From a virus: DNA of 64,000 bases. Below, piece after piece: positions 1-64,000 of this stretch (position 1 is the stretch's first letter; the number at the start of each line of letters is the position of its first letter). The translations under genes were made by a program, and so were the position numbers. Location of the stretch: the IMG/VR virus record IMGVR_UViG_3300036939_000074; one strand, given 5' to 3'. Under the pieces are notes generated by a model, which was not told where the DNA came from, made no database searches, and saw only the letters and a list, made by a program, of their open reading frames with translations.

Positions 1-180
1 GATGACTCCACCCGGAACCCCTGACCCGTCCGGCAACTCAATCACACCCATGTTTACGTCTAAATTGGCGCGGGTGATGAAAGTACAACGCATAGACTCT
101 GGAAATCCTTCGATTTGCATGTCTATATTAGATTTTTTTAGGATGTTCTTTTCTGAAACACCCTTCTGTTTTACTGGCAT
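1..180 (-). CDS. Probable tail tube protein, N-terminal part (runs off window)
   Basis: My translation from ATG at 180: MPVKQKGVSEKNILKKSNIDMQIEGFPESMRCTFITRANLDVNMGVIELPDGSGVPGGVI, open to the edge; immediately downstream of the sheath gene. Confidence 0.55.
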   Translation of the reverse strand, partial: MPVKQKGVSEKNILKKSNIDMQIEGFPESMRCTFITRANLDVNMGVIELPDGSGVPGGVI

Positions 181-214
181 CTTTTTTCTTGGTTGCTGTT
201 AGTTGAAAACTGAA

Positions 215-3200
215 TTAGATGGAAGCCTGGTTAACAGAAGCTCCAAAGTTAGCCGTTAACAAATTGGGGCCGCAATAAACTTTCAGGACTTGCAGGGGAC
301 CCGTGGGGATAAACTCTAGGGTTGCTATTCGTTGCCCGTTAACAATGTCCACCAACACATCTCGCACTCGGTCAAATTCGATTTGACCAGCTGAGGTGCC
401 ACGACCTTCTAGAATCGTGATTTTTACGGCGTCTTCGTAACTAACTTCATTGGTAAAAACGCCTTTGTTGTACTCTTTTCGGGCGTAACCATCGATCACC
501 AATCGCAGCATCTGGGCTAAGGCTGGCGAGTTGGGCTGGAATAAGAGTTCCTGAATACTGGGTGCTTCGAGGAAGACATGGATGATATTTCGTTGTATCC
601 TGGCTGTAGTGAGGAGACGAAACACATCCGAAACCGCTAGGGAATTGGCACCATAAGGAACGATATTTCCTTGTACGGTTTTGATGGGGACAATCCCAGC
701 GGAGTTGAGAATAGCCTCATCTTTGGGAGAGATATTAACCGGTAATCGGTTAATCCGACGCATCGCGGCATTGTTGCCGGCGAATATCATATGATACCCC
801 TCGCTGTCAACTGCATAGCGGCTCTGTCCGCCGTGCCAATCTCCAGTTAGAGGAACCAGGCGGTCACCGGCACCATAAGGGCTGGAAACGAAGGCGTAGG
901 AAGGGAAACAAGCGCTAGCAAAATCCGAGCGGCCTACCTCTTGGTTGATATAGGCTTCTGCCGCAACAGCAGTGCCAAAATTGGCCGGAATTTCAATAAT
1001 GGCTTCATGGGCATAAGCTTCAGCCCATGCACACATGCCTTTTTTCACTGAAACCGCATCCACACCAGGAATGGCCAGACGAATTAAGCCCTGCTGCCGT
1101 CCGAACGTTTCTCGAATCAAGCTGGAATCTTCGGTATCCAGGTGTTTTAGGTACGTCCAAGGATTTATGCTTGTCGTGTCGCCATCGTAACCTTGGCTCA
1201 ACCCTTCCTCGTAGCTCACCAAAAAGAAGCCACCAGAACTAATGGATTGAGATAAGTTGTAGCCACGTCCAACTTCTAGGTAGCCAGCGCGGGTGAGTGA
1301 GGTTAGGGGGGGTAAGTCTCGGGTGAAGCGGGATTCCAAAATCACACTCACATCCGATTCAACCAGTCGAACCTTCCTAGCCTCGCCATTGGCAACCACA
1401 TAATCACCTGGAGCCAGAGTGGAACGAAAATTCGTTGCCGTGCCAATTACTCGCACTCCCGTGGTAGACACATGGCCTTCAAGGATTAAGGGAGCTTTAG
1501 CTCTCTCAATCCGGAAGTACGCTCTGGGCAAGCCGTAGGGGTCGGGGTAAAAGTTTCTGCCCACAGCGGCGGCATAGTCGAAAGCCGCATCGGTGTAGGC
1601 GCGGTTGGTGGTGACTTCCAGCACTTGGCCTGCACCGTTACAGGGACGAACATCGTCACCGGGTGCTGTTGTATAGGCACCTGTCCACAGGTTCTCAACA
1701 GTGATCCAGCGCTGATAGTTTTTGGCACCAGAACGGTAGGCCACATTGTTGACACCGTCGTTGATGACAGGCTCGATGTACAGCGAGTCTTCTGGATCGA
1801 GTGAAACATCCGGCTCGTAAAGAACACGCGAACCGTTGAAGATAATTGAGATGCTGAAATGAGTTAGGGGGAATTTCGTTCCCTGACCAATTTCAACAAA
1901 AATCCCCTCCCCAGCTCCTGGCTCCAAAACAATGGAAGCTTTTTGGTTTTGGGTGGTTAGCTGAGCACCTGTAAAATTAGCGCTGAATTGGCGCTCAACT
2001 TCTAATTGAGTTGCACTAATAACGCGCATGACTTTCACCGAGCCTGCACGGTTGGGGTCTAGGATGAATTGCCCCGGCCTCACGTCTGCCGTGAAAGACG
2101 TGCCGACGCCTGTAACAATCAGGTTGGGGTATTCAACGACTGAATTGGTAAAGCCTTGAGTGAAACCAGACTCTAGGGTGAGACTTGTGTTGCTCTCGAT
2201 AGAGCGAACCGTTCGCACTTGTCTGAGGGTACGTTCCGGCGTTTCAATGTTCACGTACAGGCGCATTCCGGGAGTGACTTCGGCGTTGAATGAAGTGCCT
2301 GACCCCACCAAGGTGAGGTTGTTTCTGGATAGGGTGACATCCGTCGCCGTCGTTGTGGTGAACGCCTCTTCAATCGTTAGGGTTGTGTCACTACTGATGG
2401 ATTCAACGCTGCGCGCCTCCCCTTCAAAGTAGATGTTGTCGCCAACCCGCAGCTCCCTCATGAACATTGTCCCGGTGCCGGTCACAACCTGCCCATTGAT
2501 CTGAGCGGTGCCAGCCATGTTTACTTGGGCTGCATAACTCGCGGTTCCGGTTATGGGGCGGAAAGAGCGATAATCAGCTCTTCCAGCGATCGCAGTGGGT
2601 CCCGATATTCCATCCTGGAGTAGTGAATATTGGGGGGAGACTGTGAAAATCACAAACCCAGCCTCGTTGGCTTCTGTGTTACCGATGATCCGGTAACGCC
2701 TGCCGTTTACAGAACTAAAGAGGGCATCTCCCCCCATGAATTCATTTTTCTTGACCCCAGGAGCGTGTAGGGTGAAGGTTCTCTTGGTTGCCACCAGCAC
2801 CGGGGTTTCTGCGATCCAGTTTTTCTGCCCTGCCCATCGGCCAGCATTGGCACCTGAAATGCGTAGAGCATCGCCACCGAGACGGTTTTTAATGGTGACA
2901 GAAGCTCTACGCCCTCCCAGTCCTGGGCGCATAACCCAAAGCATTCCTCTTCCCGCTGAGGTGTAGTGCCAACCCGCAACCCAGTCAGCGGTGAGGTGGG
3001 TGCCTGTGCGATCGAGTACCCAGCGAGAGTCTTTCGGGTCGCCAAAATTGAGGTGAAACGAGGCCGAGTCGGGAACCGGAACGAACACATCTTCCGGCCC
3101 TCGGGGTAAAATCCCCACACAGCCACAGGTGCCCATTTTGTTGTCCCGGATAACGCCAGCGCCGGAAGTCTCCAAGACTTCCACGCGAGCAGCGCCGACA

Positions 3201-3247
3201 GGGCCGGTGCTATAAGTGCGAATAGATTGAACAGCAGATTGTGGCAT
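215..3247 (-). CDS. Contractile tail sheath protein with inserted beta-repeat domains
   Basis: N-term VGILPRGP...FG-P; C-term LAIPG...VPLTG...LNSAGIVPI...YGANSL...RI pattern of phage sheath proteins; likely start MPQSAV at 3247. Confidence 0.85.
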   Translation of the reverse strand: MPQSAVQSIRTYSTGPVGAARVEVLETSGAGVIRDNKMGTCGCVGILPRGPEDVFVPVPDSASFHLNFGDPKDSRWVLDRTGTHLTADWVAGWHYTSAGRGMLWVMRPGLGGRRASVTIKNRLGGDALRISGANAGRWAGQKNWIAETPVLVATKRTFTLHAPGVKKNEFMGGDALFSSVNGRRYRIIGNTEANEAGFVIFTVSPQYSLLQDGISGPTAIAGRADYRSFRPITGTASYAAQVNMAGTAQINGQVVTGTGTMFMRELRVGDNIYFEGEARSVESISSDTTLTIEEAFTTTTATDVTLSRNNLTLVGSGTSFNAEVTPGMRLYVNIETPERTLRQVRTVRSIESNTSLTLESGFTQGFTNSVVEYPNLIVTGVGTSFTADVRPGQFILDPNRAGSVKVMRVISATQLEVERQFSANFTGAQLTTQNQKASIVLEPGAGEGIFVEIGQGTKFPLTHFSISIIFNGSRVLYEPDVSLDPEDSLYIEPVINDGVNNVAYRSGAKNYQRWITVENLWTGAYTTAPGDDVRPCNGAGQVLEVTTNRAYTDAAFDYAAAVGRNFYPDPYGLPRAYFRIERAKAPLILEGHVSTTGVRVIGTATNFRSTLAPGDYVVANGEARKVRLVESDVSVILESRFTRDLPPLTSLTRAGYLEVGRGYNLSQSISSGGFFLVSYEEGLSQGYDGDTTSINPWTYLKHLDTEDSSLIRETFGRQQGLIRLAIPGVDAVSVKKGMCAWAEAYAHEAIIEIPANFGTAVAAEAYINQEVGRSDFASACFPSYAFVSSPYGAGDRLVPLTGDWHGGQSRYAVDSEGYHMIFAGNNAAMRRINRLPVNISPKDEAILNSAGIVPIKTVQGNIVPYGANSLAVSDVFRLLTTARIQRNIIHVFLEAPSIQELLFQPNSPALAQMLRLVIDGYARKEYNKGVFTNEVSYEDAVKITILEGRGTSAGQIEFDRVRDVLVDIVNGQRIATLEFIPTGPLQVLKVYCGPNLLTANFGASVNQASI

Positions 3248-3362
3248 ATTACAACACAAAAACTAAAAAGGGCGACCGCTATGTAAGCAGCCGCCCTTTG
3301 GGTAGGTTGATAAGTATTTAATTGTTTGAACTATTGCCGTTAATTCTAAAGCAAAAGTGAAA

Positions 3363-3860
3363 TTAGGTCGCTCCAGGAGCGGGGGTCTTTTGCTCTTCCG
3401 GTGGTGTTGCCTCTTCCGGTGGCTTTGGCTCCTCTGACTCTGACTTGCTCTCAGCAGGAGTAAGGAAGGCGCGCACCGTTTCGTACAAGTCGTTGCCGCT
3501 GTAAGATTCACGCAGAATCAGCACTCTTTCAAGAGTTGTACGCTCTCCACCTGCATTGGAAGTGCGGGTATTGGATAGATTCAGGTTTTCTTCGAGCCGA
3601 TCTAACTGCTCATGGTCAAGCTTAGCGATCGGATCTTCCGCGTCAAGAAACAACGCTTCGGTTTCTTCCAATTCGTTGGCGATACCCTGCCGTTCGAGAT
3701 ATTGCCGCACGTAGACAATTTCATCCTTGGACATGGGTCGAGGAGCTTGGTCAAGAAAGACTTCTAGCTCGTCATCTGTGCGCTGTCCCGGAAAATCTTC
3801 GGGGTATTGAACCCAGACTCCTTTTCCCGGTTTTTTAAGTTTAACTTGGTAGGTAATCAT
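3363..3860 (-). CDS. Hypothetical protein upstream of sheath
   Basis: ORF, likely start MITYQ; flanked by GC-rich hairpins at about 3268-3299 and 3883-3910. Confidence 0.6.
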   Translation of the reverse strand: MITYQVKLKKPGKGVWVQYPEDFPGQRTDDELEVFLDQAPRPMSKDEIVYVRQYLERQGIANELEETEALFLDAEDPIAKLDHEQLDRLEENLNLSNTRTSNAGGERTTLERVLILRESYSGNDLYETVRAFLTPAESKSESEEPKPPEEATPPEEQKTPAPGAT

Positions 3861-4056
3861 ACTGATTCCGGTAAAAAACAGCAAGGGCGACCCCACCTGG
3901 AGTCGCCCTTACGGATAGACCTAAACACCTATAAACTCTGCATTCTGTGAAGAAGGCATCTTGTCCTTCTATTGTAAGCAACGGTTGCTCAAAGGTGTAA
4001 TTTGATATTTACAACTAAATAAGTCAAAATGAACCGGGTTGTCAGTTTTTGTAAAA

Positions 4057-4692
4057 TTAGGCTGGCAGTAATTCCATGACTTCACGCCGGAGTCTTTCTA
4101 ACTCCCGAATGCCTGCTTCATCATGTTGAGTGGCTTCCAGGAGTAATGGATAACCAGAGTCTATTGATTCCAAACATTCAGCACGGGTGGCCGGTCTACC
4201 TTCTCGCAGCCAATGCACTTCGAGCGGGTCGCCGAGTTTAAAAAGGAGTCCATTCGAGACGTTGAAGACTTTGTAAGATTTCGTTATCCATAAGGCAACA
4301 ACTCCAGGTTGCCGCTTGATGGCGATGCCAGGTGGAAGCTCAACATTTTCAGGGACATTGGTTTCTCGTCGTTCTAATGAGCGCTGCGTTAGGAAGGGGC
4401 AAGCTCTCATCGCCCATTCCATACACTCGCGGTGCGAAGGGGGTTCTGAAATTGTCTTGTTGATCGCACACATTGGTCCGATTCCAAACGCTAGATAAGC
4501 TCCTAGTTTTTGTCCGCAAATCCAGCAGAGTTTTTTATGGATGGCTGGCTGCATCTTACTCCCATCAATGCAACGAAAATCATAAACGCCATTCACTTGG
4601 GCGACAAACCAAGGAACGGGATAACCGCGTTCAATGGGCAGGGACAATAAGCGTTTAGGGATGGGTGGCAAATCTTGGCGGTGTTCGTTCAT
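4057..4692 (-). CDS. Conserved Cys-rich hypothetical protein (putative Zn-binding)
   Basis: GYPVPWFV, CWICG, GPMC, EPPSH-EC, ACPFL motifs. Confidence 0.7.
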   Translation of the reverse strand: MNEHRQDLPPIPKRLLSLPIERGYPVPWFVAQVNGVYDFRCIDGSKMQPAIHKKLCWICGQKLGAYLAFGIGPMCAINKTISEPPSHRECMEWAMRACPFLTQRSLERRETNVPENVELPPGIAIKRQPGVVALWITKSYKVFNVSNGLLFKLGDPLEVHWLREGRPATRAECLESIDSGYPLLLEATQHDEAGIRELERLRREVMELLPA

Positions 4693-4754
4693 TTTTCCTC
4701 CTAGAGACTTGCACTAAGCTTAATATATTTCGCCCCTGCCTAATATTTGTTCTC

Positions 4755-5000
4755 TTAAACATGCCTGATTGACGTTAATAGCTGTCTAGCTATTTCTCTG
4801 GCTTGCTTTTGAGTACATTTGGGGCGCAATCGAATCTCGTCTGTTTCGTACCCCTTGCGGTCGTTGCCTTCGCGATTGAGTGAGCCAAAGTACAATTCAC
4901 AGTAGTAGAGATACGAACTAGGATTTGGGACAAAATCCCGCATATCAAAAATTCTTATTGAAACAACTGTGCTTTTCCGTATTTGCTGACCTTTGAGCAA
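4755..5000 (-). CDS. Small hypothetical protein
   Basis: 81-aa ORF co-oriented with neighbours; start uncertain. Confidence 0.35.
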   Translation of the reverse strand: MLKGQQIRKSTVVSIRIFDMRDFVPNPSSYLYYCELYFGSLNREGNDRKGYETDEIRLRPKCTQKQAREIARQLLTSIRHV

Positions 5001-5074
5001 ATGTTATAGCTAGTTAGACCCAGTGAGATTAGAACATAGTCCTGTTCGTTTAGTTTAATTTTCATGACTGATTC

Positions 5075-5761
5075 TTAGCGGAAATATTGAGGGGTCTTAA
5101 AGCCGATGAATGAATGCTTCAAGAACGCTGCAAAAGCACCAAAGGCACAGAGGAAATAGATTGACAATCCACCGAAGGTCATCCAGCTGGGGGCAGCAAT
5201 TGTCGCGAGGAATCCGATTAACAACCACCAGCGGAAGATACCTTGGAGGTCATTCATTAAGGCAGATTGGATGCGCTGTGCTTGAATTTCTGCTGTAGGT
5301 TGAGGGGTGGGAGCTTCCTTAGCGGGTTGTGTTGTAGGTTGAGGGGTGGGAGCTTCCTTAGCGGGTTGTGTTGTAGGTTGAGGGGTGGGAGCTTCCTTAG
5401 CGGGTTGTGTTGTAGGTTGAGGGGTGGGAGCTTCTTTAGTGGGTTGTGTTGTGGGTTGGGGGTTGGGAGCTGCCTCAATGCGCTTCGCCTTAGATTCTTC
5501 TGCGGATGGAGTGCTAGCAGGAGGCAATAGGCGCTGATTGTTTAATGGATTGCCGTGTTGGTTGAGGAGTTCTTTTTCCTCAGTTTTGGGCTGGGTAGGA
5601 AATTGGATGATATTGCCCATAGTTGCCGCCTCGGCAGCGGGGGGAGAGTTGTCGTCCCATTCGTTAGTGTCCGCATCAGCGGGATAAGAGCTGGTTTCCC
5701 AGTTACCTCTAGAAGTTGAAGCCTTTTTGTTTTTATACTTATTCTTGTTCTTCTTAGCCAT
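5075..5761 (-). CDS. Pro/Thr-rich repeat protein with C-terminal membrane anchor
   Basis: PTTQPAKEAPTPQ repeats; two hydrophobic C-terminal helices; likely start MAKK at 5761. Confidence 0.7.
   Translation of the reverse strand: MAKKNKNKYKNKKASTSRGNWETSSYPADADTNEWDDNSPPAAEAATMGNIIQFPTQPKTEEKELLNQHGNPLNNQRLLPPASTPSAEESKAKRIEAAPNPQPTTQPTKEAPTPQPTTQPAKEAPTPQPTTQPAKEAPTPQPTTQPAKEAPTPQPTAEIQAQRIQSALMNDLQGIFRWWLLIGFLATIAAPSWMTFGGLSIYFLCAFGAFAAFLKHSFIGFKTPQYFR
5294..5472. repeat. 39-bp tandem repeat, about 4.5 copies (coding)
   Basis: Unit tgtaggttgaggggtgggagcttccttagcgggttgtgt at 5294, 5333, 5372, 5411, plus a partial copy. Confidence 0.9.
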
Positions 5762-5984
5762 TGTCCCGTTGTTGGCGGGATGACGACTTCCGGAAGCGAT
5801 AACAGTCAATTAGGTACAGGAGGTACGAACCGAAGATGATGCTAGCAGCATAGATAGCGCCGATACAAAAAGCAATGGCAGCGGATAAGGGAAGGCTTTC
5901 GATGTTGTTAGTTAGATGAATTGTGAGGATAGCGATTAGGATGTAGGAGAATTTACGACCGGGGAAATATTTGAAGATAGACAT
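5754..5984 (-). CDS. Small membrane protein, family A copy 1
   Basis: KYFPGR-FSY...FCIGA...RKSSSR shared with 6143 and 6371. Confidence 0.75.
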   Translation of the reverse strand: MSIFKYFPGRKFSYILIAILTIHLTNNIESLPLSAAIAFCIGAIYAASIIFGSYLLYLIDCYRFRKSSSRQQRDNG

Positions 5985-6011
5985 GTTTAAAACCTTTTCA
6001 TTTATATAAAT

Positions 6012-6040
6012 ATTATAACAAAAACTTATATATTAAGCAA
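6012..6040 (-). promoter_or_regulatory. sigma70-like promoter
   Basis: TTGCTT-17-TATAAT; spacer identical to that at 6610-6638. Confidence 0.65.
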
Positions 6041-6041
6041 T

Positions 6042-6073
6042 AAAAAAGGAGTAGAAATGTTGTTCTACTCCTT
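6042..6073 (-). terminator. Intrinsic terminator
   Basis: aaggagtagaa/ttctactcctt stem with U-tract on the minus strand; duplicated at 6644-6671. Confidence 0.7.
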
Positions 6074-6142
6074 GTTATTTATCGGATGATTAAAGTTTTT
6101 TCATGCAAGAGAAGATGTATTCTCTTAGTCATTGTCCCGTTG

Positions 6143-6346
6143 TTAGCGGGATGACGACTTACGGGAATAATAACAGTCAATTAGGTAAGCACCTAAAGCG
6201 CAGGACATGGCATAGAGCGCACCGATGCAAAAAGCAATCGCAGTGGATAGGGCTAAGCTTTCTATGTTGTAGGTTAAGCTGGTTGTGAGGATAGCGAGTA
6301 GGAGGTAGGAGAATATACGACCGGAGAAAAATTTGGAGATAGACAT
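6143..6346 (-). CDS. Small membrane protein, family A copy 2
   Basis: Paralog of 5754 and 6371. Confidence 0.75.
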   Translation of the reverse strand: MSISKFFSGRIFSYLLLAILTTSLTYNIESLALSTAIAFCIGALYAMSCALGAYLIDCYYSRKSSSR

Positions 6347-6370
6347 TTTTTAAATCTTTTTGGTGTGTTC

Positions 6371-6583
6371 TTAGCGGGATGACGACTTGTTTGAGCGACT
6401 CGATTCAATTAGGCAGATTAAGTATCCACTTAGGATACAACCCGCTGTATAGATGGCACCGATACAAAAGCCAGTTGTAGCGGATAAGTCGATATTTTCG
6501 ATGCGGCTGGCTAACTGAAATGTTATTAAAGCCGTTAAGAGATACGAGAAATTGCGATAGGGAAAATACTTAATGTAAAACAT
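6371..6583 (-). CDS. Small membrane protein, family A copy 3
   Basis: Paralog of 5754 and 6143. Confidence 0.75.
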   Translation of the reverse strand: MFYIKYFPYRNFSYLLTALITFQLASRIENIDLSATTGFCIGAIYTAGCILSGYLICLIESSRSNKSSSR

Positions 6584-6609
6584 AGTTAAATCTTTTTATT
6601 TATACATCG

Positions 6610-6638
6610 ATTATAACAAAAACTTATATATTAATCAA
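6610..6638 (-). promoter_or_regulatory. sigma70-like promoter
   Basis: TTGATT-17-TATAAT, 27 bp upstream of the 6583 start. Confidence 0.65.
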
Positions 6639-6641
6639 TAG

Positions 6642-6671
6642 AAAAGGAGTAGAAACATTGTTCTACTCCTT
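6642..6671 (-). terminator. Intrinsic terminator
   Basis: Same 11-bp stem as 6046-6073. Confidence 0.65.
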
Positions 6672-6809
6672 GCTATTTATCGAGTGATTAATCCGGGTTC
6701 TCCCCAAGATTTAATCTCTTTTAATGTCAGGCCAATCATATATTCAGCGGGGAATATAATGAATGCCGTAAAGAAACAAAGGTAGATTAAAAAGTCTAGA
6801 ATCATCGTC

Positions 6810-7118
6810 TTAGCCTTCGTTAGAAGTTAGTTTTTTAGCGATTTCTTTGGCTAACTCATCTGTGGCTGCGGCATCAGCGGTAATCGTGATGGTTTCTTCC
6901 TGGTAGGCTGAGGTGAAGAGAAAAGAAATCAAGCAGCTGCTAATCGCTCCCGTCCACCAGATGTGTTCGCAGGTTTCGGCAGGAAATCCCTTTGAACTGC
7001 AATCCATGCTAGCGATCGCAGTTCCTGCCAATAGACAAATGCTGATTAGGTTGGCAAAAATAGCTTGAGTCTTTTTGGCTGAACTGGGCTTTGTGATTGT
7101 GAAAATTTTCTGGTTCAT
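6810..7118 (-). CDS. Small two-helix membrane protein
   Basis: Two hydrophobic segments; own promoter. Confidence 0.6.
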   Translation of the reverse strand: MNQKIFTITKPSSAKKTQAIFANLISICLLAGTAIASMDCSSKGFPAETCEHIWWTGAISSCLISFLFTSAYQEETITITADAAATDELAKEIAKKLTSNEG

Positions 7119-7220
7119 TTTATTAAACTTTAAAGTGTTATTTGTGGTGAAAAATTCTGAGTCTCAGAGACGGCAATACTTATTGAATGTGTTGAGAAAT
7201 AAGTATTGCTCACTTCCTTT

Positions 7221-7250
7221 ATTGTATTCGATAAGATTAACTTATGTCAA
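7221..7250 (-). promoter_or_regulatory. sigma70-like promoter
   Basis: TTGACA-18-TACAAT with ataag/cttat inverted repeat in the spacer. Confidence 0.6.
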
Positions 7251-7314
7251 TATTCATGATGTATTTACTTCCTATACAAATGATGGGAAGTAAATTTTAG
7301 GTTTTATCGGAGTG

Positions 7315-7329
7315 GCGCACTAAGTGCGC
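7315..7329. repeat. Dispersed palindrome GCGCACTAAGTGCGC, copy 1
   Basis: Exact match, intergenic; extends to tggcgcactaagtgcgcca. Confidence 0.9.
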
Positions 7330-7347
7330 CAACTTAAGCGCTGATAT

Positions 7348-7557
7348 TTAAGGCTCTACATCAACAGTGATCGCTTTATGGGAGTGTTGTGCATAAGTTA
7401 GATTGCCGGTGGTATCGATTTCGGTGATGGTGTTTAATTCTCCACACCACGGACAGTTCAGCTGCTGTCCCAATTCAAATTTGACACTACCCATTGACCA
7501 CCAGCGCTTACAGTGTTCACAGCCAAAATGATTGAGAATTTCCTGACTAAGTTTCAC
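7348..7557 (-). CDS. Small zinc-ribbon protein (paralog of 7554)
   Basis: CEHC...CPWC. Confidence 0.7.
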   Translation of the reverse strand: MKLSQEILNHFGCEHCKRWWSMGSVKFELGQQLNCPWCGELNTITEIDTTGNLTYAQHSHKAITVDVEP

Positions 7558-7766
7558 GGGCGCTTGATATGAATGACTCTCGCTTTACGTTTGCGTTGGA
7601 CGTAATTCACATTGCCCGTGGCATCAATTGCGGTGATAGTGTTTTCTCGCTTACAGGCTGGACAACAAATCACCTGTTGCGGCCTAAATTTGAGTTTGAC
7701 CATCGACCAGCGAAATTGGCAGTGATCGCAAGTAAAGCGACTCAGAAGTTGTTCCTCAAGTTTCAT
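7554..7766 (-). CDS. Small zinc-ribbon protein (paralog of 7348)
   Basis: CDHC...CPAC; shares WSM and IT-ID-TGN. Confidence 0.7.
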   Translation of the reverse strand: MKLEEQLLSRFTCDHCQFRWSMVKLKFRPQQVICCPACKRENTITAIDATGNVNYVQRKRKARVIHIKRP

Positions 7767-7873
7767 GGAAGTGCGCTAGTATAGCTGTATTAATTCTGAA
7801 TTTAGTAAACACTTTATATCAATTCCCATCGATAATTCGTTATTGCCAGTCCAATCTAGTATTGGGCTGGCTT

Positions 7874-8269
7874 TTACTTTTTAGGCCATAATATTTTTGC
7901 AGACCAATAAAGGGGCGAAAACTTGTCTTCTAGCGCCCGTTTGCCTCGGCTGGATTTTGTATTGGCAAATCGTTTGTAGAAGTTATCACGCCGATCTTTG
8001 TCTTCGTGAGTCGTAAAGTCGTCCATAGAGTCATCTCCGAAATGAATCAGTGCCACTTCGCCGTCATCAACGGCTAGAACCATCATCTTTTTTCCAGATT
8101 TATTACTTTTGACGGGTTCATCCGGAGTCCACCACTTCCCTAAATATTCAACTTTGCCATCTTTTTTGGGTAGGTCGGCTAGCTTGCGTTTGGCTTGGAT
8201 GAGTCCGGAGGCGGTTAATGCCAGATTAAAAGCGGCTAGTTCAATTTCAATTAGATTTGGGCTGGACAT
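7874..8269 (-). CDS. Leader-bearing small virus-type protein (DUF5754-like by recollection)
   Basis: KKMMV...HFGD..MDDFTTHEDKDRRDNF..RF...SPLYWS..ILW pattern; N-terminal LIEIELAAFNLAL...LIQA leader. Confidence 0.6.
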   Translation of the reverse strand: MSSPNLIEIELAAFNLALTASGLIQAKRKLADLPKKDGKVEYLGKWWTPDEPVKSNKSGKKMMVLAVDDGEVALIHFGDDSMDDFTTHEDKDRRDNFYKRFANTKSSRGKRALEDKFSPLYWSAKILWPKK

Positions 8270-8301
8270 GGGAAACGATTAGATGTTTCTTCTCGATCTT
8301 G

Positions 8302-8316
8302 GCGCACTAAGTGCGC
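8302..8316. repeat. Dispersed palindrome GCGCACTAAGTGCGC, copy 2
   Basis: Exact match, about 33 bp upstream of the 8269 start. Confidence 0.9.
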
Positions 8317-8365
8317 CATATGCAAAATCCCCTGATCGCCGCAAAGCAACCAGGGGGTTTTCGCA

Positions 8366-8686
8366 TTAATCGCCGTTCTGACGGCGATTCTGCCAGAGGT
8401 CTTCCTCTGAGGAGGGATCGTCTTCTACTAAACCGGAGTCAAAGATTTCACGATGCGCCTCTTCAAGCGCCTCTTTGTAGCTGACTAGCCAGTGGCTGGT
8501 CAGCTTGTCCAGCTCTATTAAAAGCTGGTAGATCTTCCTTAAGATTTGCCAGGGGGTGTTACGGACAAATCGGGAAGAGGTTGTGATTCGTTTAAGTTGC
8601 CTTACTGCTGAGCTGATGGCTTTCAGCTCTTCAATAACATGAGGCTCCTTTTTTACTTCTTTGATCCAGTTGTAAAGTTGTTGCAT
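8366..8686 (-). CDS. Hypothetical protein
   Basis: 106-aa helical ORF followed by a hairpin at about 8328-8363. Confidence 0.55.
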   Translation of the reverse strand: MQQLYNWIKEVKKEPHVIEELKAISSAVRQLKRITTSSRFVRNTPWQILRKIYQLLIELDKLTSHWLVSYKEALEEAHREIFDSGLVEDDPSSEEDLWQNRRQNGD

Positions 8687-8783
8687 ACAATCCCTCTGAT
8701 GTAAGTGGCGGGGGTTCCCGCAAACAAAGGGTAGTTGAGGGGTTTTACCCTATGTTTTCTGTCGCTCCCCCATCGCAACGTCA

Positions 8784-9191
8784 TCAGGCAGGTGGGTTAT
8801 AGATTGGGTCGATTAGCATTAAGGGGTGGCCGTATGGAACAAATTCACCATCGTCAACCATAATTTCTATGATGCGCCCTGAAACATCGGCTTCAATTTC
8901 GTACATCAAATCAATTTCGCCAATGGTTTGGCCTTTACGGACGCTATCGCCAAGTCTTACATATGGCTCATTTGGATCGGGATAGCGGTAGAACTTCCCA
9001 GCCATGGGAGCCTTAATTTCTACGCAATTAGAGTTTGGGGTCGGAGTTGCTATCTTGTCTTTAGGGCTACTTTTCGTCTCAGATTTTCGCACCGTTAGTT
9101 CAATATCAGCCGTTTTTAAGGTGAACTCCTTAACATCGGCTTGTACGAGCAGAGTGAGTAATTCGCTTATTTGCCTAAAATCTAATGTCAC
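8784..9191 (-). CDS. AccB/BCCP (biotin carboxyl carrier) homolog lacking the biotinylation lysine
   Basis: Cyanobacterial AccB-type N-term (LDFRQISELL...ELTVRK) and biotinyl domain (APMAGKFYR-P...GQTI...EIEADVSG...YGHPL), but GEID-LMYEIEA where EAMKLMNEIEA is canonical. Confidence 0.85.
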   Translation of the reverse strand: MTLDFRQISELLTLLVQADVKEFTLKTADIELTVRKSETKSSPKDKIATPTPNSNCVEIKAPMAGKFYRYPDPNEPYVRLGDSVRKGQTIGEIDLMYEIEADVSGRIIEIMVDDGEFVPYGHPLMLIDPIYNPPA

Positions 9192-9204
9192 AACTAAATC
9201 CTTC

Positions 9205-9801
9205 TTAAGCAGGGGTGTAGTAGGTGAGGAGCATTGGGGGAGTGTGGCCTAGAGTGTTTAAAGTCCGGAAGAAAGCGATCGCTTTCTTGAGTTCGTCTGT
9301 GGATAAAGTCCAGGGGTGGGGGAATGTGGGATCTTCTCCTAAGAGCGAACGATAGTAGTAACTAGCCCGTCTAGCTGCAAGCATATATCGCTGTAGACGA
9401 GTGCCATTTTCAGAAGTGGTGGCGCTATCAGTAGAGCGAAGCATTGTTTTTTGAGCTAATTCGGCTTTGAGATTGAAGCTATCTCTGAGCGCTTCAAATC
9501 GCTTAATCTTTTTTAATAAAGAACACTCAGCTTTCAACAAGGGAGCGATTTCTTCCATTTTTTGCTTAGTCCTCTCTAGCGGAGGAAGCGGATCTTCTAG
9601 CTGAGATAAGATGTCTCCTAACTTGGCTTGGGCTTCGTCGTAGTCGGTTGTTCCGTAAATTATTTGGTTTGAGGATGCAAATTCATCATCTTCCCACTCG
9701 GAGCGGCTATCGTGTAAATTGTCTGCCGCCATCCCGATCCAATCCGAGATGAGAGAAATTTGGTAGGTATCCAGTTCGAGCGTAATTTTGTATTTTTTCA
9801 T
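9205..9801 (-). CDS. Hypothetical protein
   Basis: ORF, likely start MKKY at 9801. Confidence 0.55.
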   Translation of the reverse strand: MKKYKITLELDTYQISLISDWIGMAADNLHDSRSEWEDDEFASSNQIIYGTTDYDEAQAKLGDILSQLEDPLPPLERTKQKMEEIAPLLKAECSLLKKIKRFEALRDSFNLKAELAQKTMLRSTDSATTSENGTRLQRYMLAARRASYYYRSLLGEDPTFPHPWTLSTDELKKAIAFFRTLNTLGHTPPMLLTYYTPA

Positions 9802-9877
9802 ATATCTGCGTCGGTCTATGTGGCGGTTACCGAGATGCCACCAGTTGCTCGTTAAAGCCCTTGGTGGCAACGGCATC

Positions 9878-10231
9878 CTATTTAGTTACGGCTCTGTGAT
9901 GTAAGAGCACCGAAGGGGTTTCCCCTTCTAACTGCATGTAACAGTTGTTCTTGTCCCTCATCAAGGAGATGAGGGCGTTGAGACTAGCAGTGCCAGAGGC
10001 AAGGCGAGGGAAGTTCTCGCTAGCCACAGCTCGACTCGCATCAGTTAAAATTGCATTAATGCGAGTTCGGTTCCCGTAACTCAAGCAGATTTCAGTTTTG
10101 CGATCGCCGTCTCCCTGAGTCTCTTGACGGGGAATCACAGAAAGACGCGATCGCAAAAACTGGAACATCTCTGCTGGAACCTCGATGTTTGCCGAGGTTC
10201 CGTTGTTTTTAACCATCGTGATTGTTGGCAT
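9878..10231 (-). CDS. Hypothetical protein
   Basis: 117-aa ORF with AGGAG upstream. Confidence 0.6.
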   Translation of the reverse strand: MPTITMVKNNGTSANIEVPAEMFQFLRSRLSVIPRQETQGDGDRKTEICLSYGNRTRINAILTDASRAVASENFPRLASGTASLNALISLMRDKNNCYMQLEGETPSVLLHHRAVTK

Positions 10232-10332
10232 CTAGTCTCCTTTTGTACCCCGGTCTCTTTTTTACCGGGACGCCTGGGGGAGAAGCCCAGGACGGCACCT
10301 TTTGTTTAAGTTCCGTGGTGTCAGGACTTAGA

Positions 10333-10653
10333 TTAGAGAATGGATGTGCAGAATTGTGTTGAGTGGTTGAATAACTCGTAGCAGTAGGAAGCTTCAGCTG
10401 AATTGAATGTGCCATGGATTAGGCCAGCCGCTTCTAAAAGACGCAGGATATCCCAGGTGAGGAAAGCCCATCCGGTGAAGGCAAGAGCTAGAGCTCCCGT
10501 GATGAGTGCAATAGCTAGAGCGAGGATAAGAAACAGGATGGGGGTGGATGCTGCAATCAGTGTGAGGCTGAGTAGAGCTAGCATCGCAGTCCGTGCAAAT
10601 TCTAGAAGACCTGCTCTTGCCGCGATAAATTCTTTGTTTGTTAAGAAGTTCAT
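10333..10653 (-). CDS. Small membrane protein
   Basis: Long hydrophobic stretch; likely start MNFL. Confidence 0.55.
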   Translation of the reverse strand: MNFLTNKEFIAARAGLLEFARTAMLALLSLTLIAASTPILFLILALAIALITGALALAFTGWAFLTWDILRLLEAAGLIHGTFNSAEASYCYELFNHSTQFCTSIL

Positions 10654-10724
10654 GGTAAGAAATTGTGGGGTGATGGTTGATGAGGAGTTTGAGCAGAAAG
10701 CTTTCTGCCTTCTGCTCAAGAGAA

Positions 10725-11312
10725 TTAGCTTTTCTTTTCAGCGTTGGCTTTGTCATAAGCGCTACCACGCTTTTGGCCATCGGTTTCAAATTCCTGCTCG
10801 GTGATGCCAAATTTAGCTAAGAGCTTTTTGGCTTCGTCCAAGTTGTTGGAGGTGAATTTAGCTGCGAAAGCTGCTAATTTGGTGGTCTGAGCAGACTTGT
10901 CACCACTGTTGTCAGATGACTTACTATCGGACGACTTGGCTTGTTGCTTGCCGCCAAATCCACCTTTAGCTGTGGCGAGTCCTGTCCCCTCAAACGCTTG
11001 AGCTAGGTTCTCATCCTTGGTTTTACGCAAGAAGGCGCTGTTACGTTCTAGAGAAGTGATGGCATTTTCGATGGCTCGCAACTCTGAGTTGCTCGCTTCC
11101 CGCAGTAGGTCGCATAGGGACTTCGGGCTAGCGGCTAATCCGTTGAGTAGGTTAGCAGCGATTTGAGCTTGGGCAGCGGCGTCGATTAGCTGACCCAATG
11201 CCTGACGGCGTTTGTAATCTTTGTAGAGGCTGATGCCTGAGAAGTAAGCGTTGGCCATTAAGGCGGTAGCAAGGCCAAACGCAATAAAGTGGATGAAAAA
11301 TTCGGTAGTCAT
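10725..11312 (-). CDS. N-terminally anchored hypothetical protein
   Basis: Hydrophobic N-term helix, helical/low-complexity body. Confidence 0.6.
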   Translation of the reverse strand: MTTEFFIHFIAFGLATALMANAYFSGISLYKDYKRRQALGQLIDAAAQAQIAANLLNGLAASPKSLCDLLREASNSELRAIENAITSLERNSAFLRKTKDENLAQAFEGTGLATAKGGFGGKQQAKSSDSKSSDNSGDKSAQTTKLAAFAAKFTSNNLDEAKKLLAKFGITEQEFETDGQKRGSAYDKANAEKKS

Positions 11313-11450
11313 TTTTTTTAAAAGGTTGTTAGAAGTGTGTTGACTTACTCAATTTCAGTTTCGATAAAGTCAGCGCTTCGCTTGATATGGGTATTGTTCA
11401 TGGGTGCTTTGTTGTCCCATCATTTATGTGAAGAATAAGCGGGGCACTGA

Positions 11451-11726
11451 TTACTCAAATTCAGCCTGGATAGGCTCAAGATAAGGAGAGATAAGATTGT
11501 AGGTAAAAGCTAATAAAAAGCTGGTGAGAGCGCCGCCGAAAAGACCTGTAAAAAGGAAGGTCATCAGATATTTCAGTAAAAATGCGGCGAAGATTTCGAG
11601 GGTAAAACCGAGATTTGCGATGGTGGTTATCGCGGCGATGGGGAGGGCTAGCCAGAATAAGAAAGTATTTAAAGCAATACCGTACCTAGCTGCCGAAAGA
11701 CAGTTAAAGGATTTGATATTTTTCAT
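11451..11726 (-). CDS. Two-helix membrane protein, family B copy 1
   Basis: MKNIKSF-C...YG-A-NTF...YN-LS-YLEPIQAE shared by three genes. Confidence 0.8.
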   Translation of the reverse strand: MKNIKSFNCLSAARYGIALNTFLFWLALPIAAITTIANLGFTLEIFAAFLLKYLMTFLFTGLFGGALTSFLLAFTYNLISPYLEPIQAEFE

Positions 11727-11881
11727 CGTTGCAATGTTTAGAACTGGAGCGCGAAGAAAGAGCTGTGTTACTATAAAATCAAGCTTCTCTTACAGAGAGT
11801 AAGTTGTTGATACACCCTGATGACTGGAGGTGGAGGCGTAGCCGCTCCACCTCTTTTGTTTAGTCAGGGAAAGAGAGAAGA

Positions 11882-12181
11882 TTAGGAAAGAAGTGTTTCT
11901 TCGGTCTCTTCAAGTTCAGCCTGAATCGGCTCAAGATAAGGAGAAAGAAAGTTGTAGGTCAGGCCAAACAGGAAGCCTTCAAGAGCGCCACCGAAGATAC
12001 CCGAAAACATGAAGGTCAGCGAGTATTGCAGTAAGAATGCATTGAAGCTTGCCGCATCATGGTTAAGGCTATTGAAAGCGATGATAGCAGCAAAGGGAAA
12101 GGCCAAAATCAGGAAGAAGGTATTTAAAGCAATACCGTACTTGGCTGTTGAAATACAGTCGAACGATTTGATATTTTTCAT
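11882..12181 (-). CDS. Two-helix membrane protein, family B copy 2
   Basis: Paralog of 11451 and 13528. Confidence 0.8.
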   Translation of the reverse strand: MKNIKSFDCISTAKYGIALNTFFLILAFPFAAIIAFNSLNHDAASFNAFLLQYSLTFMFSGIFGGALEGFLFGLTYNFLSPYLEPIQAELEETEETLLS

Positions 12182-12244
12182 GGTTGCAATATTTAAAAGT
12201 TGTTAAAAAGCTGTATGAAGTGGAGCTTTTTTGTTTATACCTTA

Positions 12245-12273
12245 ATTATACATTAGTTCTACTAATGTGACAA
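12245..12273 (-). promoter_or_regulatory. sigma70-like promoter with palindromic spacer
   Basis: TTGTCA-cattagtagaactaatg-TATAAT. Confidence 0.7.
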
Positions 12274-12299
12274 TACAATTGTCATGTTATTTCTAATAT

Positions 12300-13346
12300 T
12301 TACTCCAGAAACTTAGAAATTTGAGTGTCTATAACCTTATTGATATCCCCAGTGTTTAATTTACTTAATCTATCTTTGATGCGGTTGATTTTTTCAAGGG
12401 TCAGCTCAAGCCCTGACTTGACTTTTTTTTCAGCTTTGGCTTGAGTTTTCTTGGCTTTTGGTTTTTTCTTATCTGAATAAACTAATTTTTGACTTTGGGG
12501 TGCCTTTAAAACTTTGGGGATTTTCCCCGTATTCTCTGTAATGGTCTCCGGCTTTTTCGGTGGTTTTTTATCCGAACCGGGGGCGGTTAAGGTTGCCGGG
12601 ACTTTGGTACCAGTGGCATAGTCGATGTCTTCTTGGGTTTGCTTCAGGAGCCGGGAGATTTCATCACTAGAGTCTTCATTAGCCTCTAGTCGTGCGACTT
12701 GATAATCAGCAACAGCGGTAGCAATTCTTTCGGCTACTTTTTTCAGTCCCTCGTACTGGCCTTTGAGAAAACTTTTCTCTTCGGTAACAGCTGTTCGGGC
12801 TGTCTCTTTACCTTTATCAACAATGTCGCTGACATCCTTGATATCCTCCCCGGTGTCTTTCTCAGCCAGAAACTCTAAGGTGGAGAGCATCGCTCCGCTA
12901 ACCAGGGCAGCGCTATCTTCGAGAAGTTCTTTGCCGTTTTGGACGATTTGAGAAATTCTCTGACTCGGAGGGGTCTTGTCGTCCAATTTCCCAACTAGAT
13001 CGGAATTTTTGAAGGCTTTATCTAACTTACTGAGGACTTCCGATTCACTCTTGGTGACAGCTGCCGTTAGCTCTTCTTCTATGCGTGATTTTAGGGCTTT
13101 TCCTTCCGGAGTATCAGCCTTGACAGCCTTGACGGCTTCTAAAACCTTGCTGTAATCAGAGGATGAAGTAGCTGCCGGGGTGGTTCCGCCACCTCCAGGC
13201 GATGCAAATTGTCCACCGGGTCCACGATTAACCGTGACTGTGCGCCCGTCCACTTCGTGCGTAGTTTCAAAGCTGCCAGCCGCTTGGACTTTAATAGCTA
13301 GAGCCAGGGCGTCGGCTTCGACTTGAATAATGTGAACGTTGGGCAT
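12300..13346 (-). CDS. Leader-family protein 1 (charged coiled-coil C-terminus)
   Basis: N-term ADALALAIKVQAAGSFETTHEVDGRTVTVNRGPGGQFASP shared with 36812 and 43751. Confidence 0.75.
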   Translation of the reverse strand: MPNVHIIQVEADALALAIKVQAAGSFETTHEVDGRTVTVNRGPGGQFASPGGGGTTPAATSSSDYSKVLEAVKAVKADTPEGKALKSRIEEELTAAVTKSESEVLSKLDKAFKNSDLVGKLDDKTPPSQRISQIVQNGKELLEDSAALVSGAMLSTLEFLAEKDTGEDIKDVSDIVDKGKETARTAVTEEKSFLKGQYEGLKKVAERIATAVADYQVARLEANEDSSDEISRLLKQTQEDIDYATGTKVPATLTAPGSDKKPPKKPETITENTGKIPKVLKAPQSQKLVYSDKKKPKAKKTQAKAEKKVKSGLELTLEKINRIKDRLSKLNTGDINKVIDTQISKFLE

Positions 13347-13376
13347 ATTTCTACCTGCGTGAGAGTCTCACAGATG

Positions 13377-13391
13377 GCGCACTAAGTGCGC
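13377..13391. repeat. Dispersed palindrome GCGCACTAAGTGCGC, copy 3
   Basis: Exact match, about 31 bp upstream of the 13346 start. Confidence 0.9.
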
Positions 13392-13527
13392 GCTTCAAAA
13401 ATAATACCCTAAATAAAAGCGGGTCAGAGTCAGTGCCTTAACTTGATAGGGGTAGGTTTTATGGGTTGTAGGTATTATCCCATCGTTGTGTTAAGCATAA
13501 GTCGAGGCACTGATTGATGAATCTTTG

Positions 13528-13803
13528 TTACTCAAATTCAGCCTGAATCGGCTCAAGGTAAGTAGAAAGAAAGTTGTAAGTAAAACCGAACAAATAGCCC
13601 TGAAGAGCGCCACCGATAATACCGGCGAAAAGATAGGTTTCCAAATAGTTCAGCAAAAATGCAAGGATGGTGTCGGATGTAAAACCGAGATTGCTAATCG
13701 TGATAATGGCTCCAATAGGGAAGGCCAAAGCCAGGAGGAAGGTATTGAAAGCCATACCGTACTTTGCTGCTAAACGGCAGTCAAAGGATTTAATATTTTT
13801 CAT
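13528..13803 (-). CDS. Two-helix membrane protein, family B copy 3
   Basis: Paralog; start MKNIK at 13803. Confidence 0.8.
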   Translation of the reverse strand: MKNIKSFDCRLAAKYGMAFNTFLLALAFPIGAIITISNLGFTSDTILAFLLNYLETYLFAGIIGGALQGYLFGFTYNFLSTYLEPIQAEFE

Positions 13804-13872
13804 GGTTGCAATGCTTGAAAATGAGGGGGTTGTTAAAAGCGGGTGAAGCAAGTTTTTTTGTTCAATACCTTG

Positions 13873-13901
13873 ATTGTACATTAGTTTTTCTAATGTGACA
13901 A
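13873..13901 (-). promoter_or_regulatory. sigma70-like promoter with palindromic spacer
   Basis: TTGTCA-cattagaaaaactaatg-TACAAT. Confidence 0.7.
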
Positions 13902-14045
13902 GTTGTTTTTATTTCATTGGAGAAACAACGCTAAGATGAAATCAAGTTCTCCTGTCCGGGAACTTCGCTTATATGCACCCTGGTAATGAGAGGTGAGGCC
14001 ACGCATCCTTCCTCACCTCTTTTATTTTTTTGCTTATTGATCATG

Positions 14046-14071
14046 AAAATGGGAACCATGGTTCCCATTTT
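14046..14071. repeat. Perfect 26-bp palindrome
   Basis: aaaatgggaaccatggttcccatttt; related gggaaccattggttccc at 51402-51418. Confidence 0.85.
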
Positions 14072-14191
14072 TTTGAATTTTTATGCACACAGCGCACAGA
14101 AAGAGAGTGTAGCGTCAATCTTATGACCAATTCGTCAGACAGTATCTGACGAATTGGATGACAACAATTCCGTTAAATGTGGCTTCAACTG

Positions 14192-17100
14192 TCAAGAGAA
14201 AACATCTTCCAAACTGTTCACCACTTCAAGTAGTTGCAATTGAGATTGATGCCAAAGGATGAACCATTCAAAAGTTTTGCTGTGGCTGCACTCCAGGCAT
14301 TGCATTCTCAGAAGTCGCACGGCTTGAGCGAGGAAGATATCCGTAATCCAGGGAGGGGGGGGGAGGGTTTTAATCCACTCAATCACGGTTTCATCAACAC
14401 CTGTGTAGATGGCGGGGGTTGGCGCTTCAACAATGCCCCCTGGTTCCCACGCCTCTTGTTCATCCTCCTTGGAGTCTAACTGGCTTCGCAGCTCTAACTC
14501 TTTGGCGGTTAGGGCGCTGACTTCATCCCCTAGTTTGCTGACTTCGCTGGTGAGGTAGGTAATGCGTTCTGGTAGTAACCGTTGATGTTCTCGTTCAGCA
14601 TCGATCTTCTTGCTTAATCGGTCAACTTCGTACCCGTGACGAACCTCCCGGAGAGTGGTGCGGATGGCGTTGATGAACTTCTCACTAAATACCCAACTCA
14701 GCGAGACGGGATAAAAGATGCGGTAGGTTTGCTCGTTGTGGGTGTACGGAACTCCGGCGAGGTCAAGGCTCTCAATACTCTTACCACTGAAAAAGCTCAC
14801 CACAATGTCTAAGCCCGCAATTTGACCAATTTTTTTATGTTGGCAACGCTTACCGGCTTTGATGATGGCGTTGATTTTCCCCTGGAGGACAATATCCGCC
14901 TCTTGCACTTTGGTGGTGAGGGTTTTGCCGATTTGGATTGAGAAGGTGTCTCCGGTGAGGGAGCCGTGTTCTTTTACGGTTTCTTGGTCTACTTGGCTAG
15001 CTTTGTATTTGGCTTCTAGAACACCCAATACAGAGCCGCAACTCTCTGAGTAGTAGCGGTATTGGGAGAGGCGGGTTTGCTGTTCTTTGAAGGTGTGGTT
15101 TTTTTGCCGCAGCTGGTCTTTAACTTGGGCATATTCCAGCGCTGCTGTATTGCCGCTCATGATGGCGGCGGCCACGAGATAATACGAAGCGTCATCGCCG
15201 ATATCTTGGGTGCGACGGGATTCAAGCTTGCCGCTGGCATACTGGTGAGCCATGGCAGCGCGGTGCCGCACAAGATTGGCTTTCCAAGCGTCGAACCCAG
15301 GCTGATTGCCAGCCCCTAAAGTCCCGTAGTCAAAAGCCCAAACATCGTCGTGGGGGTTCCCCTGTCGGACAACTCGCCCTAATCTCTGCAATGGGGGTGA
15401 CCAATCTAAATCGAGGAGATGAGCGGCGATCGCTCCGCCATACCAAGTGTTTCGGACGCCTTGTGCATTCACACCCGTACCTCCGCGACGTGTCGAAGCG
15501 AGCAGCATCGCGGTTTCACCATTATTCATCTTATCAAACAATTTCTGTTTTGTCTTGGCATCGTACTCGTGGATAAAGGCGACTTCTGTTTCCGGAACTC
15601 CCAATGCAACCATGCAATCTCGGATGTACCGATAAACCGTGAATCGGTTATGAGGTTTGGGTACCCCACTGTTACAAAATATGAATTGAGTCGCCTTAGT
15701 TTCTCGCGTGGCCTGCCATACCCACCACGCATTGTGGATCAAGCGATGTAGCTTCGTATCGCACTCAACAGTTTCCACCTCTTTAACGAGCCGGGGGTCA
15801 ATGGACGCGGCTGAACCCATGCTGGTTAGGGTGAGAGGGTTATGGTTTGTCCAGTTGCCAGTTTTTGGGTGGACGTATTTCGGGGGCCTGCGCTTCTGCC
15901 ATGCTTTCAGCCAGTTTTTGATGTCTTCGTTGATGGCCGCTTGCTCGTCGGATAAGGGGGAGGTGATGGTGTAGCGGTGCAGTTGGGGGCGCTTGATTCC
16001 AACTTTTTCCGGGTCAGGGGCGAAGTCGGTAAAAGTGGCCGCTAAATCTAACATCTCGTCTTGGTTTTTGAAGCCACTGATTCGAGTTTTCTTCTTAATC
16101 CCACCCATACTCGTAAATTCTGGCTGGGTGGAAATTTCCCCAAAGTTACCAATGAAGCTATCGAAGTGGGCGTTACCCGTTTCTTCTATCTCATCAGGGG
16201 CAAAGAGCCTCAATAAGTTGAACATCTCACTAAAACTGACTTCTGGAAATAAGCCCGTTCCACCCCCAATTCTGCCACCGTTTCTCAACGTCCAATTGAA
16301 TTTCAATAGGGAGTTGAGAGAGCGTTGAGTGTCTGTATTGGTAATACCTGAAATGGTTCCGGCAATCTTACTGGGGTAGCGGATGTTCTTCAACATTTGA
16401 AGTTCATCAAAGCAGATGAGGGGCCTTTTTGCAATGTCTTCCCAGTTTAAAGCGATGGAATTGCGGCAATAATGACTAACGGCTTTTTCCAAAGAGCGTT
16501 TTAGGACTTTGATGGTTTTATCGCGCTCTTTTTCTCCCATTAGTTTAACGTATTCGTCGCGAGTTAGTCGTTGCTGTTTAGGCACAAATTTAACTTGCCC
16601 ACTATTACTCACTCGAATTGCCCCTTTATCCAACAAGTCATCCATGACTGGCATCATGGATTGGGGGTCATTCCCCGCGTCTTCAATCGCGCCAATGACT
16701 TCTAGGCGCTCAATTTCTTGGCGCAAGGAGTGGGCGTGAGCAAGCAGGTCTCCGTGGAGTAAAGACTCTTTTGTTGCATCAACTTCTTGCAAGTAACCTT
16801 CAATGACCGACAGTTCTTCAGAGATGTATTGAACCTTCGTCCGCCACCCAATGGGGATGCCATAGAAGGCAGTGTGAGCCAAGATGATGCAGTCATAATT
16901 TCCGGTTTGGCAGCGCCGTAATGTGGCGTTGCGAGTTTGTGCCCCCCCATCTTCGGCAATTAATAGTTTAGCCTTGGGATAAAGGGTTTTAAATTGCCCG
17001 ACAAACTGGGAGACGGTATCGTTGAGGACAGAGATAAATGCCTTGTCAACTAACCCTAATCGCTTGCATTCCATTGCAACGGCACAGTAAACAAAGGTTT

Positions 17101-19591
17101 TGCCGTAGCCTACGGGATGCAATAGGAAAAGCCGACGTTCTTGGATGCCACGAGCGATCGCATTTTTCTGATGCGGCTTGAGTTGGATGGCTGAGTTGCT
17201 TCCGGGTAGCTTCAAGTAACTTCCGTCATACTGAGGGCGTAAAGGGCGGGGATAGATGCTGTTGTAAATCAGCGTCAAACGTAGGGCGCGTTCTGCATCT
17301 AGCCACAGCCACTTTTTAAACTCTTCCTTGAGTCGTTCGAGGGCAGAGTTGGCCGTAACCGTTGCCGCTTCAGATGCCTCTACGTCAATTGCATCATCAT
17401 CGTAAATTTTGATACGGAATGGCGTCATGTTCAGCGCCGCTTCCAATACCTGCAAGGCATTTTTCCCGCCTCGCTTGCCCTCAGCTCCTGTACTGGAGAA
17501 TTCCGATTTTTGGGCATATTCTTTAGGGCCATCAACACCCCACCGGGCCAGTTCCGGAATGTGCTCAACCTTATATTGACTCGCTCTGCCTCCAAATTTG
17601 TCACTACAGAACTGTTGGATATCGGAGGTTGGAATCCAAGAGGCACCAGCACCCGCGTCAATGAAGATTTCAGCATCTAGCTCACTATCAATATCCAACT
17701 TTTGTTTGAGGCCAGAAGCAATTGAAGCGCGGATTTCGGCTGTGGCTGGCGGTAAGATGAAAGAAGATATGTAAACATAGTGCCCGTCCTCATTCTTTGT
17801 AGTGAGGACTTTTTCGTTGTCGAACAACCACTTTTCGAGATACAGTTCTCCGTCTGTTTCTGCCAGTTGACGCACGGTGCGAAGTTTGGCACGAGTGTCG
17901 CCGGATAGGTATTGATATCGAGAAACCCATTCCCCTAAATCGGGGTCAAAAAAGATTTCAGAATTTTTACCCTTGAGTAGACCAATGGCGTCTTTTTCAG
18001 AGCATTCCAACAGGACAGCGATGAAGGGTAAATCAATGCGGCCACGACGGCTCAATGATTCGTGAACCGCGTCTGTTGGGACACTAATTTTTAGTGTTCC
18101 TTCTTGGCGCATGGGCGCATTAACCCGGGACGTGAGTATTTCAGCGGGTTTATACTCCCAGGTTTTTGAACCCGTCTCCGACTCGAAGCAAATTTCTTCT
18201 TCTAGCGCGCAGCAGGTTGCAACCAACTCGGAGTCGTCGGCAAATACCTTTAAGGTGCTGGGACGCTTGCGGCGGTTGAGTAAGTTGCCATACTTTTTCA
18301 CAAACAGATTGTACTGCGTCACCAGTTGGGCACGCCGCTCTTCCATATCTTCTCGGTCGTTGAGTTCGGCATCCACAAGGCTATCGAGAGCGTTTTTGAG
18401 TTCAATACCTGCGGTGATGCGCTCGGCATGTTCTGTGATATGAATGAGGCCGACGCCTCGCTGATACTGGTAGAGTTTCCCTTCTTTCAGTAGAAAGCTA
18501 CCCGGATTAAGACCAATGCAACTTTCGGGTAGGAGAACTTCTTTGAGGGCAGGGCGCTGGAAGTTGGGCAGTTCGTAAATCAGGTTGAGTTTGGCAAAGG
18601 CATTAATAATGGCAGCTTTGATATCAACCTGTTTATCCCCCGCGACGGCGATGCGGGAGTTTCCATACAGCTGGGAGTGGGACCAGGTGCCCAAAACCTT
18701 ATCGGGATTTTCGATAAAGTAACGGTTGACGCACAAGGGTTCATCATTTTCGTCGAGTATGGGAGTGGCAACCACATCTAACCAGTTGGGGTTGGGTTCT
18801 GGGGAATGGGGGCATTTCTGTAAAATGATTAAATCTGCCGTGACTTGTGTGCCAGCTTCTGCAAGCGCGGTATTGGGCAGTCTCACCGCTCCCACCAGAC
18901 GAGCGCCCTGGGCGTGGAGGTATTTGGGGAACTCAGAATCCAAGGTACCAATACTCGTAATCAGAGCCATCAGTCCACCCGATCGCAGTTTATCAAGCGA
19001 CTTAGCGAAGAAATAATTATGAAGTGTGCTGCTGGGGATGTCTTCATAATCCGGGTCGAAGGGAGGCACGAGACCAAACGGGACGTTGCCAATTACCAGA
19101 TCAAAGGTACTATTCGGGATGTCTGTAGATTCAAATCCACAGCCATAAATTGCGATCGCATCGTCAATGAGGATTTTTGCGATCGCAGAGGCGGATGAAT
19201 CGATTTCGACCAAGCACCATTCTGAGCGCGCACGGTTCCAAGTTGTCTGCAAGCCGGGGAAGAGGCCGATATTGCTTGAAGGTTCCAGGATGCGACCGTA
19301 GGAGAAGCCCAGCTGTTCTAAGACATGCCACATCGCTTCTACGATGGGGGCGGGGGTAAGGAAAGCGTTATCGCTATTGAGGTCAAGATCGGGAACCAGC
19401 TCTAAAACTTCTTTATTAATGGCAGACGCTACCGTTCCCCAACCGACCCATTTAGCTAGCAAGTCCTGATCAGCTGCGGTGATGGGGTGGGGATTTTTTT
19501 TGTAGCGACGCAGCCATTTTAAGCAAGCGATGTTGTTGTTTAGCTTAGTTTTGACCCCGCCTTTAACAGGGAGATTACGGAATTGGTACAT
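14192..19591 (-). CDS. DarB-like N6-adenine methyltransferase / SNF2-type helicase fusion
   Basis: LAKWVGWG, ILEPSSNIGLF (motif I), DLVIGNVPFG (motif IV), HPVGYGKT (Walker A), CFDELQ (DExx), QRLGRVVRQGN (motif VI). Confidence 0.85.
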   Translation of the reverse strand: MYQFRNLPVKGGVKTKLNNNIACLKWLRRYKKNPHPITAADQDLLAKWVGWGTVASAINKEVLELVPDLDLNSDNAFLTPAPIVEAMWHVLEQLGFSYGRILEPSSNIGLFPGLQTTWNRARSEWCLVEIDSSASAIAKILIDDAIAIYGCGFESTDIPNSTFDLVIGNVPFGLVPPFDPDYEDIPSSTLHNYFFAKSLDKLRSGGLMALITSIGTLDSEFPKYLHAQGARLVGAVRLPNTALAEAGTQVTADLIILQKCPHSPEPNPNWLDVVATPILDENDEPLCVNRYFIENPDKVLGTWSHSQLYGNSRIAVAGDKQVDIKAAIINAFAKLNLIYELPNFQRPALKEVLLPESCIGLNPGSFLLKEGKLYQYQRGVGLIHITEHAERITAGIELKNALDSLVDAELNDREDMEERRAQLVTQYNLFVKKYGNLLNRRKRPSTLKVFADDSELVATCCALEEEICFESETGSKTWEYKPAEILTSRVNAPMRQEGTLKISVPTDAVHESLSRRGRIDLPFIAVLLECSEKDAIGLLKGKNSEIFFDPDLGEWVSRYQYLSGDTRAKLRTVRQLAETDGELYLEKWLFDNEKVLTTKNEDGHYVYISSFILPPATAEIRASIASGLKQKLDIDSELDAEIFIDAGAGASWIPTSDIQQFCSDKFGGRASQYKVEHIPELARWGVDGPKEYAQKSEFSSTGAEGKRGGKNALQVLEAALNMTPFRIKIYDDDAIDVEASEAATVTANSALERLKEEFKKWLWLDAERALRLTLIYNSIYPRPLRPQYDGSYLKLPGSNSAIQLKPHQKNAIARGIQERRLFLLHPVGYGKTFVYCAVAMECKRLGLVDKAFISVLNDTVSQFVGQFKTLYPKAKLLIAEDGGAQTRNATLRRCQTGNYDCIILAHTAFYGIPIGWRTKVQYISEELSVIEGYLQEVDATKESLLHGDLLAHAHSLRQEIERLEVIGAIEDAGNDPQSMMPVMDDLLDKGAIRVSNSGQVKFVPKQQRLTRDEYVKLMGEKERDKTIKVLKRSLEKAVSHYCRNSIALNWEDIAKRPLICFDELQMLKNIRYPSKIAGTISGITNTDTQRSLNSLLKFNWTLRNGGRIGGGTGLFPEVSFSEMFNLLRLFAPDEIEETGNAHFDSFIGNFGEISTQPEFTSMGGIKKKTRISGFKNQDEMLDLAATFTDFAPDPEKVGIKRPQLHRYTITSPLSDEQAAINEDIKNWLKAWQKRRPPKYVHPKTGNWTNHNPLTLTSMGSAASIDPRLVKEVETVECDTKLHRLIHNAWWVWQATRETKATQFIFCNSGVPKPHNRFTVYRYIRDCMVALGVPETEVAFIHEYDAKTKQKLFDKMNNGETAMLLASTRRGGTGVNAQGVRNTWYGGAIAAHLLDLDWSPPLQRLGRVVRQGNPHDDVWAFDYGTLGAGNQPGFDAWKANLVRHRAAMAHQYASGKLESRRTQDIGDDASYYLVAAAIMSGNTAALEYAQVKDQLRQKNHTFKEQQTRLSQYRYYSESCGSVLGVLEAKYKASQVDQETVKEHGSLTGDTFSIQIGKTLTTKVQEADIVLQGKINAIIKAGKRCQHKKIGQIAGLDIVVSFFSGKSIESLDLAGVPYTHNEQTYRIFYPVSLSWVFSEKFINAIRTTLREVRHGYEVDRLSKKIDAEREHQRLLPERITYLTSEVSKLGDEVSALTAKELELRSQLDSKEDEQEAWEPGGIVEAPTPAIYTGVDETVIEWIKTLPPPPWITDIFLAQAVRLLRMQCLECSHSKTFEWFILWHQSQLQLLEVVNSLEDVFS

Positions 19592-19630
19592 GGCTCTAAA
19601 ATTATGAACGAAAGGTAGTAACAGGGTGGG

Positions 19631-20197
19631 ATGATGAAAGGTTTCGGCAAGACTCAGGGCAAGAAGAAAAGACGTTTAACGCTTGAAGAGGCAAGGCGGT
19701 TATCGCCCACAGAACGCAAGGAAATTGGGCGCTTTACTCAGCACAAAACCCACGAACTGGTTGTTCAGTCGCGGGTTAGTTCTAGAGACAAGCGTCCGAT
19801 GGTGGATTTCCAGTGGGGGCGCGAAAAGATGGATCTCACCCCACCAGAAGCACTCACTCACGCTTTGGGCATTATCGAAGCAGCAATTGCAGCTGAAACA
19901 GATGCCTTACTAGTTGAATTTGTCACCCGAATCCTCGGAGCTGAGATAGATATTGCTGGGTTACTGTTGTTGGAGTTTCGCAAGTTTCGGGAAGAAAATC
20001 CTAAGCGATTGCTGGCATGGCGGGGACAAGCGATGACAATTTTGAGGGCAGCAGAAACCTCGGAGACGGATAATTTCTTACGAGATTTCCTGGGACGTAT
20101 TGCTCAGTCAGAAAGCTCAGAACCGCTGGATATTGAAGAAATTATTTCAGAATTTCAGGAACTTCGAGAGTCGTCACAGACTGTTTTTCGTGACTAG
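19631..20197 (+). CDS. Hypothetical protein, divergent from the DarB-like gene
   Basis: 188-aa ORF; internal repeat IIEAAIAAETDALL / ILRAAETSETDNFL. Confidence 0.6.
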   Translation: MMKGFGKTQGKKKRRLTLEEARRLSPTERKEIGRFTQHKTHELVVQSRVSSRDKRPMVDFQWGREKMDLTPPEALTHALGIIEAAIAAETDALLVEFVTRILGAEIDIAGLLLLEFRKFREENPKRLLAWRGQAMTILRAAETSETDNFLRDFLGRIAQSESSEPLDIEEIISEFQELRESSQTVFRD

Positions 20198-21633
20198 AAG
20201 GGACAATCCCAGGTGTGATATTCTTCGGGAGTAATACATCCTTCTTCGCACAGCATGTCGGTAAAAATACTCCAAGCTTCCGCAAGGGCAATTTCATCAT
20301 CTTCGCCGTAACGCAGAACCACTGCTGGGTAGTCGAACTCCATGAAAATATCAAGAGCGTCTTGATAGCTCATTCTCCGCCGAATCGGCTCTTGCTCCTC
20401 TTCAAAAAAATCGACATTACCCAGCACATCCATCAACGTCTGTCCCACAAAGCCCATAACTTGCAGTTGGGGAACATCTTCGATGTAGCGCCGTTTAATC
20501 AGGGGAAGCGCATCGAGCCAATTATCTGAGTCAAACTCTGTAAAACTCAAACAGTAGTAATCTCCCTCACAGTGAGTAGCGCCCATCATGTGTTCAGAAA
20601 TGTTGGAGAAATAGCGATGGCTACGCATCCAATCCACCACGGTACTATTCATCGCAGGGTAGTTGTCCAGGGGTTTGCCTCGATACTTATGGGTTAAAGA
20701 TTGACCCCAAAAGGTTAAATCCAGTATCGAGTCTTCGTAGAAATTGAACAGGGGACGGGCAGCCCAAGGCGCATACAGCTCAAAGTTAATCAAAGTTACC
20801 TTGGCAAGCAGCGTGTCTACCACTTGGCTGTAGATTCGCAGGCTGTAGTTAGAAAGTTCTAGGGAGTAGCGTCCCGTCAGGCACAGGCTGTCTATCTGTG
20901 CGTTGAGTTCGGGGACCTCATTATCTCCACATTCAGTGACCCAAGCTGCCGCTAAATCGGGTTCGAGAAATTCATCGAGAGCGTAGTGGATGCGCTCAAA
21001 GTAGCCAATCTCGTTGAGGACTTCACCGAGGTAATCGAAAGGCCACCAGAGGAACGGGTGAATTTGGAAGGTGAGATAGAGTCGGCGAGAAGCACCCTCG
21101 CACCCCGCTGGTTCTTCCGGTGGCTGGGGGACGGAGTGATGTTGCAATCCGAACAAGATCCAGTCACAGAAGTAATTGAAATATTCAATCTCCCGCCCAT
21201 CTCGCCAATTGCCATGAGCCGGGATTTGGTTGAGGCAGGCATGAATTAGCTCTAAAACACGGGGGTAGGGTTCAAGCTCAAATTCAATTTTGGGGATGGA
21301 GGTGGTGGGAATTTTGATGACTTCAACAAGGTGATCAGGCGCATAGGTCTGATACAAAAATTCCAACCCCCGCATCTGAGCATTAGCACTCATCAGAGCT
21401 TCCCAATACTCCCACCGACCCCAGCTACTACTATCCGCTGAGATTACATGGGGATACAACCAGCCATGTTCTAGGAAAAAATCTAACTCAAGGTAATTTG
21501 CCCCTTTTGAATCTGTCTGGATGGGGAAGTTGGCCGCTTCCCGCCTGAAGTACTCTCGGTTAACCCGCCGATACTCGTTTACATCAATGTGTTGTCGAGC
21601 GTGTACGTTGTAGAAGGCATCATAGTTGGTCAT
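20194..21633 (-). CDS. Hypothetical protein, probably a degenerate SAM-methyltransferase-like fold
   Basis: WGRW-YW...IPKIEF...FCDWILFGL-H...LSNYSLRIY...LYAPW pattern; motif I region reads DSLCLTG. Confidence 0.5.
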   Translation of the reverse strand: MTNYDAFYNVHARQHIDVNEYRRVNREYFRREAANFPIQTDSKGANYLELDFFLEHGWLYPHVISADSSSWGRWEYWEALMSANAQMRGLEFLYQTYAPDHLVEVIKIPTTSIPKIEFELEPYPRVLELIHACLNQIPAHGNWRDGREIEYFNYFCDWILFGLQHHSVPQPPEEPAGCEGASRRLYLTFQIHPFLWWPFDYLGEVLNEIGYFERIHYALDEFLEPDLAAAWVTECGDNEVPELNAQIDSLCLTGRYSLELSNYSLRIYSQVVDTLLAKVTLINFELYAPWAARPLFNFYEDSILDLTFWGQSLTHKYRGKPLDNYPAMNSTVVDWMRSHRYFSNISEHMMGATHCEGDYYCLSFTEFDSDNWLDALPLIKRRYIEDVPQLQVMGFVGQTLMDVLGNVDFFEEEQEPIRRRMSYQDALDIFMEFDYPAVVLRYGEDDEIALAEAWSIFTDMLCEEGCITPEEYHTWDCPF

Positions 21634-22258
21634 GGCCTTGGGGGAGGCGAAAGGGCATGGGGAGTTGGAGAGGGGAACTGGAACTGTCTAACGGTTTGGC
21701 CTCAATTGGGTTGATGACTTTTTTCTCCTCGCTCGGTTTAACCGTGATTTTGGGAGTCGGTTTATTGAGTGTAATTTTAGGAGTGGGTTTGTTGACCGTG
21801 ATTTTGGGGGACGGGTTAACCGTAATTTTGGGGGCAGGCTTGTTGACCGTGATTTTGGGGGCAAAACCCTGTGGCTTTTTCTTCTTAACTTCTGCCGTTT
21901 CATTCAGTTCAATGAATTCTTCTGGGATGACGGCACCGCCCATACTCCGTAAGAAGGGTGCAAGGCCAAATCGGTCAACTCCAACCCAAGTGCGACCAAA
22001 TATGCGGAAGCCACCAGGGGCACAACTCAGAATGAAGGTTGCACGCGCAATTGCACGGGTGATTTCAAATAGACGAGCGTTCGTTAAGATGTTATCGGTA
22101 TTGCCGTACAGTAAATCTTTGCCGTACATCTTCAGCAACGAGCCGATATGGTAGCTGTCGATCACTTCTTTCTCTGTCGGGCCACTACGGGCAACAATCC
22201 GTTGTGCCTCTTCCAAAAGAAGGCGATCGACGATTTCGAGGAATAATTTGGTATTCAT
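21620..22258 (-). CDS. Hypothetical protein with KIT(V/L)NKP-P repeats
   Basis: About six short Pro/Lys repeats in the C-terminal half. Confidence 0.6.
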   Translation of the reverse strand: MNTKLFLEIVDRLLLEEAQRIVARSGPTEKEVIDSYHIGSLLKMYGKDLLYGNTDNILTNARLFEITRAIARATFILSCAPGGFRIFGRTWVGVDRFGLAPFLRSMGGAVIPEEFIELNETAEVKKKKPQGFAPKITVNKPAPKITVNPSPKITVNKPTPKITLNKPTPKITVKPSEEKKVINPIEAKPLDSSSSPLQLPMPFRLPQGHDQL

Positions 22259-22260
22259 TT

Positions 22261-23067
22261 TTAGCGAGATTTCTTGCGTTTTTTCTTCCGGTCTCTCTTG
22301 GGTGAAAGTTCCGAACTTTCCACGATTTTGCGACGGACTAGAGCCGCAAGCTCCTCGTATTCGTAACGGATACTTTCATAACGTGGCGGGTAGCTCATCA
22401 GCAGTCCGCCCATCAAGTGGGGTGCATAAGTGGGCATGACTTGATACATGCACCACTTGTAAATCTCTGTGTAGACAGGGTCGCAATTCATCAGGTAAGC
22501 CGGGGGGTGCAAGGCGGCAAGAACATCAGCAGGACAAGCGAGTGTGCCGATGGTGTTGTTCTTGTTCTCTTCAAATGCCAGTTTTACTCGTTCTGCACTC
22601 ACGGCTGTCAGGAGCCATTCGGGTGGCCTACTATCATATTTGGGATTGCCACCCATGTAGAAACCGCCTGCCAGATAGTCTAGGATGGGTTTGGGAAAGT
22701 CCTCAAACTCGTTGAGGAGTACCGCAACTATCTCGCGCATTCCGCCGCCATCCCCACTCAAAACACTGATCATGGCTACGATCATGTCTTTCAGGCGCTC
22801 CATTCTGGTCGCCTCATCGGGTTCGTCCGTGAGAACCAATGGTTCCCGGATCGTCACTTTTGGCTTGAGAGGCGATGGGGTGACTTTGATCTTGGGCTGG
22901 GGTGGGGGCAGCTTAACCTCAATTTTTTTTGAACTCTTAATAACCGGGGAAAATCTTTTGTCGAGAGGGGTGATGGGCTGTAGCTTGATGATTTCCCCAA
23001 GGTTGTTGAGTTCAACATGCTTCGCAAGAGGCAATTTCGGCTCTTGGTAAGGGATTAGTTCATCCAT
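22261..23067 (-). CDS. Hypothetical protein
   Basis: Pro/Lys-rich N-term, globular C-term, basic tail. Confidence 0.6.
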   Translation of the reverse strand: MDELIPYQEPKLPLAKHVELNNLGEIIKLQPITPLDKRFSPVIKSSKKIEVKLPPPQPKIKVTPSPLKPKVTIREPLVLTDEPDEATRMERLKDMIVAMISVLSGDGGGMREIVAVLLNEFEDFPKPILDYLAGGFYMGGNPKYDSRPPEWLLTAVSAERVKLAFEENKNNTIGTLACPADVLAALHPPAYLMNCDPVYTEIYKWCMYQVMPTYAPHLMGGLLMSYPPRYESIRYEYEELAALVRRKIVESSELSPKRDRKKKRKKSR

Positions 23068-23091
23068 GATATTCAGTTGTTAAAAGTGTTG

Positions 23092-23138
23092 AAACAAACC
23101 ATAAAGCCAGCTTCCTGGGCTGGCTTTATGGTTTGTTT
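23092..23138. terminator. Long hairpin / probable bidirectional terminator
   Basis: 20-bp perfect arms aaacaaaccataaagccagc / gctggctttatggtttgttt. Confidence 0.7.
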
Positions 23139-23232
23139 GGTTTTTTTTCTTTGAATGGTGGGCAAGGAACTGTAGCGCATCAGAAGAGTTCTCTTGCCTT
23201 GCTTGAAGGGCACTTGTTTGTTGAGTATAGCA

Positions 23233-23664
23233 CTAGCTTTCTTGATAAGGCAAGAAATTTCTGCCTCTTACCCATTGGGGTGGCTTGATCGCTAGGTTGA
23301 CCACGCTTTCAATACCTCGAATGCTTGGGTCGCCAGCCAAGTAGCCTATGCCACGATTAAGGTGCGCCAAAAACTGCTCGGCTAAAACCTCGTCGTTGAC
23401 GGGCAAGCCATCTTCTTTCACCCGCTGTCTAAGTGCCAGGATGAAAAGGTCACTAAAGTTGCCACCGAACGTTTTCCAGGCAATTTCTAAATTGCTGTCA
23501 GCTGGGTACCTCGTCGGGCTGGGTTTCGTCGCTTCTGCGAGTGAGAGACAAAATGCCCATCGACAAGTGATGTTGTAACTGGGGATTTTGGTGCGTCGCT
23601 TGATGGTGATTAGGTTGTAGCGCGCCTTCTCACTCAATCGGATGCGTTCAACGGGGGCTTGCAT
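23233..23664 (-). CDS. dndE: DNA phosphorothioation protein DndE (orphan)
   Basis: ERIRLSEKA..L..IKRRTKI..YNI-CRWAFCLSLAE...PADSNLEIAWKTFGG...FLAHLNRGIGYLAG, closely matching cyanobacterial DndE; start MQAP at 23664. Confidence 0.9.
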   Translation of the reverse strand: MQAPVERIRLSEKARYNLITIKRRTKIPSYNITCRWAFCLSLAEATKPSPTRYPADSNLEIAWKTFGGNFSDLFILALRQRVKEDGLPVNDEVLAEQFLAHLNRGIGYLAGDPSIRGIESVVNLAIKPPQWVRGRNFLPYQES

Positions 23665-25363
23665 GGGATTCGTCCTCTCCCGGTGGCAGCATCTCAACTC
23701 GCTTCATCGGCTGTTCTGGAGTTAATTCGATGGGTTGAGAGGTCTTTTTCTCAAGGGTAATTTTAGGAGCACTCGCCGGCTTGAGGGTTGGGACAATTTT
23801 CTTGGGCTTTTCTGGCTCTAAGGCTGGAATGCTATCTAACCCTTGAGACGGGAGTACCTTGATTTCCAGTTTGGGTTTTTCTGGCTCTAAGGCTGGGATG
23901 CTATCTAACCCTTGAGATTTGAGTACCTTGATTTCCAGTTTGGGCTTTTCTGGCTCTAGGGCTGGAATGCTATCTAATCCCTGAGAGGGGAGTACCTTAA
24001 ATTCCGGCTTGGACGGCGGGAGCGCTGGACTGTCTTTGTAGCTTGCAGGGCCAAACACTTTACTTTCTGCTGCACCAAGTTCCATTAACTCAGTTTCAAT
24101 CTCAATCGACTCTCTGATTTGGATGGGGCAATAGACCCATGAATCATCTACTACCACCCGGGTTGTGTCGAAGTAATTGAGATATTCTCCTTTGAGCTGC
24201 AACAGTTGATAAAAGGAGATGATGAGCGGTCCCCAAAAGTCTTGGTCATTCTCACTTAAAAACACCTCTGGGTCAACCGTTTCTGGATTGGGGTAAACGA
24301 ATTCGGGCATGACAAAGTAGCCCGTGAGAATAGCCGCTTTGGCGATTAGGGGGTCTCTTTGGCTCCCTGTGAGGTTGCGAGTGTAGTTAGAAGCCGCCAG
24401 CACATCGGCTGGGGTAATTTCTGGTACAAACAAAAATTGCTCGGTGTCTCTCCCTAACCCTAGGTCGGAGAACAAGACACTATGATAGCCAACCGGATTT
24501 TCAAATTCAGGTCTGTGGCAATAGCCAACTCGATTTAGGAGCCAGCCAAACCAATCGCAACTATCCCACAACAAGAAAAAAGCTGGGTTCCAGACGGCAA
24601 CCAGTCGGTTGTGGGCTTGTCCATCCCAGGAAATCTTCTTGTGTAAATGGGCTTCTAGAGTAGCAAAATCATCAACTTCACCCGGGTCATAATCTTTCTC
24701 GTCGGGGAAGTCGGTCATGCAAGGATGACCCAATGACCAGCAGCACCAATCGATCAAATATTCCGCTGCGGCAATCCCGTGCCGTTTACTCAAAGACCAG
24801 TGTTCGGTGATTTGAGAGAGCAAATACTCCAAGTATTGCTCGGTTCGTTTGTGGATTGAACCCAATGTGAGTTGGGGGATGGGTGCTTTGCAGCGCGATC
24901 GCTCGTAGTCTAGCCATCGCCCATTGCCGGATTCAATTTCAGCCTGAATTAATAATTTGAGTGCCCAGCCGGGAGTGTTGCCAATCACAACTCGGTTGGT
25001 CAGTTCTACTCCAGGTTGGTACTGAGTAAAACCATGGTCGTCAATGGATATAATGCCACGAGTCCACCCGGTGGGAGTGTAGCCGGGGCGGCGCTCAAAG
25101 CCATTTCTAGGGGCGGGGAAGGGTGTATTGTCCAGTCGATACCGGAGAGCATCTAGCGTGAGAGAATCTAGTTCCTGGATTTTCTCCTTGGTTGGGTTCG
25201 CATACAGCGGGGAATCTTTATAAATCCCAGCAACCGTCTCGCGCATCACCCACCAATTCATCGGTTCGGTAATGTTGGATGGGCGCGCATCATCCATCAT
25301 CTGGGCATACATCCAGCGGTCGTTCAATGCCGGAAGGAGTACGTCTTGTATGTTATTTTCCAT
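23648..25363 (-). CDS. Hypothetical protein, distant paralog of 20194 with C-terminal 23-aa repeats
   Basis: PIPQLTL...EYLIDWCCWSLGH...DWFGWLL...AASNYTRNLTG...GYFVMP. Confidence 0.55.
   Translation of the reverse strand: MENNIQDVLLPALNDRWMYAQMMDDARPSNITEPMNWWVMRETVAGIYKDSPLYANPTKEKIQELDSLTLDALRYRLDNTPFPAPRNGFERRPGYTPTGWTRGIISIDDHGFTQYQPGVELTNRVVIGNTPGWALKLLIQAEIESGNGRWLDYERSRCKAPIPQLTLGSIHKRTEQYLEYLLSQITEHWSLSKRHGIAAAEYLIDWCCWSLGHPCMTDFPDEKDYDPGEVDDFATLEAHLHKKISWDGQAHNRLVAVWNPAFFLLWDSCDWFGWLLNRVGYCHRPEFENPVGYHSVLFSDLGLGRDTEQFLFVPEITPADVLAASNYTRNLTGSQRDPLIAKAAILTGYFVMPEFVYPNPETVDPEVFLSENDQDFWGPLIISFYQLLQLKGEYLNYFDTTRVVVDDSWVYCPIQIRESIEIETELMELGAAESKVFGPASYKDSPALPPSKPEFKVLPSQGLDSIPALEPEKPKLEIKVLKSQGLDSIPALEPEKPKLEIKVLPSQGLDSIPALEPEKPKKIVPTLKPASAPKITLEKKTSQPIELTPEQPMKRVEMLPPGEDESHASPR
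23802..24008. repeat. 69-bp tandem repeat x3 (coding KVL-SQGLDSIPALEPEKPKLEI)
   Basis: Units at 23802, 23871, 23940. Confidence 0.9.
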
Positions 25364-25364
25364 G

Positions 25365-26672
25365 TTATGTAAATGGGACTAAATGGTGGGAGTCCTTGAA
25401 GAGTTCGCACATTGAAAGCGGCAGCTGAATACTCATATCAAACACAGCTCGTTCTTTCTGAATTTCTTCATCAAGGGCGAGTAAGGCATTGTAGGTTTCG
25501 CCTTTGGGTGACTCGGTTGCTTCGGCAATTAGGGTGAGTTCAGACTCGGTTGTCCAGTAGCTATAATCCAATCGTCCAATAGGCGCTGGCTCTACGAGGT
25601 AAATCCATCCTGTAATACCGTGTGTGTATTCGGCGTCATGAATGGCTTCCCACCTCACACCGTAATCTTCGCCATCTTGAAAGTAGAGTAGGCAACGGTA
25701 AGTTTCCAATCGCCCATCTAAGTACATAAAGTCGCGGATTATCACCTCTTCTTCTAATGCAGAGGAAATCTCTTCCGCGTCAAGAAATTCAACGTCATCT
25801 TCATTAGAATCTTCGGATGAATATTCAATTGGTTCGTCTTCCGGTTCAATGGGAGTAACAGCCCAATCATTAGCCGAGAATAAGGGAGCTAGTTCTTCTT
25901 TCTCAATGGACGGGTCAGAATGAGCGATTAAATTTTCAACACCTTGTGCAAAACTGTCCCAGTTTGTAAGGTTGTGCCCCCAGTAGCCCTCCCTTTGTGC
26001 CTCTAGGGACTCTTCGTAAATGGGAGATGCTTTGAGGATAGCCTCAGGCAACCAGGCGACATAGCTGCCGTCTATCTCATGAACCCGGTAATAATATCCG
26101 GGGAAAAAATCAAGGGAGTAAAAGAGTTCTCTGACAGAGTTGGCATGAGTTTTTAGCTCTAGAAAGGTACTAAAACTCTCAATACCTTCAATCATTCCTC
26201 GGTCTCGAAATAAAACGTAGTTGCCAGGTGTAACCGGGGAATGAATTTCAAACTCTACCGAATCATTGATTTTAAATTCTGGTGCGTATCGCCCCAAGAT
26301 TAAACCAATGTTTTCTAGCCCTTGACGGGAATCTAAGTCACGACGAAAGCGCACTCCGTCTTCTTGAGGAACGAGCAAGCCTTCATCAACCCAAGCGAGG
26401 ACATACTCTTGGTGACCGACAGACTTAGGTAGGAGATGAATTTGGTAAATGTAGCGCCGAGTTCCAATGGCGCTGTTGACGAAAATTAAAGCGGTGCCCG
26501 ATGCCGCCTCACCCGATTCATTGAACTCTTCGGGTGTGGCATGAGCAACGGCAAGAACCTTGCCTCTGAACTCGCAGTTATCGCCCCAATAAACTTCACT
26601 TCTAATCGAGTAGGACGGGCGTAGTGCGGGTTCGAGGTGTGAAAATTGAAAATTAGCAGTATGCACTAACAT
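25365..26672 (-). CDS. Acidic hypothetical protein
   Basis: 435-aa ORF abutting its neighbours. Confidence 0.65.
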   Translation of the reverse strand: MLVHTANFQFSHLEPALRPSYSIRSEVYWGDNCEFRGKVLAVAHATPEEFNESGEAASGTALIFVNSAIGTRRYIYQIHLLPKSVGHQEYVLAWVDEGLLVPQEDGVRFRRDLDSRQGLENIGLILGRYAPEFKINDSVEFEIHSPVTPGNYVLFRDRGMIEGIESFSTFLELKTHANSVRELFYSLDFFPGYYYRVHEIDGSYVAWLPEAILKASPIYEESLEAQREGYWGHNLTNWDSFAQGVENLIAHSDPSIEKEELAPLFSANDWAVTPIEPEDEPIEYSSEDSNEDDVEFLDAEEISSALEEEVIIRDFMYLDGRLETYRCLLYFQDGEDYGVRWEAIHDAEYTHGITGWIYLVEPAPIGRLDYSYWTTESELTLIAEATESPKGETYNALLALDEEIQKERAVFDMSIQLPLSMCELFKDSHHLVPFT

Positions 26673-26675
26673 GGA

Positions 26676-27176
26676 TTACTCTCCTGATGGCAACTGCGGA
26701 CGCTTGGGTAACGTCAGTTCTGGGTCTTTAGCGATCGCGTTTTCATCTTGTTCGCGACGAGCTTGAGCTAGGCGTTCTTTGGCTTTTTCTTGCCAATACG
26801 CATTGGGCTGACGGGTTGGTGGTCTTCTTCTCGCCTCACCGATGGGTATCATCGGCCGAGTCGTCGTTTGTTCCGTTGGCTTGTCGTTGCTTTCGGTTCT
26901 GGGGCGGATGGGCACTGACTTAAATTCAAACGAAGTCGGTGCCGGGGGAGGGAATGAGGGGAAGGAAGGATATGTCGGGGGTGGGGGTGGAGTCGTCGTG
27001 GAGACACGAATTTTGTGACTCTCTTCTATTTCATTCGTCTTGGTCTCAAGGTGGCTTACTGCCTCTTCATGTCGAGATAGCAGTTGAGCCGACAGTTCAT
27101 TAAAGCGGATCAGCATTGCAAAGTGGACGAGTACAATGGATGCAACGGCTGTGAATTCAAAAAATCTAAATAGCAT
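26676..27176 (-). CDS. Membrane-anchored Pro-rich hypothetical protein
   Basis: Hydrophobic N-term, PPPP linker; likely start MLFR. Confidence 0.6.
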   Translation of the reverse strand: MLFRFFEFTAVASIVLVHFAMLIRFNELSAQLLSRHEEAVSHLETKTNEIEESHKIRVSTTTPPPPPTYPSFPSFPPPAPTSFEFKSVPIRPRTESNDKPTEQTTTRPMIPIGEARRRPPTRQPNAYWQEKAKERLAQARREQDENAIAKDPELTLPKRPQLPSGE

Positions 27177-27188
27177 AGTCGTGGTGTG

Positions 27189-27203
27189 GCGCACTAAGTG
27201 CGC
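27189..27203. repeat. Dispersed palindrome GCGCACTAAGTGCGC, copy 4
   Basis: Exact match between the 27176 start and the 27236 stop. Confidence 0.9.
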
Positions 27204-27235
27204 GGTGAGAAGTTTTGATAAGCCTGCACCGTGAC

Positions 27236-27805
27236 TTAAAAAGCGCGGCGAGTCAGGTAAGCAGCTAGCCAGAGGAAAAGGCTGTTAATTAGGGAGAATG
27301 AGGCGAGTAGGAGGTTGTTGGCTTGAAAACTGAACAGGAAAAAGAGCATAAACAGAAGCGAAAGGTTGGCAATGAACAGCCACTCATTCAACCCTTCTCT
27401 GTAGTTGCGCTCAATCCTCTCATCGATCTGGTTGATGAAGTCTCTGCCTGCTTCCTCTTCTTGTTGTTGTTGCTCAAGTAGCAGAAAAATGTTGTAAAGG
27501 GAACGGTCATCGGTGAAGAAGGTTTCGTAGAGCGACAAGGGATGAGGGCAGTAGGGAAGGCCACGGTCAGCTGTCCCATAGAACCAGGTACGAGCTTCAT
27601 GCTGATAGCGGAATTGATCAATGCCGCAAGTGAGACGGCAGTAGGGGGCATCATCTAGGGAGCAAGCGAAGGGTGTGGCTTCATGTCTTCCAGGATACCC
27701 AAAGCTTCGGTAAGCATCGGCTAGTGTAAGAGCCAAATTGTCTTTGTAGAGATACAAAAACCATTCCCAGGTATAGCCACTGGGACGCGCAGGATAGTTA
27801 TTCAT
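27236..27805 (-). CDS. Family C protein 1 (ACSLDDAPYCRL motif, C-terminal TM helices)
   Basis: Motif shared with 28385 and 28796. Confidence 0.7.
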   Translation of the reverse strand: MNNYPARPSGYTWEWFLYLYKDNLALTLADAYRSFGYPGRHEATPFACSLDDAPYCRLTCGIDQFRYQHEARTWFYGTADRGLPYCPHPLSLYETFFTDDRSLYNIFLLLEQQQQEEEAGRDFINQIDERIERNYREGLNEWLFIANLSLLFMLFFLFSFQANNLLLASFSLINSLFLWLAAYLTRRAF

Positions 27806-27855
27806 GTTGTTTAAAGATTTAGGGTGGGGTTAGAGATTGTGTTGCAAAGAAAGCG

Positions 27856-28341
27856 TTATGAGAGTGACTCTACTTCGATCATGTCGCCGACATCAAAACT
27901 GGGTTCATTCTCCGGATTGAGTAACCATTCAACTAAGGCTTGACGGGCTAATTTTCGCGATCGCTCACCGGCTATATGGTAGTCATCGTCCGATAATTCC
28001 CCTATTTTGGGTACGTCTACATATACTGCCACCTGACTCTCAAGGCCAACCATTACTTTGATTTGGGCGTTTTGTTCGGTTGCAGGATTGTTAGGTTGAG
28101 GTGGATGTGATGCTCTGGCTGAATTAATTAGGCTCCAAACTATTTCCGCCTCTGCGCCTGTGAACTCAAGTTTGCGGCCTGATGAGTAAAAAATCGTTAT
28201 CCCAGGCTTCCCCGCAATACTGGGGTAAAAGGCAACTTCCTCAACTTTATTGAGGTTGATATGGTGAACTGTTCCCTGTTGGTCTTTGAACTGAACCCAG
28301 TCCGGCGACTGAGTATTTTTCTCATTTGGGCTTGATTTCAT
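27856..28341 (-). CDS. Hypothetical protein
   Basis: 161-aa ORF with AAGGA upstream. Confidence 0.6.
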   Translation of the reverse strand: MKSSPNEKNTQSPDWVQFKDQQGTVHHINLNKVEEVAFYPSIAGKPGITIFYSSGRKLEFTGAEAEIVWSLINSARASHPPQPNNPATEQNAQIKVMVGLESQVAVYVDVPKIGELSDDDYHIAGERSRKLARQALVEWLLNPENEPSFDVGDMIEVESLS

Positions 28342-28384
28342 TTTTTCCTTAAATATTCAGTTGTCTTGCTGTTTTTCGCGTTGC

Positions 28385-28735
28385 TCAATCACTTGTCTCA
28401 TGCAGACTCTCACTGAGAAATGTTTCGTAAAGACAGTTTGGGTGAGGGAAGTGCAGGATGCAATTGGGAGCAACGCCATATCTTAGGGCACGGCTTTCAC
28501 TCTCAATCAGGTGCCGTTCTTCCAGGGTACAGGTGAGGCGGCAATAGGGAGCGTCACTCAGTGAGCAGGCTATATGGGTTGATTCAAATTTTTTGGGGCA
28601 GCCAAAGGCTCGGTGGGTAGAAACTAAGTTAAACCGCATGTTGCCTGGTTTTTGGACATAGAAAAAACGATCCCATTCCCATTGGATATCGAGAAACCAG
28701 TCCCATTCAACCATAAAATTGTAAATGTCGTTCAT
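28385..28735 (-). CDS. Family C protein 2
   Basis: ACSLSDAPYCRLTC...FPHP-CLYETF. Confidence 0.7.
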   Translation of the reverse strand: MNDIYNFMVEWDWFLDIQWEWDRFFYVQKPGNMRFNLVSTHRAFGCPKKFESTHIACSLSDAPYCRLTCTLEERHLIESESRALRYGVAPNCILHFPHPNCLYETFLSESLHETSD

Positions 28736-28795
28736 CTTACATCCGTAATAAAGGGTGAAGCCCCAGGGGTTTGAGTCCTAGGGCTTTTTTTTGGG

Positions 28796-29197
28796 TTACT
28801 GGATTTCTGAAAAATCGGACATGCCGGAGAATGCCAAGAGGTCACTTATACGTGACATTTCTAAAAGTGATATTTCACGGCACCGAGCAATAATGCGATC
28901 GCGTTCTGCTTGGAGGCGTGACTCGTACAGTTCAATCGCCGCAATGGTTTCCTCTTCATCCAACTGGCTGAAAAAGGCCGCGTTATACAGGCAAGTTGGG
29001 TGAGAGATAAACGTTGAGGCATCTCCAGGCATCGCACCATACAGTAAAGCCCAAGATTCGAGATTGATTAAATTGCGCTCATCAAGAGAGCAAGCAAGAC
29101 GGCTGTAGGGCGCGTCATCTAGAGAGCAGGCCAATGGGCTAGCCGGGTAGAGTCCGGGTTGTCCGTGCTGTTGGTAGAGGTAAGAAAAAATGTCCAT
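28796..29197 (-). CDS. Family C protein 3
   Basis: ACSLDDAPYSRLAC...SHP-CLYNA. Confidence 0.7.
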   Translation of the reverse strand: MDIFSYLYQQHGQPGLYPASPLACSLDDAPYSRLACSLDERNLINLESWALLYGAMPGDASTFISHPTCLYNAAFFSQLDEEETIAAIELYESRLQAERDRIIARCREISLLEMSRISDLLAFSGMSDFSEIQ

Positions 29198-29227
29198 GTT
29201 GTTTGTTAAAAATGGGTGGATGAATGC

Positions 29228-29824
29228 TTAAAGTCTCGACTCTAGGTTTGACAGAGCCGTTTCGATGCGCTCAATTTTGCGTAAGCCGCGTTCAGCTAGC
29301 GATCGCTCATAAGCACCGGCGAGGTCAGTGTTCATCAGGTAGCCGCATAGACCAAACATCAGAGCGCCACAGAAGAAGGCGGCAAAAATCCCCAATTCGA
29401 TATTGAGCGTATTGGCGAACTGGAAGTAGCGTCTTAGTGATTCGGCATCGTGCGGCTTGTCGAAGCCGAGGAACAGCTGTAGCGGAGTTGTGCCAAAATC
29501 AATAGTGAGATGCTCACTCCAGAATTTTGAAGCTGTCAGGTTGTGGGGGATGTGCAACAACCATAGTGGGCTGTGTAATGAAGTGTTGATCCAGAACCAG
29601 AGGTGATCTAAGAGGCCAGCGATTGCGTTAAACAACAGGATGGCTATACCCGCCAGGTTGAGCTTTAATGGCGTGGTCAGAAAGTTACTGGTTGTCAGGA
29701 TTTTTAAAAAATCTCCACGCTCAGTCATTTTTGCAATCAGGTCTATTGCATAGATGCCAGAGGCTGTGGTTCCCAGAAGCATAGCGCCTTTGAATAAGCG
29801 CTGGATTCGTTTAAGTAGTTTCAT
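29228..29824 (-). CDS. Membrane protein
   Basis: Several hydrophobic segments; likely start MKLL; 13-bp inverted repeat upstream (29841-29868). Confidence 0.6.
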   Translation of the reverse strand: MKLLKRIQRLFKGAMLLGTTASGIYAIDLIAKMTERGDFLKILTTSNFLTTPLKLNLAGIAILLFNAIAGLLDHLWFWINTSLHSPLWLLHIPHNLTASKFWSEHLTIDFGTTPLQLFLGFDKPHDAESLRRYFQFANTLNIELGIFAAFFCGALMFGLCGYLMNTDLAGAYERSLAERGLRKIERIETALSNLESRL

Positions 29825-29913
29825 GGCAAATTTGTAGCTAGTAGCTGCTAGCACCTGCTAGCAGCTACGTGGATGTGTGCAATTAAAGTGAGGAGAAATT
29901 GCACGAATGAGAA

Positions 29914-30732
29914 TTACTTGATCGGAATGATTTGAACAATGAAGTCACGACCGTAGCGCATCTTTTTCTCAGTTTGTAGATTCTCGATGAATGCTGCGTC
30001 GGCTTCGTACTCTACTTCTATCTTGGGGTCTTGAGGATTGCTAGTATTTGTGAAGAAGTAAACCAAGTACTTGCGACGTGGGTCCGGCTTAAAGTATTCG
30101 TTTTGCGGGTCAAACCCAGTGGTGTTGACCGTGGCTGCGCCAACTGTGGTGTAAGTTCCACTCGCGTCTTTCTTTTGAGGCTCAGTTTTCACGGTGCTGC
30201 TGGTTTTTGTGGCACCATCAGACAAGTTGTAAAAGAAGTTATCGACGTTCTTGTTCTCTGTGGCAATCGTACCAACTGCATATTGCGTCACTTCCAGAGA
30301 TAATCCCGCATTACGGCGAAATTCTTCAATTAATACCATCAAACGCTTCTTGTACTCTTTCGCTTCACGGTTGGTGATATCTTCAAAAGCGTTGTAAATG
30401 GCATCTGGGTTGCGATATTCAGCAGAGAAAGAAGCCATCGTTTTTGCTACGCCTTCCCAGCCTGAGAGGAATTTCTCAATCCGACGATGCCGAGCTTTTT
30501 CCCGGTCGAGTTGGTCGCCGATGCGTTGTGCCCATGCTTTGATGGGACGCAAGGATTTGACCTTGAGTAAGCGGCGGGTAGACCAGCGCCATGCCCAGAC
30601 GGACAGGCCGATAAATGCAATGATTCCGAAAATTGAGGCGACGGTGCCAAAGGGAAAGCGGTCAAGCGCCGTGATGAATGACGGGCTTTCCGATTGCACG
30701 ACATACGCCCCAGCTAATACTGGTAATGTCAT
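29914..30732 (-). CDS. Single-TM hypothetical protein
   Basis: TM at residues about 28-48, then a helical/beta domain. Confidence 0.65.
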   Translation of the reverse strand: MTLPVLAGAYVVQSESPSFITALDRFPFGTVASIFGIIAFIGLSVWAWRWSTRRLLKVKSLRPIKAWAQRIGDQLDREKARHRRIEKFLSGWEGVAKTMASFSAEYRNPDAIYNAFEDITNREAKEYKKRLMVLIEEFRRNAGLSLEVTQYAVGTIATENKNVDNFFYNLSDGATKTSSTVKTEPQKKDASGTYTTVGAATVNTTGFDPQNEYFKPDPRRKYLVYFFTNTSNPQDPKIEVEYEADAAFIENLQTEKKMRYGRDFIVQIIPIK

Positions 30733-30806
30733 TGGTTTTATGAAAAATTGTTAATTTTTGATGATTGCAGAGATGTAGGGGGTCTGCAAATACTAGATGA
30801 ATCACT

Positions 30807-30835
30807 ATTGTATATCAGACATTTTAGCTTGTCAA
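30807..30835 (-). promoter_or_regulatory. Near-consensus sigma70 promoter
   Basis: TTGACA-17-TACAAT. Confidence 0.75.
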
Positions 30836-30839
30836 CTAT

Positions 30840-30887
30840 TATTTGCAAACATATTGATGCATGTATTTGCAAACATATTGATGCATG
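30840..30887. repeat. 24-bp perfect direct repeat x2
   Basis: tatttgcaaacatattgatgcatg twice, in a divergent intergenic region. Confidence 0.9.
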
Positions 30888-30945
30888 GATGCAAAAAGGG
30901 TCAGGGACGGTTAGATTTTTCTAGAATGGCAAAAAGAGGATTGGT

Positions 30946-31398
30946 ATGAACAATATAATTCAGTTGCCCTTGATGACTGCCCAGCCTGTTGAAATCAACG
31001 GGGCGATGGTGATGGCGGCGGCGATCGTCCAGCAAACCAGATTCTACCAACAGTCACAACCTGAGAGTTCAATTTTGCTGGCAAAGGAGTGCCCAGGGGA
31101 TTCGACTAGGCCAGCGACCGTTCTGGGAGTATGCCAAGAGGTATTCGTTGATGCAATTACGATACAATCACTATTTCATTGGAAGCTCCCGGTGAAGAAA
31201 AAGTGGCAACTGGTAGGGCAGGAGGCGCTGATTGCAAACATCCGAGTTCGCAGTCCAATTTTATTTGGAGTTTTTTCTACAGGGATTTACAGCGGGGATG
31301 ATGCTTTCAAGTACAGCATCCGAAATATTATGCTCGCCATGGACGGTAGTAGTGAGTATTTCCCCGGCGCAGAGTTGCCGATCACGCTGGTACGATAA
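30946..31398 (+). CDS. Hypothetical protein
   Basis: 150-aa ORF with AGAGGA upstream. Confidence 0.6.
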   Translation: MNNIIQLPLMTAQPVEINGAMVMAAAIVQQTRFYQQSQPESSILLAKECPGDSTRPATVLGVCQEVFVDAITIQSLFHWKLPVKKKWQLVGQEALIANIRVRSPILFGVFSTGIYSGDDAFKYSIRNIMLAMDGSSEYFPGAELPITLVR

Positions 31399-31435
31399 AG
31401 TTTCTTGATATGGGTGCGTGATTCGGAGTTGAAGT

Positions 31436-31810
31436 ATGAAATTTCACAAAACAGCATCGGACATGAATTTTCTCTATGGTCGGTGGCTGTCGGAAAACGG
31501 CGTTTGGGAAATTGGGTTTTGTCCGTATGCTTTTGGTGTGCGGGTGCGGCTGGGGTTAGTGGACAGTGGTTTTGTTAACTTGGATTATTGTGCTGGGAAA
31601 GAGATCGTAGTTGCCAGCGCCGTATGGGTGACTGTCACCAAAATATTGGAAGCGCTGCCAGAATCGACAACTGGGGAACAAATTGAGTGTTTGTTCCCCG
31701 GCTACGAAATTAAGCCCATCATTCGCGACCCGTTCTGCTGGCCGAGACTCCAGGAGTTGGCAAGCCTATCCCCAGAAGAAATTAGGGCGCTGGTTGCGGC
31801 TAGGGTGTAG
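31436..31810 (+). CDS. Hypothetical protein
   Basis: 124-aa ORF with GGAG upstream. Confidence 0.6.
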   Translation: MKFHKTASDMNFLYGRWLSENGVWEIGFCPYAFGVRVRLGLVDSGFVNLDYCAGKEIVVASAVWVTVTKILEALPESTTGEQIECLFPGYEIKPIIRDPFCWPRLQELASLSPEEIRALVAARV

Positions 31811-31849
31811 TGATTTTGGTAAGAGATGGGAACATTACGGCAGCCGTCG

Positions 31850-31878
31850 GCGCACTAAGTGCGCGAGACTAAGTGCGC
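31850..31878. repeat. Dispersed palindrome copy 5 plus a partial tandem copy
   Basis: gcgcactaagtgcgc-gag-actaagtgcgc between convergent genes. Confidence 0.9.
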
Positions 31879-32832
31879 CTATTCGGCACTTGCACCTTGC
31901 CGCTTATCCTTAATCAAGCCCTCATAGAGCAAGCCCAGGCCGATTATGGCGCATTCCTTAATCTTGCCTTCCATGCCCAGCTGCTGAAGTTTGTCTTCGG
32001 GTTCTAATGACAATCTCAACTCTATAGAGCGATTAGGGGATTCCTCGGTTTTTTGGGAATACGCTTCAATTTTATGAAGAATGCTCTTGTCCTCTCTGTA
32101 GAAATAGATGTAGCTAATTGCTGATTCCAGCAGAGTTTTTATGGATATTCCCAGAGCTTCTGCCAGCTCGTTGATCATTTTTTGTTCAGAAGGCGTGAAT
32201 TCTAGGGTAGTCTTTGACTTTCGTGTGGCTTCTTCATCTTCTTCGGCTTGACGAATTGCCTCTTCAATAGATAGCTCGAGTTGAAAATCCTGGGATTGAG
32301 TATCTAATCCTTGAGGAGAGTTCTCCTCGTCCAAGGCGAAACGCTCATCGTTGTGGTAGAACCAGTCTGTGGAAAAAATGATGTCCTCATGCAGTAGACT
32401 ATTCTGCCAGCGGAAATGACCCAAACCACTAATCTCAAGATAAGAACCAGCGGTGCGACGGAGACGTTGCTCCATGATTTCTTCAGGAAGTGTTGCTCCA
32501 ATAATTTCAATATGCCCCAAATCTCCGTCTGCTTCAGCTTCGTCGAACTCAAGTAAGTCGATAAACTTCTCAAGCGTCTCTCGTTTAAAATAACTTAGGC
32601 GATCTGGGTCATGATAGGTGTGTCCCCGAAAAATAGGCTTGAACTTGGGTTTCCCAGCCTGATCATACTTATCAAGAGCTAATTTATGATCAGAGATGGA
32701 AGATGCGATCGCGTCTTTGAGGTCTTTCAGGAACTCAGGTGTTAATTCAAAAGTGGCAAATTCGTAAGTGTTGCCCTCTAACTCCCACTCATCGGGAGCA
32801 TAGCAGCGGTTGCGAATAATTGCAGTCTTCAT
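31879..32832 (-). CDS. Mosaic protein A (domain X plus RHH-like C-terminus)
   Basis: N-term shared with 32853; C-term FTPSEQKMINELAEALGISIKTLLESAI resembles ribbon-helix-helix. Confidence 0.6.
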   Translation of the reverse strand: MKTAIIRNRCYAPDEWELEGNTYEFATFELTPEFLKDLKDAIASSISDHKLALDKYDQAGKPKFKPIFRGHTYHDPDRLSYFKRETLEKFIDLLEFDEAEADGDLGHIEIIGATLPEEIMEQRLRRTAGSYLEISGLGHFRWQNSLLHEDIIFSTDWFYHNDERFALDEENSPQGLDTQSQDFQLELSIEEAIRQAEEDEEATRKSKTTLEFTPSEQKMINELAEALGISIKTLLESAISYIYFYREDKSILHKIEAYSQKTEESPNRSIELRLSLEPEDKLQQLGMEGKIKECAIIGLGLLYEGLIKDKRQGASAE

Positions 32833-32852
32833 GGATTGTATGTGTCGTAGGT

Positions 32853-33644
32853 TTAGTTTCTGAGCCAGTCAAGGGTGCTTTCTAGCTTCTTGCGGGTATC
32901 CTTGCGGATAGAAGATGAAGCAAGCTTGCTACAAATTGCGTCTTGGATGCTTGCATTGAGATAGCGTCGTTGTCCCGCTGACTTGGTGAAGGACAACCCG
33001 CGAGTCAATTCTTTGGCTAACTTATCTGAAAGCCTGCCGTTTTGGACTAAGTCTGTCAGGGTTAGGAAGTCTGATGCTGGACGTTCTGAAGCTTCCGGCG
33101 CTGCCGTCGGCTCCGAGATCTGAGTTAGGGAGTGTGTTGGGGAAGAGTTCTCTTCATCCAGGATTAAGCGTTTGTTGTCGCGATAAATCCAGTCTGTAAA
33201 AAGAGTAGCGTTTCCATAAGTTGGCCTGTTGTGCCAACGAAAATTATCAAAACAACCCGTCTCAAGGTAGGCACCCATCGTGTACAGACATTCCTCCCTA
33301 ATTTCTTCGGGTAATGTCCCTTCAAAAATTAGGATGTGGCCTGAATCTTCAGCTTCGTCGAACTCCCGTAAGTCGATAATTTTTTGAAGCGTCTTTCGGT
33401 TGAAATAAGTTAGGCGGCATGGGTCTTGATAGATGTGCCCCCGAAGGATAGGTTTAGTTCTGGGGCTTCCAATTCTATGATATTCAGCTAAAGCAAGGTT
33501 GCTCTCAGAAGCGGAAAGCGCAAGCGCCTCATCGATGTCTTGGAAGAATTCAGGTGTTAATTCAAAAGCGGCGAAGTCATAAGTATCGTCTAACTTCAAC
33601 CGATATGGATCATAGGAGTGATTACGAATAATTGCAGTCTTCAT
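32853..33644 (-). CDS. Mosaic protein B (domain X plus domain Z)
   Basis: MKTAIIRN N-term as in 31879; LAKELTRGLSFTKSAG C-term as in 33664. Confidence 0.7.
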   Translation of the reverse strand: MKTAIIRNHSYDPYRLKLDDTYDFAAFELTPEFFQDIDEALALSASESNLALAEYHRIGSPRTKPILRGHIYQDPCRLTYFNRKTLQKIIDLREFDEAEDSGHILIFEGTLPEEIREECLYTMGAYLETGCFDNFRWHNRPTYGNATLFTDWIYRDNKRLILDEENSSPTHSLTQISEPTAAPEASERPASDFLTLTDLVQNGRLSDKLAKELTRGLSFTKSAGQRRYLNASIQDAICSKLASSSIRKDTRKKLESTLDWLRN

Positions 33645-33663
33645 GGCTTGTATGTGTCGTAGT

Positions 33664-34821
33664 TTAGTCTCTGAGCCAATTCAGCGTTTCGTTTAGTTTT
33701 TCGCGGGTTTCTTTGCGGATGAATGCTGAGCAAAGCTTGTTGTGAATTGCGTTTTGGATGTCTGCTTTGAGATAACGTCGTCGTCCACCCGCTGACTTGG
33801 TGAAGGACAGTCCGCGAGTCAGTTCTTTGGCCAAGCTGTCTGAGAGCTTACCTTGATAAGTTAAGTCGCTTTGAGTTAGAGTTTTTTCAGCTTTAGCTTC
33901 TGAAGATTTCGTTTCTGTTTCTGTCAGTTTATCCATCCAGCCGAGGCGGTTCAGGAGCTGTTCGAGTGTGTAGGCGAGTCCGTTTAATTGCAGGCGGATA
34001 GTTGCGTCATAAGTGGGGCTTGACGCCAACGCTCTGGTCATTAGTCGCAGTTCCTTTAAGTCATAGAACAGTCTGCCCTCTTTTGACAAGGTAAGGCTAC
34101 CGCTAGCTTTAATGAAGTGCTTTAGAGCAATAATGGTCTGAGTGTCTAAATTGAACCAAAGCCTGAGACCAAATTCGGGGAAGGGATACTTTTTATCTAA
34201 TAGCGCTTTGTGTTCATCCGAGAGTAGGTCGAACCCTAACAGTTTTGCAATCGTGTCGATGCTTGGATTGTACTCCAGCTTCTGAGCAATGATGTAATCC
34301 TCTAACTGGGCAAGCAACTCTTCTTGGGTTAAAGATGCTGCGGTTGAAAATGTTTTCTCAAGCTCTGTAGTTTTAGTCTTGGCTTTTGATTTAGGCGCGG
34401 GATAGCGGTCGTTGAGATATTCAAATTCCTTATGAGCAAACAGAGCCAAGGCCCACTGTCTAGCTTCAGGAGAATCAGGCTCGCTCATGATTCGATAGCT
34501 TTCTTCGCCCTTGATTTTGATACAGAGAAACTTCTTGCAGGCTTGCTTGATTTCTAGGTCTTCAATCATCTCGTCAATCAGCTCATCGTTCTGCTCAAAG
34601 TCAAACTTAAAGTGATGAGCTGCAATTAGTTTGGCTAGGTGTTCGTTGAATAATTTTTCGGCTTCGTCATTGAGCCAGAGCCACTCGTAAGAGCCGCCAG
34701 TGCCGGCACTGGAAATAATGGCAGCGTGTTTTTTATTGATGTACAGGTTGAGTTGGAAGCGTAGAGTATCCTCTCTCCCTGCCATTTTGAGGTTCTTAAT
34801 TTCTAATTTTAAATCTTTCAT
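33664..34821 (-). CDS. Mosaic protein C (domain W plus domain Z)
   Basis: Last about 70 aa similar to the C-term of 32853. Confidence 0.7.
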   Translation of the reverse strand: MKDLKLEIKNLKMAGREDTLRFQLNLYINKKHAAIISSAGTGGSYEWLWLNDEAEKLFNEHLAKLIAAHHFKFDFEQNDELIDEMIEDLEIKQACKKFLCIKIKGEESYRIMSEPDSPEARQWALALFAHKEFEYLNDRYPAPKSKAKTKTTELEKTFSTAASLTQEELLAQLEDYIIAQKLEYNPSIDTIAKLLGFDLLSDEHKALLDKKYPFPEFGLRLWFNLDTQTIIALKHFIKASGSLTLSKEGRLFYDLKELRLMTRALASSPTYDATIRLQLNGLAYTLEQLLNRLGWMDKLTETETKSSEAKAEKTLTQSDLTYQGKLSDSLAKELTRGLSFTKSAGGRRRYLKADIQNAIHNKLCSAFIRKETREKLNETLNWLRD

Positions 34822-34875
34822 TTCTTAAAAAAATTCCCTTCGTCCGTGGGAATTTGTGTTCTTTTATATGTCTTT

Positions 34876-34905
34876 ATTTTAACATAAACAAAGCTTATCT
34901 ATCAA
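34876..34905 (-). promoter_or_regulatory. sigma70-like promoter
   Basis: TTGATA-18-TAAAAT; similar to 36669-36698. Confidence 0.5.
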
Positions 34906-34943
34906 TAGCTGATCGTGTGTTTTGGGATATATTTTTACAAACA

Positions 34944-34992
34944 AAATAGGCAACCTAGAGTTGATATAGAGTCAATTCTGGGTTGCCTATTT
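34944..34992. terminator. Hairpin / terminator
   Basis: aaataggcaacc...ggttgcctattt arms with a paired interior. Confidence 0.6.
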
Positions 34993-35036
34993 GTTATGAA
35001 GAAGGAGTTAGCTTAGTGCTTTGTTCGAGAGTTTAT

Positions 35037-35474
35037 CTAGAAGCGTTCGATGTAGTAGTAGGTTTCGTCTTCGAGGCAGTTGAGGATTTGCAGTAGTGTG
35101 CCGAGGTTAGAGGAAGCTTTTAAGCAGTCTTCAGCAGAAAAATACTCCTCAGCGGGACTTTTGCAGTATTCTAAATCGTCATCGTCTCTAGAATAATACT
35201 CACTAGAACAACCGTCGTTAAATCGCTTGAGCAGTAAAGCGCTTTCTGTGGCGATTGCCTCTAACAGGAAGGTTTTGAGCTTTTTGCGATTGATTTTTGT
35301 AAGTCGGGTGAAGAAGAGTTTTGTATCATCTCCTTCCATCGTTCTGATGGTCGCTCTAGATGTAGTGATAATCTTAGAAAACTCTGACTGCTTGAGTTGA
35401 TTGTAAAATTCGGCTGTTATATCTATGCAGGAAATATGCAGCCCGAATATTGAGTAGAAGTTAATTTTTGTCAT
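35037..35474 (-). CDS. Hypothetical protein (paralog of 36228)
   Basis: S-FSKI...EG...LTK-NRK...FLL-AIATESA shared. Confidence 0.7.
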   Translation of the reverse strand: MTKINFYSIFGLHISCIDITAEFYNQLKQSEFSKIITTSRATIRTMEGDDTKLFFTRLTKINRKKLKTFLLEAIATESALLLKRFNDGCSSEYYSRDDDDLEYCKSPAEEYFSAEDCLKASSNLGTLLQILNCLEDETYYYIERF

Positions 35475-35507
35475 GAGCTTATTAATTGTGGCGAAGGAGC
35501 TGGAGTC

Positions 35508-36212
35508 TTAAAATAACTCCCATGAGGGCTGACGGTGTTCAAAGATGTAGCTGATAGCAAAGTTTTGGAAGTACTCAGGTGTACCGAGCCATGTCTGCAT
35601 CTCATCCTTGAACTTCTCAAAGTTGGTGGTGGAGGGATTGCAGCCAGCGGCAATGAGTCGTTCTTCGATGTCGTCGTAATGCCAGTAGTGAAACAACAAT
35701 TCACCGCCGTATTCTTTTTCTAGGTGATGAATGATTTCAGCCGGACTTAAGTCAGAAAGCGCCGATTCACTTTTGTAGGTGTTGAAGAGCGGCAACTCAT
35801 CGTCATCAGAGTAGTCGTATGTTTTATCTGTGGCGGGCTGAAAATCAGGGATTGAACTCTCGCTGTCATAGCTCCAGTCGTTAAGGAAATTCGCACATTC
35901 AAACAGGGTGTCGGGGTGGTGTTGGATGCCGTCAAAGGTATCTTGGTCGCACAGTCCACACCCGCCGTATAACTCTCGTTGGGCGTTTTGGATTTCGTCT
36001 AAATATAATGAGCTGAACAGGAATGGTGCTTTTAATGCTTTAGCGGTGTTTCGTGCTGTTTGTTCTAGTTCTTCAGTCTTGTCATTGCCGCCTTCAGGTG
36101 ACAAGTCGATGGAGGTGAGAATGAGTTCGTCGTTAATAGCAAATGTGGAGATTGAAAAGGTGCCATTGTGGCTGCTACCCGCTCGCAGAATAGCGTATTT
36201 GATTTCGGTCAT
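35508..36212 (-). CDS. Acidic hypothetical protein
   Basis: 234-aa ORF containing CGLC. Confidence 0.6.
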   Translation of the reverse strand: MTEIKYAILRAGSSHNGTFSISTFAINDELILTSIDLSPEGGNDKTEELEQTARNTAKALKAPFLFSSLYLDEIQNAQRELYGGCGLCDQDTFDGIQHHPDTLFECANFLNDWSYDSESSIPDFQPATDKTYDYSDDDELPLFNTYKSESALSDLSPAEIIHHLEKEYGGELLFHYWHYDDIEERLIAAGCNPSTTNFEKFKDEMQTWLGTPEYFQNFAISYIFEHRQPSWELF

Positions 36213-36227
36213 TGCTTTTAGCCTCGA

Positions 36228-36638
36228 TTAGATGCGCTCGATGTAGTAGAAAGTTTCGTTTTCGATGCAGCTGAGAAGCTCTAGCAGTGTGGCGAGGTTG
36301 AAGGAAGCTTCTGTGTAATCCATTATTTCTATGCCTTGCATCGCGTTGTAAGTGTCACCGCCCAGTTGTTGCTCTTTGGAAGCTAACGTTTTGAGCATGG
36401 CAGCGCTCTCTGTTGCGATCGCATTTAACAGGAAGGTTCTGAACTGTTTACGATTGGCTTTGGTGAGCTTGATTAAAAGCAGTTCTGTTTTCTCTCCTTC
36501 GATTGTGAGCTTCGTCAATTTAGATGCGCCACCAATTTTGGAGAAGTCTGACCGCCCTAGTTGCTGATAGAGATTAGTTGTTAGGTCTAGGCAGGCATTT
36601 TTTTGCCCGTCTTTGGAGTGGAATTGAATATTTAACAT
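36228..36638 (-). CDS. Hypothetical protein (paralog of 35037)
   Basis: Shared motifs; both end E-ET-YYIER. Confidence 0.7.
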   Translation of the reverse strand: MLNIQFHSKDGQKNACLDLTTNLYQQLGRSDFSKIGGASKLTKLTIEGEKTELLLIKLTKANRKQFRTFLLNAIATESAAMLKTLASKEQQLGGDTYNAMQGIEIMDYTEASFNLATLLELLSCIENETFYYIERI

Positions 36639-36668
36639 GGGTTTAAACTTTTTGTTTTATATACTTAT

Positions 36669-36698
36669 ATTGTAACATAAGCTCTACTTATACATCAA
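36669..36698 (-). promoter_or_regulatory. sigma70-like promoter
   Basis: TTGATG-18-TACAAT. Confidence 0.5.
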
Positions 36699-36811
36699 TA
36701 GATATCTGTGTGTTTTTGAATATATCGCCCTATCAAATGACACGTTTTCATTTCTAGCCATGACTCGGCAAGCTTTGCCAGCTTAAAATTGTGTTAAACC
36801 TCGGTGCCTCT

Positions 36812-37900
36812 ATGTGCGATTCAGAGATCATTCAAATCCATGCTGACGCCCTGGCGCTGGCGATTAAAATCCAGGCAGCTGGCAGCAACTTTGAAACGAC
36901 ACATGAGGTGGATGGCCGCAAAATTACCGTTACCCGTGGCCCTGGGGGACAGTTTGCCTCGTCTCCCGATAACTCGGGTGGTAGCAGTGATGCTGTTAAG
37001 ACTCAATCACAAAACTTCGGCGCTAGCGTGGCAAAAACGCTTGGATTGGATAAGGCCGCAGCGGCGATCGCTAAACTACCCAAAGATGCGAAAGCGGGGT
37101 TTGACAGAATTCTGACTGATAATCCTATCGTCCAAGACGTTTCCAATAAACTCGTTGGGGAAACTAAGGACGGGTTTGACGCCGGTAATAAGCTAGCCAA
37201 AGACCTTAAAGGCACTGACTGGAAACAAATCCCCAAAAAATTTACCGATGGGGTGGCAGCCTTAGCCGAAGATATCAAGAAGAACAAGCAGGATTACCTT
37301 GTAGGGCTAGCCCTAGCTGGGGCGATGACTTTTGGCGTTGCTAGTGCGCTGAGTGCTGGTACTTTAGCTCAAGCTCTCCCTGGCGTTATTGGCGCTGCCG
37401 TAGAAACGGGAGATCTTACCGCTGTCGGATTACACCTACTTCAGTTGTTCGGTAAAGGCATGTGGGCGGCAATAGTAGGGCTTATCGTTGTTCCCCTGAT
37501 GGGGCAGGTTGTTATTGCAAAGGCATTCGGTGTCGCGCCACCGGAGAAGACGCCTGAAGAGCAAAAAGTTGAGGAGGAGAAGGCCAAGAAGAAAGCTGAG
37601 AGGGCTGCCCGACTTGCTGAGGCGACCGCTAGAGCAGTGGCTAGAGAGCAGCAAGACCCCACGGAGAGAAAGCTTGGTTACATGGGGATTGACATCGACT
37701 CACTGAAAAAAGCCCAAGAAAAAGCCAGTGAACAAGTCGTACAACAGCTTAAGGAAGAGATAAAAAACGCGGAAGCGGCTTGGACGAGCTACATGGATTC
37801 GGTGGGAGAAGCTGTCCCTCCAGAAAAGGCAGAACAAATGCGGAAGGAATTAAAATTGCACGTCAATCAAATTAGAGAATTAATTAGACAGAAAGATTGA
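36812..37900 (+). CDS. Leader-family protein 2 (hydrophobic central segment, coiled-coil tail)
   Basis: ADALALAIKIQAAGSNFETTHEVDGRKITVTRGPGGQFASSP; Ala/Gly-rich hydrophobic helices. Confidence 0.75.
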   Translation: MCDSEIIQIHADALALAIKIQAAGSNFETTHEVDGRKITVTRGPGGQFASSPDNSGGSSDAVKTQSQNFGASVAKTLGLDKAAAAIAKLPKDAKAGFDRILTDNPIVQDVSNKLVGETKDGFDAGNKLAKDLKGTDWKQIPKKFTDGVAALAEDIKKNKQDYLVGLALAGAMTFGVASALSAGTLAQALPGVIGAAVETGDLTAVGLHLLQLFGKGMWAAIVGLIVVPLMGQVVIAKAFGVAPPEKTPEEQKVEEEKAKKKAERAARLAEATARAVAREQQDPTERKLGYMGIDIDSLKKAQEKASEQVVQQLKEEIKNAEAAWTSYMDSVGEAVPPEKAEQMRKELKLHVNQIRELIRQKD

Positions 37901-37915
37901 AAGATATAGTTATTT

Positions 37916-39352
37916 ATGCTAATTACTTCCACTACCTTTTCTCGACAACGCATTAAGAGGCTCTCCGCTTTGCTCATATGTGCCCTAGCTAGTTCCCTTG
38001 TTAAAGGTGGGATATTTGACCAGCGCGTTACCTTGCTCCGTAATCAAATTAATTCTGTACACCAAGAAATCGTTAGCTTGGAGAAGCTTTCAAAAGCTGT
38101 TCGGTTAGCTGAATTTAATGAGATGGCCGCTGTTTTAGCAAGAGGTCGTTATGTTGATGAATATTTTGTGGATTATTACAAAGCGAAGGAGTCAGCCAAC
38201 TTAGAGATTGAATTCCTTTCTCGTACACTTGATACCCGTAAACTCAAGGCAGAACTTAATTCAAGGTTTACTGAGTTAGACAAAACAATTCAGCTCTTAA
38301 AACTAAAAAGAGATAAGGCAACACTCGATAACCTGACGACAAATAATCGCCTTTTATCAATGAAGCGGATAGTCGGTCATATAAACCAAATCGAAGCCCG
38401 ATCTTATTACAAACAGAACATTTTAACTCAAAAACTCAATCGCAATTTATGGTTGAGATACATCCTGTGGGTATTAACTTTAGTTTTTGCTGCCTCATCT
38501 TTTAGTTATGCGGCTTTTCTTCTATTAGCAACAAGGCGAGAACGATTAAAAACTCTAAAAACCCTACAGCTTAAAACGAGTGAGCAGGAAGAAAAGCTAC
38601 ATCAATTACAAGAAGAATCCCAAAAAACACATGCTGAGACCATGGCTCGGTTGCAAAGCAGCGAGGATAAGGAAGCTTTAAAAAATGTCATCCTTTCTAC
38701 TTTTTTGCACGACTCTCGTACCTATCTGGCTATTGTTAGAAGTTCAGCCGAGATTATGGAGGAATACGAAGGGAAGTTGAATTTACAGCAAAAAGAGAGG
38801 CATTACGGCAAAATTCATCGAGCTGTCGATTCATTATTGAGCTTAACAGATAATTCTCTACTGTTACTAAAAGACACAGATGCCAAGGTCAACACGTACT
38901 CCTTGGATTTAAGGCTTTTTTGTGAAGAGGAAATCGATAAATGGTGCCTTTTATGTAAAGGGACAGGACGAACTTTTAAATTTGAACAAAGTGGCATGGA
39001 ACGCCCTGTCATAACGAGTAAAATGCTTCTGACTCGTATGTTCGACAATTTGGTCGGAAATGCGATCAAGTATTCGGACCAAGAAATTGTGATTCGCCTA
39101 GATTTCACGAATCCCTCTCAAGTTGTACTTTCTGTAATTGATGCAGGTCCCGGAATTAAAGAGACCGAATTGCAGGGAATCTTCGATACTTGTATTCGCG
39201 GCAGCAACTCTGGGAGTGCGTCTGGCTTTGGGATTGGCCTTGCCAGTGTAAAAAGAGCAGCCCAAGTCTTGGAGCTTGGGCTGGATGTGTGGAGTGAAGA
39301 GGGGGTGGGAAGTGAATTTAGGATTATTTTTCGGGAGCCTCTAACTCCTTGA
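37916..39352 (+). CDS. Membrane sensor histidine kinase (orphan)
   Basis: Two TM segments; H-box FLHDSRTYL; NLVGNAIKYS, VIDAGPGI, GFGIGL. Confidence 0.9.
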   Translation: MLITSTTFSRQRIKRLSALLICALASSLVKGGIFDQRVTLLRNQINSVHQEIVSLEKLSKAVRLAEFNEMAAVLARGRYVDEYFVDYYKAKESANLEIEFLSRTLDTRKLKAELNSRFTELDKTIQLLKLKRDKATLDNLTTNNRLLSMKRIVGHINQIEARSYYKQNILTQKLNRNLWLRYILWVLTLVFAASSFSYAAFLLLATRRERLKTLKTLQLKTSEQEEKLHQLQEESQKTHAETMARLQSSEDKEALKNVILSTFLHDSRTYLAIVRSSAEIMEEYEGKLNLQQKERHYGKIHRAVDSLLSLTDNSLLLLKDTDAKVNTYSLDLRLFCEEEIDKWCLLCKGTGRTFKFEQSGMERPVITSKMLLTRMFDNLVGNAIKYSDQEIVIRLDFTNPSQVVLSVIDAGPGIKETELQGIFDTCIRGSNSGSASGFGIGLASVKRAAQVLELGLDVWSEEGVGSEFRIIFREPLTP

Positions 39353-40427
39353 TTTTCTCTTGCAACACTTCCAGTAATGCTTGCCGCTCCACTTCACTCA
39401 ATCCCTCGGCATTAATTTTGCGGGCATTGGCAATTACGATGGGTTCCTCTTTCTGCTTTTTGGGTAAGAGGCGACTGACCAGTGTTTTTGCCTGGGTTAC
39501 AGACAAATGACGAGTCATTATCTCCGTTACGCATTGGCTTCGCATAGCGATCGCTTCTGCTTCCGTTTCCAGCGCTGGCACCTTAAGCCGTGCTACTTCT
39601 CTGGCGTGGGTGGTTGGCAAACCCTCGCGGATAGCTTGTTTCAAATCCTCTGGAAATTCCAGAATTTTGAAAGTCATCATGTTTATGCTTGCAGGGTTTA
39701 ACCGCAAACTCAGCAATGTGGCAATGATTTGCCTTTCTTCGGTTGAGTTCAGATCTAACTCTTCAAGTTTTGCCCGCTGCACAGCCAACGGCTGGGTAAT
39801 AAGTCCCACAAGAAGATCGTACTGCCCATTCCGCTTCAACCTTGTTAGCCCTGTATTCAGGGTTGTAGTGATTTGTTTGGTCTCTAAGCTGGTGACACTT
39901 TTAAGTTCCTTAATTAAGGCTTCGGCTACATCCAGTCCGTTCAAATTTTCCCGGTGCAAATTGGCGACAAGGACTTGCCGATGTAATTCCTTATCTGGTC
40001 GAGCAATGGTCACGGCAGCCAACGTACTTTTTTGGATCAATTGACAGGCACGCCAACGGCGCTCACCATCAAAAATTAGATAGCTTCCGTCTTCATTATC
40101 GATCACAATAATGGGCTGTTGCTGTCCATCCTCTTGCAAGGATAAAGCCAGTGCAAGTAGAGAGTCGTGAGAGAATGTTTGTCGAGGCTGGCTGGGGTTG
40201 GGGCGAATCTTCTCAATTTCAATTTCGGAGACACTACCCCTTGTTGCAGCAGCAAGAGCTTGGAGTTCCTCTAATTTTGACTTCATTTCAACGGAGTCAC
40301 CGCTTGAAGAGCGTAATTCCTCAATTTCTTGGGTAAGTTGAGTAATCTGAGACTCAAGTTGCATCACTTGAGTCGTTTCCCCAAAAACTTCCTCCACGTT
40401 AAACGAACTTTTCCTAGACTTAGGCAT
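39324..40427 (-). CDS. parB: ParB family partition protein
   Basis: IRPNPSQPRQTF, GQQQPIIV, IFDGERRWRA, ANLHRENL; likely start MPKS at 40427. Confidence 0.9.
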   Translation of the reverse strand: MPKSRKSSFNVEEVFGETTQVMQLESQITQLTQEIEELRSSSGDSVEMKSKLEELQALAAATRGSVSEIEIEKIRPNPSQPRQTFSHDSLLALALSLQEDGQQQPIIVIDNEDGSYLIFDGERRWRACQLIQKSTLAAVTIARPDKELHRQVLVANLHRENLNGLDVAEALIKELKSVTSLETKQITTTLNTGLTRLKRNGQYDLLVGLITQPLAVQRAKLEELDLNSTEERQIIATLLSLRLNPASINMMTFKILEFPEDLKQAIREGLPTTHAREVARLKVPALETEAEAIAMRSQCVTEIMTRHLSVTQAKTLVSRLLPKKQKEEPIVIANARKINAEGLSEVERQALLEVLQEKIKELEAPEK

Positions 40428-40965
40428 GGGTTTCAGCCGGAATGGATAAACGAATCTGCCCAAAAACATTGCCACCGCCCGGTTCAGGGGAATCTCGATA
40501 CAAATAGTCTCGGATGTCTCGTTCGTCGCTGTGACGACACCAGCGCCAGGTGCCACTACCGTAATAAAAGTGCTTTGACCAGGCTTCCATCAATTGATGA
40601 ATGGTTTGGAGTCGATAGTTTCTCAAGTACTGCTTGATTACGGGTTGCTCTGAAGTCCAGGAATAATGCGCGAGTGTTGGCGTGTGAATGAGTGGGTTAG
40701 ACACCAGGGCCTTCATTTCGTCCAAACTCGCTGACCAGCGCACGAGCCAATCTTCGGCCATCGCTGTTGGTTGTTTATTGGCGAGTATGAGTTGCTGCGA
40801 TTTATGGAGTTCCTCAAACTCCCTTTCGCACTGGTTAACCCGAGCGATCGCTTTTTCAAGCTTGGCCTTTACGGGTGGATAGATGGCGGCTCGGCAATAA
40901 TCGGGTTCATTCTCCTGCTGGGTAACCAGGAGGTTTTCGGGTGTGATGGAAAACTTTCTTCTCAT
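40420..40965 (-). CDS. Hypothetical coiled-coil protein between parA and parB
   Basis: Overlaps the parA stop (ATGA) and the parB start (ATGCCTAA). Confidence 0.6.
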   Translation of the reverse strand: MRRKFSITPENLLVTQQENEPDYCRAAIYPPVKAKLEKAIARVNQCEREFEELHKSQQLILANKQPTAMAEDWLVRWSASLDEMKALVSNPLIHTPTLAHYSWTSEQPVIKQYLRNYRLQTIHQLMEAWSKHFYYGSGTWRWCRHSDERDIRDYLYRDSPEPGGGNVFGQIRLSIPAETHA

Positions 40966-41753
40966 GATTCTAAAGCCTCAACAACTGAAACAATTTGCTC
41001 AAAATCAGCGATCGCCGGGTGCCCAGCTCGGTGGAGATGCAGGGGCAACCCCTTTGCGGAGGCATTCTTCAATTCCGATGTATAGCGAATCGGCGCAAAA
41101 CACTTGAGACCCATTCCCTCAATCACCGGAACCAGGTCTTGATTGGAATGGCGATGAATCGCAATTCGCGCATCGTAGCGGGATGGCACAACTCCAATGA
41201 TTTGAGGCGCAGGCTTGAGCCGTAAGCGACGATTGATGTCCATAATCCAGGTGATCAAGGCTGCGATCGCACTTAGCGACTTTGGCTCTAATTCACAAGG
41301 AATTAGTACATGAGTACTCGCTGCTAGTGCAGCCAGGGGCAAGGGTCCCAAGGTGGCGGGACAGTCAAAGATAATAAATGAGTGCGGGAGGGGATAATCA
41401 TTCAGGCGATCTTGTAGGAAATAAGCGCCACGTTCATGCAGTACGAGTTCGTGAGCCGCTCGCACGAGAGACGTGTTGCTCTGGAGTAGTTCTATCTTGC
41501 CGTGGAGCTGTTCTTCCCATACTGGCCGTAGAGGCCAATCTCCGGCGAAACTATCTTTGAAGACCTCTGCCATTGTGCCTTCTTCCCCTTTGGGGCAAGG
41601 CAATCCCGTGAACAGGGAGAGGGAGCCTTGAGGGTCTAAATCCAACAATCCAACCGAATGCCCTTTAATTCCCAAGCTGTACCCTAGATGGGTGGCGAGG
41701 GTTGTTTTTGCCGCTCCTCCCGCGTTGGAGAGGATAGATATGCGAGTGGCCAT
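40962..41753 (-). CDS. parA: ParA family partition ATPase
   Basis: SNAGGAAKTT deviant Walker A, DLDPQGSL, IIFDCPATLG; start MATR at 41753. Confidence 0.92.
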   Translation of the reverse strand: MATRISILSNAGGAAKTTLATHLGYSLGIKGHSVGLLDLDPQGSLSLFTGLPCPKGEEGTMAEVFKDSFAGDWPLRPVWEEQLHGKIELLQSNTSLVRAAHELVLHERGAYFLQDRLNDYPLPHSFIIFDCPATLGPLPLAALAASTHVLIPCELEPKSLSAIAALITWIMDINRRLRLKPAPQIIGVVPSRYDARIAIHRHSNQDLVPVIEGMGLKCFAPIRYTSELKNASAKGLPLHLHRAGHPAIADFEQIVSVVEALES

Positions 41754-41759
41754 AAAAAA

Positions 41760-41795
41760 ATGATGTTGTATAAAATCGATTTTATACAACATCAT
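41760..41795. promoter_or_regulatory. Perfect 36-bp palindrome just upstream of parA
   Basis: atgatgttgtataaaatcgattttatacaacatcat. Confidence 0.8.
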
Positions 41796-41813
41796 CACAA
41801 ATGCGCGAACATT

Positions 41814-42611
41814 TTAAACTTGGCTTGTTACTGGAATTTGCTCGCTGCCAACGATGAGGTCACTGCGCTTGAGCCAGAGAACGAAAACTTTGCCGAATCC
41901 TTGTTCGGCTACATTCCACCCGTCAATATCGTTGGTATTGACTTCTTGAAGTTCATAATCTGCTATGATTTCCGCTTCCACCAAGCTACGACAACGTTGG
42001 GCTGTGTCTTGGCGAATTAATTCCCAAAACATTTCGACGGGGCCGGCGAGATTTTTATAGTGATAGTAAATAGCGAGTTTAATGGAAGTGCTTAAAATTG
42101 ATTGAGCCAAAGACCGGAGTGAGTCAGCATCTAACGGTTTACAGGTTGGCTCCCCAACCCCAGGACGGCGATAGCCAGACAAACTCGCAGGCGCATCAAT
42201 TTCTAAGTAGCTAGGGATTTCATCTACATCGCCGTTGTAGTTCTGATACAGCCATTTCAAGAACGGCTCATATAACGGGCCTACCCAAATCCGATGTTTC
42301 TCCAGTTCGTACTCGCAACCATCCCGATTGAGGACAGGGAAAATAGCACCTTCTCCAGTTTGGAGGTCGAAAACCCAAAGCCATTTTTTCACGTCATCCC
42401 AATATCCAATTTTTGCCAACAATGGAGAATTGCTTACCATTGAGATGTACGAAGTTTCGTCTTCGTCGAACTGAGCGACAATAAATTTTCCCCAATTAAC
42501 GAGTTGTGGTTGGCAAACTTCAACGATTTTTGATCTCATGATGCGCTCGAATGTGACTCTTGATGGCAATAATACTGGACAAGAGAAAATAAGTGACGCA
42601 TCAATAGACAA
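41814..42611 (-). CDS. Hypothetical protein (tandem paralog of 42666)
   Basis: NWGKF...WVFDLQTGEGAIFP...IWV-PLYEPFL-WLY; true start may be 42539. Confidence 0.75.
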   Translation of the reverse strand: MSIDASLIFSCPVLLPSRVTFERIMRSKIVEVCQPQLVNWGKFIVAQFDEDETSYISMVSNSPLLAKIGYWDDVKKWLWVFDLQTGEGAIFPVLNRDGCEYELEKHRIWVGPLYEPFLKWLYQNYNGDVDEIPSYLEIDAPASLSGYRRPGVGEPTCKPLDADSLRSLAQSILSTSIKLAIYYHYKNLAGPVEMFWELIRQDTAQRCRSLVEAEIIADYELQEVNTNDIDGWNVAEQGFGKVFVLWLKRSDLIVGSEQIPVTSQV

Positions 42612-42665
42612 AACACCCGATTATTATAAATGCGCGAACATTTTAAATATTGTTTCGTTCAGGCT

Positions 42666-43430
42666 TCACCCCGTTACAGAACTCGGCTCACTGTCAGCAG
42701 TGAAGCCGTTAGCTGTGAGCCGGAGGATAAAAATCTTACCAAATCTTTGAGTATTGTAGGCTTGCTCTTCAAGAAGAGTGTAGTTTGCGATCACTCTCTC
42801 TTCCACCAGCTGGCGGCAACGAACGGCAACCTCTTGGCGAATCAACTCCCAAAACACTTCCAAGGAGACAGCAACATCCTTTTTATAGCGTTTTTCAAGA
42901 ACAAATTTGATGGAGATATTTAGAATTGCCTGAGCCAATGCGCGGAGTGACTCCATATCCAACGGTTTACTGGTGAGTTCCCCAATTCCAGGACGACGAT
43001 AGCCATGCAGACTTGCAGGCACATCAATTTCTAAGTAATTAGGGATGTCATCTACATCGCCGTTGTAGTTTCGGTACAACCATTCTAGGAACGGCTCATA
43101 TAAGGGGCAAACCCAAATCTGATGTTTCTCTAGGTCGTACTGGCAACCACCTCGATTGAGGACAGGGAAAATTGCACCTTCTCCGGTTTGGAGGTCAAAA
43201 ACCCAAAGCCATGTTCTTAGATCCCCCCAATATCCAATTTCTGCCAGTAAGGGAAAATTACTGACAGCTGAGATGTGTGAGGCTTCCTGTTCGTCAAATT
43301 GAGCAATGATAAACTTGCCCCAGTTCACGGGCTGCGGTTGGCAAACTTCAACAATTTTTGACTTCATAATGCGTTGGATGTAGCTATACGGCAATGGTAC
43401 TGGACAAGGGAGATTCATAGACAAAAACAC
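42666..43430 (-). CDS. Hypothetical protein (tandem paralog of 41814)
   Basis: Highly similar over the first about 150 aa; true start may be 43367. Confidence 0.75.
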   Translation of the reverse strand: MFLSMNLPCPVPLPYSYIQRIMKSKIVEVCQPQPVNWGKFIIAQFDEQEASHISAVSNFPLLAEIGYWGDLRTWLWVFDLQTGEGAIFPVLNRGGCQYDLEKHQIWVCPLYEPFLEWLYRNYNGDVDDIPNYLEIDVPASLHGYRRPGIGELTSKPLDMESLRALAQAILNISIKFVLEKRYKKDVAVSLEVFWELIRQEVAVRCRQLVEERVIANYTLLEEQAYNTQRFGKIFILRLTANGFTADSEPSSVTG

Positions 43431-43455
43431 CCGTTCTCAAGAGAGCGGGTGTTTT
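43424..43455 (-). terminator. Intrinsic terminator
   Basis: aaaacacccg...cgggtgtttt. Confidence 0.6.
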
Positions 43456-43750
43456 CATTACTTATTGTCTTAAAATGATTCTTTCAAAAAGAGATATTCT
43501 TTGGTTTCTGTAGCCAGGTGAGGCAGCGCTGGCTCTAGGGCGTCGGTTAAATTCTTTAACACCAGTTCTAGGGCTGTTTGACCAGAGCGGCGCTCGTAAC
43601 TATCGGGCGTTCCTCCCATGTCTTCGTAAAATTGATAGAGACGGGCTTTTAATCCAGTCTTTTCCGTTCCAAACCAGTGCGCGGAGGTATTGGATAAATA
43701 TTCACGTAGCTATAGCATTTTTAATGCCTTTGTGACAACAAAAAACTTAA

Positions 43751-45514
43751 TTATTGGTCAAGAGCATATAAGCCAAACAACAGATGGTCACGGTCTTGCT
43801 TGGCTTGCAGACTCAAAGATTGCCAACTGGTTAATGTCTCAGTTGCCGTCGAAATGATTTCAGAATTTCCCTCGTATAATTTAGCGCTATAGGGGCTTCT
43901 AAAATCTGATGGCCGAGCTTTTTCATAATCTCTATAAGCTGGATTGTTGGTCAGATATTTTAGTTGTACCTCTTCATTCGAGATTGCTCTATCTTTTGCG
44001 TAATTATGAGTTATTGCTGAATTATTTAGCTTAACTTCTAATACATGACCTAATTCGTGAAACATTACTGTCTTGGGGTCATGAGCAAAGCCCGTATGAA
44101 TAAAAGATTCTCCAGCTCCAGGTATATTAAAAAAATTGTCTTGATAACCTCTGTTTTGACCAATATCCTTCGTGGGGTCATCTGGTGCGACAAAACCCAC
44201 CCGCACATCTAATTCTTGCTTGGTCAATCTACCAAATAGTTGAGCAGCTTCCGTACAGTCTTGAACTCGCTGAACTACTTTTGGGTCTTCTGTTTCTAGA
44301 TGCTTCCCTGCTTTTTTAAGTAATAGAAACTCAATATATCTACTTTCAAACGGACTAAGTTGACGAATCTCAGATTCTGATTTTCCTTTATCGATCAACG
44401 AAATCACCGCTTGATACTCACGTTCTACTTTTTGTGAGTTTTTAAAATCCACTGATTCTAGTAATTGATCGATAGCAGCCCCGTAACGGAGTTCACTCTT
44501 AATAACCCCCTCGTGCCACCCAATCGAATCCTTGTCATCTTTAGATTTTTTGGGGTTTTGACGTAATGCCGTGAGTTCTAGAACCCGCTCCCTTAAAGCG
44601 TGTTTATTAAATGCTTCCCGGTTAGCCATTTGTCGATTAAGCGCTTGCCGCACAGCATCCGGGTCTATTTTTGATGTTTTAAGGGCTTCAGCCACTTTTT
44701 CGGCTAACTTAGAGCTAACTCCAAGACTCAAACTGATGGCTTTTTGAGTTGGAGTTTCCTCAGCGGCGGGAGTTTCCATCTCGTTAATTTGTTGCTCTAA
44801 CTCTTGGCTGATTTTTTTGAATCGATCGTCTTGTGTTCCCGTTTCGGCGAGCTTATCGAATAGAGCTTTTATCCGATTGGCTCCGTGGTACGCTCCGATG
44901 ACTCCTAAAGCCGCACTTCCGGCTACAAGTACCCTTAATCCTGCAAGCTCAGCTGGAGCTGAACTCAGAACTATTGCCCCTAAAACAGCGATCGCAGATT
45001 CTTCGGCAAGTGCTCCAGCAAATTTCGCTGCCGATAATGGGTCAATCGCCGCGCCCTTGGCTACATCTGGAAATTTTTTAACGGTTTGGGCGATGTCATT
45101 AGTAGCCCATTTCAATTTCATTTCCGATTGGGTTACGACATCAGGCAGGGAAGATGCAGCAGAACGATAAGCATCCCCAGCACCCTTGCCCAATAATTTT
45201 TCTAACTGCGACGCGAGATTGTTATTAAAGTCTGTAACGGGTTTGGATTGCAATGCACTCTTAAGTTTTGAGGCATTTTCGCTGATGACCTTATTAACTG
45301 AGTTCTGTAAATCCTCAACCTGACTGACGAAGTTATTCTTGGGTGATTCGGTTGTACCAGGGGATGCAAACTGCCCTCCAGGCCCCCGGGTCACCGTAAT
45401 ATCTTTGCCATCTCCAGTTTTGTGCTGCGTCTCAAAACTGCCGTTGTGTTTCTGGGCTTGCACCAGGAGCGCCAGCTTTAGAGCTTCTGCACATACTCGA
45501 ACCTGGTCACTCAT
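43751..45514 (-). CDS. Leader-family protein 3 with C-terminal HExxH zinc-metallopeptidase-like domain
   Basis: AEALKLALLVQAQ...FETQH...ITVTRGPGGQFASPG; VMFHELGHVLE; SPYSAKLYEG-SEIIS. Confidence 0.75.
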   Translation of the reverse strand: MSDQVRVCAEALKLALLVQAQKHNGSFETQHKTGDGKDITVTRGPGGQFASPGTTESPKNNFVSQVEDLQNSVNKVISENASKLKSALQSKPVTDFNNNLASQLEKLLGKGAGDAYRSAASSLPDVVTQSEMKLKWATNDIAQTVKKFPDVAKGAAIDPLSAAKFAGALAEESAIAVLGAIVLSSAPAELAGLRVLVAGSAALGVIGAYHGANRIKALFDKLAETGTQDDRFKKISQELEQQINEMETPAAEETPTQKAISLSLGVSSKLAEKVAEALKTSKIDPDAVRQALNRQMANREAFNKHALRERVLELTALRQNPKKSKDDKDSIGWHEGVIKSELRYGAAIDQLLESVDFKNSQKVEREYQAVISLIDKGKSESEIRQLSPFESRYIEFLLLKKAGKHLETEDPKVVQRVQDCTEAAQLFGRLTKQELDVRVGFVAPDDPTKDIGQNRGYQDNFFNIPGAGESFIHTGFAHDPKTVMFHELGHVLEVKLNNSAITHNYAKDRAISNEEVQLKYLTNNPAYRDYEKARPSDFRSPYSAKLYEGNSEIISTATETLTSWQSLSLQAKQDRDHLLFGLYALDQ

Positions 45515-45555
45515 AAAAATTAAAATAATCTTTTACTGATCATAATGAGTGTCTC

Positions 45556-45570
45556 GCGCACTAAGTGCGC
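45556..45570. repeat. Dispersed palindrome copy 6
   Basis: Extends to gtctcgcgcactaagtgcgcgagac (45551-45575); about 42 bp upstream of the 45514 start. Confidence 0.9.
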
Positions 45571-45582
45571 GAGACCGAAAGG

Positions 45583-45939
45583 TTAACGAATTGCCCCTTC
45601 CGGTGGTGGCGGGTCTGGGAGCCGAAGCTTTGGCTCATCGTTTACTTTAATATTCCACGGTGAGGGAAATTGCTGTAGGACATATTCCACGTTGTTGAAA
45701 TCTGAGTAGCCCCACTTCCCCGACTTCAGGCCATCCATCAGTCTGCCATTGCTGCCAATTGCAGGTAGTCCGACATAGTAATAAATGAATTCGGTGACTT
45801 CCTTACTATCTTTATCCAAAAACAGCTCTATCTGAATTTGCGCTATCTGAGCCGTGGTTTCTAATTTGTCCCCTTGCATCGGGGTCAACGTAATTTCGCA
45901 AATTTTTTTTGAACCCAGTTTCACCGTGAAACCGCTCAT
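45583..45939 (-). CDS. Hypothetical protein
   Basis: 118-aa ORF with GAGGA upstream. Confidence 0.6.
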   Translation of the reverse strand: MSGFTVKLGSKKICEITLTPMQGDKLETTAQIAQIQIELFLDKDSKEVTEFIYYYVGLPAIGSNGRLMDGLKSGKWGYSDFNNVEYVLQQFPSPWNIKVNDEPKLRLPDPPPPEGAIR

Positions 45940-46018
45940 TCAGTAAGTCCTCTCATGATTCACTAATCCTGGCTAAGCTAAATATGATGTCAGTGTTCAT
46001 CCATCAATCTTATCAACC

Positions 46019-46522
46019 ATGAATCAACGAATTGAGCAGATCGTTGCGGGAGAAGTCCAAGTAGACATGGCCTATATCCCTACAGGAATCGAGACCCAAA
46101 CTGGTCGGTATGTACAAGAAAAAACCGAAGAGCTGATGTCTGACTCACACAAGGCGCTTTCAGCTGCCTTGGATAAACTTTACGAAATGACACCGACAGA
46201 TTGGGATATTGTGTTTGCTCTGGCGGGGAAAGTTCAATCGAATTTATTTCGATTATGGAAGTCTGCAACCTCATCTGTAAATTTAGACCCCGAAACCATG
46301 CTGCCACGAATTTATTTTATGGTTACGGAGGATGGACACCGCTCTAGGTACGTTCATTTATTTACTCCTGAGGAATGGCAGTTAGCGAAAAATTCGACTT
46401 ATGACAGCGATCGCTTAATCGAGCAAGTTGTAGAAAGTATAAGAGAGCAAGTTGTGGATAATTTAACGGCTCTTATTGACGGGGGTAAGTTCTATGACTG
46501 CAACCAGGAGGAAATCGATTAA
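46019..46522 (+). CDS. Hypothetical protein
   Basis: 167-aa ORF. Confidence 0.6.
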   Translation: MNQRIEQIVAGEVQVDMAYIPTGIETQTGRYVQEKTEELMSDSHKALSAALDKLYEMTPTDWDIVFALAGKVQSNLFRLWKSATSSVNLDPETMLPRIYFMVTEDGHRSRYVHLFTPEEWQLAKNSTYDSDRLIEQVVESIREQVVDNLTALIDGGKFYDCNQEEID

Positions 46523-46547
46523 TCCGATCCATTACGCTTGCACTCAA

Positions 46548-46573
46548 TAAAAAAGCCGTCCATTAGGACGGCT
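46548..46573. terminator. Terminator between convergent genes
   Basis: A-run followed by agccgtcc-atta-ggacggct. Confidence 0.6.
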
Positions 46574-46613
46574 GAGCAACGGCTGTGTAAGTTTTATTTA
46601 TGCGGGATGGGTT

Positions 46614-46823
46614 CTAGTCGTCAACGATTGCATAGTCTTCGTGACGAACAAACAAAACCTTGCCGTCAGGAGTTTTAACTTGCAAGGCGTTATCGCTAGC
46701 TGGTGTAATCTCTTCGCCAATTACGCTTCCTGATGGATAATCGCAATTGGGCTGATAACCCCTACCTGCATAGCGTAAAAACGCACCTTCTTGAGATAGA
46801 TTTACCGCAGCTTTGATGGCCAT
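46614..46823 (-). CDS. Small hypothetical protein
   Basis: 69-aa ORF with AAGGA upstream. Confidence 0.5.
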   Translation of the reverse strand: MAIKAAVNLSQEGAFLRYAGRGYQPNCDYPSGSVIGEEITPASDNALQVKTPDGKVLFVRHEDYAIVDD

Positions 46824-46850
46824 AATTTGTGAATCCTTTTCTAGGTTACT

Positions 46851-46930
46851 GGCTGTGCGCCAGCCCTGATAGGGATTACTTGGTGTCTTCGGGAGCGTAT
46901 GTATGAGTCGCCACTAACCTAATAGGAATT
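46851..46930 (-). CRISPR. Degenerate CRISPR-repeat-like unit(s), not a canonical array
   Basis: Minus strand ACACCAAGTAATCCCTATCAGGG (46864-46886) and AATTCCTATTAGG (46918-46930) resemble the AATCCCTAT(T/C)AGGGATTGAAAC core I recall from cyanobacterial type I-D repeats. Confidence 0.4.
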
Positions 46931-46967
46931 TCCCTCAACCAATAGGCATTATACACTTGATGGGCAA

Positions 46968-48137
46968 TTAAAGAAACCCCAATGTTTGCAGCGCTTTTTG
47001 GAGGTACTGCACATTAGAGGTGCTCTCCTTGGGTAGCACTTCGCAGACATACAAGGGATTGCCCATCGCCTTTAATCCGTGCCGCATCACAGAAGACTCT
47101 ATGGAGCCAAGCGGCTTAACATTGTGCATCCGAATCAGGACATTTAAAACACTCAGAATCCGCTCCGCATCTTCCTCTGTCCCTGACCCCTTGCATCCAA
47201 AATGCATCAGCCAGTCGGGGAATAGTTCAATTTCGTAAGCGTGAGTTATGGCATGAGGAACGACGGAGGGAGAGACTAATGCTTTCTTGCCCACAACGGC
47301 AATCTCACAAGCTTTTTTGATAGCCCAGAACATCGGCATTAACTGCATGGGCAGCTGTGACTCAATTGGAACATTTGAATAGACCCAAACTTTCTCATGT
47401 TTGTAATCGCTGCCAAACATAACAGCGCGAAGGGTCAACTCTTTTTGCCATTGAGGCAACACACAGGCTTTAAGCGCTGATGAACCCAATGACCGACGAT
47501 TGCTGTAACATTGCACCCTGTAGGGTGAACCCGAAGCAGAAGCAACAGACGCCGGCTTACCCGTGATTGCACAGACGGAACGTATCCCCTCGCCTCTTTT
47601 TGAGCGCTGTTTGGCATGAGTGTAGTTATTGAGTTCCTCCGTAAACGAGATATCTGCTGATATCTCTTTAGGTTTGGAGTTGAGATGGGGTTGAAGGTAA
47701 TCGGCCAGCTCAACCAATTTGGCTTTATCCAGCCCTTCGGCTTCCTCCACCTTGGCAAACAGCAGCCAGTAGCCCAATTTTAATCCGCCTGATTGAATTT
47801 CAAGTTCATCTGGGGATATCAGCGGGTACTTTTGGAGCAGCGCCTCTTCAAATACCTCTGCATTTGGGGCGAGGCTCCGCAGGAATATGGCAAAATCTGC
47901 GAAGCGATCGCACCAAATAGATGCGGGGATGCTTTGCCCTATCTTAGCTAAACGGGCTGGGGCGTAAGAGTTTTTGTAGGCCATCACTTTGGCAATGACC
48001 GACTCAATGACAGTTGTTAGGGGAAGTTCACAGAACGACTCAGGAGCTGTTAAGCCTTTCCCATGACGCTCAATCGCGTCTGAAATAACAATCGCTTGCT
48101 GTTGTTCGCTTAAAAATTCAGTTAGTAGGGCAAACAT
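46968..48137 (-). CDS. cas10d: Truncated Cas10d/Csc3 (type I-D large subunit) homolog lacking the HD domain
   Basis: Collinear motifs ERHGKGL, CDRFADF, EIQSGG...GYW, FTEELNNY..AK...CAIT, QCYSNR..LG...W..ELTLR, GKKALVSPSVVP match the middle of cyanobacterial Cas10d as I recall it. Confidence 0.78.
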   Translation of the reverse strand: MFALLTEFLSEQQQAIVISDAIERHGKGLTAPESFCELPLTTVIESVIAKVMAYKNSYAPARLAKIGQSIPASIWCDRFADFAIFLRSLAPNAEVFEEALLQKYPLISPDELEIQSGGLKLGYWLLFAKVEEAEGLDKAKLVELADYLQPHLNSKPKEISADISFTEELNNYTHAKQRSKRGEGIRSVCAITGKPASVASASGSPYRVQCYSNRRSLGSSALKACVLPQWQKELTLRAVMFGSDYKHEKVWVYSNVPIESQLPMQLMPMFWAIKKACEIAVVGKKALVSPSVVPHAITHAYEIELFPDWLMHFGCKGSGTEEDAERILSVLNVLIRMHNVKPLGSIESSVMRHGLKAMGNPLYVCEVLPKESTSNVQYLQKALQTLGFL

Positions 48138-48727
48138 AGACCCTCCAGCTGATGGTAGGCGAGTTTGTAGCGATCGCTTAGGTGGGTCTCGACTTCTTGC
48201 AGTAGTTCTTTTTCAAACTCACCGACAACAGCTTCTAGCTCCTGGCGGTGAGTTTCATACAGCTGACCGACCAAGACTTGGTCGGGGATTTCCAAAAACA
48301 ACTCTAAAGTGTAAACCCGCAAGTCTTGGGTTTGAGCCTTCATGCCCTTGGCATTGTAGACAAGTTGCCTCATATTGTCCTCGCCCGGATCAACGTCACC
48401 TGGGGCAATGATGGCAAAACCAATGCCGTGCTGGACAAACAAACTGGCGAGCTGGGGGCAAAACAGCTCAATTTTTTGCGTGAGATGGTTAAAGGATTTA
48501 TCGGGATACTCCGACCATGCAATCGCCGTCAACAACCGAGACTTAAACCCTAATAGGTCAAAGATTTCGCCATAATAGGACTCGGATAATTCAATTAATT
48601 CAACCATGCCCGCCATGTTGGATTTTTCTACAATACTGCGGAGTAAACGAACATCTTTTTGCAAGTCTCGGTTTTTTTGCCGAGCCGCAAGGAGGGCTAG
48701 TTTCAAACCATTAGTTTTATCTGACAT
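48122..48727 (-). CDS. Hypothetical protein, overlapping both neighbours
   Basis: 201-aa ORF with short overlaps on each side. Confidence 0.65.
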   Translation of the reverse strand: MSDKTNGLKLALLAARQKNRDLQKDVRLLRSIVEKSNMAGMVELIELSESYYGEIFDLLGFKSRLLTAIAWSEYPDKSFNHLTQKIELFCPQLASLFVQHGIGFAIIAPGDVDPGEDNMRQLVYNAKGMKAQTQDLRVYTLELFLEIPDQVLVGQLYETHRQELEAVVGEFEKELLQEVETHLSDRYKLAYHQLEGLCLPY

Positions 48728-49052
48728 ACAAAAATTCCTGTTCTACTCGCTGCCAAAATCCAGGGTTCTCATTGCAGGCGGGTTGATAGGTAGCGCTCTC
48801 TTCACAAAGCGCCAAGCCGATACCCTGCCCTTGATACTCACTCTTGACTTCAATCGCCACGCACAAAAAGTCTCTGTCGCGGGTCAAGAAGCCGACGATG
48901 GGCATATCCTCTCGGCTCTCATCTACGGCTAGCCAACAGCGAGCAATGTTGGTCTCATCCCAGTCGTCCCACCAAAGGTCAAAACCATTCAGCTCACTCA
49001 GCCACGGCTGAAGCTCTGCGTATTCGTACTCAACAATACTGATATTTTTCAT
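48717..49052 (-). CDS. Minimal GNAT-family acetyltransferase
   Basis: IEVKSEYQGQGIGLAL (acetyl-CoA motif A), NENPGFW. Confidence 0.7.
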   Translation of the reverse strand: MKNISIVEYEYAELQPWLSELNGFDLWWDDWDETNIARCWLAVDESREDMPIVGFLTRDRDFLCVAIEVKSEYQGQGIGLALCEESATYQPACNENPGFWQRVEQEFLYVR

Positions 49053-49346
49053 CTTCCAGAACGCCCGTTATAGTCGGCGGCACTCGTTGAGAATTGGAAT
49101 CGCCCGTTAGGAGTCGGCGGCACTGCACAAAAATCAGAATAACATATTGCAATGCATTTTTTCTGTGCGCCTGTAAAGTCCTTACTGTGTAATGCTTGTG
49201 CTTGATTGAACCGGATTTTTGTGCGGTTGTTAATTCGTTTGAATAAAGCGCATAGCAAAAACCCTTGGGAGCAAAGTACCATCAAAATAGCAAAAACCCT
49301 TTGTAAGAAAGCTTTTGACCCTTGGGGGAGACAAAGAGGGCTTGAT

Positions 49347-50198
49347 TTAATAACCCCATTCGTCTTCTGGGTAACCTGTCGGTGGTTCCACATCGGTGAC
49401 GCCATTGCATATATCCGGATCTTCTTCCAATCCCCCACAAACTAAGTAAAGAGCTTTCATGAGTGGTATAGCTGCTCTTTCTTCCTGAGTTAGCGGCTGG
49501 GCTTTCCCCATCGCATTAGGGTCATAGTTAAGTTGGCCCTGAACAACAGCGATGTGAGAATGAAACCTCGCGACTTCACCTTCAATATCAAATTCATAGG
49601 CATAGACTTGATGAGTGGAAGATACTTCATAGTACTCAGGATTTTGCCACTCTCCTGTCATATCCCGCTCGAAGTGCAACGCATCCCAATCAATCCACGT
49701 CCTAGTTTTTTGATGGGCTAGCACGGCTGACGTGATTAGGGTTCTATTCTTTTTAATCCATTGGTCTTTTAAACTGTAAATGAGTGAAACGGTTTTCTGG
49801 TTGCCGTGTGAGGCAAATTTGTATTTAGGAAAGGATTTAGCGTATCGATTCAAGTATCGAATTAAGTGTAATAGTGCTTTGGCTTCAGAGGAAAACTCTT
49901 GGCTGTATTCTTTAAATTGGGTAACAGCGAGTTGAATCCTATTCCTCCTTTCCAGTTCTTGCTGTTCTATTGCCTGTTTCTTCCTTAATCGCTTTATTGC
50001 GTTGTAGCCCGGTATATCTTTCAGCCGCTTCACCCTGATAGCGTGATGCTCTTTTCGTAAACTCTCTATAAGAGGAATTGCCAGCTCTCTAGTCCCTGTC
50101 TTGATTTGAAGCAAAATGTTTAAATCTGTGGCGGTTTCATTGACTTCCATCAGTCTGACATAGCCATCGAAAAAACCAATGTATTTGGAGCGTTCCAT
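49347..50198 (-). CDS. Hypothetical protein
   Basis: 283-aa ORF. Confidence 0.65.
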   Translation of the reverse strand: MERSKYIGFFDGYVRLMEVNETATDLNILLQIKTGTRELAIPLIESLRKEHHAIRVKRLKDIPGYNAIKRLRKKQAIEQQELERRNRIQLAVTQFKEYSQEFSSEAKALLHLIRYLNRYAKSFPKYKFASHGNQKTVSLIYSLKDQWIKKNRTLITSAVLAHQKTRTWIDWDALHFERDMTGEWQNPEYYEVSSTHQVYAYEFDIEGEVARFHSHIAVVQGQLNYDPNAMGKAQPLTQEERAAIPLMKALYLVCGGLEEDPDICNGVTDVEPPTGYPEDEWGY

Positions 50199-50200
50199 TT

Positions 50201-50938
50201 TTAGTTACCGACCAACACTTCTTCTTTGTTGAGGGGGCAAGGCGCTTCTAGGTATGTTTTTAACCGGGTGTAAGCTGCATTAACTTCTGTAAACTTTGCA
50301 GCATTACCGCCTCGGTCGGGATGATGTTTGAGGGACATTCTTCGGTAAGCTGTTTTTAGCTCTGCGAGGGTGTACTGCTGCCGAGACAAGCCTAGAGTTT
50401 GGTAGTCGGCGTGCGCGCCCAGCCTTGGTGCTTGGTTCTTTTGATGATTGTGGTTGCTACTTCCTGATTTTTGGCTGTAATGATCGCCTTGGTGATTACT
50501 ACTTCCTGATTTTTGGTTATTTTTGCGCTTACTTCCGGGGGTTGCTGGCGGCTTTTTCCCCCAGTATGTGCGACTCTCCATAATTACCTTTTCCGTGGCG
50601 TCCGAGGGTGTTTTGCACCAACGAGTCCAAAGCCGCTTATCATCCAATGTCGGGTGCAGATTCCAGTGACTGATTTCCCCAACACGGATAATACATGTCC
50701 AATCACGACCAACACAAAAGATGAATCCGCGTCTCATCTTTTCTGGTTTGGTCGTGTCAAACACTTCATACAGATACTCAGGGGTTTTGGAGTAATTTGC
50801 CCAAAAGCGGGTTTTGATGTCGTTAACAGTTTCCTCATGGCAAGGATGCACAGGTTCACCATGAATTGCAATCAGCCGTATCTCAGCTCTGTAGCCTTGA
50901 CGGGCATAGTACATCGTTTCCTTCAAATTTTTTCTCAT
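50201..50938 (-). CDS. Protein with C-terminal DnaJ (J) domain
   Basis: YQTLGL...LKTAYRRMSLKHHPDRGG...F-EVNAAY--L. Confidence 0.85.
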   Translation of the reverse strand: MRKNLKETMYYARQGYRAEIRLIAIHGEPVHPCHEETVNDIKTRFWANYSKTPEYLYEVFDTTKPEKMRRGFIFCVGRDWTCIIRVGEISHWNLHPTLDDKRLWTRWCKTPSDATEKVIMESRTYWGKKPPATPGSKRKNNQKSGSSNHQGDHYSQKSGSSNHNHQKNQAPRLGAHADYQTLGLSRQQYTLAELKTAYRRMSLKHHPDRGGNAAKFTEVNAAYTRLKTYLEAPCPLNKEEVLVGN

Positions 50939-50940
50939 CT

Positions 50941-51312
50941 CTATCCCCGGCTTAACACAGACATGATGTACTGATTCAAGCTCACATTTTCCGCCCTGGC
51001 TTTTTCGGTCAGACGACGATGCAAACTTTTAGGTATCCGTACAAGCAACCTACCACTGTAGGTATCGTCGGTACTGGGTAAGGGAATGTCATCTCCATTT
51101 TCGTAGGCAGTCTCAACCCACAGCTGCCTTGCCTCATTGATGTTTGCGATCGCTTCATCTAACGTTTCAGCTTGGGTGAGGCATCCCTGTAGCTCCTTGA
51201 TTTCGACCACATACCCTGATTCCGGGTCGGGATAAAGCGTAATTGGGTATTTCACCTCCAAGTAATATGCCAATGGCTTTCTGCTGTCTTGGTTCATCTT
51301 TTTACGACTCAA
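50941..51312 (-). CDS. hicB: HicB family antitoxin (orphan)
   Basis: GYVVEIKELQGCLTQAETLDEAI...IPLP; YSGRLLVRIPKSLHRRL...ENVSLNQY RHH domain. Confidence 0.9.
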   Translation of the reverse strand: MSRKKMNQDSRKPLAYYLEVKYPITLYPDPESGYVVEIKELQGCLTQAETLDEAIANINEARQLWVETAYENGDDIPLPSTDDTYSGRLLVRIPKSLHRRLTEKARAENVSLNQYIMSVLSRG

Positions 51313-51331
51313 TGTTTTTCTCGTTGGTCAA

Positions 51332-51351
51332 TAGTATCGCATATGATACTA
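51332..51351. promoter_or_regulatory. Inverted repeat upstream of hicB (candidate operator)
   Basis: tagtatc-gcatat-gatacta. Confidence 0.5.
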
Positions 51352-51432
51352 CTTCCGGAATTATTTGCCGGAAAAATTGATGAACCAATAAGGTCAATTT
51401 TGGGAACCATTGGTTCCCGGTTAGGTCTGTTG

Positions 51433-51447
51433 GCGCACTAAGTGCGC
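51433..51447. repeat. Dispersed palindrome copy 7
   Basis: Extends to ttggcgcactaagtgcgccaa (51430-51450). Confidence 0.9.
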
Positions 51448-51521
51448 CAATTTGCTTACAAGGGTCAAGACCTTTCTCCTCAACGGTTTCAAGAATTTTA
51501 AGGGTGCTGTACTTACAAGGG

Positions 51522-54500
51522 TCAACGAGTGCTTTGCCGCAACTGCTCCAAAATTGTGCGCTCTTCCGGCGTGAGTTGAGCGATCGCTTGAGAGTAAAGC
51601 TCAACGCCCACTCGCTTTTTGAGGTCAATTAGACGACGAATCATTTCCGAGTGAGTGAGTTCGGTGTGTTTCCACAAAATGCCTGCCGTGAGTTCGCATT
51701 GCACCTGTATCAATTGCCGCTGAGAGTCGGATAGGGGGGTTGTAACCGAAACCGGTGCCGTTGTAACCGACTTCTCGGCACAACTGGTTACAGGTTCCAA
51801 TGGTTGCTGGGTAAGGGGTTGAGCATCTCGTGTAACCGCTGACACCGTGTAACCGGAATTTGGGGTGCTCCCCTCTATAGGAGAAGAATGAACTGAATTA
51901 AAAGAAGGGTTACTTTTCTCTTCTATTACCTCTTTATTTTCAGTTACATGGTTACAACTACTACTTAAGGAGGCTGTATCCATTGAGAATAGGTCGTTTT
52001 CAGGTGTAACTAACTCATGGTTACACTCAGTTACATCAGTTACACCAAATAATTGAGCGGGAATGAGCCACGCCTTGCGCGGGATGGTTTCGGGTGGATT
52101 GGGTAGAACCTCCACACCGTCCACCATGCGCGGCACGATGAGGGCGCGTTCATAGGCTAAGACCTGGTCCTGGGATCTCGCAAAGCGAACGGTGGTATCG
52201 ACAACGCCCCCCAACTTGATCACCAGTGGCTTCAGTGCCTTTAAGTTGTAGGTCGCCGGTTTAAAGCGACGATCCACCAGATTCCAGGCGTCGGCTGTGT
52301 AGATAGCGACGTAGTGGCAGCCACCGCGTTCAACATGGCGCTTGAGATTCCAGTCGCCTACCTTTGATTCCGATTCCAGGGCTAAAAGTTTCTCGACGAA
52401 ATCTTGTAAGGAGTCGCCGGAGGAATCAGCATCGTTCTCGGAAGAGCATAGGTTGTCAATCACCCAACTCTTCATGTCCTCCAGGCCGCCTGTCAGGTCG
52501 ATCACCTTCTGGGCATACCAGGTGACGATAGCTAAGCTCTGAGCGATTCTGGCATGGGCTAAGGGGAGACGCGGGAGTAACTCAGCCTCAAGAGACGCGA
52601 TCGCCTCTTTAGGGCAGCCCAGTTTCAACAGCTGGGGGAATGCACCAGAGGCTTTGGCTTGGGCTACCTTAAGTTCCTGGAATGATGCCTTGCTGCCTTC
52701 GGAGGCGCGTTCAAAGGGCAGACGGATGAAGCGGGTATAGGTTGCCGCTTGGTCACCCCCAAATACGTGATTGGACGTGATGCCCATGGGTGCGTGAGGC
52801 ACCTGTTCGTTGCCCCGAACCTTACGCGGCTTCCAGTTATACCAATTCTTGGCAAGTTCTTCCGTCTCCGGATTGCGCTCTGGGTCGTCCCAGAAGAAGG
52901 GCAAGCTGCCCGTTCGGCAACCGTGTTCGTAGAGGGCGGAAGTACTCACTCGTGCCAGCATTCCCACCTGGGGCCAGTTGGTGCCTACTAAGGAGAGAGC
53001 GGTTTCAGCGGCGAGTGTTTTGCAGCTGCCCGGTTCTCCATGGGAGTTAAGAAGGGGGAAAGAGCTATCACTATTGAAAATTTCCTGAGAGTGTAATCCC
53101 GCCGCCACCCACCCGATCGCCAGTAAGACTTGATAGATGTTCTTACTACCAAAGAATTTACGGGAGCCTGCAATGAGTCGGGAGAGCGCCTCTGGATCTT
53201 CAGGGGCAAGCTCTGGGCAGGGGATAAAGTCGTCTTTCCCTAGGGAGGGGTTAAAGACCCAACCTGACTCATTCTCGTCGGTTAGGTTACCTTCCTTGGT
53301 ATACTGGCGATCGCGGAAGACCCACACGCCATCCACTTGTTGCCCATAGCGGTCGATTCGTTTGAATACCTTACCTTGTCGGGTGGTACGATATTCATGC
53401 AGGCGCACATTGAATAGCGCTTGCAGTTGATTGCGGGATAAGTTACAGACAATTCCCACCCCCAACGCCTTCTTCATGGCATCAATGAAAGTATCAACCT
53501 TTGTGTAATCGGTGGAGTTGAGGATTACTCTTTGCTGGTGACTCTCGAAAGATCGTTTGACTTGGAGCACCAAAGCACCGCCAAAATCATCCTGAATTTC
53601 CCGCTCTACGACAAAATCAAAGTTACACAAGGGTTGCCAAACTTTACGGACTTCTTCCCCCTTGCCGACCATAATCCATTCGCCAATTTCCCCCATGTAT
53701 GACATTGGAGCCTTCCAGGCACTGCGTTGCCAGCGATATTGATTTTCCTCTTCTTCTTCGTCAATCGCTTGCTCGATCGCATTTTCGAGCTGACGGTACA
53801 TTTGTTCGTCGGGGACACCTGCACCCTGGATGTAATCAATCCAATCTTTGGCATCTCCCTTCTCCGGCATTTCGGGCCATAAAATCAGCGGGTTAATCGC
53901 GACCGCTGTCACTTTTTGCTGATGACAGGCTTTGAGTAAAGCCGCTGCACTATCTCTCCCAGTCTTGTCATTATCGGCCCAAATTACCAGCAGCGGCTTA
54001 AGCCCAGAGTCGTCGTTAGACAAGCCGGGTTCTTCGTCGAGCTGCTCATAATTGAAGCTAAAGGCGTCTTTTAAGCCTTTGGCAATCCAAGGGAACCCCC
54101 CTTCACCGCCTTGGTTGCAAGTGGCAACGAGGCCAATGCTACGGATGGATTCAACTGCCGATTCTCCCCCTACGGCAAACACAATCCCACGATTTTTTAG
54201 GGTTTCAACCGCTTCATCCTGACGGTATAACGGCCAAGGGTCTCCCCCTTTCCCGATCTTCCAATCCCCTCCCTCGGTCTGCCAGTACGGGCGTACCAAT
54301 TTGGTTTGCTTGCCATAGGCTGGACGGCGATCGCTCCACTGAGTGCGGACGACTTTTTGATTAGGTGAGTACTGATACTCGATAAATTGCTCTTTGGCCC
54401 CTGTTTTGGGGTCGTGGGTGACAATTTCGGCAATCTCCGTCATGGGCACCTCTAAGATGCCTACCCCTAAAGAGTCTTTGAGTTTGAGCTTGACGGCTAA

Positions 54501-54935
54501 ATAATGTTGGCCTTGTTTCTGTTTGCTAAAAATTTGATGCACAACATACAAGCTATCGGCACCGCCGGGATTACCACTTTGTAGGCGAACGACATGGTCT
54601 TTGCCTAATTCCTTCAAGCTAATCTTTAAATCGCTGTACGTGGGAGCTGCGATTTCTGTTCGGGGGTGGAACTGGATTTGCTTGGGGTATTTTTTACTTT
54701 TACGCGGCTTGTGATGAATGCCATCGGTGCTGGCAAAGATGCTGCGCCCATCCTTGGCAAGTCCTGCATACTTCCAACCTTCCGGGACAAGAAGGGCGTC
54801 CGTCCATTGACAGACAACCTTGTAGGTTTTCCCAGCTTCATCCTTAATTAGGCCGCAATAGCGATCTTTGGAGCACAAGGGGCAGCAGTCTTGCGACGAA
54901 GCTTCTATAATGGGATTTTTAGTTGCGATCGCCAC
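51522..54935 (-). CDS. Replication primase-helicase (Zn-finger, TOPRIM, P-loop ATPase)
   Basis: CPLC...C...C; GGESAV...WADNDKTG (TOPRIM); HGEPGSCKT and FFWDD (Walker A/B); GTG start after AGGGAGG. Confidence 0.8.
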   Translation of the reverse strand: MAIATKNPIIEASSQDCCPLCSKDRYCGLIKDEAGKTYKVVCQWTDALLVPEGWKYAGLAKDGRSIFASTDGIHHKPRKSKKYPKQIQFHPRTEIAAPTYSDLKISLKELGKDHVVRLQSGNPGGADSLYVVHQIFSKQKQGQHYLAVKLKLKDSLGVGILEVPMTEIAEIVTHDPKTGAKEQFIEYQYSPNQKVVRTQWSDRRPAYGKQTKLVRPYWQTEGGDWKIGKGGDPWPLYRQDEAVETLKNRGIVFAVGGESAVESIRSIGLVATCNQGGEGGFPWIAKGLKDAFSFNYEQLDEEPGLSNDDSGLKPLLVIWADNDKTGRDSAAALLKACHQQKVTAVAINPLILWPEMPEKGDAKDWIDYIQGAGVPDEQMYRQLENAIEQAIDEEEEENQYRWQRSAWKAPMSYMGEIGEWIMVGKGEEVRKVWQPLCNFDFVVEREIQDDFGGALVLQVKRSFESHQQRVILNSTDYTKVDTFIDAMKKALGVGIVCNLSRNQLQALFNVRLHEYRTTRQGKVFKRIDRYGQQVDGVWVFRDRQYTKEGNLTDENESGWVFNPSLGKDDFIPCPELAPEDPEALSRLIAGSRKFFGSKNIYQVLLAIGWVAAGLHSQEIFNSDSSFPLLNSHGEPGSCKTLAAETALSLVGTNWPQVGMLARVSTSALYEHGCRTGSLPFFWDDPERNPETEELAKNWYNWKPRKVRGNEQVPHAPMGITSNHVFGGDQAATYTRFIRLPFERASEGSKASFQELKVAQAKASGAFPQLLKLGCPKEAIASLEAELLPRLPLAHARIAQSLAIVTWYAQKVIDLTGGLEDMKSWVIDNLCSSENDADSSGDSLQDFVEKLLALESESKVGDWNLKRHVERGGCHYVAIYTADAWNLVDRRFKPATYNLKALKPLVIKLGGVVDTTVRFARSQDQVLAYERALIVPRMVDGVEVLPNPPETIPRKAWLIPAQLFGVTDVTECNHELVTPENDLFSMDTASLSSSCNHVTENKEVIEEKSNPSFNSVHSSPIEGSTPNSGYTVSAVTRDAQPLTQQPLEPVTSCAEKSVTTAPVSVTTPLSDSQRQLIQVQCELTAGILWKHTELTHSEMIRRLIDLKKRVGVELYSQAIAQLTPEERTILEQLRQSTR

Positions 54936-55436
54936 ACTTTACCTCCCTGAGTTGAATAATTCGATCAAAGTTCTTCACCAATGTGACTTGGTGAAGCGTT
55001 AATTTTTGGGAATGGATTGATGAAAAAACGTTTCTTATGGTACAATTGCCACAAAGCATGTGTTGATACATGAGGTTTCCTATGGCTGGATAAAGAAGCC
55101 TGTGATACTTTGAGTTCTTACTCATTCCAGCAAGCAACAACAGACTGTGTTTGTAAGCTAAATCTAAGAAAACGAACTACGAGTACGACAATTTGCCCCG
55201 GACTCTTAACCTGCTGCTGGTACGGCACGTCAAGATGAAGGGGCGATTTTTTTGGCGCTCCAGGTGTAAAAATTGACAAGAAAATTCTATCTCAAAATCG
55301 GCGCATTTTTCAGCGCATTCAGCGCATTTTTAGGACAAGCCGAAGGGGTGCCTTCCTGAAGGTGGGTTATGATAACGCATTTTGACGGGTTTGACAAATT
55401 TGATAAAATATGAGGAAAACCCCATATAAGTAAGCC

Positions 55437-56447
55437 GTGAAGCATTTAGTCAAGCAATTGAAGGTAATAGACGAGCAGCAACAATACGAGATCAACAAAA
55501 AGATAGTGCTGATTTTGTCAAGGAGCTGCAAGCACCACGCTCAATTAAGTGGCTTGACAAAATATGGCTACACCCGGATAGCCACGTATTTGAGAGCGCG
55601 CCTGGGTCCAGTCGTGTGCCAAAGAATCATTCACCTAGAAAATCGCATTGATAAAATGCTGAGGCTTGGAACTACAGGCAGACAGCGCCCCGACGAAGAA
55701 CTTCTCAAACTAATGGCTGAGGCAGGGTTCCTCTGGAACAGCCGGGACAAACGCTATTATCTCCCAGAGGAGATAACAGCGATTATAAATGGGGAGAGTT
55801 TACCCGCCATAACCGTGGAAGTGATTCAACTTCACTTGAGAGCGATGCGGCTACCCAACCCACAAAAATTGTTACTAGCGTATCGGATATTGTCAGATGT
55901 AACCTCGCGGGAGCTAGAGCAGACCATAAGCCAAACCGTAGAAAAAGAAGACGAAATAGCAGAAGAACTAGGTTTCCTAGAGTCTGAGTCAGAGGACTCA
56001 GACACCCTTCCAGAAATAAATTCGATTCATCATAAAATTGCATCATCCTTAACGGGCGAAGACTCGCCTACATTTATAGCGAAGGAAGGAATGATGGCAG
56101 GTACGGGACTGACACAAAGTGCGACAGAAAGATTAGTGCGCTTGTACTATAAAAGTACAGAAAAACTTGGTTACCAATACAATCCGGTTGAGGCAGCTTT
56201 GGGATTGGGTTGTCCAGAAACAGGGAGTTTGGGCTTCACACGGGATACACTAATCTCGGTGCATCAAGGAGAGATTGGCCCTAGCTGGGGACCTGTTCTA
56301 AGTGATGGAGATTGGTATGCAATAGCCCAGTCGTGCTATATTCCCGAATGCTGGGAAGGTAATGAACCCATCTTGTCGGACTCTCGTTTCTTTGGAGATA
56401 CCCAAGCTCTCAAGCGTGCTGTTGAGACCAGCACTCATCTATGCTAA
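55437..56447 (+). CDS. Hypothetical protein, possible N-terminal HTH
   Basis: 336-aa ORF divergent from the primase; YGYTRIATYL is helix-turn-helix-like. Confidence 0.55.
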   Translation: MKHLVKQLKVIDEQQQYEINKKIVLILSRSCKHHAQLSGLTKYGYTRIATYLRARLGPVVCQRIIHLENRIDKMLRLGTTGRQRPDEELLKLMAEAGFLWNSRDKRYYLPEEITAIINGESLPAITVEVIQLHLRAMRLPNPQKLLLAYRILSDVTSRELEQTISQTVEKEDEIAEELGFLESESEDSDTLPEINSIHHKIASSLTGEDSPTFIAKEGMMAGTGLTQSATERLVRLYYKSTEKLGYQYNPVEAALGLGCPETGSLGFTRDTLISVHQGEIGPSWGPVLSDGDWYAIAQSCYIPECWEGNEPILSDSRFFGDTQALKRAVETSTHLC

Positions 56448-57021
56448 GAAAACTTTCAACCAGAATCTTCACATCACGGCTTAAGCAGTAAAGCTTCAGA
56501 GCAGCAACGCTTTCTTCATGTTTCGATCCATCTAAATTGATGGGACGAAAGCTAACTGTTGTCTTGAAACAATAAGAAGCCTCATTTACCAAACTTCTAC
56601 ACTCAACAAGCTGCTCATACTCTTCAATTAACTGGCTAATAGCTTGCTCTCGCATAGCCGGATTTTCATAGAAATCCTGGCTCAAGACGGGCTTAGGTTG
56701 GGTGCCTGTACCGAAACAACGACGATGGGGATGAGACTGTTCCAGCAGGTGCCCCGTCGCTAAATCCGTCAAAATTTCCATTTTTTGACTGCGTCGGATG
56801 GACATTCGTAATACGCGCAGTTTCGCTTCAATGACAGCTTGCTCGTAAGACTTTAAGGGGCAGGAAAAAAAAGTGCTGCTCAGAGCATCCGGATTTGGGC
56901 GATAAAACACGCGGTAATAGTAATGACCCCCCTCGGAATTGATTTCAATCAACCCTGAATTAAAGAGCAGCCAACCCGGATTGAAGGACGAGCAAAACTG
57001 GCTTGGGTAGATGCTATTCAT
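56410..57021 (-). CDS. Hypothetical protein
   Basis: 203-aa ORF. Confidence 0.55.
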   Translation of the reverse strand: MNSIYPSQFCSSFNPGWLLFNSGLIEINSEGGHYYYRVFYRPNPDALSSTFFSCPLKSYEQAVIEAKLRVLRMSIRRSQKMEILTDLATGHLLEQSHPHRRCFGTGTQPKPVLSQDFYENPAMREQAISQLIEEYEQLVECRSLVNEASYCFKTTVSFRPINLDGSKHEESVAALKLYCLSRDVKILVESFLSIDECWSQQHA

Positions 57022-57392
57022 AGTTCCTAATTTCTACGGTACCTTTGGGCACTTGCGTCATACGCTTTTCTAGAATGCCAAGGTTTTCACCTTTTAAAAT
57101 TGGTATATTTACGGATTTGTAGATGTATTATTTGTGTCTTTCCCTATCGAGGACACCTACCAAAAATGAGTTGCAATGCAGCGACTTCTATGCATGTAAG
57201 ACAAAATGTAGTCATTGCTACGGTTTCTCGATTTTACGAGCGTCTTCTAGATAGTCAAGTATAGCTTATCAATTAAAATCAAAATAATCAAGTCTATTTA
57301 TGCGTAACAAGGTAAGCCAAATTTACCAAAATCAGTATGTCGATTTTGGAATAGGCGGCGAGCAACGCTCTCCTCGCCGATATCAACGCAAA

Positions 57393-58607
57393 TTAGGACT
57401 GAGCATTAGGCGGAATCGGGGAGCCGCCACTGACTTGAGCTGGCGTTGGTGAATCAGGATACAAGCGCCTGAGACTCATCGCGACCGTACCTTGTGGGAA
57501 AAACACACGCAACTGCCAGATCCCCTGCCCCCGATTGAGACATTTGAGCGTCCCATAAAATAAGACCATTCGTTCCCTAACTAAGGGATTGACTTCTTTG
57601 TAGTCGGCAATCTCAAAAAACTGGGGGTCAAAGCGACTATGAATTTTATGGCCGTTGACATAGGTATCGGCGTTCGTTCCGCCTATTGGTGGTACGCCTT
57701 TCCATTTCATCAAGCTCATATCGATGAGCCAAAAATCCACATAATCTGGAGTCGGTTGCCCGTCGGCTCCATTGCCTTGACCAATTCCATCTCGGATAAA
57801 CTTGGAAGGAACAATGGGGACTGGGGCTGAAGAACCTGGAATCAAAACAGCCGCTGCTCGCTTGTCAGCCGGAACCTCACTAAAATTAATAACGGAGAGT
57901 TTACTCCCACCCTTCATCGACGCCTCTTCTTCTAAGAAGAATTGGGTTCCGAGTACTGAAGAAAAGATATGGGTGATTTTCCGGTTGACCACCTCATCGC
58001 CAACCGCTCGGCCTGCAACCCCCCGTAACATGGGTGCAATCTTATCCCCAGCGCGAGTGTCGCACCAGAAGGCATGGTCACGCGGCATCTGCTTGGCCCA
58101 ACCGTTAAATTCCATGGGGCGCAACGAAGCATCGCCATGAATTAGCGATCGCTCCAGTAATTTGCACGCACTGGAATAAAGGTTGAACGTTTTAGTGTTC
58201 AACGTGTTGCCGTAAGGCCGATTATTGGCAAAATCCAAAGATTGGGCGTAATGACTCAATTTAAAAGAGCCACCCCCAGCTTTGTTGCGTTCTCCAGGGT
58301 CAGATAAATCGGCTGCGGGATAACTACTAGGAGTACGGATTAAGCCAGCCGTCGTATATTTATCAATAAACCCCGTCGGCATCTCAACAACATCCAATAT
58401 TTCTTGGTTGTTGTCAGCGGTTGAGAGTTCTTTGGTAATTAACGGCCAAATTGTAATTTCATCAGAAGTGACCAAGTAGCGGCCAATTTCTTCGTTAAAA
58501 TCCTGATTTACGATGAAACCATCCAACAATTGAGCCGAAGCTTTTAAATCAAAAAAGCCATCCCGCTCATCAGTAAACAGTGGTGGAGAAGACTCGGTAA
58601 CAAACAT
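57393..58607 (-). CDS. Major capsid protein (HK97-type fold, inferred)
   Basis: 404 aa directly after the protease/scaffold; LERSLIHGDASLRPMEFNGW resembles E--LI-GD----P-EFDGL of capsids; followed by a hairpin. Confidence 0.7.
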   Translation of the reverse strand: MFVTESSPPLFTDERDGFFDLKASAQLLDGFIVNQDFNEEIGRYLVTSDEITIWPLITKELSTADNNQEILDVVEMPTGFIDKYTTAGLIRTPSSYPAADLSDPGERNKAGGGSFKLSHYAQSLDFANNRPYGNTLNTKTFNLYSSACKLLERSLIHGDASLRPMEFNGWAKQMPRDHAFWCDTRAGDKIAPMLRGVAGRAVGDEVVNRKITHIFSSVLGTQFFLEEEASMKGGSKLSVINFSEVPADKRAAAVLIPGSSAPVPIVPSKFIRDGIGQGNGADGQPTPDYVDFWLIDMSLMKWKGVPPIGGTNADTYVNGHKIHSRFDPQFFEIADYKEVNPLVRERMVLFYGTLKCLNRGQGIWQLRVFFPQGTVAMSLRRLYPDSPTPAQVSGGSPIPPNAQS

Positions 58608-58640
58608 GAAGAAATATCCGTAAAAAGACCAACGAATGAC

Positions 58641-60503
58641 TTAAACAAATTCTTGCAATTGAGATTCAATGCTGCGTTTTTGAGTCAACATACCAGCTCG
58701 CTGCGTTGGGTCGCGCTCTTGCTCAATTTGTCTGCCGAGCTGGAATAATTGAAACTCCAATTGCTGCTTGGGGTCGTTGAAATTAGAGAAGGAAGCTCCA
58801 GCCGCTAAGGGCACCGGTGTTGTGCCGGGGGAAGTGGTAATGCGTTCCGGTTGGTTGCCGCCTCCCCTGCGTTTAACACTGGCTTGAATCGTATCCACCC
58901 GTGCATTGATTTCCTGGAATTTCGGCTCTAAAGCTGAAAGCACCCCTTGAATAAACTGAGTTTGCTCTGATGCCTTCTGCTCAGCGGAGGCTGCCGCAAT
59001 TTTTTCCTCCTGTGCGCGTCTGCGCTCTTCGGCGAACTCCTTGACGATGCCACCCAGCTCTGAAAGTTGGTCTCTGAGTTGCCGAATTTCAGTATCATGC
59101 CTATCTTGAGACGCCCTCACCGAGTCCGTGAGCCGAGACAGTTGCACCATCAAACCATCATCCTCACCAGTGCCACTCGCACTAATATGTAAGGGCTTAA
59201 GTTGGACGATATTATCCAGCAAAGATTGAGCGGCGGTGAGTCCAGTGGTTTGGTAGGTTGCCAGTTTTTTAAACAGAATATTGGCACCCAGCAATTTCAA
59301 GTCATCAATGCGATAAACCTGTTTGCCATTGATGCTAACCACCTCTCCCTTGTAAGCCCGAGCGTTAATGGAAGCACCCAAATCTTTTTGGGCTGCAATA
59401 ATCGCCTGAGTTTTTTCCGGTTGATTATGGGCAAACAAATAAGCATTGGCAAAACACTCGTTGCCTTCAATGCCAACAGACTCAATCACACCACAAACTC
59501 GGTCATCGGCATGTTTGCAAAGAGATGGGTCGGCATCCAGAGGTAGCATTCTTGTACCATAGCCAATGGCTTTAAGAACAGCGTCTTTGGTGATCAAAAG
59601 AGGCAAAGGCGAACCCATGCTCGGAGCCGTATCCGAAACTTCATCCACCTTAAACAAACACAAGCGTATGGGATGCAGGTTTTCATGCACCTGAGGATTG
59701 CCCTTAGCCATGATCAACGGACTCTCAAAATTCAAGTCCATGGTGTGAGAAGGCGTAATATCCAGCAAGGATTCAGGGGCAATCTCAGTTGGGTTTTGAT
59801 TGGGTAGGGTGGGTGCGGGTTCAGATGTGGCAGGTTGAGTGGGAGCCGTTTCAGGACTACCCGGAGTAGGTGCAGTGCTAGGTAGAGGGGTGGGAGATGG
59901 GGGTATCTCGGTCGGTGGATCAGCGGTTGCCGCTGACATGCCCATATAAGAGTCATACACAGCGGCGTCTCGTGCCATGTATTGATTCATCGGGTCTTTA
60001 GCAGGGCCGGGATGCTCTTTAGAAACAGCCAGCAGCAACGTCCCCATATCTGCAATTAATCCAGAAATAATGGAGGCGCGATCGCTATTCCCTTCATGGT
60101 GCTCTTTAAGTTCTTCCTCACTGGCTTCATGGATAAAGCGATAACGAGAGGAGAAGTTATTCCAAAGAATTTTCAGGTTGGAGTAAAATTTCGAGCGCTG
60201 ATAACCCTCAATCAACCCTTCGCGAGCCGCTTGAATTAAATCTGGATTAGCCGATGCTGAAACAACACCTTGATCTTCACTCCACGACCCGGCGGCAATC
60301 AGCACGTCTTTGATTTGGTTTAATCCTTGTGAGGCTAAACCATGAGCCGTTGTGAGTTTGTCTATGTTGGCATTGCTTAAAACCTTACCAACGGCTTGAA
60401 TGAACATGCCAGATTCAGGATTACTGGAGCTAGCTTGAATAAAAAGAGGGGCGTCGCTGTTAATAAGCGAACGCCCCTCAGGGTGGTTCCTTGTCATATT
60501 CAT
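58641..60503 (-). CDS. Prohead protease / scaffold fusion
   Basis: Central CKHADDRVCGVIE...LGASIN (His/Ser, assemblin-like); Pro-rich linker; coiled-coil C-terminus. Confidence 0.65.
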   Translation of the reverse strand: MNMTRNHPEGRSLINSDAPLFIQASSSNPESGMFIQAVGKVLSNANIDKLTTAHGLASQGLNQIKDVLIAAGSWSEDQGVVSASANPDLIQAAREGLIEGYQRSKFYSNLKILWNNFSSRYRFIHEASEEELKEHHEGNSDRASIISGLIADMGTLLLAVSKEHPGPAKDPMNQYMARDAAVYDSYMGMSAATADPPTEIPPSPTPLPSTAPTPGSPETAPTQPATSEPAPTLPNQNPTEIAPESLLDITPSHTMDLNFESPLIMAKGNPQVHENLHPIRLCLFKVDEVSDTAPSMGSPLPLLITKDAVLKAIGYGTRMLPLDADPSLCKHADDRVCGVIESVGIEGNECFANAYLFAHNQPEKTQAIIAAQKDLGASINARAYKGEVVSINGKQVYRIDDLKLLGANILFKKLATYQTTGLTAAQSLLDNIVQLKPLHISASGTGEDDGLMVQLSRLTDSVRASQDRHDTEIRQLRDQLSELGGIVKEFAEERRRAQEEKIAAASAEQKASEQTQFIQGVLSALEPKFQEINARVDTIQASVKRRGGGNQPERITTSPGTTPVPLAAGASFSNFNDPKQQLEFQLFQLGRQIEQERDPTQRAGMLTQKRSIESQLQEFV

Positions 60504-60518
60504 AATTGTGGGTAGGGA

Positions 60519-60854
60519 TTAACCTTCCGGATGAGCACTAAAACCCCCGCTTTTTCGAGAGGGTATTGACACTAGAGTACCACAGCTCATGGAGCGTGGT
60601 GGGATTTGGTTCAACCTAAAAAACAAACGGTAATCGTTTGGGTCACCTCCATTGTCAAGCAAAAATCGAGGAAGTTCAACCAATCGTTCGCGGTCCCATA
60701 CAACATGTTTTACGATTTGAGGGGTTACCGAATATCCCCATTCCGTCACCGGCGTGGGAATGCGCTCTTCCAATAGAGCAAGGTTATTTGATGAGTTATT
60801 TTGATAACCAATATCGGGAATCAAATGAGCGGAGGTATCAGAAAAGCCAGCCAT
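60519..60854 (-). CDS. Possible LysM-like / tail X protein
   Basis: C-term YRLFFRLNQIPPRSMSCGTLVSIP resembles LysM I---N-I-P--L--G--L-IP. Confidence 0.45.
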   Translation of the reverse strand: MAGFSDTSAHLIPDIGYQNNSSNNLALLEERIPTPVTEWGYSVTPQIVKHVVWDRERLVELPRFLLDNGGDPNDYRLFFRLNQIPPRSMSCGTLVSIPSRKSGGFSAHPEG

Positions 60855-61347
60855 GAGTGAGCCTCAAATTAAAGTCACAGGTTCCTACTCCAGTTTGATC
60901 CAAAATCTACGGCAGTTGCCCGCCAAACTAGATGCCCTAGGAGCCAGCTGGACAGCCGAAACCGCAGAGGAGGCTAAAACTCGGTATGTTGAGAACTTAA
61001 AAGAAGGTCACAAAAAACCACTATTCCCCTCCTCACGAGGTCGGTTACGCGATCAGATCTTCATCAGCTACCGTAAAGACAAGCAAGGCTGGATCGCCAC
61101 CATGGGTTTCCCGGATGATTGGTCAACCGCAGCGGCCATCACCCAGGATGCAGGTGCCACCATTCAAGTCACGGATGAGATGCGGAATAAGTTTGCCTCT
61201 CACGGCATCCCGTTGCGGGAGGAAACCAAGTTTATCGATATTCCCGGTACCGGCGATTGGTCAAACGCCATGGAAGATATTGAGCTTCACGGGCAAAGTC
61301 GTGCAGAACAGTTGTTTTTAAAAATGATGAAGGAGTTGTTTGGGTAA
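60853..61347 (+). CDS. Virion morphogenesis / tail-completion protein (HK97 gp10-like)
   Basis: GRLRDQI...AGATIQVTDEMR...IDIP pattern. Confidence 0.55.
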   Translation: MSEPQIKVTGSYSSLIQNLRQLPAKLDALGASWTAETAEEAKTRYVENLKEGHKKPLFPSSRGRLRDQIFISYRKDKQGWIATMGFPDDWSTAAAITQDAGATIQVTDEMRNKFASHGIPLREETKFIDIPGTGDWSNAMEDIELHGQSRAEQLFLKMMKELFG

Positions 61348-62400
61348 GTGGGATTTATCATTGGTTCGTTGGATATTATCGACTATCCCCTAAGTCCCCC
61401 CATCCATCCCACATCGGTTTACCTGTGGGAAGGGTTCCAAGTTTTCCCCACGGAGGAAGGGGTCAAGGTGGCGGTGCGCTCAATGAAGCGTCATTGTTAT
61501 CAGCGCCTAGATGAACAGGGACACTGGCAGGACAGCGAAGAAATCACCTACCACACCCCTGAACAAGTTCGCGAAGGGTTACCCCGTTGGATTGGTGGTG
61601 GGATGCAATTTTCTTTCACCCATACCCGTTGGCAGCCAACAGAAGTAAAAATTGGCTTTTGGGCGAGCAAAATGCCCATGCGTTACCTGGTGGAAGATGC
61701 TCTGCTCTCCATGCTGCGTGAACCCATTCGCTTGGTATCAGAACTACATGGGCAGAGTGACTTGAAAATGCTCTACCTACCACCGGGTCTTGAGCCGGAA
61801 CGGATTCGTTCATGTCTGGTGGCTCCTTACGATCAGATGGCACAGCCGGGTGTGATTAATGCCGACGGGCGCTCTATTTCCGTCGAACGGCATAATGATG
61901 AACCCATGTACGGGGGGGTAGTACGACTGATCTTAGACGTTGATTTACGGGTAGATTTGGCTCGCGGAGACTATCAAATTGAAGAATATCCCAGCTGCAT
62001 TGTGCGTGTACCCGACCGCAGCAAAGCCATGCGCTACATGGAAGCATTTGGAGATAATATCTTAATTGCAGGCGCTTCACGTTATTGGAAAGCCTACGCC
62101 GAAGCCGATCGCCCCGTTGATGTTAAAGTCTTAGCCCAAAACAAAGATGAGGCCGAAGCCATTGCATCTCAGCTTATTGGGAGAATTGTCTCCAAAGGAT
62201 TCATCTATGCTCCCCCGTTTGATATGGAATTTGGGGTTATGGTAAATGCAGACATTTCACGCAGCGACGATGAGCAAACGTTTGGCGAACTAGCGGCGGC
62301 TTCATTTGAGGTGATTATCCTCGGAGTGCCGCAAGGAGAAATTACTGCCGAAGCTCCGCGCACCGAAGTGCGCTTAGATGCCAAGCCGAGAGTTTTTTAA
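61348..62400 (+). CDS. Putative virion (neck/tail terminator) protein
   Basis: 350-aa ORF; context only. Confidence 0.45.
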   Translation: MGFIIGSLDIIDYPLSPPIHPTSVYLWEGFQVFPTEEGVKVAVRSMKRHCYQRLDEQGHWQDSEEITYHTPEQVREGLPRWIGGGMQFSFTHTRWQPTEVKIGFWASKMPMRYLVEDALLSMLREPIRLVSELHGQSDLKMLYLPPGLEPERIRSCLVAPYDQMAQPGVINADGRSISVERHNDEPMYGGVVRLILDVDLRVDLARGDYQIEEYPSCIVRVPDRSKAMRYMEAFGDNILIAGASRYWKAYAEADRPVDVKVLAQNKDEAEAIASQLIGRIVSKGFIYAPPFDMEFGVMVNADISRSDDEQTFGELAAASFEVIILGVPQGEITAEAPRTEVRLDAKPRVF

Positions 62401-62402
62401 GC

Positions 62403-62720
62403 ATGAGCCTCCCGTCCTACTTTTACCGCTGTCCACCCGAACTCAACATCAATGCTCTTGAAGTGAAATTTCGGGTCATCAACTATGTGCAGACGGAAAA
62501 CTACCGCTTGATTGGATGGACCAGTGCGGCGGCAGCTGGAGAAATTCTTTATCGAGACAAAGTTTGCCTTACGGCAATTGTTGGCTCTATCGAGCTGATG
62601 CCAGCCGAAGTTGATGCGTCTGACCCTTGGAGTGATGCCTTTTCCTCCCCCCTAGGACTCTCCATGTCCACCATAAAATCGTTAAAATCACAGACACCGC
62701 AGGTGATCTACTCCCAATAA
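62403..62720 (+). CDS. Hypothetical protein
   Basis: 105-aa ORF in a tight operon. Confidence 0.55.
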   Translation: MSLPSYFYRCPPELNINALEVKFRVINYVQTENYRLIGWTSAAAAGEILYRDKVCLTAIVGSIELMPAEVDASDPWSDAFSSPLGLSMSTIKSLKSQTPQVIYSQ

Positions 62721-62722
62721 TC

Positions 62723-63196
62723 ATGCCAACTAATCATCAATCGCCCATCCCCTACACCTATCGAGCAAAAGTTAAGAAAATAAAAGACGGAGACACAATT
62801 GATGTAGACGTTGACCTCCCATCTCGGTTTGGAGATATGCAAGCGCCTACGGATGAGAGAGGATTATGCGATTATGGGTTTGGGGTTTGGTCAATTCCCA
62901 ATTTGCCCTTTTTGTGGTTCGTGAATATCACCATTCGGCTAGATAAAATCAACACGTCTGAATTAGATGGAGCAGACCAAGAAGCCGCCATAAAAGCCAA
63001 AAACCGACTCGAAGCTTTAATTGGGGGAGAAGAAATCTTCTTAGAAACCATAAGAGCCAAGAGAGCCACAACCAAACGTCAAACCATTCAAGATAAGAAT
63101 GGGCGATATCTGGGAATCATTTATTACAAAGGTGTAAACATAAATCAGCAAATGCTAGAGGAGGGCTATGCCAAACCCTATAACAGGCGTTCTTGA
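62723..63196 (+). CDS. Thermonuclease (SNase-like) family protein
   Basis: VKKIKDGDTIDV, IRLDKINTSEL, DKNGRYLG, INQQMLEEGYA. Confidence 0.9.
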   Translation: MPTNHQSPIPYTYRAKVKKIKDGDTIDVDVDLPSRFGDMQAPTDERGLCDYGFGVWSIPNLPFLWFVNITIRLDKINTSELDGADQEAAIKAKNRLEALIGGEEIFLETIRAKRATTKRQTIQDKNGRYLGIIYYKGVNINQQMLEEGYAKPYNRRS

Positions 63197-63641
63197 GCAA
63201 GAAACAATTAAACTTTTTACCATTGGGTTTGTCCAGAAAACAGCGCGAGAGTTCTTTGAAATCCTAACCGAGGCGAATATCAAACGAGTTATTGATATTC
63301 GCCTGAATAACCAGTCACAATTGGCTGGTTTTACCAAGCGCAATGATTTGGAATTTTTCTTAGAAAAAATAGCTGGGATCAGTTATACCCACAACCTAAA
63401 CTTGGCACCCACCAAGCAGATACTGGAGACATACAAAAAGAACGGTCACAACTGGGCACTTTACGAGCGAGAATTCTTGCAGCTCATTAACAATCGCAAA
63501 ATTGAAACTCTCATTACACCTGACGAGTTAAAAGACAGCTGCTTGCTTTGTAGTGAAGTGGCTCCCACAAACTGCCATCGGCGATTGGTAGCTGAGTATT
63601 TGTACAAGAAAATGCCCAATCTCAACATTCAACATCTCTAA
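63168..63641 (+). CDS. DUF488 family protein
   Basis: LFTIGF...VIDIRL..SQLAGF...LAPT...CLLCSE..PT-CHRRLVAEYL. Confidence 0.85.
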   Translation: MPNPITGVLEQETIKLFTIGFVQKTAREFFEILTEANIKRVIDIRLNNQSQLAGFTKRNDLEFFLEKIAGISYTHNLNLAPTKQILETYKKNGHNWALYEREFLQLINNRKIETLITPDELKDSCLLCSEVAPTNCHRRLVAEYLYKKMPNLNIQHL

Positions 63642-63646
63642 AGACC

Positions 63647-64000
63647 ATGCCAGCAGAGGCTAACCGAAAAATTATCGTCCGAACAAAGGTCGGCAGCCTA
63701 GAACTATCCAGCTTGGAAGGGAAGATTCTGGGTAACCCGTGGGTGCTTTTAAGTACCGAGCAACAGAGTCAAGCTGGCATTGTATTTTTGGATGAATTTG
63801 ATTTATTGCGTCCCCAAATACCGGAAGGCTCAGAGCTGGAGGTTGAAGTGATCATTACAGGAGCCAGTCCAACCCAGGAATACAAACGCAATATCTTCAA
63901 AGGGGTGATTGACCACGTATCCCGGGTGCTTCCCAACGGCTGTGAAGTGCTTGCTATTGACATGAGCCAAAAGCTAGCCGGGGATGTATCGCCTCAAGTC
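63647..64000 (+). CDS. Possible baseplate hub / late-control-D-like protein, N-terminal part
   Basis: My translation: MPAEANRKIIVRTKVG...NIFKGVIDHVSRVLPNGCEVLAIDMSQKLAG, open to the edge. Confidence 0.45.
   Translation, partial: MPAEANRKIIVRTKVGSLELSSLEGKILGNPWVLLSTEQQSQAGIVFLDEFDLLRPQIPEGSELEVEVIITGASPTQEYKRNIFKGVIDHVSRVLPNGCEVLAIDMSQKLAGDVSPQV

Follow-up and report, generated by a model that had tools for sequence, protein, structure and literature searches.

CRISPR repeat-like boxes in a conserved module, probably a promoter and 5′ leader, shared by three phages

The locus and its cassette

Type I-D is the main CRISPR type of cyanobacteria, and a pair of short units resembling its repeats, placed on phage DNA just past the stop codon of a Cas10d-like gene, raises the question of what such units do there. 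The preliminary description of this site took them for degenerate type I-D-like repeats and offered three readings, namely a solitary-repeat RNA anti-CRISPR, a crRNA-like regulatory RNA and an eroded array. The DNA analyzed here (the window, 64,000 nt of IMG/VR record IMGVR_UViG_3300036939_000074) comes from a biocrust metagenome and represents a cyanophage or phage-plasmid, with genes for a tail fibre, ParB, primase, HicB and DnaJ and with 33 HIP1 sites against about 1 expected. The three minus-strand motifs described past the stop codon, TATAAT, AATTCCTATTAGG and ACACCAAGTAATCCCTATCAGGG, were all found in place. The AAT starts of the two units lie 53 nt apart, and it was correctly remarked that this period is below that of a normal repeat plus spacer (about 72 nt for DR5 repeats). 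The site, all on the minus strand, is laid out as follows.

46968..48137 (-), 389-aa ORF, the upstream neighbor, weakly similar to the Cas10d mid-region and outside the module
46968-46970 (-), stop codon TAA of the 389-aa ORF, from the sequence
144 nt (-), intergenic region between the 389-aa ORF and the 69-aa ORF, from the sequence
46581..46966 (-), 386-nt cassette of putative promoter, leader and 69-aa ORF, in the window and missing from the closest relatives
46948-46953 (-), TATAAT, from the sequence
46948..46955 (-), -10-like box TGTATAAT, from the sequence and the three-member alignment
46907..46930 (-), Box A, unit 1 of the preliminary description, AATTCCTATTAGGTTAGTGGCGAC, conserved in three phages
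46918-46930 (-), AATTCCTATTAGG, motif inside Box A, from the sequence
46887..46906 (-), variable linker from Box A to Box B, from alignments
46864..46886 (-), Box B, unit 2 of the preliminary description, ACACCAAGTAATCCCTATCAGGG, from sequence, alignment and folds
46864-46877 (-), 14-nt core of Box B, AATCCCTATCAGGG, equal to DR5 repeat positions 16-29
within 46864..46886 (-), Box B 5′ arm AATCCCTA, the predicted anti-Shine-Dalgarno strand, from predicted folds
Box B 5′ flank (-), CACCAAGT, from the sequence
46849..46863 (-), P2 hairpin CTGGC-GCACA-GCCAG, conserved stem with a varying loop
46832..46843 (-), ribosome-binding region TAGAAAAGGATT, partner strand of AATCCCTA in the predicted long-range helix, from folds
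46614..46823 (-), 69-aa acidic ORF (pI 4.7), the cargo of the cassette, with homologues 45-58% identical
46554..46573 (-), intrinsic terminator closing the operon, common to relatives without the cassette

The Cas10d homolog reported upstream of the units was borne out, weakly, by matches of the 389-aa ORF to PADLOC Cas10_Id (1.5e-11) and TIGR03174 (3.6e-7); its residues 130-252 align to positions 447-577 of the Cas10d profile. A pattern scan and tblastn returned no relative of this protein in viral contigs.

The units belong to a stretch that is missing as a block from the closest relatives. Homology to the closest relative (L001, whose Cas10d-like protein is 84% identical) stops at 46967 and restarts at 46580 in blastn, and the distance from the stop codon to the shared terminator is 24 nt in that relative versus 386 nt in the window. 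The short form without the cassette was also present in contigs from three other biocrust or soil runs. The 24-nt filler of L001 resembles the 3′ part of the leader at a level reached equally by 178 of 2000 shuffles, which is not significant. A separate difference between these genomes lies further along, within a plus-strand 167-aa ORF (46019-46522), where 191 nt of the window (46170-46362) are swapped for a 40-nt GC-rich palindrome, AGGTCAACAGCCCC...GGGGCTGTTGAC, in L001 and in the contig of one other run, cutting the ORF to 71 aa. The palindrome looks like a small palindromic insertion or the footprint left by a deletion.

A module shared by three phages and its predicted fold

Scanning viral contigs for exact matches to the junction AATCCCTATCAGGGCTGGC yielded one 70.9-kb contig (IMGVR_UViG_3300035684_000003), and a second pattern scan of viral contigs yielded a 154-kb contig (IMGVR_UViG_3300041964_000083). 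Alignment revealed that the whole intergenic region, and not the core alone, is homologous across the three contigs with a column identity of 75-78%. The DNA around the module is not alignable and the sites are non-syntenic; the three phages are distantly related, their shared proteins being 45-71% identical. Conservation of a non-coding stretch at this level, in distant phages and at non-syntenic sites, argues from sequence comparison that it is under selection. The likeness of the two units to each other (11/13 matches) is weak taken alone, and it is because both are conserved in the two other phage contigs that we regard them as real features.

The order of elements is the same throughout, with a TGTATAWT box followed after 17-19 nt by Box A, then the variable linker, Box B, P2, the sequence TAGA..GGA(A)TT and the ATG. 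The -10 box reads TGTATATT in both other members and stands at that distance from Box A in all three. No convincing -35 box was found at the site, a consensus scanner predicted no promoter there, and TGTATAWT shows no enrichment across the window; the promoter may also be dispensable, because read-through from the upstream operon would transcribe the unit too. Box A, which occurs once in the window, has the consensus AAT-N-CCT-W-T-Y-AGGTT-R-GTGGCGAC and comprises two mini-hairpins, first one of 3 bp (CCT/AGG) and then the conserved RGU-GGCG-ACY, with one compensatory change (A-U to G-C) in the RGU/ACY stem. The linker differs among members in sequence and length (about 19-31 nt), and within Box B AGTAATCCCTATYAGGGCTGG is invariant in all three members. 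The P2 hairpin, which starts directly after the position equivalent to the Cas6 cut site, has the consensus CTGGY/RCCAG with loops of 4-5 nt and a compensatory C-G to U-A change in the copy of the 154-kb phage. A covariance model of the module (R1) scored a single copy in each phage at 110-123 bits, and nothing else in the window exceeded 14.6 bits. The same model found no copy in the 151 cyanobacterial genomes searched, blastn found none in GenBank phages or plasmids, and two metagenome pattern scans found none; looser patterns run on viral contigs gave chance matches only, and megablast of window positions 44000-52000 against plasmids and phages gave no match.

Two short resemblances within the module can be noted in passing. 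Box A shares a 10-mer, CCTATTAGGT (46917-46926), with a Microcystis DR4 repeat, a length too short to judge; that repeat is associated with type III-B (PMC4428289 Table 3). Within P2, TGGCGCAC (46853-46860) matches half of the palindrome GGCGCACTAAGTGCGCC, of which the window holds seven copies (at 7312, 8299, 13374, 27186, 31847, 45553 and 51430), a likeness that we judge coincidental because the other two family members lack TGGCGCAC.

The neighbors of the module vary. Adjacency to Cas10d, which had been taken to make coincidence less likely, is no conserved link: the relatives with the Cas10d-like gene (P0002-P0005) lack the element, and the other two phages that bear the element have no Cas10d-like gene. 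Downstream of the element in the 154-kb phage, at 1.7-2.9 kb (L064:2574-3769, the locus of this contig), homologues of Csx3 (226 aa; PADLOC 2.5e-18; Pfam PF09620 at 28.9 bits, above the cut-off) and Csx16 (131 aa; 7.6e-9) lie side by side. By sequence they qualify as candidate ring nucleases of the phage, directed against type III CRISPR signaling. A PNK3P-like phosphatase gene adjoins the cargo ORF in the same phage. No cas-like neighbor was found for the copy in the 70.9-kb phage, which leaves cas-derived genes within 3 kb of two of the three copies.

The cargo ORFs of the three members (69, 91 and 96 aa) are mutually unrelated and all acidic, with pI values of 4.1-4.8. The 69-aa ORF represents a real gene family, with homologues (P0007-P0010 and P0013) at 45-58% identity in phage contexts without the leader, and homologues elsewhere of the 96-aa ORF likewise have no leader. 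Structure prediction gave a poor model for the 69-aa protein (pLDDT 61.7), and a protein atlas returned unnamed clusters only. A domain of about 60 residues from this protein also occurs as 7-9 tandem copies in proteins of 617-1897 aa, which indicates a repeatable small beta-rich module and not solely a stand-alone phage protein. In the 70.9-kb phage, the module, the ORF and their own terminator lie in reverse orientation inside tail genes. A 217-aa ORF at L074:8725-9378, beside the cassette in that phage, is 71% identical to window ORF 4057-4692 (-), which sits 42 kb from the window's own leader copy; this placement implies that the cassette occupies different places in related genomes.

Folds were predicted both as an RNAalifold consensus and for single sequences, and the two approaches agree. 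In each of the three members, the minimum-energy fold brings AAUCCCUA, the 5′ arm of Box B, together with the ribosome-binding region (UAG..GGAUU) in a long-range helix. The P2 hairpin lies inside this helix, and the Shine-Dalgarno GGA has an unpaired probability of 0.0-0.02 in every member. The consensus structure has 88.5% paired cells, compared with 25-44% for slid controls. Three pairs are changed on both sides, one of them in P2 and one in the RGU/ACY stem, a number reached by 19 of 500 shuffles, and the covariation score is 0.229 versus 0.151 for shuffles, a thin comparison with three sequences. The helix between the anti-Shine-Dalgarno and Shine-Dalgarno strands (helix 4) contains no compensatory change among the three members, and the intergenic region of the window folds no better than shuffled sequence (z = +0.29). 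We consider the structural support for the predicted leader fold to be modest.

Likeness to DR5 repeats and rival explanations

Repeats of 37 nt from filamentous cyanobacteria, many of which end in AATCCCTAT(T/C)AGGGATTGAAAC, have been tabulated (PMC4916379 Table 4; PMC4428289 Table 3), and this ending, given in the preliminary description, proved to be real in both papers and in Nostoc arrays. Such DR5-type repeats serve cyanobacterial type I-D/III arrays, the array of cyanophage N-1 included (PMC4916379; PMC4428289). The core of Box B, AATCCCTATCAGGG, is identical in 14 of 14 positions to positions 16-29 of the 37-nt DR5/type I-D repeats (AATCCCTATYAGGG), the natural C/T loop variant included, and occurs once in the window. 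By chance, an exact copy of any 14-mer from the conserved 22-nt repeat core should turn up 0.0097 times per window when both strands are counted, and 1e-5 times on the sense strand of the intergenic region alone. Identity to the repeat ends exactly at the equivalent of G29, position 46864. Cas6-1 cleaves such repeats between G29 and A30, and a stably formed hairpin is required for the cleavage (PMC5741207).

Beyond this half, the likeness fades. We compared the units in a 37-nt frame with nine natural DR5 variants taken from arrays. Unit 2 matches them in 14/14 core positions, 2/8 positions of the 8-nt handle (ATTGAAAC, which is thus absent at Box B) and at most 7/15 of the first 15 nt, the first 9 nt being unrelated; its total of 22-23/37 compares with a lowest identity of 25/37 between natural variants. 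Unit 1 matches in 11-12/14 core and 0/8 handle positions. The 3′ handle had been called degenerate, and poor it is, but the word understates a match at chance level in both units. Alignment to natural repeats, which had been proposed as a check, turned out unfavorably: the best natural DR5 repeats match the window in 19/20 positions over positions 10-29, and the best blastn-short match (n = 9) spans 20 nt at 95% identity, covering 54% of the repeat (coverage 0.54) at 32.2 bits. The natural 7-bp stem (AATCCCT/AGGGATT) is shortened to 4 bp in Box B. This 4-bp hairpin has a probability of 0.76-0.93 in the isolated 37-nt frame, at -4.8 kcal/mol versus -7.9 kcal/mol for the natural repeat; in the context of the whole leader, the local CCCT-ATC-AGGG hairpin has a probability of 0.003-0.06 in every member and comes at a cost of 1-4 kcal/mol when enforced. 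Searches against Rfam, CRISPR-DR included, were negative for the window at gathering score and for 46780-46990 even at E<=10, and no repeat within 2 mismatches of the 22-mer of the window was found in 401 cyanobacterial genomes. The repeat variant ACACCA..TAATCCCTATYAGGG was present in only one genome of the species collection, a Nostoc. In Nostoc parmelioides FACHB-3921, three units lie outside the arrays, a solitary DR5 repeat of full length and two degenerate ones that lack the handle, against about 0.1 expected by chance.

Of the earlier interpretation, then, the likeness to repeats stands, being real, exact over the hairpin half and conserved, and the three readings built on it each fail on their own test. 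A CRISPR-related role of the boxes remains plausible, given this likeness and the cas-derived genes near two of the three copies.

How might such a likeness have arisen, and what might it do? One idea, doubtful in our view and compatible with a leader, is that an abundant leader RNA acts as a Racr-like decoy, its hairpin binding host Cas6 and titrating type I-D or type III crRNA biogenesis while Cas7 would coat about 65 nt upstream, as with RacrIF1. Like RacrIF1 and its relatives, the element is phage-borne and intergenic, lies past a promoter-like box, copies a Cas6-binding hairpin and is near candidate anti-CRISPR genes. More specifically, its core is the half of the repeat that Cas6 retains, the C/T loop variant among the members parallels natural repeat variants, and the -10 box some 70 nt upstream falls inside the 250 bp used for Racr candidates, by sequence and with TGTATAAT/TGTATATT at the same distance in all three copies; Racrs often lie beside acr genes, and here the neighbors are Cas10d-like, or Csx3 and Csx16. 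What counts in RacrIF1 is the stem-loop together with the RNA upstream of the cut, the 8-nt handle being largely dispensable (PMC10651486). However, SRUFinder calls a solitary repeat unit at >=90% identity, >=90% coverage and >=41.1 bits in blastn-short (PMC10651486), and Box B, with a coverage of 0.54 and 32.2 bits, lies below the last two values; mismatches in the handle and at the 5′ end cap its coverage at about 62%, as compared with DR5 variants, from which the host's repeat may differ. The lack of a CRISPR-DR match in Rfam at E<=10 and of a near-identical repeat in the 401 genomes speaks against the decoy as well, as do the shortening of the stem from 7 to 4 bp with its weaker hairpin, and the improbability of the local hairpin within the leader, given that Cas6-1 needs a stable one (PMC5741207). 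RacrIF1 and its relatives are moreover free small RNAs, whereas here the hairpin arm is part of a longer leader that is followed by an ORF. As first proposed, the solitary-repeat RNA anti-CRISPR falls short of the SRUFinder definition on coverage and bits.

A serious alternative to any link with Cas6, and a little more credible to us than the decoy while still unlikely, is that the module is real and its likeness to a CRISPR repeat convergent or coincidental, with Cas proteins uninvolved; an anti-Shine-Dalgarno strand and a small hairpin would then by themselves spell the core. AAUCC is imposed by complementarity to a GGAUU-type ribosome-binding site and AGGG by a local hairpin, which leaves a 3-nt loop and a few flanking bases as free positions. 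The ribosome-binding site has a complement in Box A too, agreement with repeats is near chance level in the handle and the 5′ 15 nt, and the copy in the 70.9-kb phage has no cas-like neighbor. This explanation must nevertheless accommodate a 14/14 identity expected 0.0097 times per window, a likeness that stops exactly at the Cas6 cut position, the presence of cas-derived genes, a rarity in phages, no more than 3 kb from two of the three copies, and the richness of the three phages in HIP1, which points to hosts from the group that uses this repeat. An improbable reading on the DNA level makes Box A and Box B related palindromic operators (CCTAT-N-AGG) that are bound by a repressor of the phage or the host and control the cassette promoter. 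Aca proteins control acr promoters in this manner. The boxes do resemble each other, are imperfect palindromes and keep their sequence in three phages, and Box A begins about 10 nt past the predicted transcript start; but Box B is far downstream for an operator, about 65-80 nt from the -10 box, the G-U wobbles and variable-loop stems (P2 and RGU/ACY) fit an RNA of the sense strand, the cassette has no HTH gene and each box occurs once in the window.

The remaining explanations treat the boxes as parts of an array. With two repeat-like boxes and, between them, a linker of variable sequence and length, the site recalls a crRNA-like regulatory RNA, in which pseudo-repeats flank a pseudo-spacer that guides Cascade to a host promoter, as in a Cracr or CreA mini-array; phage Cracr RNAs are a known class, and type I crRNA-like RNAs retain the canonical 8-nt 5′ handle (bioRxiv 10.1101/2024.10.29.618823). 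The phage element resembles Cracr and CreA/CreR mini-arrays in this layout, but the handle that they carry is missing after either box (0/8 after Box A, 2/8 after Box B), making the loading of a Cascade guide unlikely, and the 53-nt period leaves about 15 nt for a guide, so that we hold this proposal of the preliminary description to be very unlikely. Least credible of all is an eroded CRISPR array or a scrap recombined from a host array, functionless at present. Loss of the 3′ part does occur in terminal repeats of real arrays, as in one array (L009), and degenerate solitary units exist in Nostoc. Against this, the boxes and their non-repeat flanks are kept at 75-78% identity in three phages at non-syntenic sites, the two 37-nt frames share only 17/37 positions, the boxes show no array periodicity, and no CRISPR array was found in the window and no repeat family at the site. 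We rejected the eroded array on the grounds of a fixed two-box module with the same non-repeat flanks in three phages. The first reading is thereby corrected, in that the site is not a decayed array and falls outside the definition of a solitary repeat unit.

A candidate leader and its possible link to Cas6

We therefore prefer a different account of the two repeat units, one that we find somewhat probable, in which they are Box A and Box B of a conserved promoter and leader of about 130 nt that belongs to an accessory-gene cassette. The promoter and 5′ leader would drive a small accessory ORF that differs in each phage, and AAUCCCUA would pair with the ribosome-binding region such that the ORF is translationally masked until the helix opens. 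From the predicted folds, masking of the cargo ORF's ribosome-binding site is the most likely function of the leader. Leaders that sequester a ribosome-binding site and synthetic UTR insulators cleavable by Csy4/Cas6 are both known designs. The module resembles the former in having an upstream strand that pairs with the Shine-Dalgarno site, which is here predicted only, and the latter in having a Cas6-type hairpin between the strands, where a cut would free the site.

If something opens or uses this leader, host Cas6 is the most attractive candidate, because Box B copies the part of the repeat that Cas6 retains (positions 16-29, up to G29|A30). A functional link of the leader to host Cas6 is plausible on the strength of the exact core, its end at the cut position, the C/T loop variant and the cas-derived neighbors of two of three copies; it is weakened by the need of Cas6-1 for a stable hairpin, given a predicted fold that disfavors the local one. 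The sequences themselves show conservation, architecture, exact identity to the repeat core and a predicted pairing; that the -10 box starts transcripts, that translation is masked and that Cas6 has any part in this is what we infer.

The most elaborate form of such a link is a switch and decoy operated by Cas6, which we think improbable. Where CRISPR activity is absent, the 5′ arm of Box B would hide the ribosome-binding site and the acidic ORF would stay silent. Where a type I-D or type III Cas6 is present, it would capture the CCCU-AUY-AGGG hairpin and cut after AGGG, detaching the masking strand, so that P2 would protect the remaining 5′ end and the ribosome-binding site would be free; an anti-defense protein would in this way be made only where needed, and the 5′ fragment bound to Cas6 would meanwhile serve as a Racr-like decoy. 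We know of no natural leader operated by Cas6, and if the switch were true it would be the first natural phage RNA with a host Cas enzyme as its inducer.

To our knowledge, no anti-CRISPR against type I-D has been established, and few systems of RNA-based counter-defense are known. If linked to Cas6, the leader may represent a new way for phages to sense or decoy this enzyme. Even with no role for Cas6, the module would serve as a marker for accessory or anti-defense cassettes in cyanophages. The preferred promoter and leader make the module a candidate for a new cis-regulatory RNA, one that is short, conserved and testable, that contains the repeat half retained by Cas6 and that precedes variable small acidic proteins.

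Follow-up and report, generated by a model that had tools for sequence, protein, structure and literature searches.

Towards the end of a minus-strand gene string in the 64-kb stretch of DNA analysed here (the window) lies a cassette of three genes: mini-GNAT first, then p201, then Cas10dL. The features of the locus are as follows.

49347..54935, minus strand: backbone genes upstream of and outside the cassette, assigned by domain and family searches (a Toprim/primase-like protein of 1137 aa, a HicB-like protein, a DnaJ-domain protein and p283)
48717..49052, minus strand: mini-GNAT, 111 aa, with a Q-G-Q-G-I-G acetyl-CoA-type motif and matches to Acetyltransf_7/Acetyltransf_1
48122..48727, minus strand: p201, a 201-aa partner, with a 16-nt overlap into the start of Cas10dL
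46968..48137, minus strand: Cas10dL (P0001), 389 aa, ATG start, a type I-D large-subunit core
48057..48059, minus strand: K27 codon; this residue of the GKGL motif aligns with Cas10d K326, the lysine finger that senses the PAM
47766..47795, minus strand: glycine-loop equivalent, residues 115-124 (Q-S-G-G-x-x-x-G-Y-W), aligned with Cas10d Q431-Y440
47484..47516, minus strand: strongest sequence match to Cas10d in profile alignments, residues 208-218 (V-Q-C-Y-S-N-R-R-S-L-G; Cas10d Q-Q-Y-S-N-K-N-x-L-G)
46614..46823, minus strand: 69-aa ORF between Cas10dL and the terminator, lineage-specific and absent from the related contig L001
46554..46573, minus strand: intrinsic-terminator-like hairpin with a T run at the end of the gene string; the same hairpin lies directly 3' of Cas10dL in L001

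The first-pass annotation had assigned this DNA to a cyanophage. It is indeed from a cyanobacterial phage, more exactly a tailed phage-plasmid: the element encodes an HK97/SU10-type capsid, ParA/ParB, a tail fibre and a DarB-like protein, and the window contains 33 HIP1 sites where 0.69 would be expected. The source is biocrust metagenomes, and the host side can be read only as 'cyanobacterium, biocrust'. Other PADLOC candidate-defence matches and an orphan DndE are also present. As annotated, no cas3', cas5d, cas6 or cas7d was recognised in the window; a PADLOC scan of the 68 ORFs in the window returned no other cas family, and a complete cas operon elsewhere on the element, which would have spoken against the annotation, was absent from the 64 kb covered of the ~68.5-kb contig. 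The same 64 kb contained neither a detectable CRISPR array nor I-D repeats at more than chance level. A proposed 'degenerate I-D repeat' 3' of Cas10dL (46866-46880) did not hold up. It had no match to the I-D repeat core within 3 mismatches, shared with real I-D repeats a common 7-mer and a 4-bp hairpin, and was absent from the closest relative, L001; it is probably a chance occurrence.

Relationship of Cas10dL to the type I-D large subunit

All six ordered motifs originally picked out in the 389-aa ORF are present in the translation, in the order given, and the Cas10d motifs with which they had been matched are real, being found in chain I of PDB 7SBA and in Synechocystis-type Cas10d genes. 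The HMM search recommended at that stage gave matches of four PADLOC/NCBIfam Cas10d models to the same stretch of Cas10dL. The PADLOC Cas10_Id model matched with E 1.5e-11, and TIGR03174 with 28.6 bits (E 3.6e-7), under its 60-bit curated cut-off and over just profile positions 447-572 of 946. When a profile of the Cas10dL family was searched against PDB, the sole match was Cas10d of 7SBA (7sba_I; E 9e-18), and hhalign of the family against Synechocystis-type Cas10d gave a probability of 99.2% (E 7.7e-20). The similarity to Cas10d is far beyond chance. Profiles, hhalign and structure all bear out the homology, which is true but remote: identity is about 28% over 228 columns, and 16-17% structurally. 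By sequence alignment the motifs are collinear, Cas10dL residues 22-253 corresponding to Cas10d 317-596; for residues 254-389 the sequence match is not significant (E 0.2) and support comes from structure alone. The motifs are nearest to the shorter, Synechocystis-type clade of cyanobacterial Cas10d, and Y211, S212 and N213, within the strongest match, are invariant in the family alignment.

Structure prediction and comparison, also called for in the first-pass annotation, gave a concordant answer, in that three structure libraries returned solely Cas10d/Csc3. The Cas10dL model matched Cas10d in Foldseek with E 5.2e-10, an Atlas structure search gave a TM of 0.70, and a VIA superposition placed model residues 1-389 onto Cas10d 305-826 with Z 12.7. 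This comparison also accounts for the parts reported as missing. Cas10dL begins at the equivalent of about residue 305 of Cas10d and has no Pfam HD match, consistent with the absence of the HD nuclease region; the structural alignment stops at about residue 826 of about 975, leaving no Cas10dL residues for the Cas11d-encoding tail. Thus, whereas Cas10d/Csc3 (PDB 7SBA/7SBB, TIGR03174) has about 975-1100 aa, Cas10dL has 389 and differs by lacking both the HD nuclease and the Cas11-like C-terminal domain and by about 130 residues of internal deletions. What it has in common with Cas10d of Synechocystis PCC 6803 is the homologous core, with a fold that stays collinear up to about residue 826, together with the PAM lysine and the glycine loop. 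Their settings also differ: genuine Cas10d genes (e.g. at loci L053/L054) sit beside cas3', cas7d, cas5d and cas6d in an operon accompanied by a CRISPR array, whereas Cas10dL lies outside any cas operon.

Judging from the alignments, the homologous core of Cas10dL includes the PAM-recognition domain, with its K326 finger and glycine loop. PAM reading by I-D Cascade hangs on the single lysine K326, mutation of which (K326A/P) abolishes dsDNA binding, while the glycine loop Q431-Y440 wedges into the PAM minor groove (PMC9123187). The equivalent lysine, K27, is kept in 5/5 full-length family members; in the loop, G117, G118, G122, Y123 and W124 are invariant, and the equivalent of Y437 is leucine in most members. 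The conservation of these residues was absent from the first-pass annotation and complicates a pure decoy picture. A pure assembly poison does not need the PAM lysine or glycine loop, and their retention hints at a DNA-facing role.

Such a role could take the form of hijacking, whereby a nuclease-less but PAM-competent subunit is swapped into host Cascade, converting host crRNA complexes into DNA binders that silence or mark targets, such as competitor elements or host cas genes, to the advantage of the element. This would fit the maintenance of the PAM residues under purifying selection, losses that comprise exactly the two parts used for cleavage and Cas3' recruitment, and a plasmid lifestyle (ParAB) that entails long coexistence with a CRISPR-bearing host; its logic can be compared with that of nuclease-free type IV or CAST Cascades. 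However, the 64-kb window contains neither array, mini-array nor I-D repeat, the repeat-like hairpin 3' of Cas10dL is not kept in L001, and there is no linked effector (a transposase or DinG, for instance). Loss of the Cas11-like domain should, in addition, weaken R-loops. We think hijacking improbable.

The family to which Cas10dL belongs is small. A phmmer search of 1.8 billion representatives recovered only this family and no full Cas10d, tblastn against 50,697 phage records and 72,556 plasmids gave no match, and degenerate-pattern scans of IMG/VR and 185,579 species genomes detected no relatives. Among 401 cyanobacterial genomes, 68 of which carry Cas10d, the family profile matched inside full-length Cas10d genes only, and no chromosomal solo copy of Cas10dL was found. 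The mobile-element sequences form a clade of their own (support 100/100, branch length 5.3) outside both cyanobacterial Cas10d clades, in an unrooted tree from which no donor clade can be named. The identities of 52-84% between homologs exclude the possibility that they are assembly artefacts of one sequence.

The idea that Cas10dL is a decaying, functionless remnant of cas10d picked up by chance deserves consideration, since some cyanobacterial genomes do contain broken or fragmentary Cas10d genes (e.g. G201 and G315, with stops). The annotation had argued against a simple relic from the intact frame, and had proposed a dN/dS estimate across homologs. This ratio was 0.14 (0.08-0.16), indicating purifying selection, and it is on this ground that we reject the relic reading as very improbable. 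Across five lineages, down to 52% identity, the reading frame is unbroken and length is constant; members 52-57% identical are held at 389-396 aa. Moreover, the partner gene p201 and the gene overlap are conserved, and the family is found on unrelated backbones.

Companion genes and mobility of the cassette

Cas10dL is strictly coupled to p201 and accompanied by the mini-GNAT, a second point that the first-pass annotation had not made and that sits awkwardly with a pure decoy. p201 occurs solely beside Cas10dL (4 clusters in 5.8 billion proteins) and has a dN/dS of 0.26; in L003 an in-frame fusion joins residues 1-37 of p201 to Cas10dL. It showed no similarity to Pfam, PHROG, PADLOC or PDB profiles or to Cas10d, an Atlas feature/structure search gave sub-threshold rows only, and its fold was predicted with a pLDDT of 40. 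The notion that p201 supplies the missing HD domain is unsupported, the p201 profile having given nothing against PDB or Cas10d.

Assignment to the GNATs was taken to require the fold with its acetyl-CoA-binding Q/R-x-x-G-x-G/A motif and a score above the Pfam cut-off. In the mini-GNAT orthologs the Q-G-Q-G-I-G motif is invariant, and 5/5 match both Acetyltransf_7 and Acetyltransf_1 below cut-off, with a best E of 3.4e-5; the protein in the window scores 22.5 bits (cut-off 27) and 20.5 bits (cut-off 20.7), respectively. More distant homologs are labelled GNAT by their sources. The mini-GNAT is 66-87% identical between cassettes, has a dN/dS of 0.15, and belongs to a wider family present on other mobile elements without Cas10dL.

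These properties raise the possibility of a targeting adaptor, in which Cas10dL, with p201, would dock on Cascade or on PAM-bound DNA and recruit the mini-GNAT, which would then acetylate a Cas protein, such as host Cas10d at its PAM lysine. There is a precedent in AcrVA5, a small GNAT whose acetylation of a key Cas12a lysine prevents PAM recognition (PMC9114340). The likeness to the mini-GNAT is one of description, both being very small GNAT-type proteins on mobile elements, here at a putative anti-CRISPR locus. Furthermore, the mini-GNAT leads the cassette in 5/5 lineages and is better conserved than either of the other two genes, and I-D PAM reading is governed by one lysine, K326. On the other hand, the mini-GNAT family lives without Cas10dL elsewhere, indicating that the partner is not needed, the GNAT assignment falls under the Pfam cut-offs, and the sole physical link among the three proteins is the p201-Cas10dL fusion. 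We give the adaptor little credence. The broader idea is that the element re-equips host I-D Cascade, Cas10dL, p201 and the mini-GNAT together turning it either into a complex that binds DNA without cutting it or into a vehicle for delivering a modifying enzyme. This likewise strikes us as unlikely; if true, a virus would have a novel means of commandeering an adaptive immune effector instead of blocking it.

The cassette is found on unrelated mobile-element backbones, and is the sole thing common to the window and contigs L003, L007 and L008. In the window its neighbours are replication, HicB-like and DnaJ genes; in L007 it lies directly 3' of a DarB-like anti-restriction gene and in L008 directly 3' of an HTH gene. 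Comparison with L001 showed dS values of 0.33-0.62 for the cassette and 0.02-0.16 for flanking backbone genes, those at 49347..54935 being 94-98% identical (dS 0.06-0.16). The cassette has been exchanged as one unit between these two near-identical phages. No known acr or aca gene was identified in the cassette of the window. The mobility of the cassette is typical of counter-defence genes, and the context would fit an anti-defence gene. Defence genes of mobile elements are likewise grouped in variable cassettes.

Some toxin-antitoxin systems have GNAT toxins, such as TacT and AtaT, of about 160 aa. The cassette could conceivably be a defence or exclusion module of this general kind, with the Cas10d-derived domain as a DNA sensor, the GNAT as a toxic effector and p201 as a regulator or antitoxin. 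Defence cassettes in variable regions show the same pattern of swapping as a unit, and the window contains the other candidate-defence matches and orphan DndE mentioned above. However, no PADLOC defence model matches the GNAT or p201, and the cassette GNAT, at 111 aa, is shorter than the known toxins. The cassette also lies within an early/replication gene string and, in L007, adjoins the anti-restriction gene. Finally, the documented orphan viral Cas homologs with tested function are all CRISPR antagonists (bioRxiv 10.1101/2023.06.24.545427). On balance, a defence module seems to us a doubtful interpretation.

A candidate Cas-derived inhibitor of type I-D Cascade

The best explanation of these results is that Cas10dL is an anti-CRISPR of Cas origin that works as a faulty large subunit, similar to AcrIB3/AcrIB4 but directed at type I-D, a reading that we hold with about as much doubt as belief. 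This is the decoy-subunit role put forward in the first-pass annotation, whose computationally checkable points were all borne out. AcrIB3 and AcrIB4 are homologs of Cas5 and of the C-terminal domain of Cas8b, and assemble into a defective Cascade (bioRxiv 10.1101/2023.06.24.545427). Cas10dL derives from a cyanobacterial type I-D large subunit (Cas10d/Csc3) captured long ago by mobile elements. Gone from it are the HD nuclease (Cas3'') at the N terminus, where the Cas3' helicase is presumed to dock, and the C-terminal Cas11-like domain with which the minor filament starts. The HD domain of Cas10d is described as a nuclease and likely Cas3' docking site (PMC10212523). Phage-plasmids and other mobile elements of cyanobacteria carry the cassette as an accessory unit, and Cas10dL would presumably be produced early, from the replication-gene string. 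In a host presumed to have a Synechocystis-type I-D system, it would then compete with host Cas10d for the Cas5d/Cas7d/crRNA backbone by its putative binding to Cascade. The resulting hybrid complex may still find PAMs but would neither nick nor call in Cas3', and would lack the R-loop-stabilising domain. Host I-D interference would be inhibited.

In a predicted complex with genuine Cas5d (G175, from a Synechocystis-type I-D locus) Cas10dL scored 0.50, against 0.37 for the best control, which is short of the required margin and speaks neither for nor against binding. Given the low identity to Cas10d, the Cas5d/Cas7d interfaces may be gone. A simple decoy does not account for the strict coupling to p201 and the companion GNAT, and any part played by either protein in the candidate anti-CRISPR function is likewise putative.

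Cas10dL can be compared with the Listeria proteins AcrIB3/AcrIB4 and other 'orphan viral cas genes' (Katz et al., bioRxiv 10.1101/2023.06.24.545427). In each case a mobile element carries a Cas-subunit homolog that forms a diverged clade of its own and has neither array nor cas operon beside it, and entry into a defective Cascade is the action proposed. The long-branched, fully supported position of Cas10dL parallels that of AcrIB3/AcrIB4 relative to Cas5/Cas8b. AcrIB4 and Cas10dL each come from part of a large subunit, but AcrIB4 keeps the C-terminal Cas11-like part and Cas10dL the complementary core. Also, the AcrIB3/4 complexes fail to bind DNA, whereas Cas10dL, to judge from the aligned positions, keeps the PAM-reading residues. 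AcrIB3/AcrIB4 belong to type I-B, are 38% identical to their Cas parent and are experimentally proven; Cas10dL has a type I-D parent, its similarity to which is visible to profiles and structure only. For this reason it would escape a tblastn screen at E 1e-4. Neither I-D nor Cas10 is mentioned in the text of the orphan-gene study (bioRxiv 10.1101/2023.06.24.545427).

If correct, a Cas10d-derived inhibitor would mean that the known conversion of cas genes into anti-CRISPRs by viruses also takes place in a further subtype and a further phylum, and that such genes can diverge beyond the reach of BLAST and are undercounted by sequence screens. Among CRISPR systems, type I-D is the one characteristic of cyanobacteria, and it is under development for genome editing. 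Cas10dL would then be a natural minimal Cas10d of 389 aa, reduced to the PAM-reading core, which could help to dissect assembly, PAM reading and Cas3' recruitment, and possibly serve as an off-switch.

As of a 2023 review, the sole known type I-D anti-CRISPR was AcrID1 (SIRV3 gp02), and our full-text literature search turned up none from bacteria or cyanophages. [quoted passage not shown] Both proteins would thus address the same system at the same subunit position, but Cas10dL would replace Cas10d, and would do so in bacteria. The expected outcome, a Cascade that may bind DNA without recruiting a Cas3-type nuclease-helicase, is also that of inhibitors of the AcrIF3/AcrIE1 type. These bind the Cas3 nuclease itself, whereas a complex built with Cas10dL would lack the docking domain. 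AcrIF3 has been described as a Cas8f mimic (bioRxiv 10.1101/2023.06.24.545427).

A remote homologue of Cas10d

The first-pass annotation had described a 389-aa ORF as a Cas10d homologue, comparing its motifs with those of Synechocystis-type Cas10d. The ORF is present, all the quoted motifs occur in it in the same order, and the Cas10d motifs used for comparison are correct, being found in the Cas10d chain of PDB 7SBA and in Synechocystis-type Cas10d genes from cyanobacterial genomes. We call it Cas10dL:

46968..48137, minus strand: Cas10dL ORF, ATG start, 389 aa

Cas10dL is a remote Cas10d homologue. A Pfam scan gave no match, and single-sequence searches returned a small family of the same length (52-84% identity) plus one partial protein (34-35%), without recovering full-length Cas10d. 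The relationship was borne out by Csc3/Cas10d profiles. NCBIfam TIGR03174 (cas_Csc3) matched residues 130-252 (E 3.6e-7) at 28.6 bits, far below its curated 60-bit cut-off, and four PADLOC Cas10d models matched the same stretch (best E 1.5e-11). A family profile searched against the PDB found the 7SBA Cas10d and nothing else (E 9e-18; query 23-251 aligned to Cas10d 322-600), and hhalign against ten Synechocystis-type Cas10d proteins gave a probability of 99.2% (E 7.7e-20, 28% identity over 228 columns).

Structure prediction and superposition agreed. Cas10d was the sole match of an AlphaFold2 model (pLDDT 75.6), by Foldseek against the PDB (E 5.2e-10), in the AlphaFold DB (E 3.8e-10 over residues 320-827) and in the ESM Atlas (cyanobacterial Cas10d/Csc3 cluster, TM 0.70). 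VIA-align placed model residues 1-389 on Cas10d 305-826 (Z 12.7, 339 residues aligned), compared with Z 4.1 for the next unrelated match. The C-terminal third (254-389) is not significantly similar to Cas10d by sequence alone and is collinear with it in the predicted structure.

The first-pass annotation had also recognised no cas3', cas5d, cas6 or cas7d in the window, and in a PADLOC scan of the 68 window ORFs the sole matches to a Cas family were indeed those of this ORF to Cas10d. Searches within the window found no CRISPR-like array, tRNA gene or Rfam family, and the I-D repeat core was not above chance. For comparison, genuine I-D loci in cyanobacterial genomes have the order cas3'-cas10d-cas7d-cas5d-cas6-cas4-cas1 and arrays of 25-40 repeats. 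A hairpin 3' of Cas10dL (TAATCCC-TATC-AGGG, 46866-46880, minus strand) is similar to the TAATCCCG...CGGG core seen in genuine I-D repeats from Synechocystis and sampled genomes G175 and G135. It has no ACTGAAAC handle, is missing from the closest relative, contig L001, and lies in a lineage-specific insertion shared with a 69-aa ORF, p69; the likeness is probably due to chance.

A three-gene cassette under selection

Cas10dL is an intact functional gene, with a dN/dS of 0.14 against its L001 relative (84% identity) and 0.08-0.16 in deeper, unsaturated pairs; on these values we rejected the possibility that it is a relic. In four lineages it is preceded, with a 16-nt overlap, by a 201-aa gene, p201, and the four lineages with intact p201 carry upstream of it a putative mini-GNAT of 111-122 aa. 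In a fifth lineage (L003:2572-3852), p201 residues 1-37 are fused in frame to Cas10dL, giving 426 aa in total, and the remaining ~165 residues of that protein have been lost. Such a naturally occurring fusion, a Rosetta-stone hint, suggests that p201 and Cas10dL work together. Among 5.8 billion protein clusters, p201 was not found outside the neighbourhood of Cas10dL. The mini-GNAT (48717-49052) has relatives of 100-116 aa, together a wider GNAT family whose members are scattered over the accessory regions of other mobile elements, one of them on a Nostoc sp. LPT contig. At three such loci (L085, L086 and L087) the neighbours include DnaJ-domain, KilA-N and RusA genes and no Cas10d-like gene.

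The cassette is the only thing that the window has in common with contigs L003, L007 and L008. L007 also carries a DarB-like gene, directly upstream of the cassette, and L008 carries an HTH gene upstream of it. Between the window and the near-identical L001 (ParA 100%, ParB 99% and primase 98% identical), dS is 0.02-0.16 in the backbone and 0.33-0.62 in the three cassette genes, a difference indicating that the cassette was exchanged as one unit. A second variable locus lies two genes downstream of the cassette, past p69 and then p118 (45583-45939). It is a 587-aa gene (window 43751-45514, L001:12115-13875; 69% aa identity, dS 1.04), beside which L001 has an extra 606-aa class-I tRNA-synthetase-like gene that is absent from the window.

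Regions kept and lost, and a candidate function

Cas10dL corresponds to Cas10d residues ~305-826, minus ~130 residues in internal deletions. As the first-pass annotation had claimed, both the Cas3'' HD domain (~the first 300 residues of Cas10d) and the C-terminal Cas11-like domain are absent. The former carries the nuclease activity and is probably where Cas3' docks; from the latter Cas11d is also translated, and the Cas10d C-terminus and Cas11d make up the minor filament (PMC10212523). In contrast to these losses, alignment shows that the PAM-recognition elements defined by cryo-EM (PMC9123187) are retained. K27 (G-K-G-L) aligns with the lysine finger K326, whose mutation (K326A/P) abolishes dsDNA binding (PMC9123187), and residues 115-124 align with the glycine loop Q431-Y440. 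Both loop glycines and G-Y-W are invariant across the family; equivalents of Q431 and G433 are present, and that of Y437 is L in most members.

The best-supported reading, which we consider to have an even chance of being right, is that Cas10dL is a Cas-derived anti-CRISPR. It would occupy the place of the large subunit, beside Cas5d at the crRNA 5' end, without the nuclease/Cas3'-docking domain and without a minor-filament starter, so that a Cascade incorporating it would be unable to destroy DNA. There is direct precedent for viral Cas homologues entering Cascade: AcrIB3, a Cas5 homologue, and AcrIB4, a homologue of the Cas8b C-terminal domain, both join defective type I-B Cascade (bioRxiv 10.1101/2023.06.24.545427). 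Viral Cas homologues acting as anti-CRISPRs are already known as a kind. What is new is the subtype of the parent system (type I-D), the subunit part (the large-subunit core, as against Cas5 or a Cas11-like tail), the host phylum (Cyanobacteria) and the cassette that couples Cas10dL to p201 and mini-GNAT. The same study catalogued 358 orphan viral cas genes by tblastn, and its text mentions neither I-D nor Cas10; a protein as diverged as Cas10dL would be missed by such a screen at E 1e-4. The sole type I-D anti-CRISPR known to a 2023 review was the archaeal AcrID1 (PMC10212523).

Conservation of the PAM-reading residues suggests that a hybrid complex, or Cas10dL itself, still faces DNA, and it keeps two variants of this reading alive. 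Cas10dL might serve as an adaptor through which the GNAT reaches Cascade; AcrVA5, whose target for acetylation is the PAM-reading lysine of Cas12a (PMC9114340), offers an analogy. We think this unlikely. Conversion of host Cascade into a non-cutting binder seems similarly improbable, as does the reading of the cassette as a defence module.

The element, its host and cyanobacterial Cas10d

The element is a phage-plasmid. It encodes an HK97/SU10-type major capsid protein (ESM Atlas score 0.98, TM 0.71), a tail-fibre-like protein, a family match to "minor head protein and DNA pilot", ParA and ParB, a 1137-aa Toprim/primase-like protein and a 1799-aa DarB-like methyltransferase-helicase. No integrase was found in Pfam and PHROG scans of the 68 ORFs (PHROG: first 25 of 41 families). 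Copies of HIP1, the cyanobacterial octamer GCGATCGC, number 33 where 0.69 would be expected and are spread along the entire window, a strong sign that the element has long resided in a HIP1-rich cyanobacterium. Because of this excess and the occurrence of element DNA in biocrust and soil metagenomes, the earlier term "cyanophage" is supported, phage-plasmid being more precise. The element carries many pieces of host systems as single genes, as had been remarked earlier: besides the DarB-like methyltransferase-helicase, the window contains an orphan DndE, DUF488, an SNase-like nuclease and a biotinyl-domain protein, and it gives PADLOC candidate-defence matches (PDC-M45B/C, PDC-M19A).

23233-23697, 14192-19591 and others: ORFs including the orphan DndE (Pfam E 1.5e-34)

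Cyanobacterial Cas10d forms two clearly distinct clades: a long one (~1100-aa frames, G-K-G-M, without the QxGG...GWY loop motif) and a shorter, Synechocystis-type one (~975 aa), the only clade detected by the Cas10dL family profile. In 401 cyanobacterial genomes matches to this profile were confined to full-length Cas10d genes, with no solo chromosomal copy in that sample. When a tree was built from the shared region, the five mobile-element proteins grouped together with 100/100 support; the very long branch that bears them lies outside both cyanobacterial clades. The tree is unrooted, so the donor clade cannot be named from it; motifs and profile scores place the family nearer the Synechocystis type. 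Csc1/Cas5d is present in 86 of the 401 genomes and Cas10d in 68. A distinct 252-aa Csc1 class (N-terminus M-S-T-I-P-F; loci L055, L061, L062 and L065) occurs in genomes without a TIGR03174 match (G207, G042, G367, G021 and others), and could belong to a variant system with a different large subunit.

Follow-up and report, generated by a model that had tools for sequence, protein, structure and literature searches.

A nuclease-less Cas10d-core homolog on a cyanobacterial plasmid-like element, encoded in a conserved cassette with a predicted mini-GNAT, as a candidate Cas-derived anti-CRISPR

Among type I CRISPR systems, type I-D is the predominant one in cyanobacteria. The stretch of DNA analysed here, referred to as the window, comprises 64,000 nucleotides (IMGVR_UViG_3300036939_000074) and encodes on its minus strand a protein homologous to the central part of the type I-D large subunit Cas10d, which we call the Cas10d core. 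The locus contains the following features:

46968..48137, minus strand: Cas10d-core homolog, 389 aa, 43 kDa, pI 7.1, ATG start
48122..48727, minus strand: 201-aa acidic protein with a predicted N-terminal helix followed by an alpha/beta part
48717..49052, minus strand: predicted mini-GNAT acetyltransferase, 111 aa, pI 4.1, with a Q-x-x-G-x-G acetyl-CoA loop
46614..46823, minus strand: 69-aa ORF on the 3′ side of the Cas10d core, with which it may be co-transcribed
46554..46573, minus strand: terminator-like hairpin with an 8-bp stem containing 6 GC pairs, followed by a T-run (pattern match only)

An earlier note on this DNA had listed a series of motifs for the 389-aa ORF, and all of them were found on the minus strand in the order given: AIERHGKGL, CDRFADF, ISPDELEIQSGG..GYW, SFTEELNNYTHAK..VCAIT, QCYSNRRSLG..WQKELTLR and VVGKKALVSPSVVP. 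The ATG is preceded at a distance of 5 nt by a GGAGG Shine-Dalgarno sequence located within the 3′ end of the preceding gene. The 69-aa ORF is missing or differently arranged in three related loci (L001, L003 and L008) and is not kept across element types; the hairpin on its 3′ side would close the minus-strand transcription unit. Another downstream ORF of 118 aa (45583-45939) was considered as a separate Cas11d and rejected, as a profile of the Cas11d region did not match it and the ORF is unconserved across element types.

The Cas10d core is a true, diverged homolog of the Synechocystis-type Cas10d. The earlier note had aligned the two proteins, and this alignment was reproduced by independent comparisons. 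A phmmer search against all PDB sequences matched a single protein, the Synechocystis Cas10d (7sba_I, E 1.4e-6), pairing GKGL with residues 325-328 and QSGG..GYW with residues 431-440. The Cas10d profile searches that the note had suggested gave a match to the PADLOC model Cas10_Id (E 1.5e-11), while the NCBIfam equivalog TIGR03174 scored 28.6 bits (E 3.6e-7), which is below its curated cut-off of 60 bits and covers only model positions 447-572. Neither Pfam nor PHROGs matched the Cas10d core. A profile built from six family members retrieved only the Synechocystis Cas10d from the PDB (E 9e-18), and hhalign against an alignment of seven Cas10d proteins from plasmids of cyanobacteria and Chloroflexota placed residues 22-242 on Cas10d 321-585 with 99% probability (E 2e-18). 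The proposed structure prediction and superposition gave the same answer: with the AlphaFold2 model of the Cas10d core (pLDDT 75.6, with residues 155-226 poorly predicted), the single significant Foldseek match was again 7sba_I (E 5e-10), on whose Cas10d residues 305-826 VIA-align superimposed the model (residues 1-389) with a Z of 12.7 and 339 aligned residues. Sequence identity to genuine Cas10d proteins is 24-28%, and ∼130 residues of internal loops are missing relative to Cas10d. The family HMM scored the Synechocystis and Gloeothece proteins at 67 and 57 bits, respectively, far above the Cas10d proteins of Anabaena, Stanieria, Picosynechococcus and Chlorohelix (19-29 bits), which points to a lineage-1, Synechocystis-type system as the source of the gene.

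The Cas10d core is cut at domain borders on both sides. The HD domain of Cas10d comprises its first ∼300 residues. Cas11d is translated from M830 of Synechocystis cas10d (bioRxiv 10.1101/2020.04.18.045682). Given the VIA-align span, the Cas10d core begins after the HD nuclease and ends just short of Cas11d, so that its equivalent in the Synechocystis protein (residues ∼305-826) corresponds to the PAM-recognition domain plus the core. The Cas3″ HD nuclease domain is absent, with the protein beginning at about Cas10d residue 300 and an HD profile finding no significant match in the window. The Cas11d domain and its internal start are likewise absent, with the alignment ending at residue 826 and the Cas11d-region profile finding nothing in the window. 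The loss of the N-terminal HD and C-terminal Cas11d regions, as originally described, was thus borne out.

The retained part includes residues with which Cas10d reads the PAM, an aspect that the first reading of the sequence had passed over. K27, located in the G-K-G-L motif, aligns with the PAM-sensing lysine finger K326, and Q115-S-G-G-L-K-L-G-Y-W124 aligns with the glycine loop Q431-Y440, such that Q115, S116, G117 and G118 fall on Q431-G434; the equivalent of Y437 is a Leu. Both the GG and the G-Y-W are invariant in the family (the GG in all six sequences), and each of the five members with an N-terminus carries GKGL. Also kept is a block of the form F-x-x-E-L-x-N-Y-x-x-A-K .. C .. Y-S-N .. 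L-G .. E-x-x-L-R, which is nearly invariant in true Cas10d. In the Synechocystis Cascade, dsDNA binding is abolished by K326A/P or by deletion of S432-Y437 (PMC9123187). The PAM-sensing lysine and the glycine loop are not obviously needed by a passive decoy, and their retention hints at a DNA-binding role.

No other component of a type I-D system was detected around this gene. Custom HMMs for Cas3′, Cas7d, Cas5d, Cas6 and Cas4 derived from seven annotated type I-D operons, single-sequence models for Cas1 and Cas2, and separate models for the HD, middle and Cas11d regions of Cas10d were run on every ORF of a six-frame translation, in the window as well as in four related loci (L001, L003, L007 and L008). 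In these five sequences the type I-D profiles matched the Cas10d-core genes alone, in agreement with the original observation that cas3′, cas5d, cas6 and cas7d are lacking. A PADLOC run on ten neighbour genes was empty, as were Rfam and tRNA scans of the window, and neither a complete cas operon nor a CRISPR-like repeat array was found within it. The description of the gene as "solitary" accordingly applies to cas genes; it fails for the gene neighborhood, where the Cas10d core belongs to a conserved three-gene cassette.

Relatives of the Cas10d core are very rare. Searches of collections of 5.8 billion and 1.8 billion proteins returned four full-length homologs of 390-426 aa with 52-84% identity and a few fragments, i.e., five to eight members among billions of proteins. 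No relatives were found by tblastn against the PLSDB plasmids or by scans of IMG/VR and GTDB genome contigs, and a contig scan with the Synechocystis Cas10d was likewise empty. A search for longer proteins did not reveal a fused form of the Cas10d core, which is weak evidence. The family alignment is collinear and consists of five intact full-length proteins (389-426 aa, 52-100% identical) and P0006, a 295-aa protein without the N-terminal part. The earlier note had taken the intact frame as an argument against a simple relic and had suggested measuring dN/dS across homologs. Reading frames are intact in homologs down to 52% identity. The dN/dS value relative to the 84%-identical homolog is 0.144 (dN 0.089, dS 0.62), and for more distant pairs, most of which are saturated in dS, it is 0.10-0.15 where computable. 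A dN/dS of 0.14 indicates purifying selection on a working gene rather than a relic, and the conserved homologs and gene coupling support the same argument.

The three genes of the cassette overlap and follow each other in the order mini-GNAT, 201-aa protein, Cas10d core: the stop of the mini-GNAT gene overlaps the start of the 201-aa gene by 11 nt, and the stop of the latter overlaps the Cas10d-core start by 16 nt. Judged from this arrangement, the cassette is predicted to be translationally coupled. The conserved partnership with the mini-GNAT and the 201-aa protein had escaped the first reading of the sequence.

On the AlphaFold2 model, the product of 48717-49052 has a GNAT fold with a Q/R-x-x-G-x-G/A acetyl-CoA loop. 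Pfam gave Acetyltransf_7 (E 1.5e-4) and Acetyltransf_1 (E 6e-4), both under cut-off, and Atlas look-alikes at 0.95 were small, mostly viral GNAT clusters. A profile of the mini-GNAT found no significant match among PDB sequences, and a fold search was therefore needed for the assignment: with the AF2 model (pLDDT 74), the top Foldseek matches were all acetyltransferases (probability ∼1.0, E 2e-3). The loop Q-G-Q-G-I-G is invariant among the cassette relatives. With 66-87% identity, the mini-GNAT is the best-conserved member of the cassette, and its gene is located upstream of every Cas10d-core gene with full context. More distant relatives (37-54% identity) occur on Nostoc and phage-like contigs without a Cas10d core. 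The 201-aa protein matched nothing in Pfam, PHROGs or PADLOC and showed no relation to Cas10d by hhalign. It was also considered as a remnant of the HD domain, with a marginal HMM E of 0.2-0.6, but the hhalign probability of only 0.6% led us to reject this possibility.

All three genes recur together in a close relative (L001/L002, L006) as well as on two contigs that are otherwise different (L007, L008), and the 201-aa gene lies directly upstream of the Cas10d core in four of five element types (53-83% identity). In L003-L005, the GNAT gene directly precedes a 426-aa Cas10d core whose extra N-terminus represents the first ∼37 residues of the 201-aa protein, fused in frame. As only these ∼37 residues are left, most of the 201-aa gene was deleted in frame, and the constant pair consists of the GNAT and the Cas10d core. 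In L007, the cassette is located directly downstream of a DarB-like gene with 43% identity to the DarB-like protein of the window. An HTH_3 gene precedes the cassette in L008; in acr operons, genes are likewise preceded by Aca regulators. No known acr or aca families were found next to the Cas10d core by Pfam, PHROGs or PADLOC. When the three products of the cassette were predicted as a complex, the score was 0.02, a value without weight either way. The mini-GNAT and the 201-aa protein would probably be part of the same proposed counter-defence function as the Cas10d core, and the constant presence of a very small acetyltransferase beside it suggests that the mechanism goes further than poisoning by a faulty subunit.

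The element carrying the cassette had been taken for a cyanophage. Its gene content looks like that of a cyanobacterial plasmid, possibly a phage-plasmid. According to Pfam, it encodes ParA and ParB, a HicB antitoxin and a DnaJ-domain protein. A Toprim/primase-like Rep of 1137 aa shares 58% identity, across 92% of its length, with a protein encoded by a 39-kb plasmid of Nostoc sp. UHCC 0870 and is more distantly akin to replication/primase proteins of other cyanobacterial plasmids (CyRepA1 and bifunctional primase/polymerase annotations). The cyanobacterial HIP1 octamer GCGATCGC occurs 33 times versus 0.7 expected. The element also encodes a 1799-aa DarB-like methyltransferase-helicase (PHROG "DarB-like antirestriction", E 2e-215), 27 kb away from the Cas10d core within the window. 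The Rep and Par genes flank a variable accessory region, and it is here that the Cas10d-core gene resides, near the genes for HicB and the DnaJ-domain protein.

PHROGs searches on 28 ORFs matched only a tail-fibre-like repeat in a 1014-aa protein, the DarB-like protein and, weakly, a primase. Apart from the tail-fibre-like repeat, PHROGs on these 28 ORFs and Pfam on 30 revealed no phage hallmarks, and none of 19 ORFs tested with PHROGs matched a capsid, portal or terminase. Ten large ORFs had no Pfam match, and the Pfam scans of the neighbours yielded no transposase family. In a database of 50,697 phage records, neither a 20-kb query (megablast) nor the Cas10d core (tblastn) had a match; tblastn of a 571-aa ORF against phages was empty as well. 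Since both the hallmark searches and the phage database came up empty, "cyanophage" is unsupported, and we dropped this identity in favour of the plasmid-like backbone with its ParA/ParB, HicB and plasmid Rep. A 620-aa ORF considered as the DUF87 ATPase of the Nostoc plasmid showed no similarity to it.

Like the orphan cas genes of the AcrIB3 and AcrIB4 kind, the Cas10d-core gene lies on a mobile element and apart from any cas operon or array. We propose, tentatively and with slightly less than even confidence, that it is a candidate anti-CRISPR directed against the type I-D system of the host and acting by subunit mimicry as a faulty large subunit. This reading is based on the anatomy of the Cas10d core and on the analogy with AcrIB3 and AcrIB4. 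A cyanobacterial plasmid-like mobile element would have captured cas10d from a lineage-1, Synechocystis-type system and trimmed it to the stretch between the HD nuclease and Cas11d. Made together with the mini-GNAT and the 201-aa protein from the overlapping genes, the Cas10d core would occupy the large-subunit position of the crRNA complex, adjacent to Cas5d and Cas7d, or would compete for these two subunits. Without an HD domain, the poisoned complexes could neither nick DNA nor dock Cas3′, and without the Cas11d domain they would lack the nucleation point for the minor filament. With an identity to real Cas10d of only 24-28%, the interfaces to Cas5d and Cas7d may be lost. The binding to host Cascade subunits, the inhibition of interference and any role of the GNAT are what we infer here.

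A passive decoy explains neither the PAM-reading residues nor the GNAT partner, and three rival explanations stay alive. In one of them, which we regard as unlikely, the Cas10d core has left CRISPR biology and now binds DNA or acts as a scaffold within an accessory system of the plasmid for defence, regulation or maintenance, in which the GNAT and the 201-aa protein would also take part. Such an exaptation would account for the deep divergence from Cas10d (24-28% identity), for conserved partners neither of which is a Cas protein, and for the location in the variable accessory region that the Rep and Par genes flank. However, the motifs that the protein has retained are those most conserved in genuine Cas10d, the PAM-reading elements included, and one copy of the cassette adjoins a DarB-like anti-restriction gene, which is a better fit to counter-defence.

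The retained PAM-reading elements could also mean that the host effector is hijacked. Here, the nuclease-free core would combine with Cas5d, Cas6, Cas7d and crRNAs of the host into a complex that reads the PAM and binds DNA without cutting it. The guides would come from the host or be encoded elsewhere, and the plasmid would gain silencing, competition with other elements or a recruited activity. The equivalent of lysine K326 and the GG of the glycine loop are conserved across the family, and mutating the lysine finger or the glycine loop abolishes DNA binding in the real Cascade (PMC9123187). Loss of nuclease function upon co-option has a precedent in the type I-D CAST (PMC9881144), with type IV systems being analogous. 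Nevertheless, the window and the related loci yielded neither an array nor genes for Cas5, Cas6, Cas7 or a transposase. [quoted passage not shown] We consider a hijacked Cascade rather improbable.

Alternatively, the mini-GNAT itself could be the inhibitor, acetylating a lysine of the host effector in the manner of AcrVA5, and the Cas10d core would then act as adaptor, regulator or substrate mimic. No other member of the cassette is as well conserved as the GNAT; it accompanies every Cas10d-core gene of known upstream context, its acetyl-CoA loop is invariant and its predicted fold matches acetyltransferases. DNA binding by type I-D hinges on a single lysine, K326 (PMC9123187), and AcrVA5 provides a precedent (PMC9114340). 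Weighed against this, the link between the GNAT and Cas10d is one of gene neighbourhood and not of biochemistry, distant GNAT relatives (37-54% identity) reside on cyanobacterial and phage-like contigs without a Cas10d core, and AcrVA5 is not among the 50 Foldseek matches listed. An enzyme-centred mechanism is rather improbable in our view.

Finally, a functionless, decaying remnant of a plasmid-borne type I-D operon, as might be suspected from the frequent location of such operons on cyanobacterial plasmids and from the missing large N- and C-terminal parts, is extremely improbable and effectively refuted by the selection and conservation data, given a dN/dS of 0.14, five intact full-length homologs on different element types in addition to P0006, homologs that are not recent copies of one sequence (dS being saturated for most pairs), conserved gene coupling, a strong Shine-Dalgarno sequence and cuts that are clean at domain boundaries.

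A more elaborate arrangement, to which we give little credence at present, would be a two-part counter-CRISPR device in which the Cas10d core reads the GTN PAM or docks at the site of the large subunit and cooperates with the mini-GNAT translated along with it. The core could direct acetylation to a residue of the type I-D Cascade such as the PAM-sensing lysine, or the host Cascade could be turned into a nuclease-free, crRNA-guided DNA binder for the plasmid's use. If true, such a device would be the first anti-CRISPR against bacterial type I-D and the first to pair a Cas-derived scaffold with an enzyme; neither an orphan gene derived from Cas10d nor a bacterial protein acting against I-D turned up in the literature searched.

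Type I-D systems are used for genome editing in plants and human cells. A natural fragment of 43 kDa that keeps the PAM-reading module and has lost both effector ends is a directly testable candidate off-switch, and it would reveal how much of Cas10d is enough for assembly or for binding the PAM. If the Cas10d core is an anti-CRISPR, it represents a further example of mobile elements building counter-defence from the very defence genes they face.

The closest known protein is Cas10d/Csc3 of Synechocystis sp. PCC 6803 (7SBA chain I), to which the Cas10d core is homologous in sequence and fold over the central ∼520 residues, with the lysine finger, the glycine loop and the F-x-x-E-L..E-x-x-L-R motif block common to both. 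Unlike Cas10d/Csc3, it has neither an HD nuclease nor a Cas11d domain or start, is shortened by ∼130 loop residues, and lies outside any cas operon (cas3′, cas7d, cas5d, cas6) and without a CRISPR array. The Cas10d of type I-D CASTs is also a cyanobacterial Cas10d on a mobile element whose nuclease function is gone, the HD domain being inactivated and Cas3′ lost (Hsieh and Peters, PMC9881144). In contrast to the Cas10d core, the CAST protein is full length with point-mutated HD residues (PMC9881144), and its gene is accompanied by those for Cas5, Cas6 and Cas7, by a short array and by Tn7 genes; none of these were found beside the Cas10d core.

[quoted passage not shown] It shares with the Cas10d core its presumed target, type I-D at the Cas10d position; it differs in being a 13-kDa acidic dimer of an archaeal virus that binds Cas10d and is unrelated to Cas proteins. 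The anti-CRISPR AcrVA5 is a GNAT whose target is the PAM-sensing lysine of Cas12a, which it acetylates (PMC9114340). Like AcrVA5, the mini-GNAT is very small and encoded on a mobile element, and it stands beside a gene tied to CRISPR PAM reading, whereas it showed no sequence link to AcrVA5 and no top-ranked structural link among the 50 Foldseek matches listed.

The proposed mechanism has its nearest counterpart in two inhibitors of type I-B, of which AcrIB3 is homologous to Cas5 and AcrIB4 to the C-terminal 90 residues of Cas8b; AcrIB3 co-purifies with Cascade, and the two proteins join or poison it (bioRxiv 10.1101/2023.06.24.545427). The same study by Katz et al. reports 358 orphan viral cas genes, and Cas10d, type I-D and cyanobacteria are unmentioned in its main text (bioRxiv 10.1101/2023.06.24.545427). 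As in these Listeria mobile elements, a lone homolog of a Cas subunit, forming its own diverged clade, is carried by a mobile element, and like AcrIB4 the Cas10d core is a fragment of the large subunit for which the same mechanism, a faulty subunit in Cascade, is proposed. The activity of the Cas10d core is so far only proposed, and it differs from AcrIB3 and AcrIB4 by its relation to subtype I-D, by a host from another phylum and by its fixed cassette with a predicted acetyltransferase. Whereas AcrIB4 keeps the C-terminal, Cas11-like end of its parent protein, the Cas10d core keeps the PAM-reading core. Cas-derived inhibitors on mobile elements are already known, and among them the Cas10d core would stand out by its unusual retained module and its enzyme partner.

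In three of the related loci that carry a Cas10d-core homolog (L003-L005), the gene order GNAT, 201-aa protein, Cas10d core is naturally altered. The homolog concerned is listed here with its L003 coordinates:

2572-3852: Cas10d-core homolog of 426 aa, also present in L004 and L005

It begins with an in-frame fusion to the N-terminal ~37 residues of the 201-aa protein, and the remainder of the 201-aa gene is absent from all three loci. This natural deletion shows that most of the 201-aa protein can be dispensed with. The mini-GNAT acetyltransferase has more distant relatives (37-54% identity) at loci without a Cas10d core (L020, on a contig of Nostoc sp. LPT, and L022-L024). One of these relatives adjoins a DnaJ-domain ORF on a Nostoc genome contig; the contig of another is phage-like and also encodes KilA-N, RusA and a dCTP-deaminase-family (DCD) gene.

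We assigned the element itself to a cyanobacterial host background because the cyanobacterial HIP1 palindrome GCGATCGC occurs 33 times in the window (1-64000) versus 0.7 copies expected from shuffling. Repeats and a single phage-like signal were found in the window as follows:

215-3259, minus strand: 1014-aa protein that matches phage tail-fibre PHROGs (E 3e-17) in two short segments at residues ~250-370
5294-5475: in-frame tandem repeat, 39 nt x 4.7, inside a 244-aa ORF
23802-24012: in-frame tandem repeat, 69 nt x 3.1, inside a 571-aa ORF
7314-7348, 27188-27222, 31849-31883, 51432-51466: copies of the palindrome GGCGCAC-TAA-GTGCGCC

The tail-fibre match, the sole phage-like signal detected in the window, makes a phage-plasmid a possible reading of the element. 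The in-frame repeats suggest that the 244-aa and 571-aa ORFs encode repeat-containing surface or structural proteins. The four copies of the hairpin-forming palindrome lie mostly at gene ends and may represent a terminator or REP-like element of this plasmid family.

Further genes of the window comprise tandem paralogs and genes located around Rep and Par:

31879-34821, 41814-43430, 35037-36638, 11451-13881: tandem paralogous ORF sets, 69-83% DNA identity between copies
37916-39352, plus strand: 478-aa HATPase_c (histidine-kinase-like ATPase) protein
50201-50938, minus strand: 245-aa protein with C-terminal DnaJ (J) domain
50941-51312, minus strand: HicB-family antitoxin

One paralog set consists of three successive genes (317, 263 and 385 aa) and another of a 265-aa and 254-aa pair adjoining parA; a family assignment was obtained for none of the window's tandem paralogous ORFs. 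The 254-aa ORF at 42666-43430 is preceded by a 236-nt spacer. At roughly its position, the element 84%-related to that of the window (L001/L002) carries an unrelated gene:

L001 13920-15740, L002 14001-15740: class I aminoacyl-tRNA-synthetase-like gene, ~600 aa (PF00133/PF09334)

Finally, the window and L007, another locus with a Cas10d-core homolog, share a large gene:

Window 14192-19591, minus strand: DarB-like methyltransferase-helicase, 1799 aa (PHROG 'DarB-like antirestriction', E 2e-215)
L007 793-6405: DarB-like homolog, 43% identical to the 1799-aa protein

Directly downstream of this homolog, L007 harbors the cassette of GNAT, 201-aa protein and Cas10d core.
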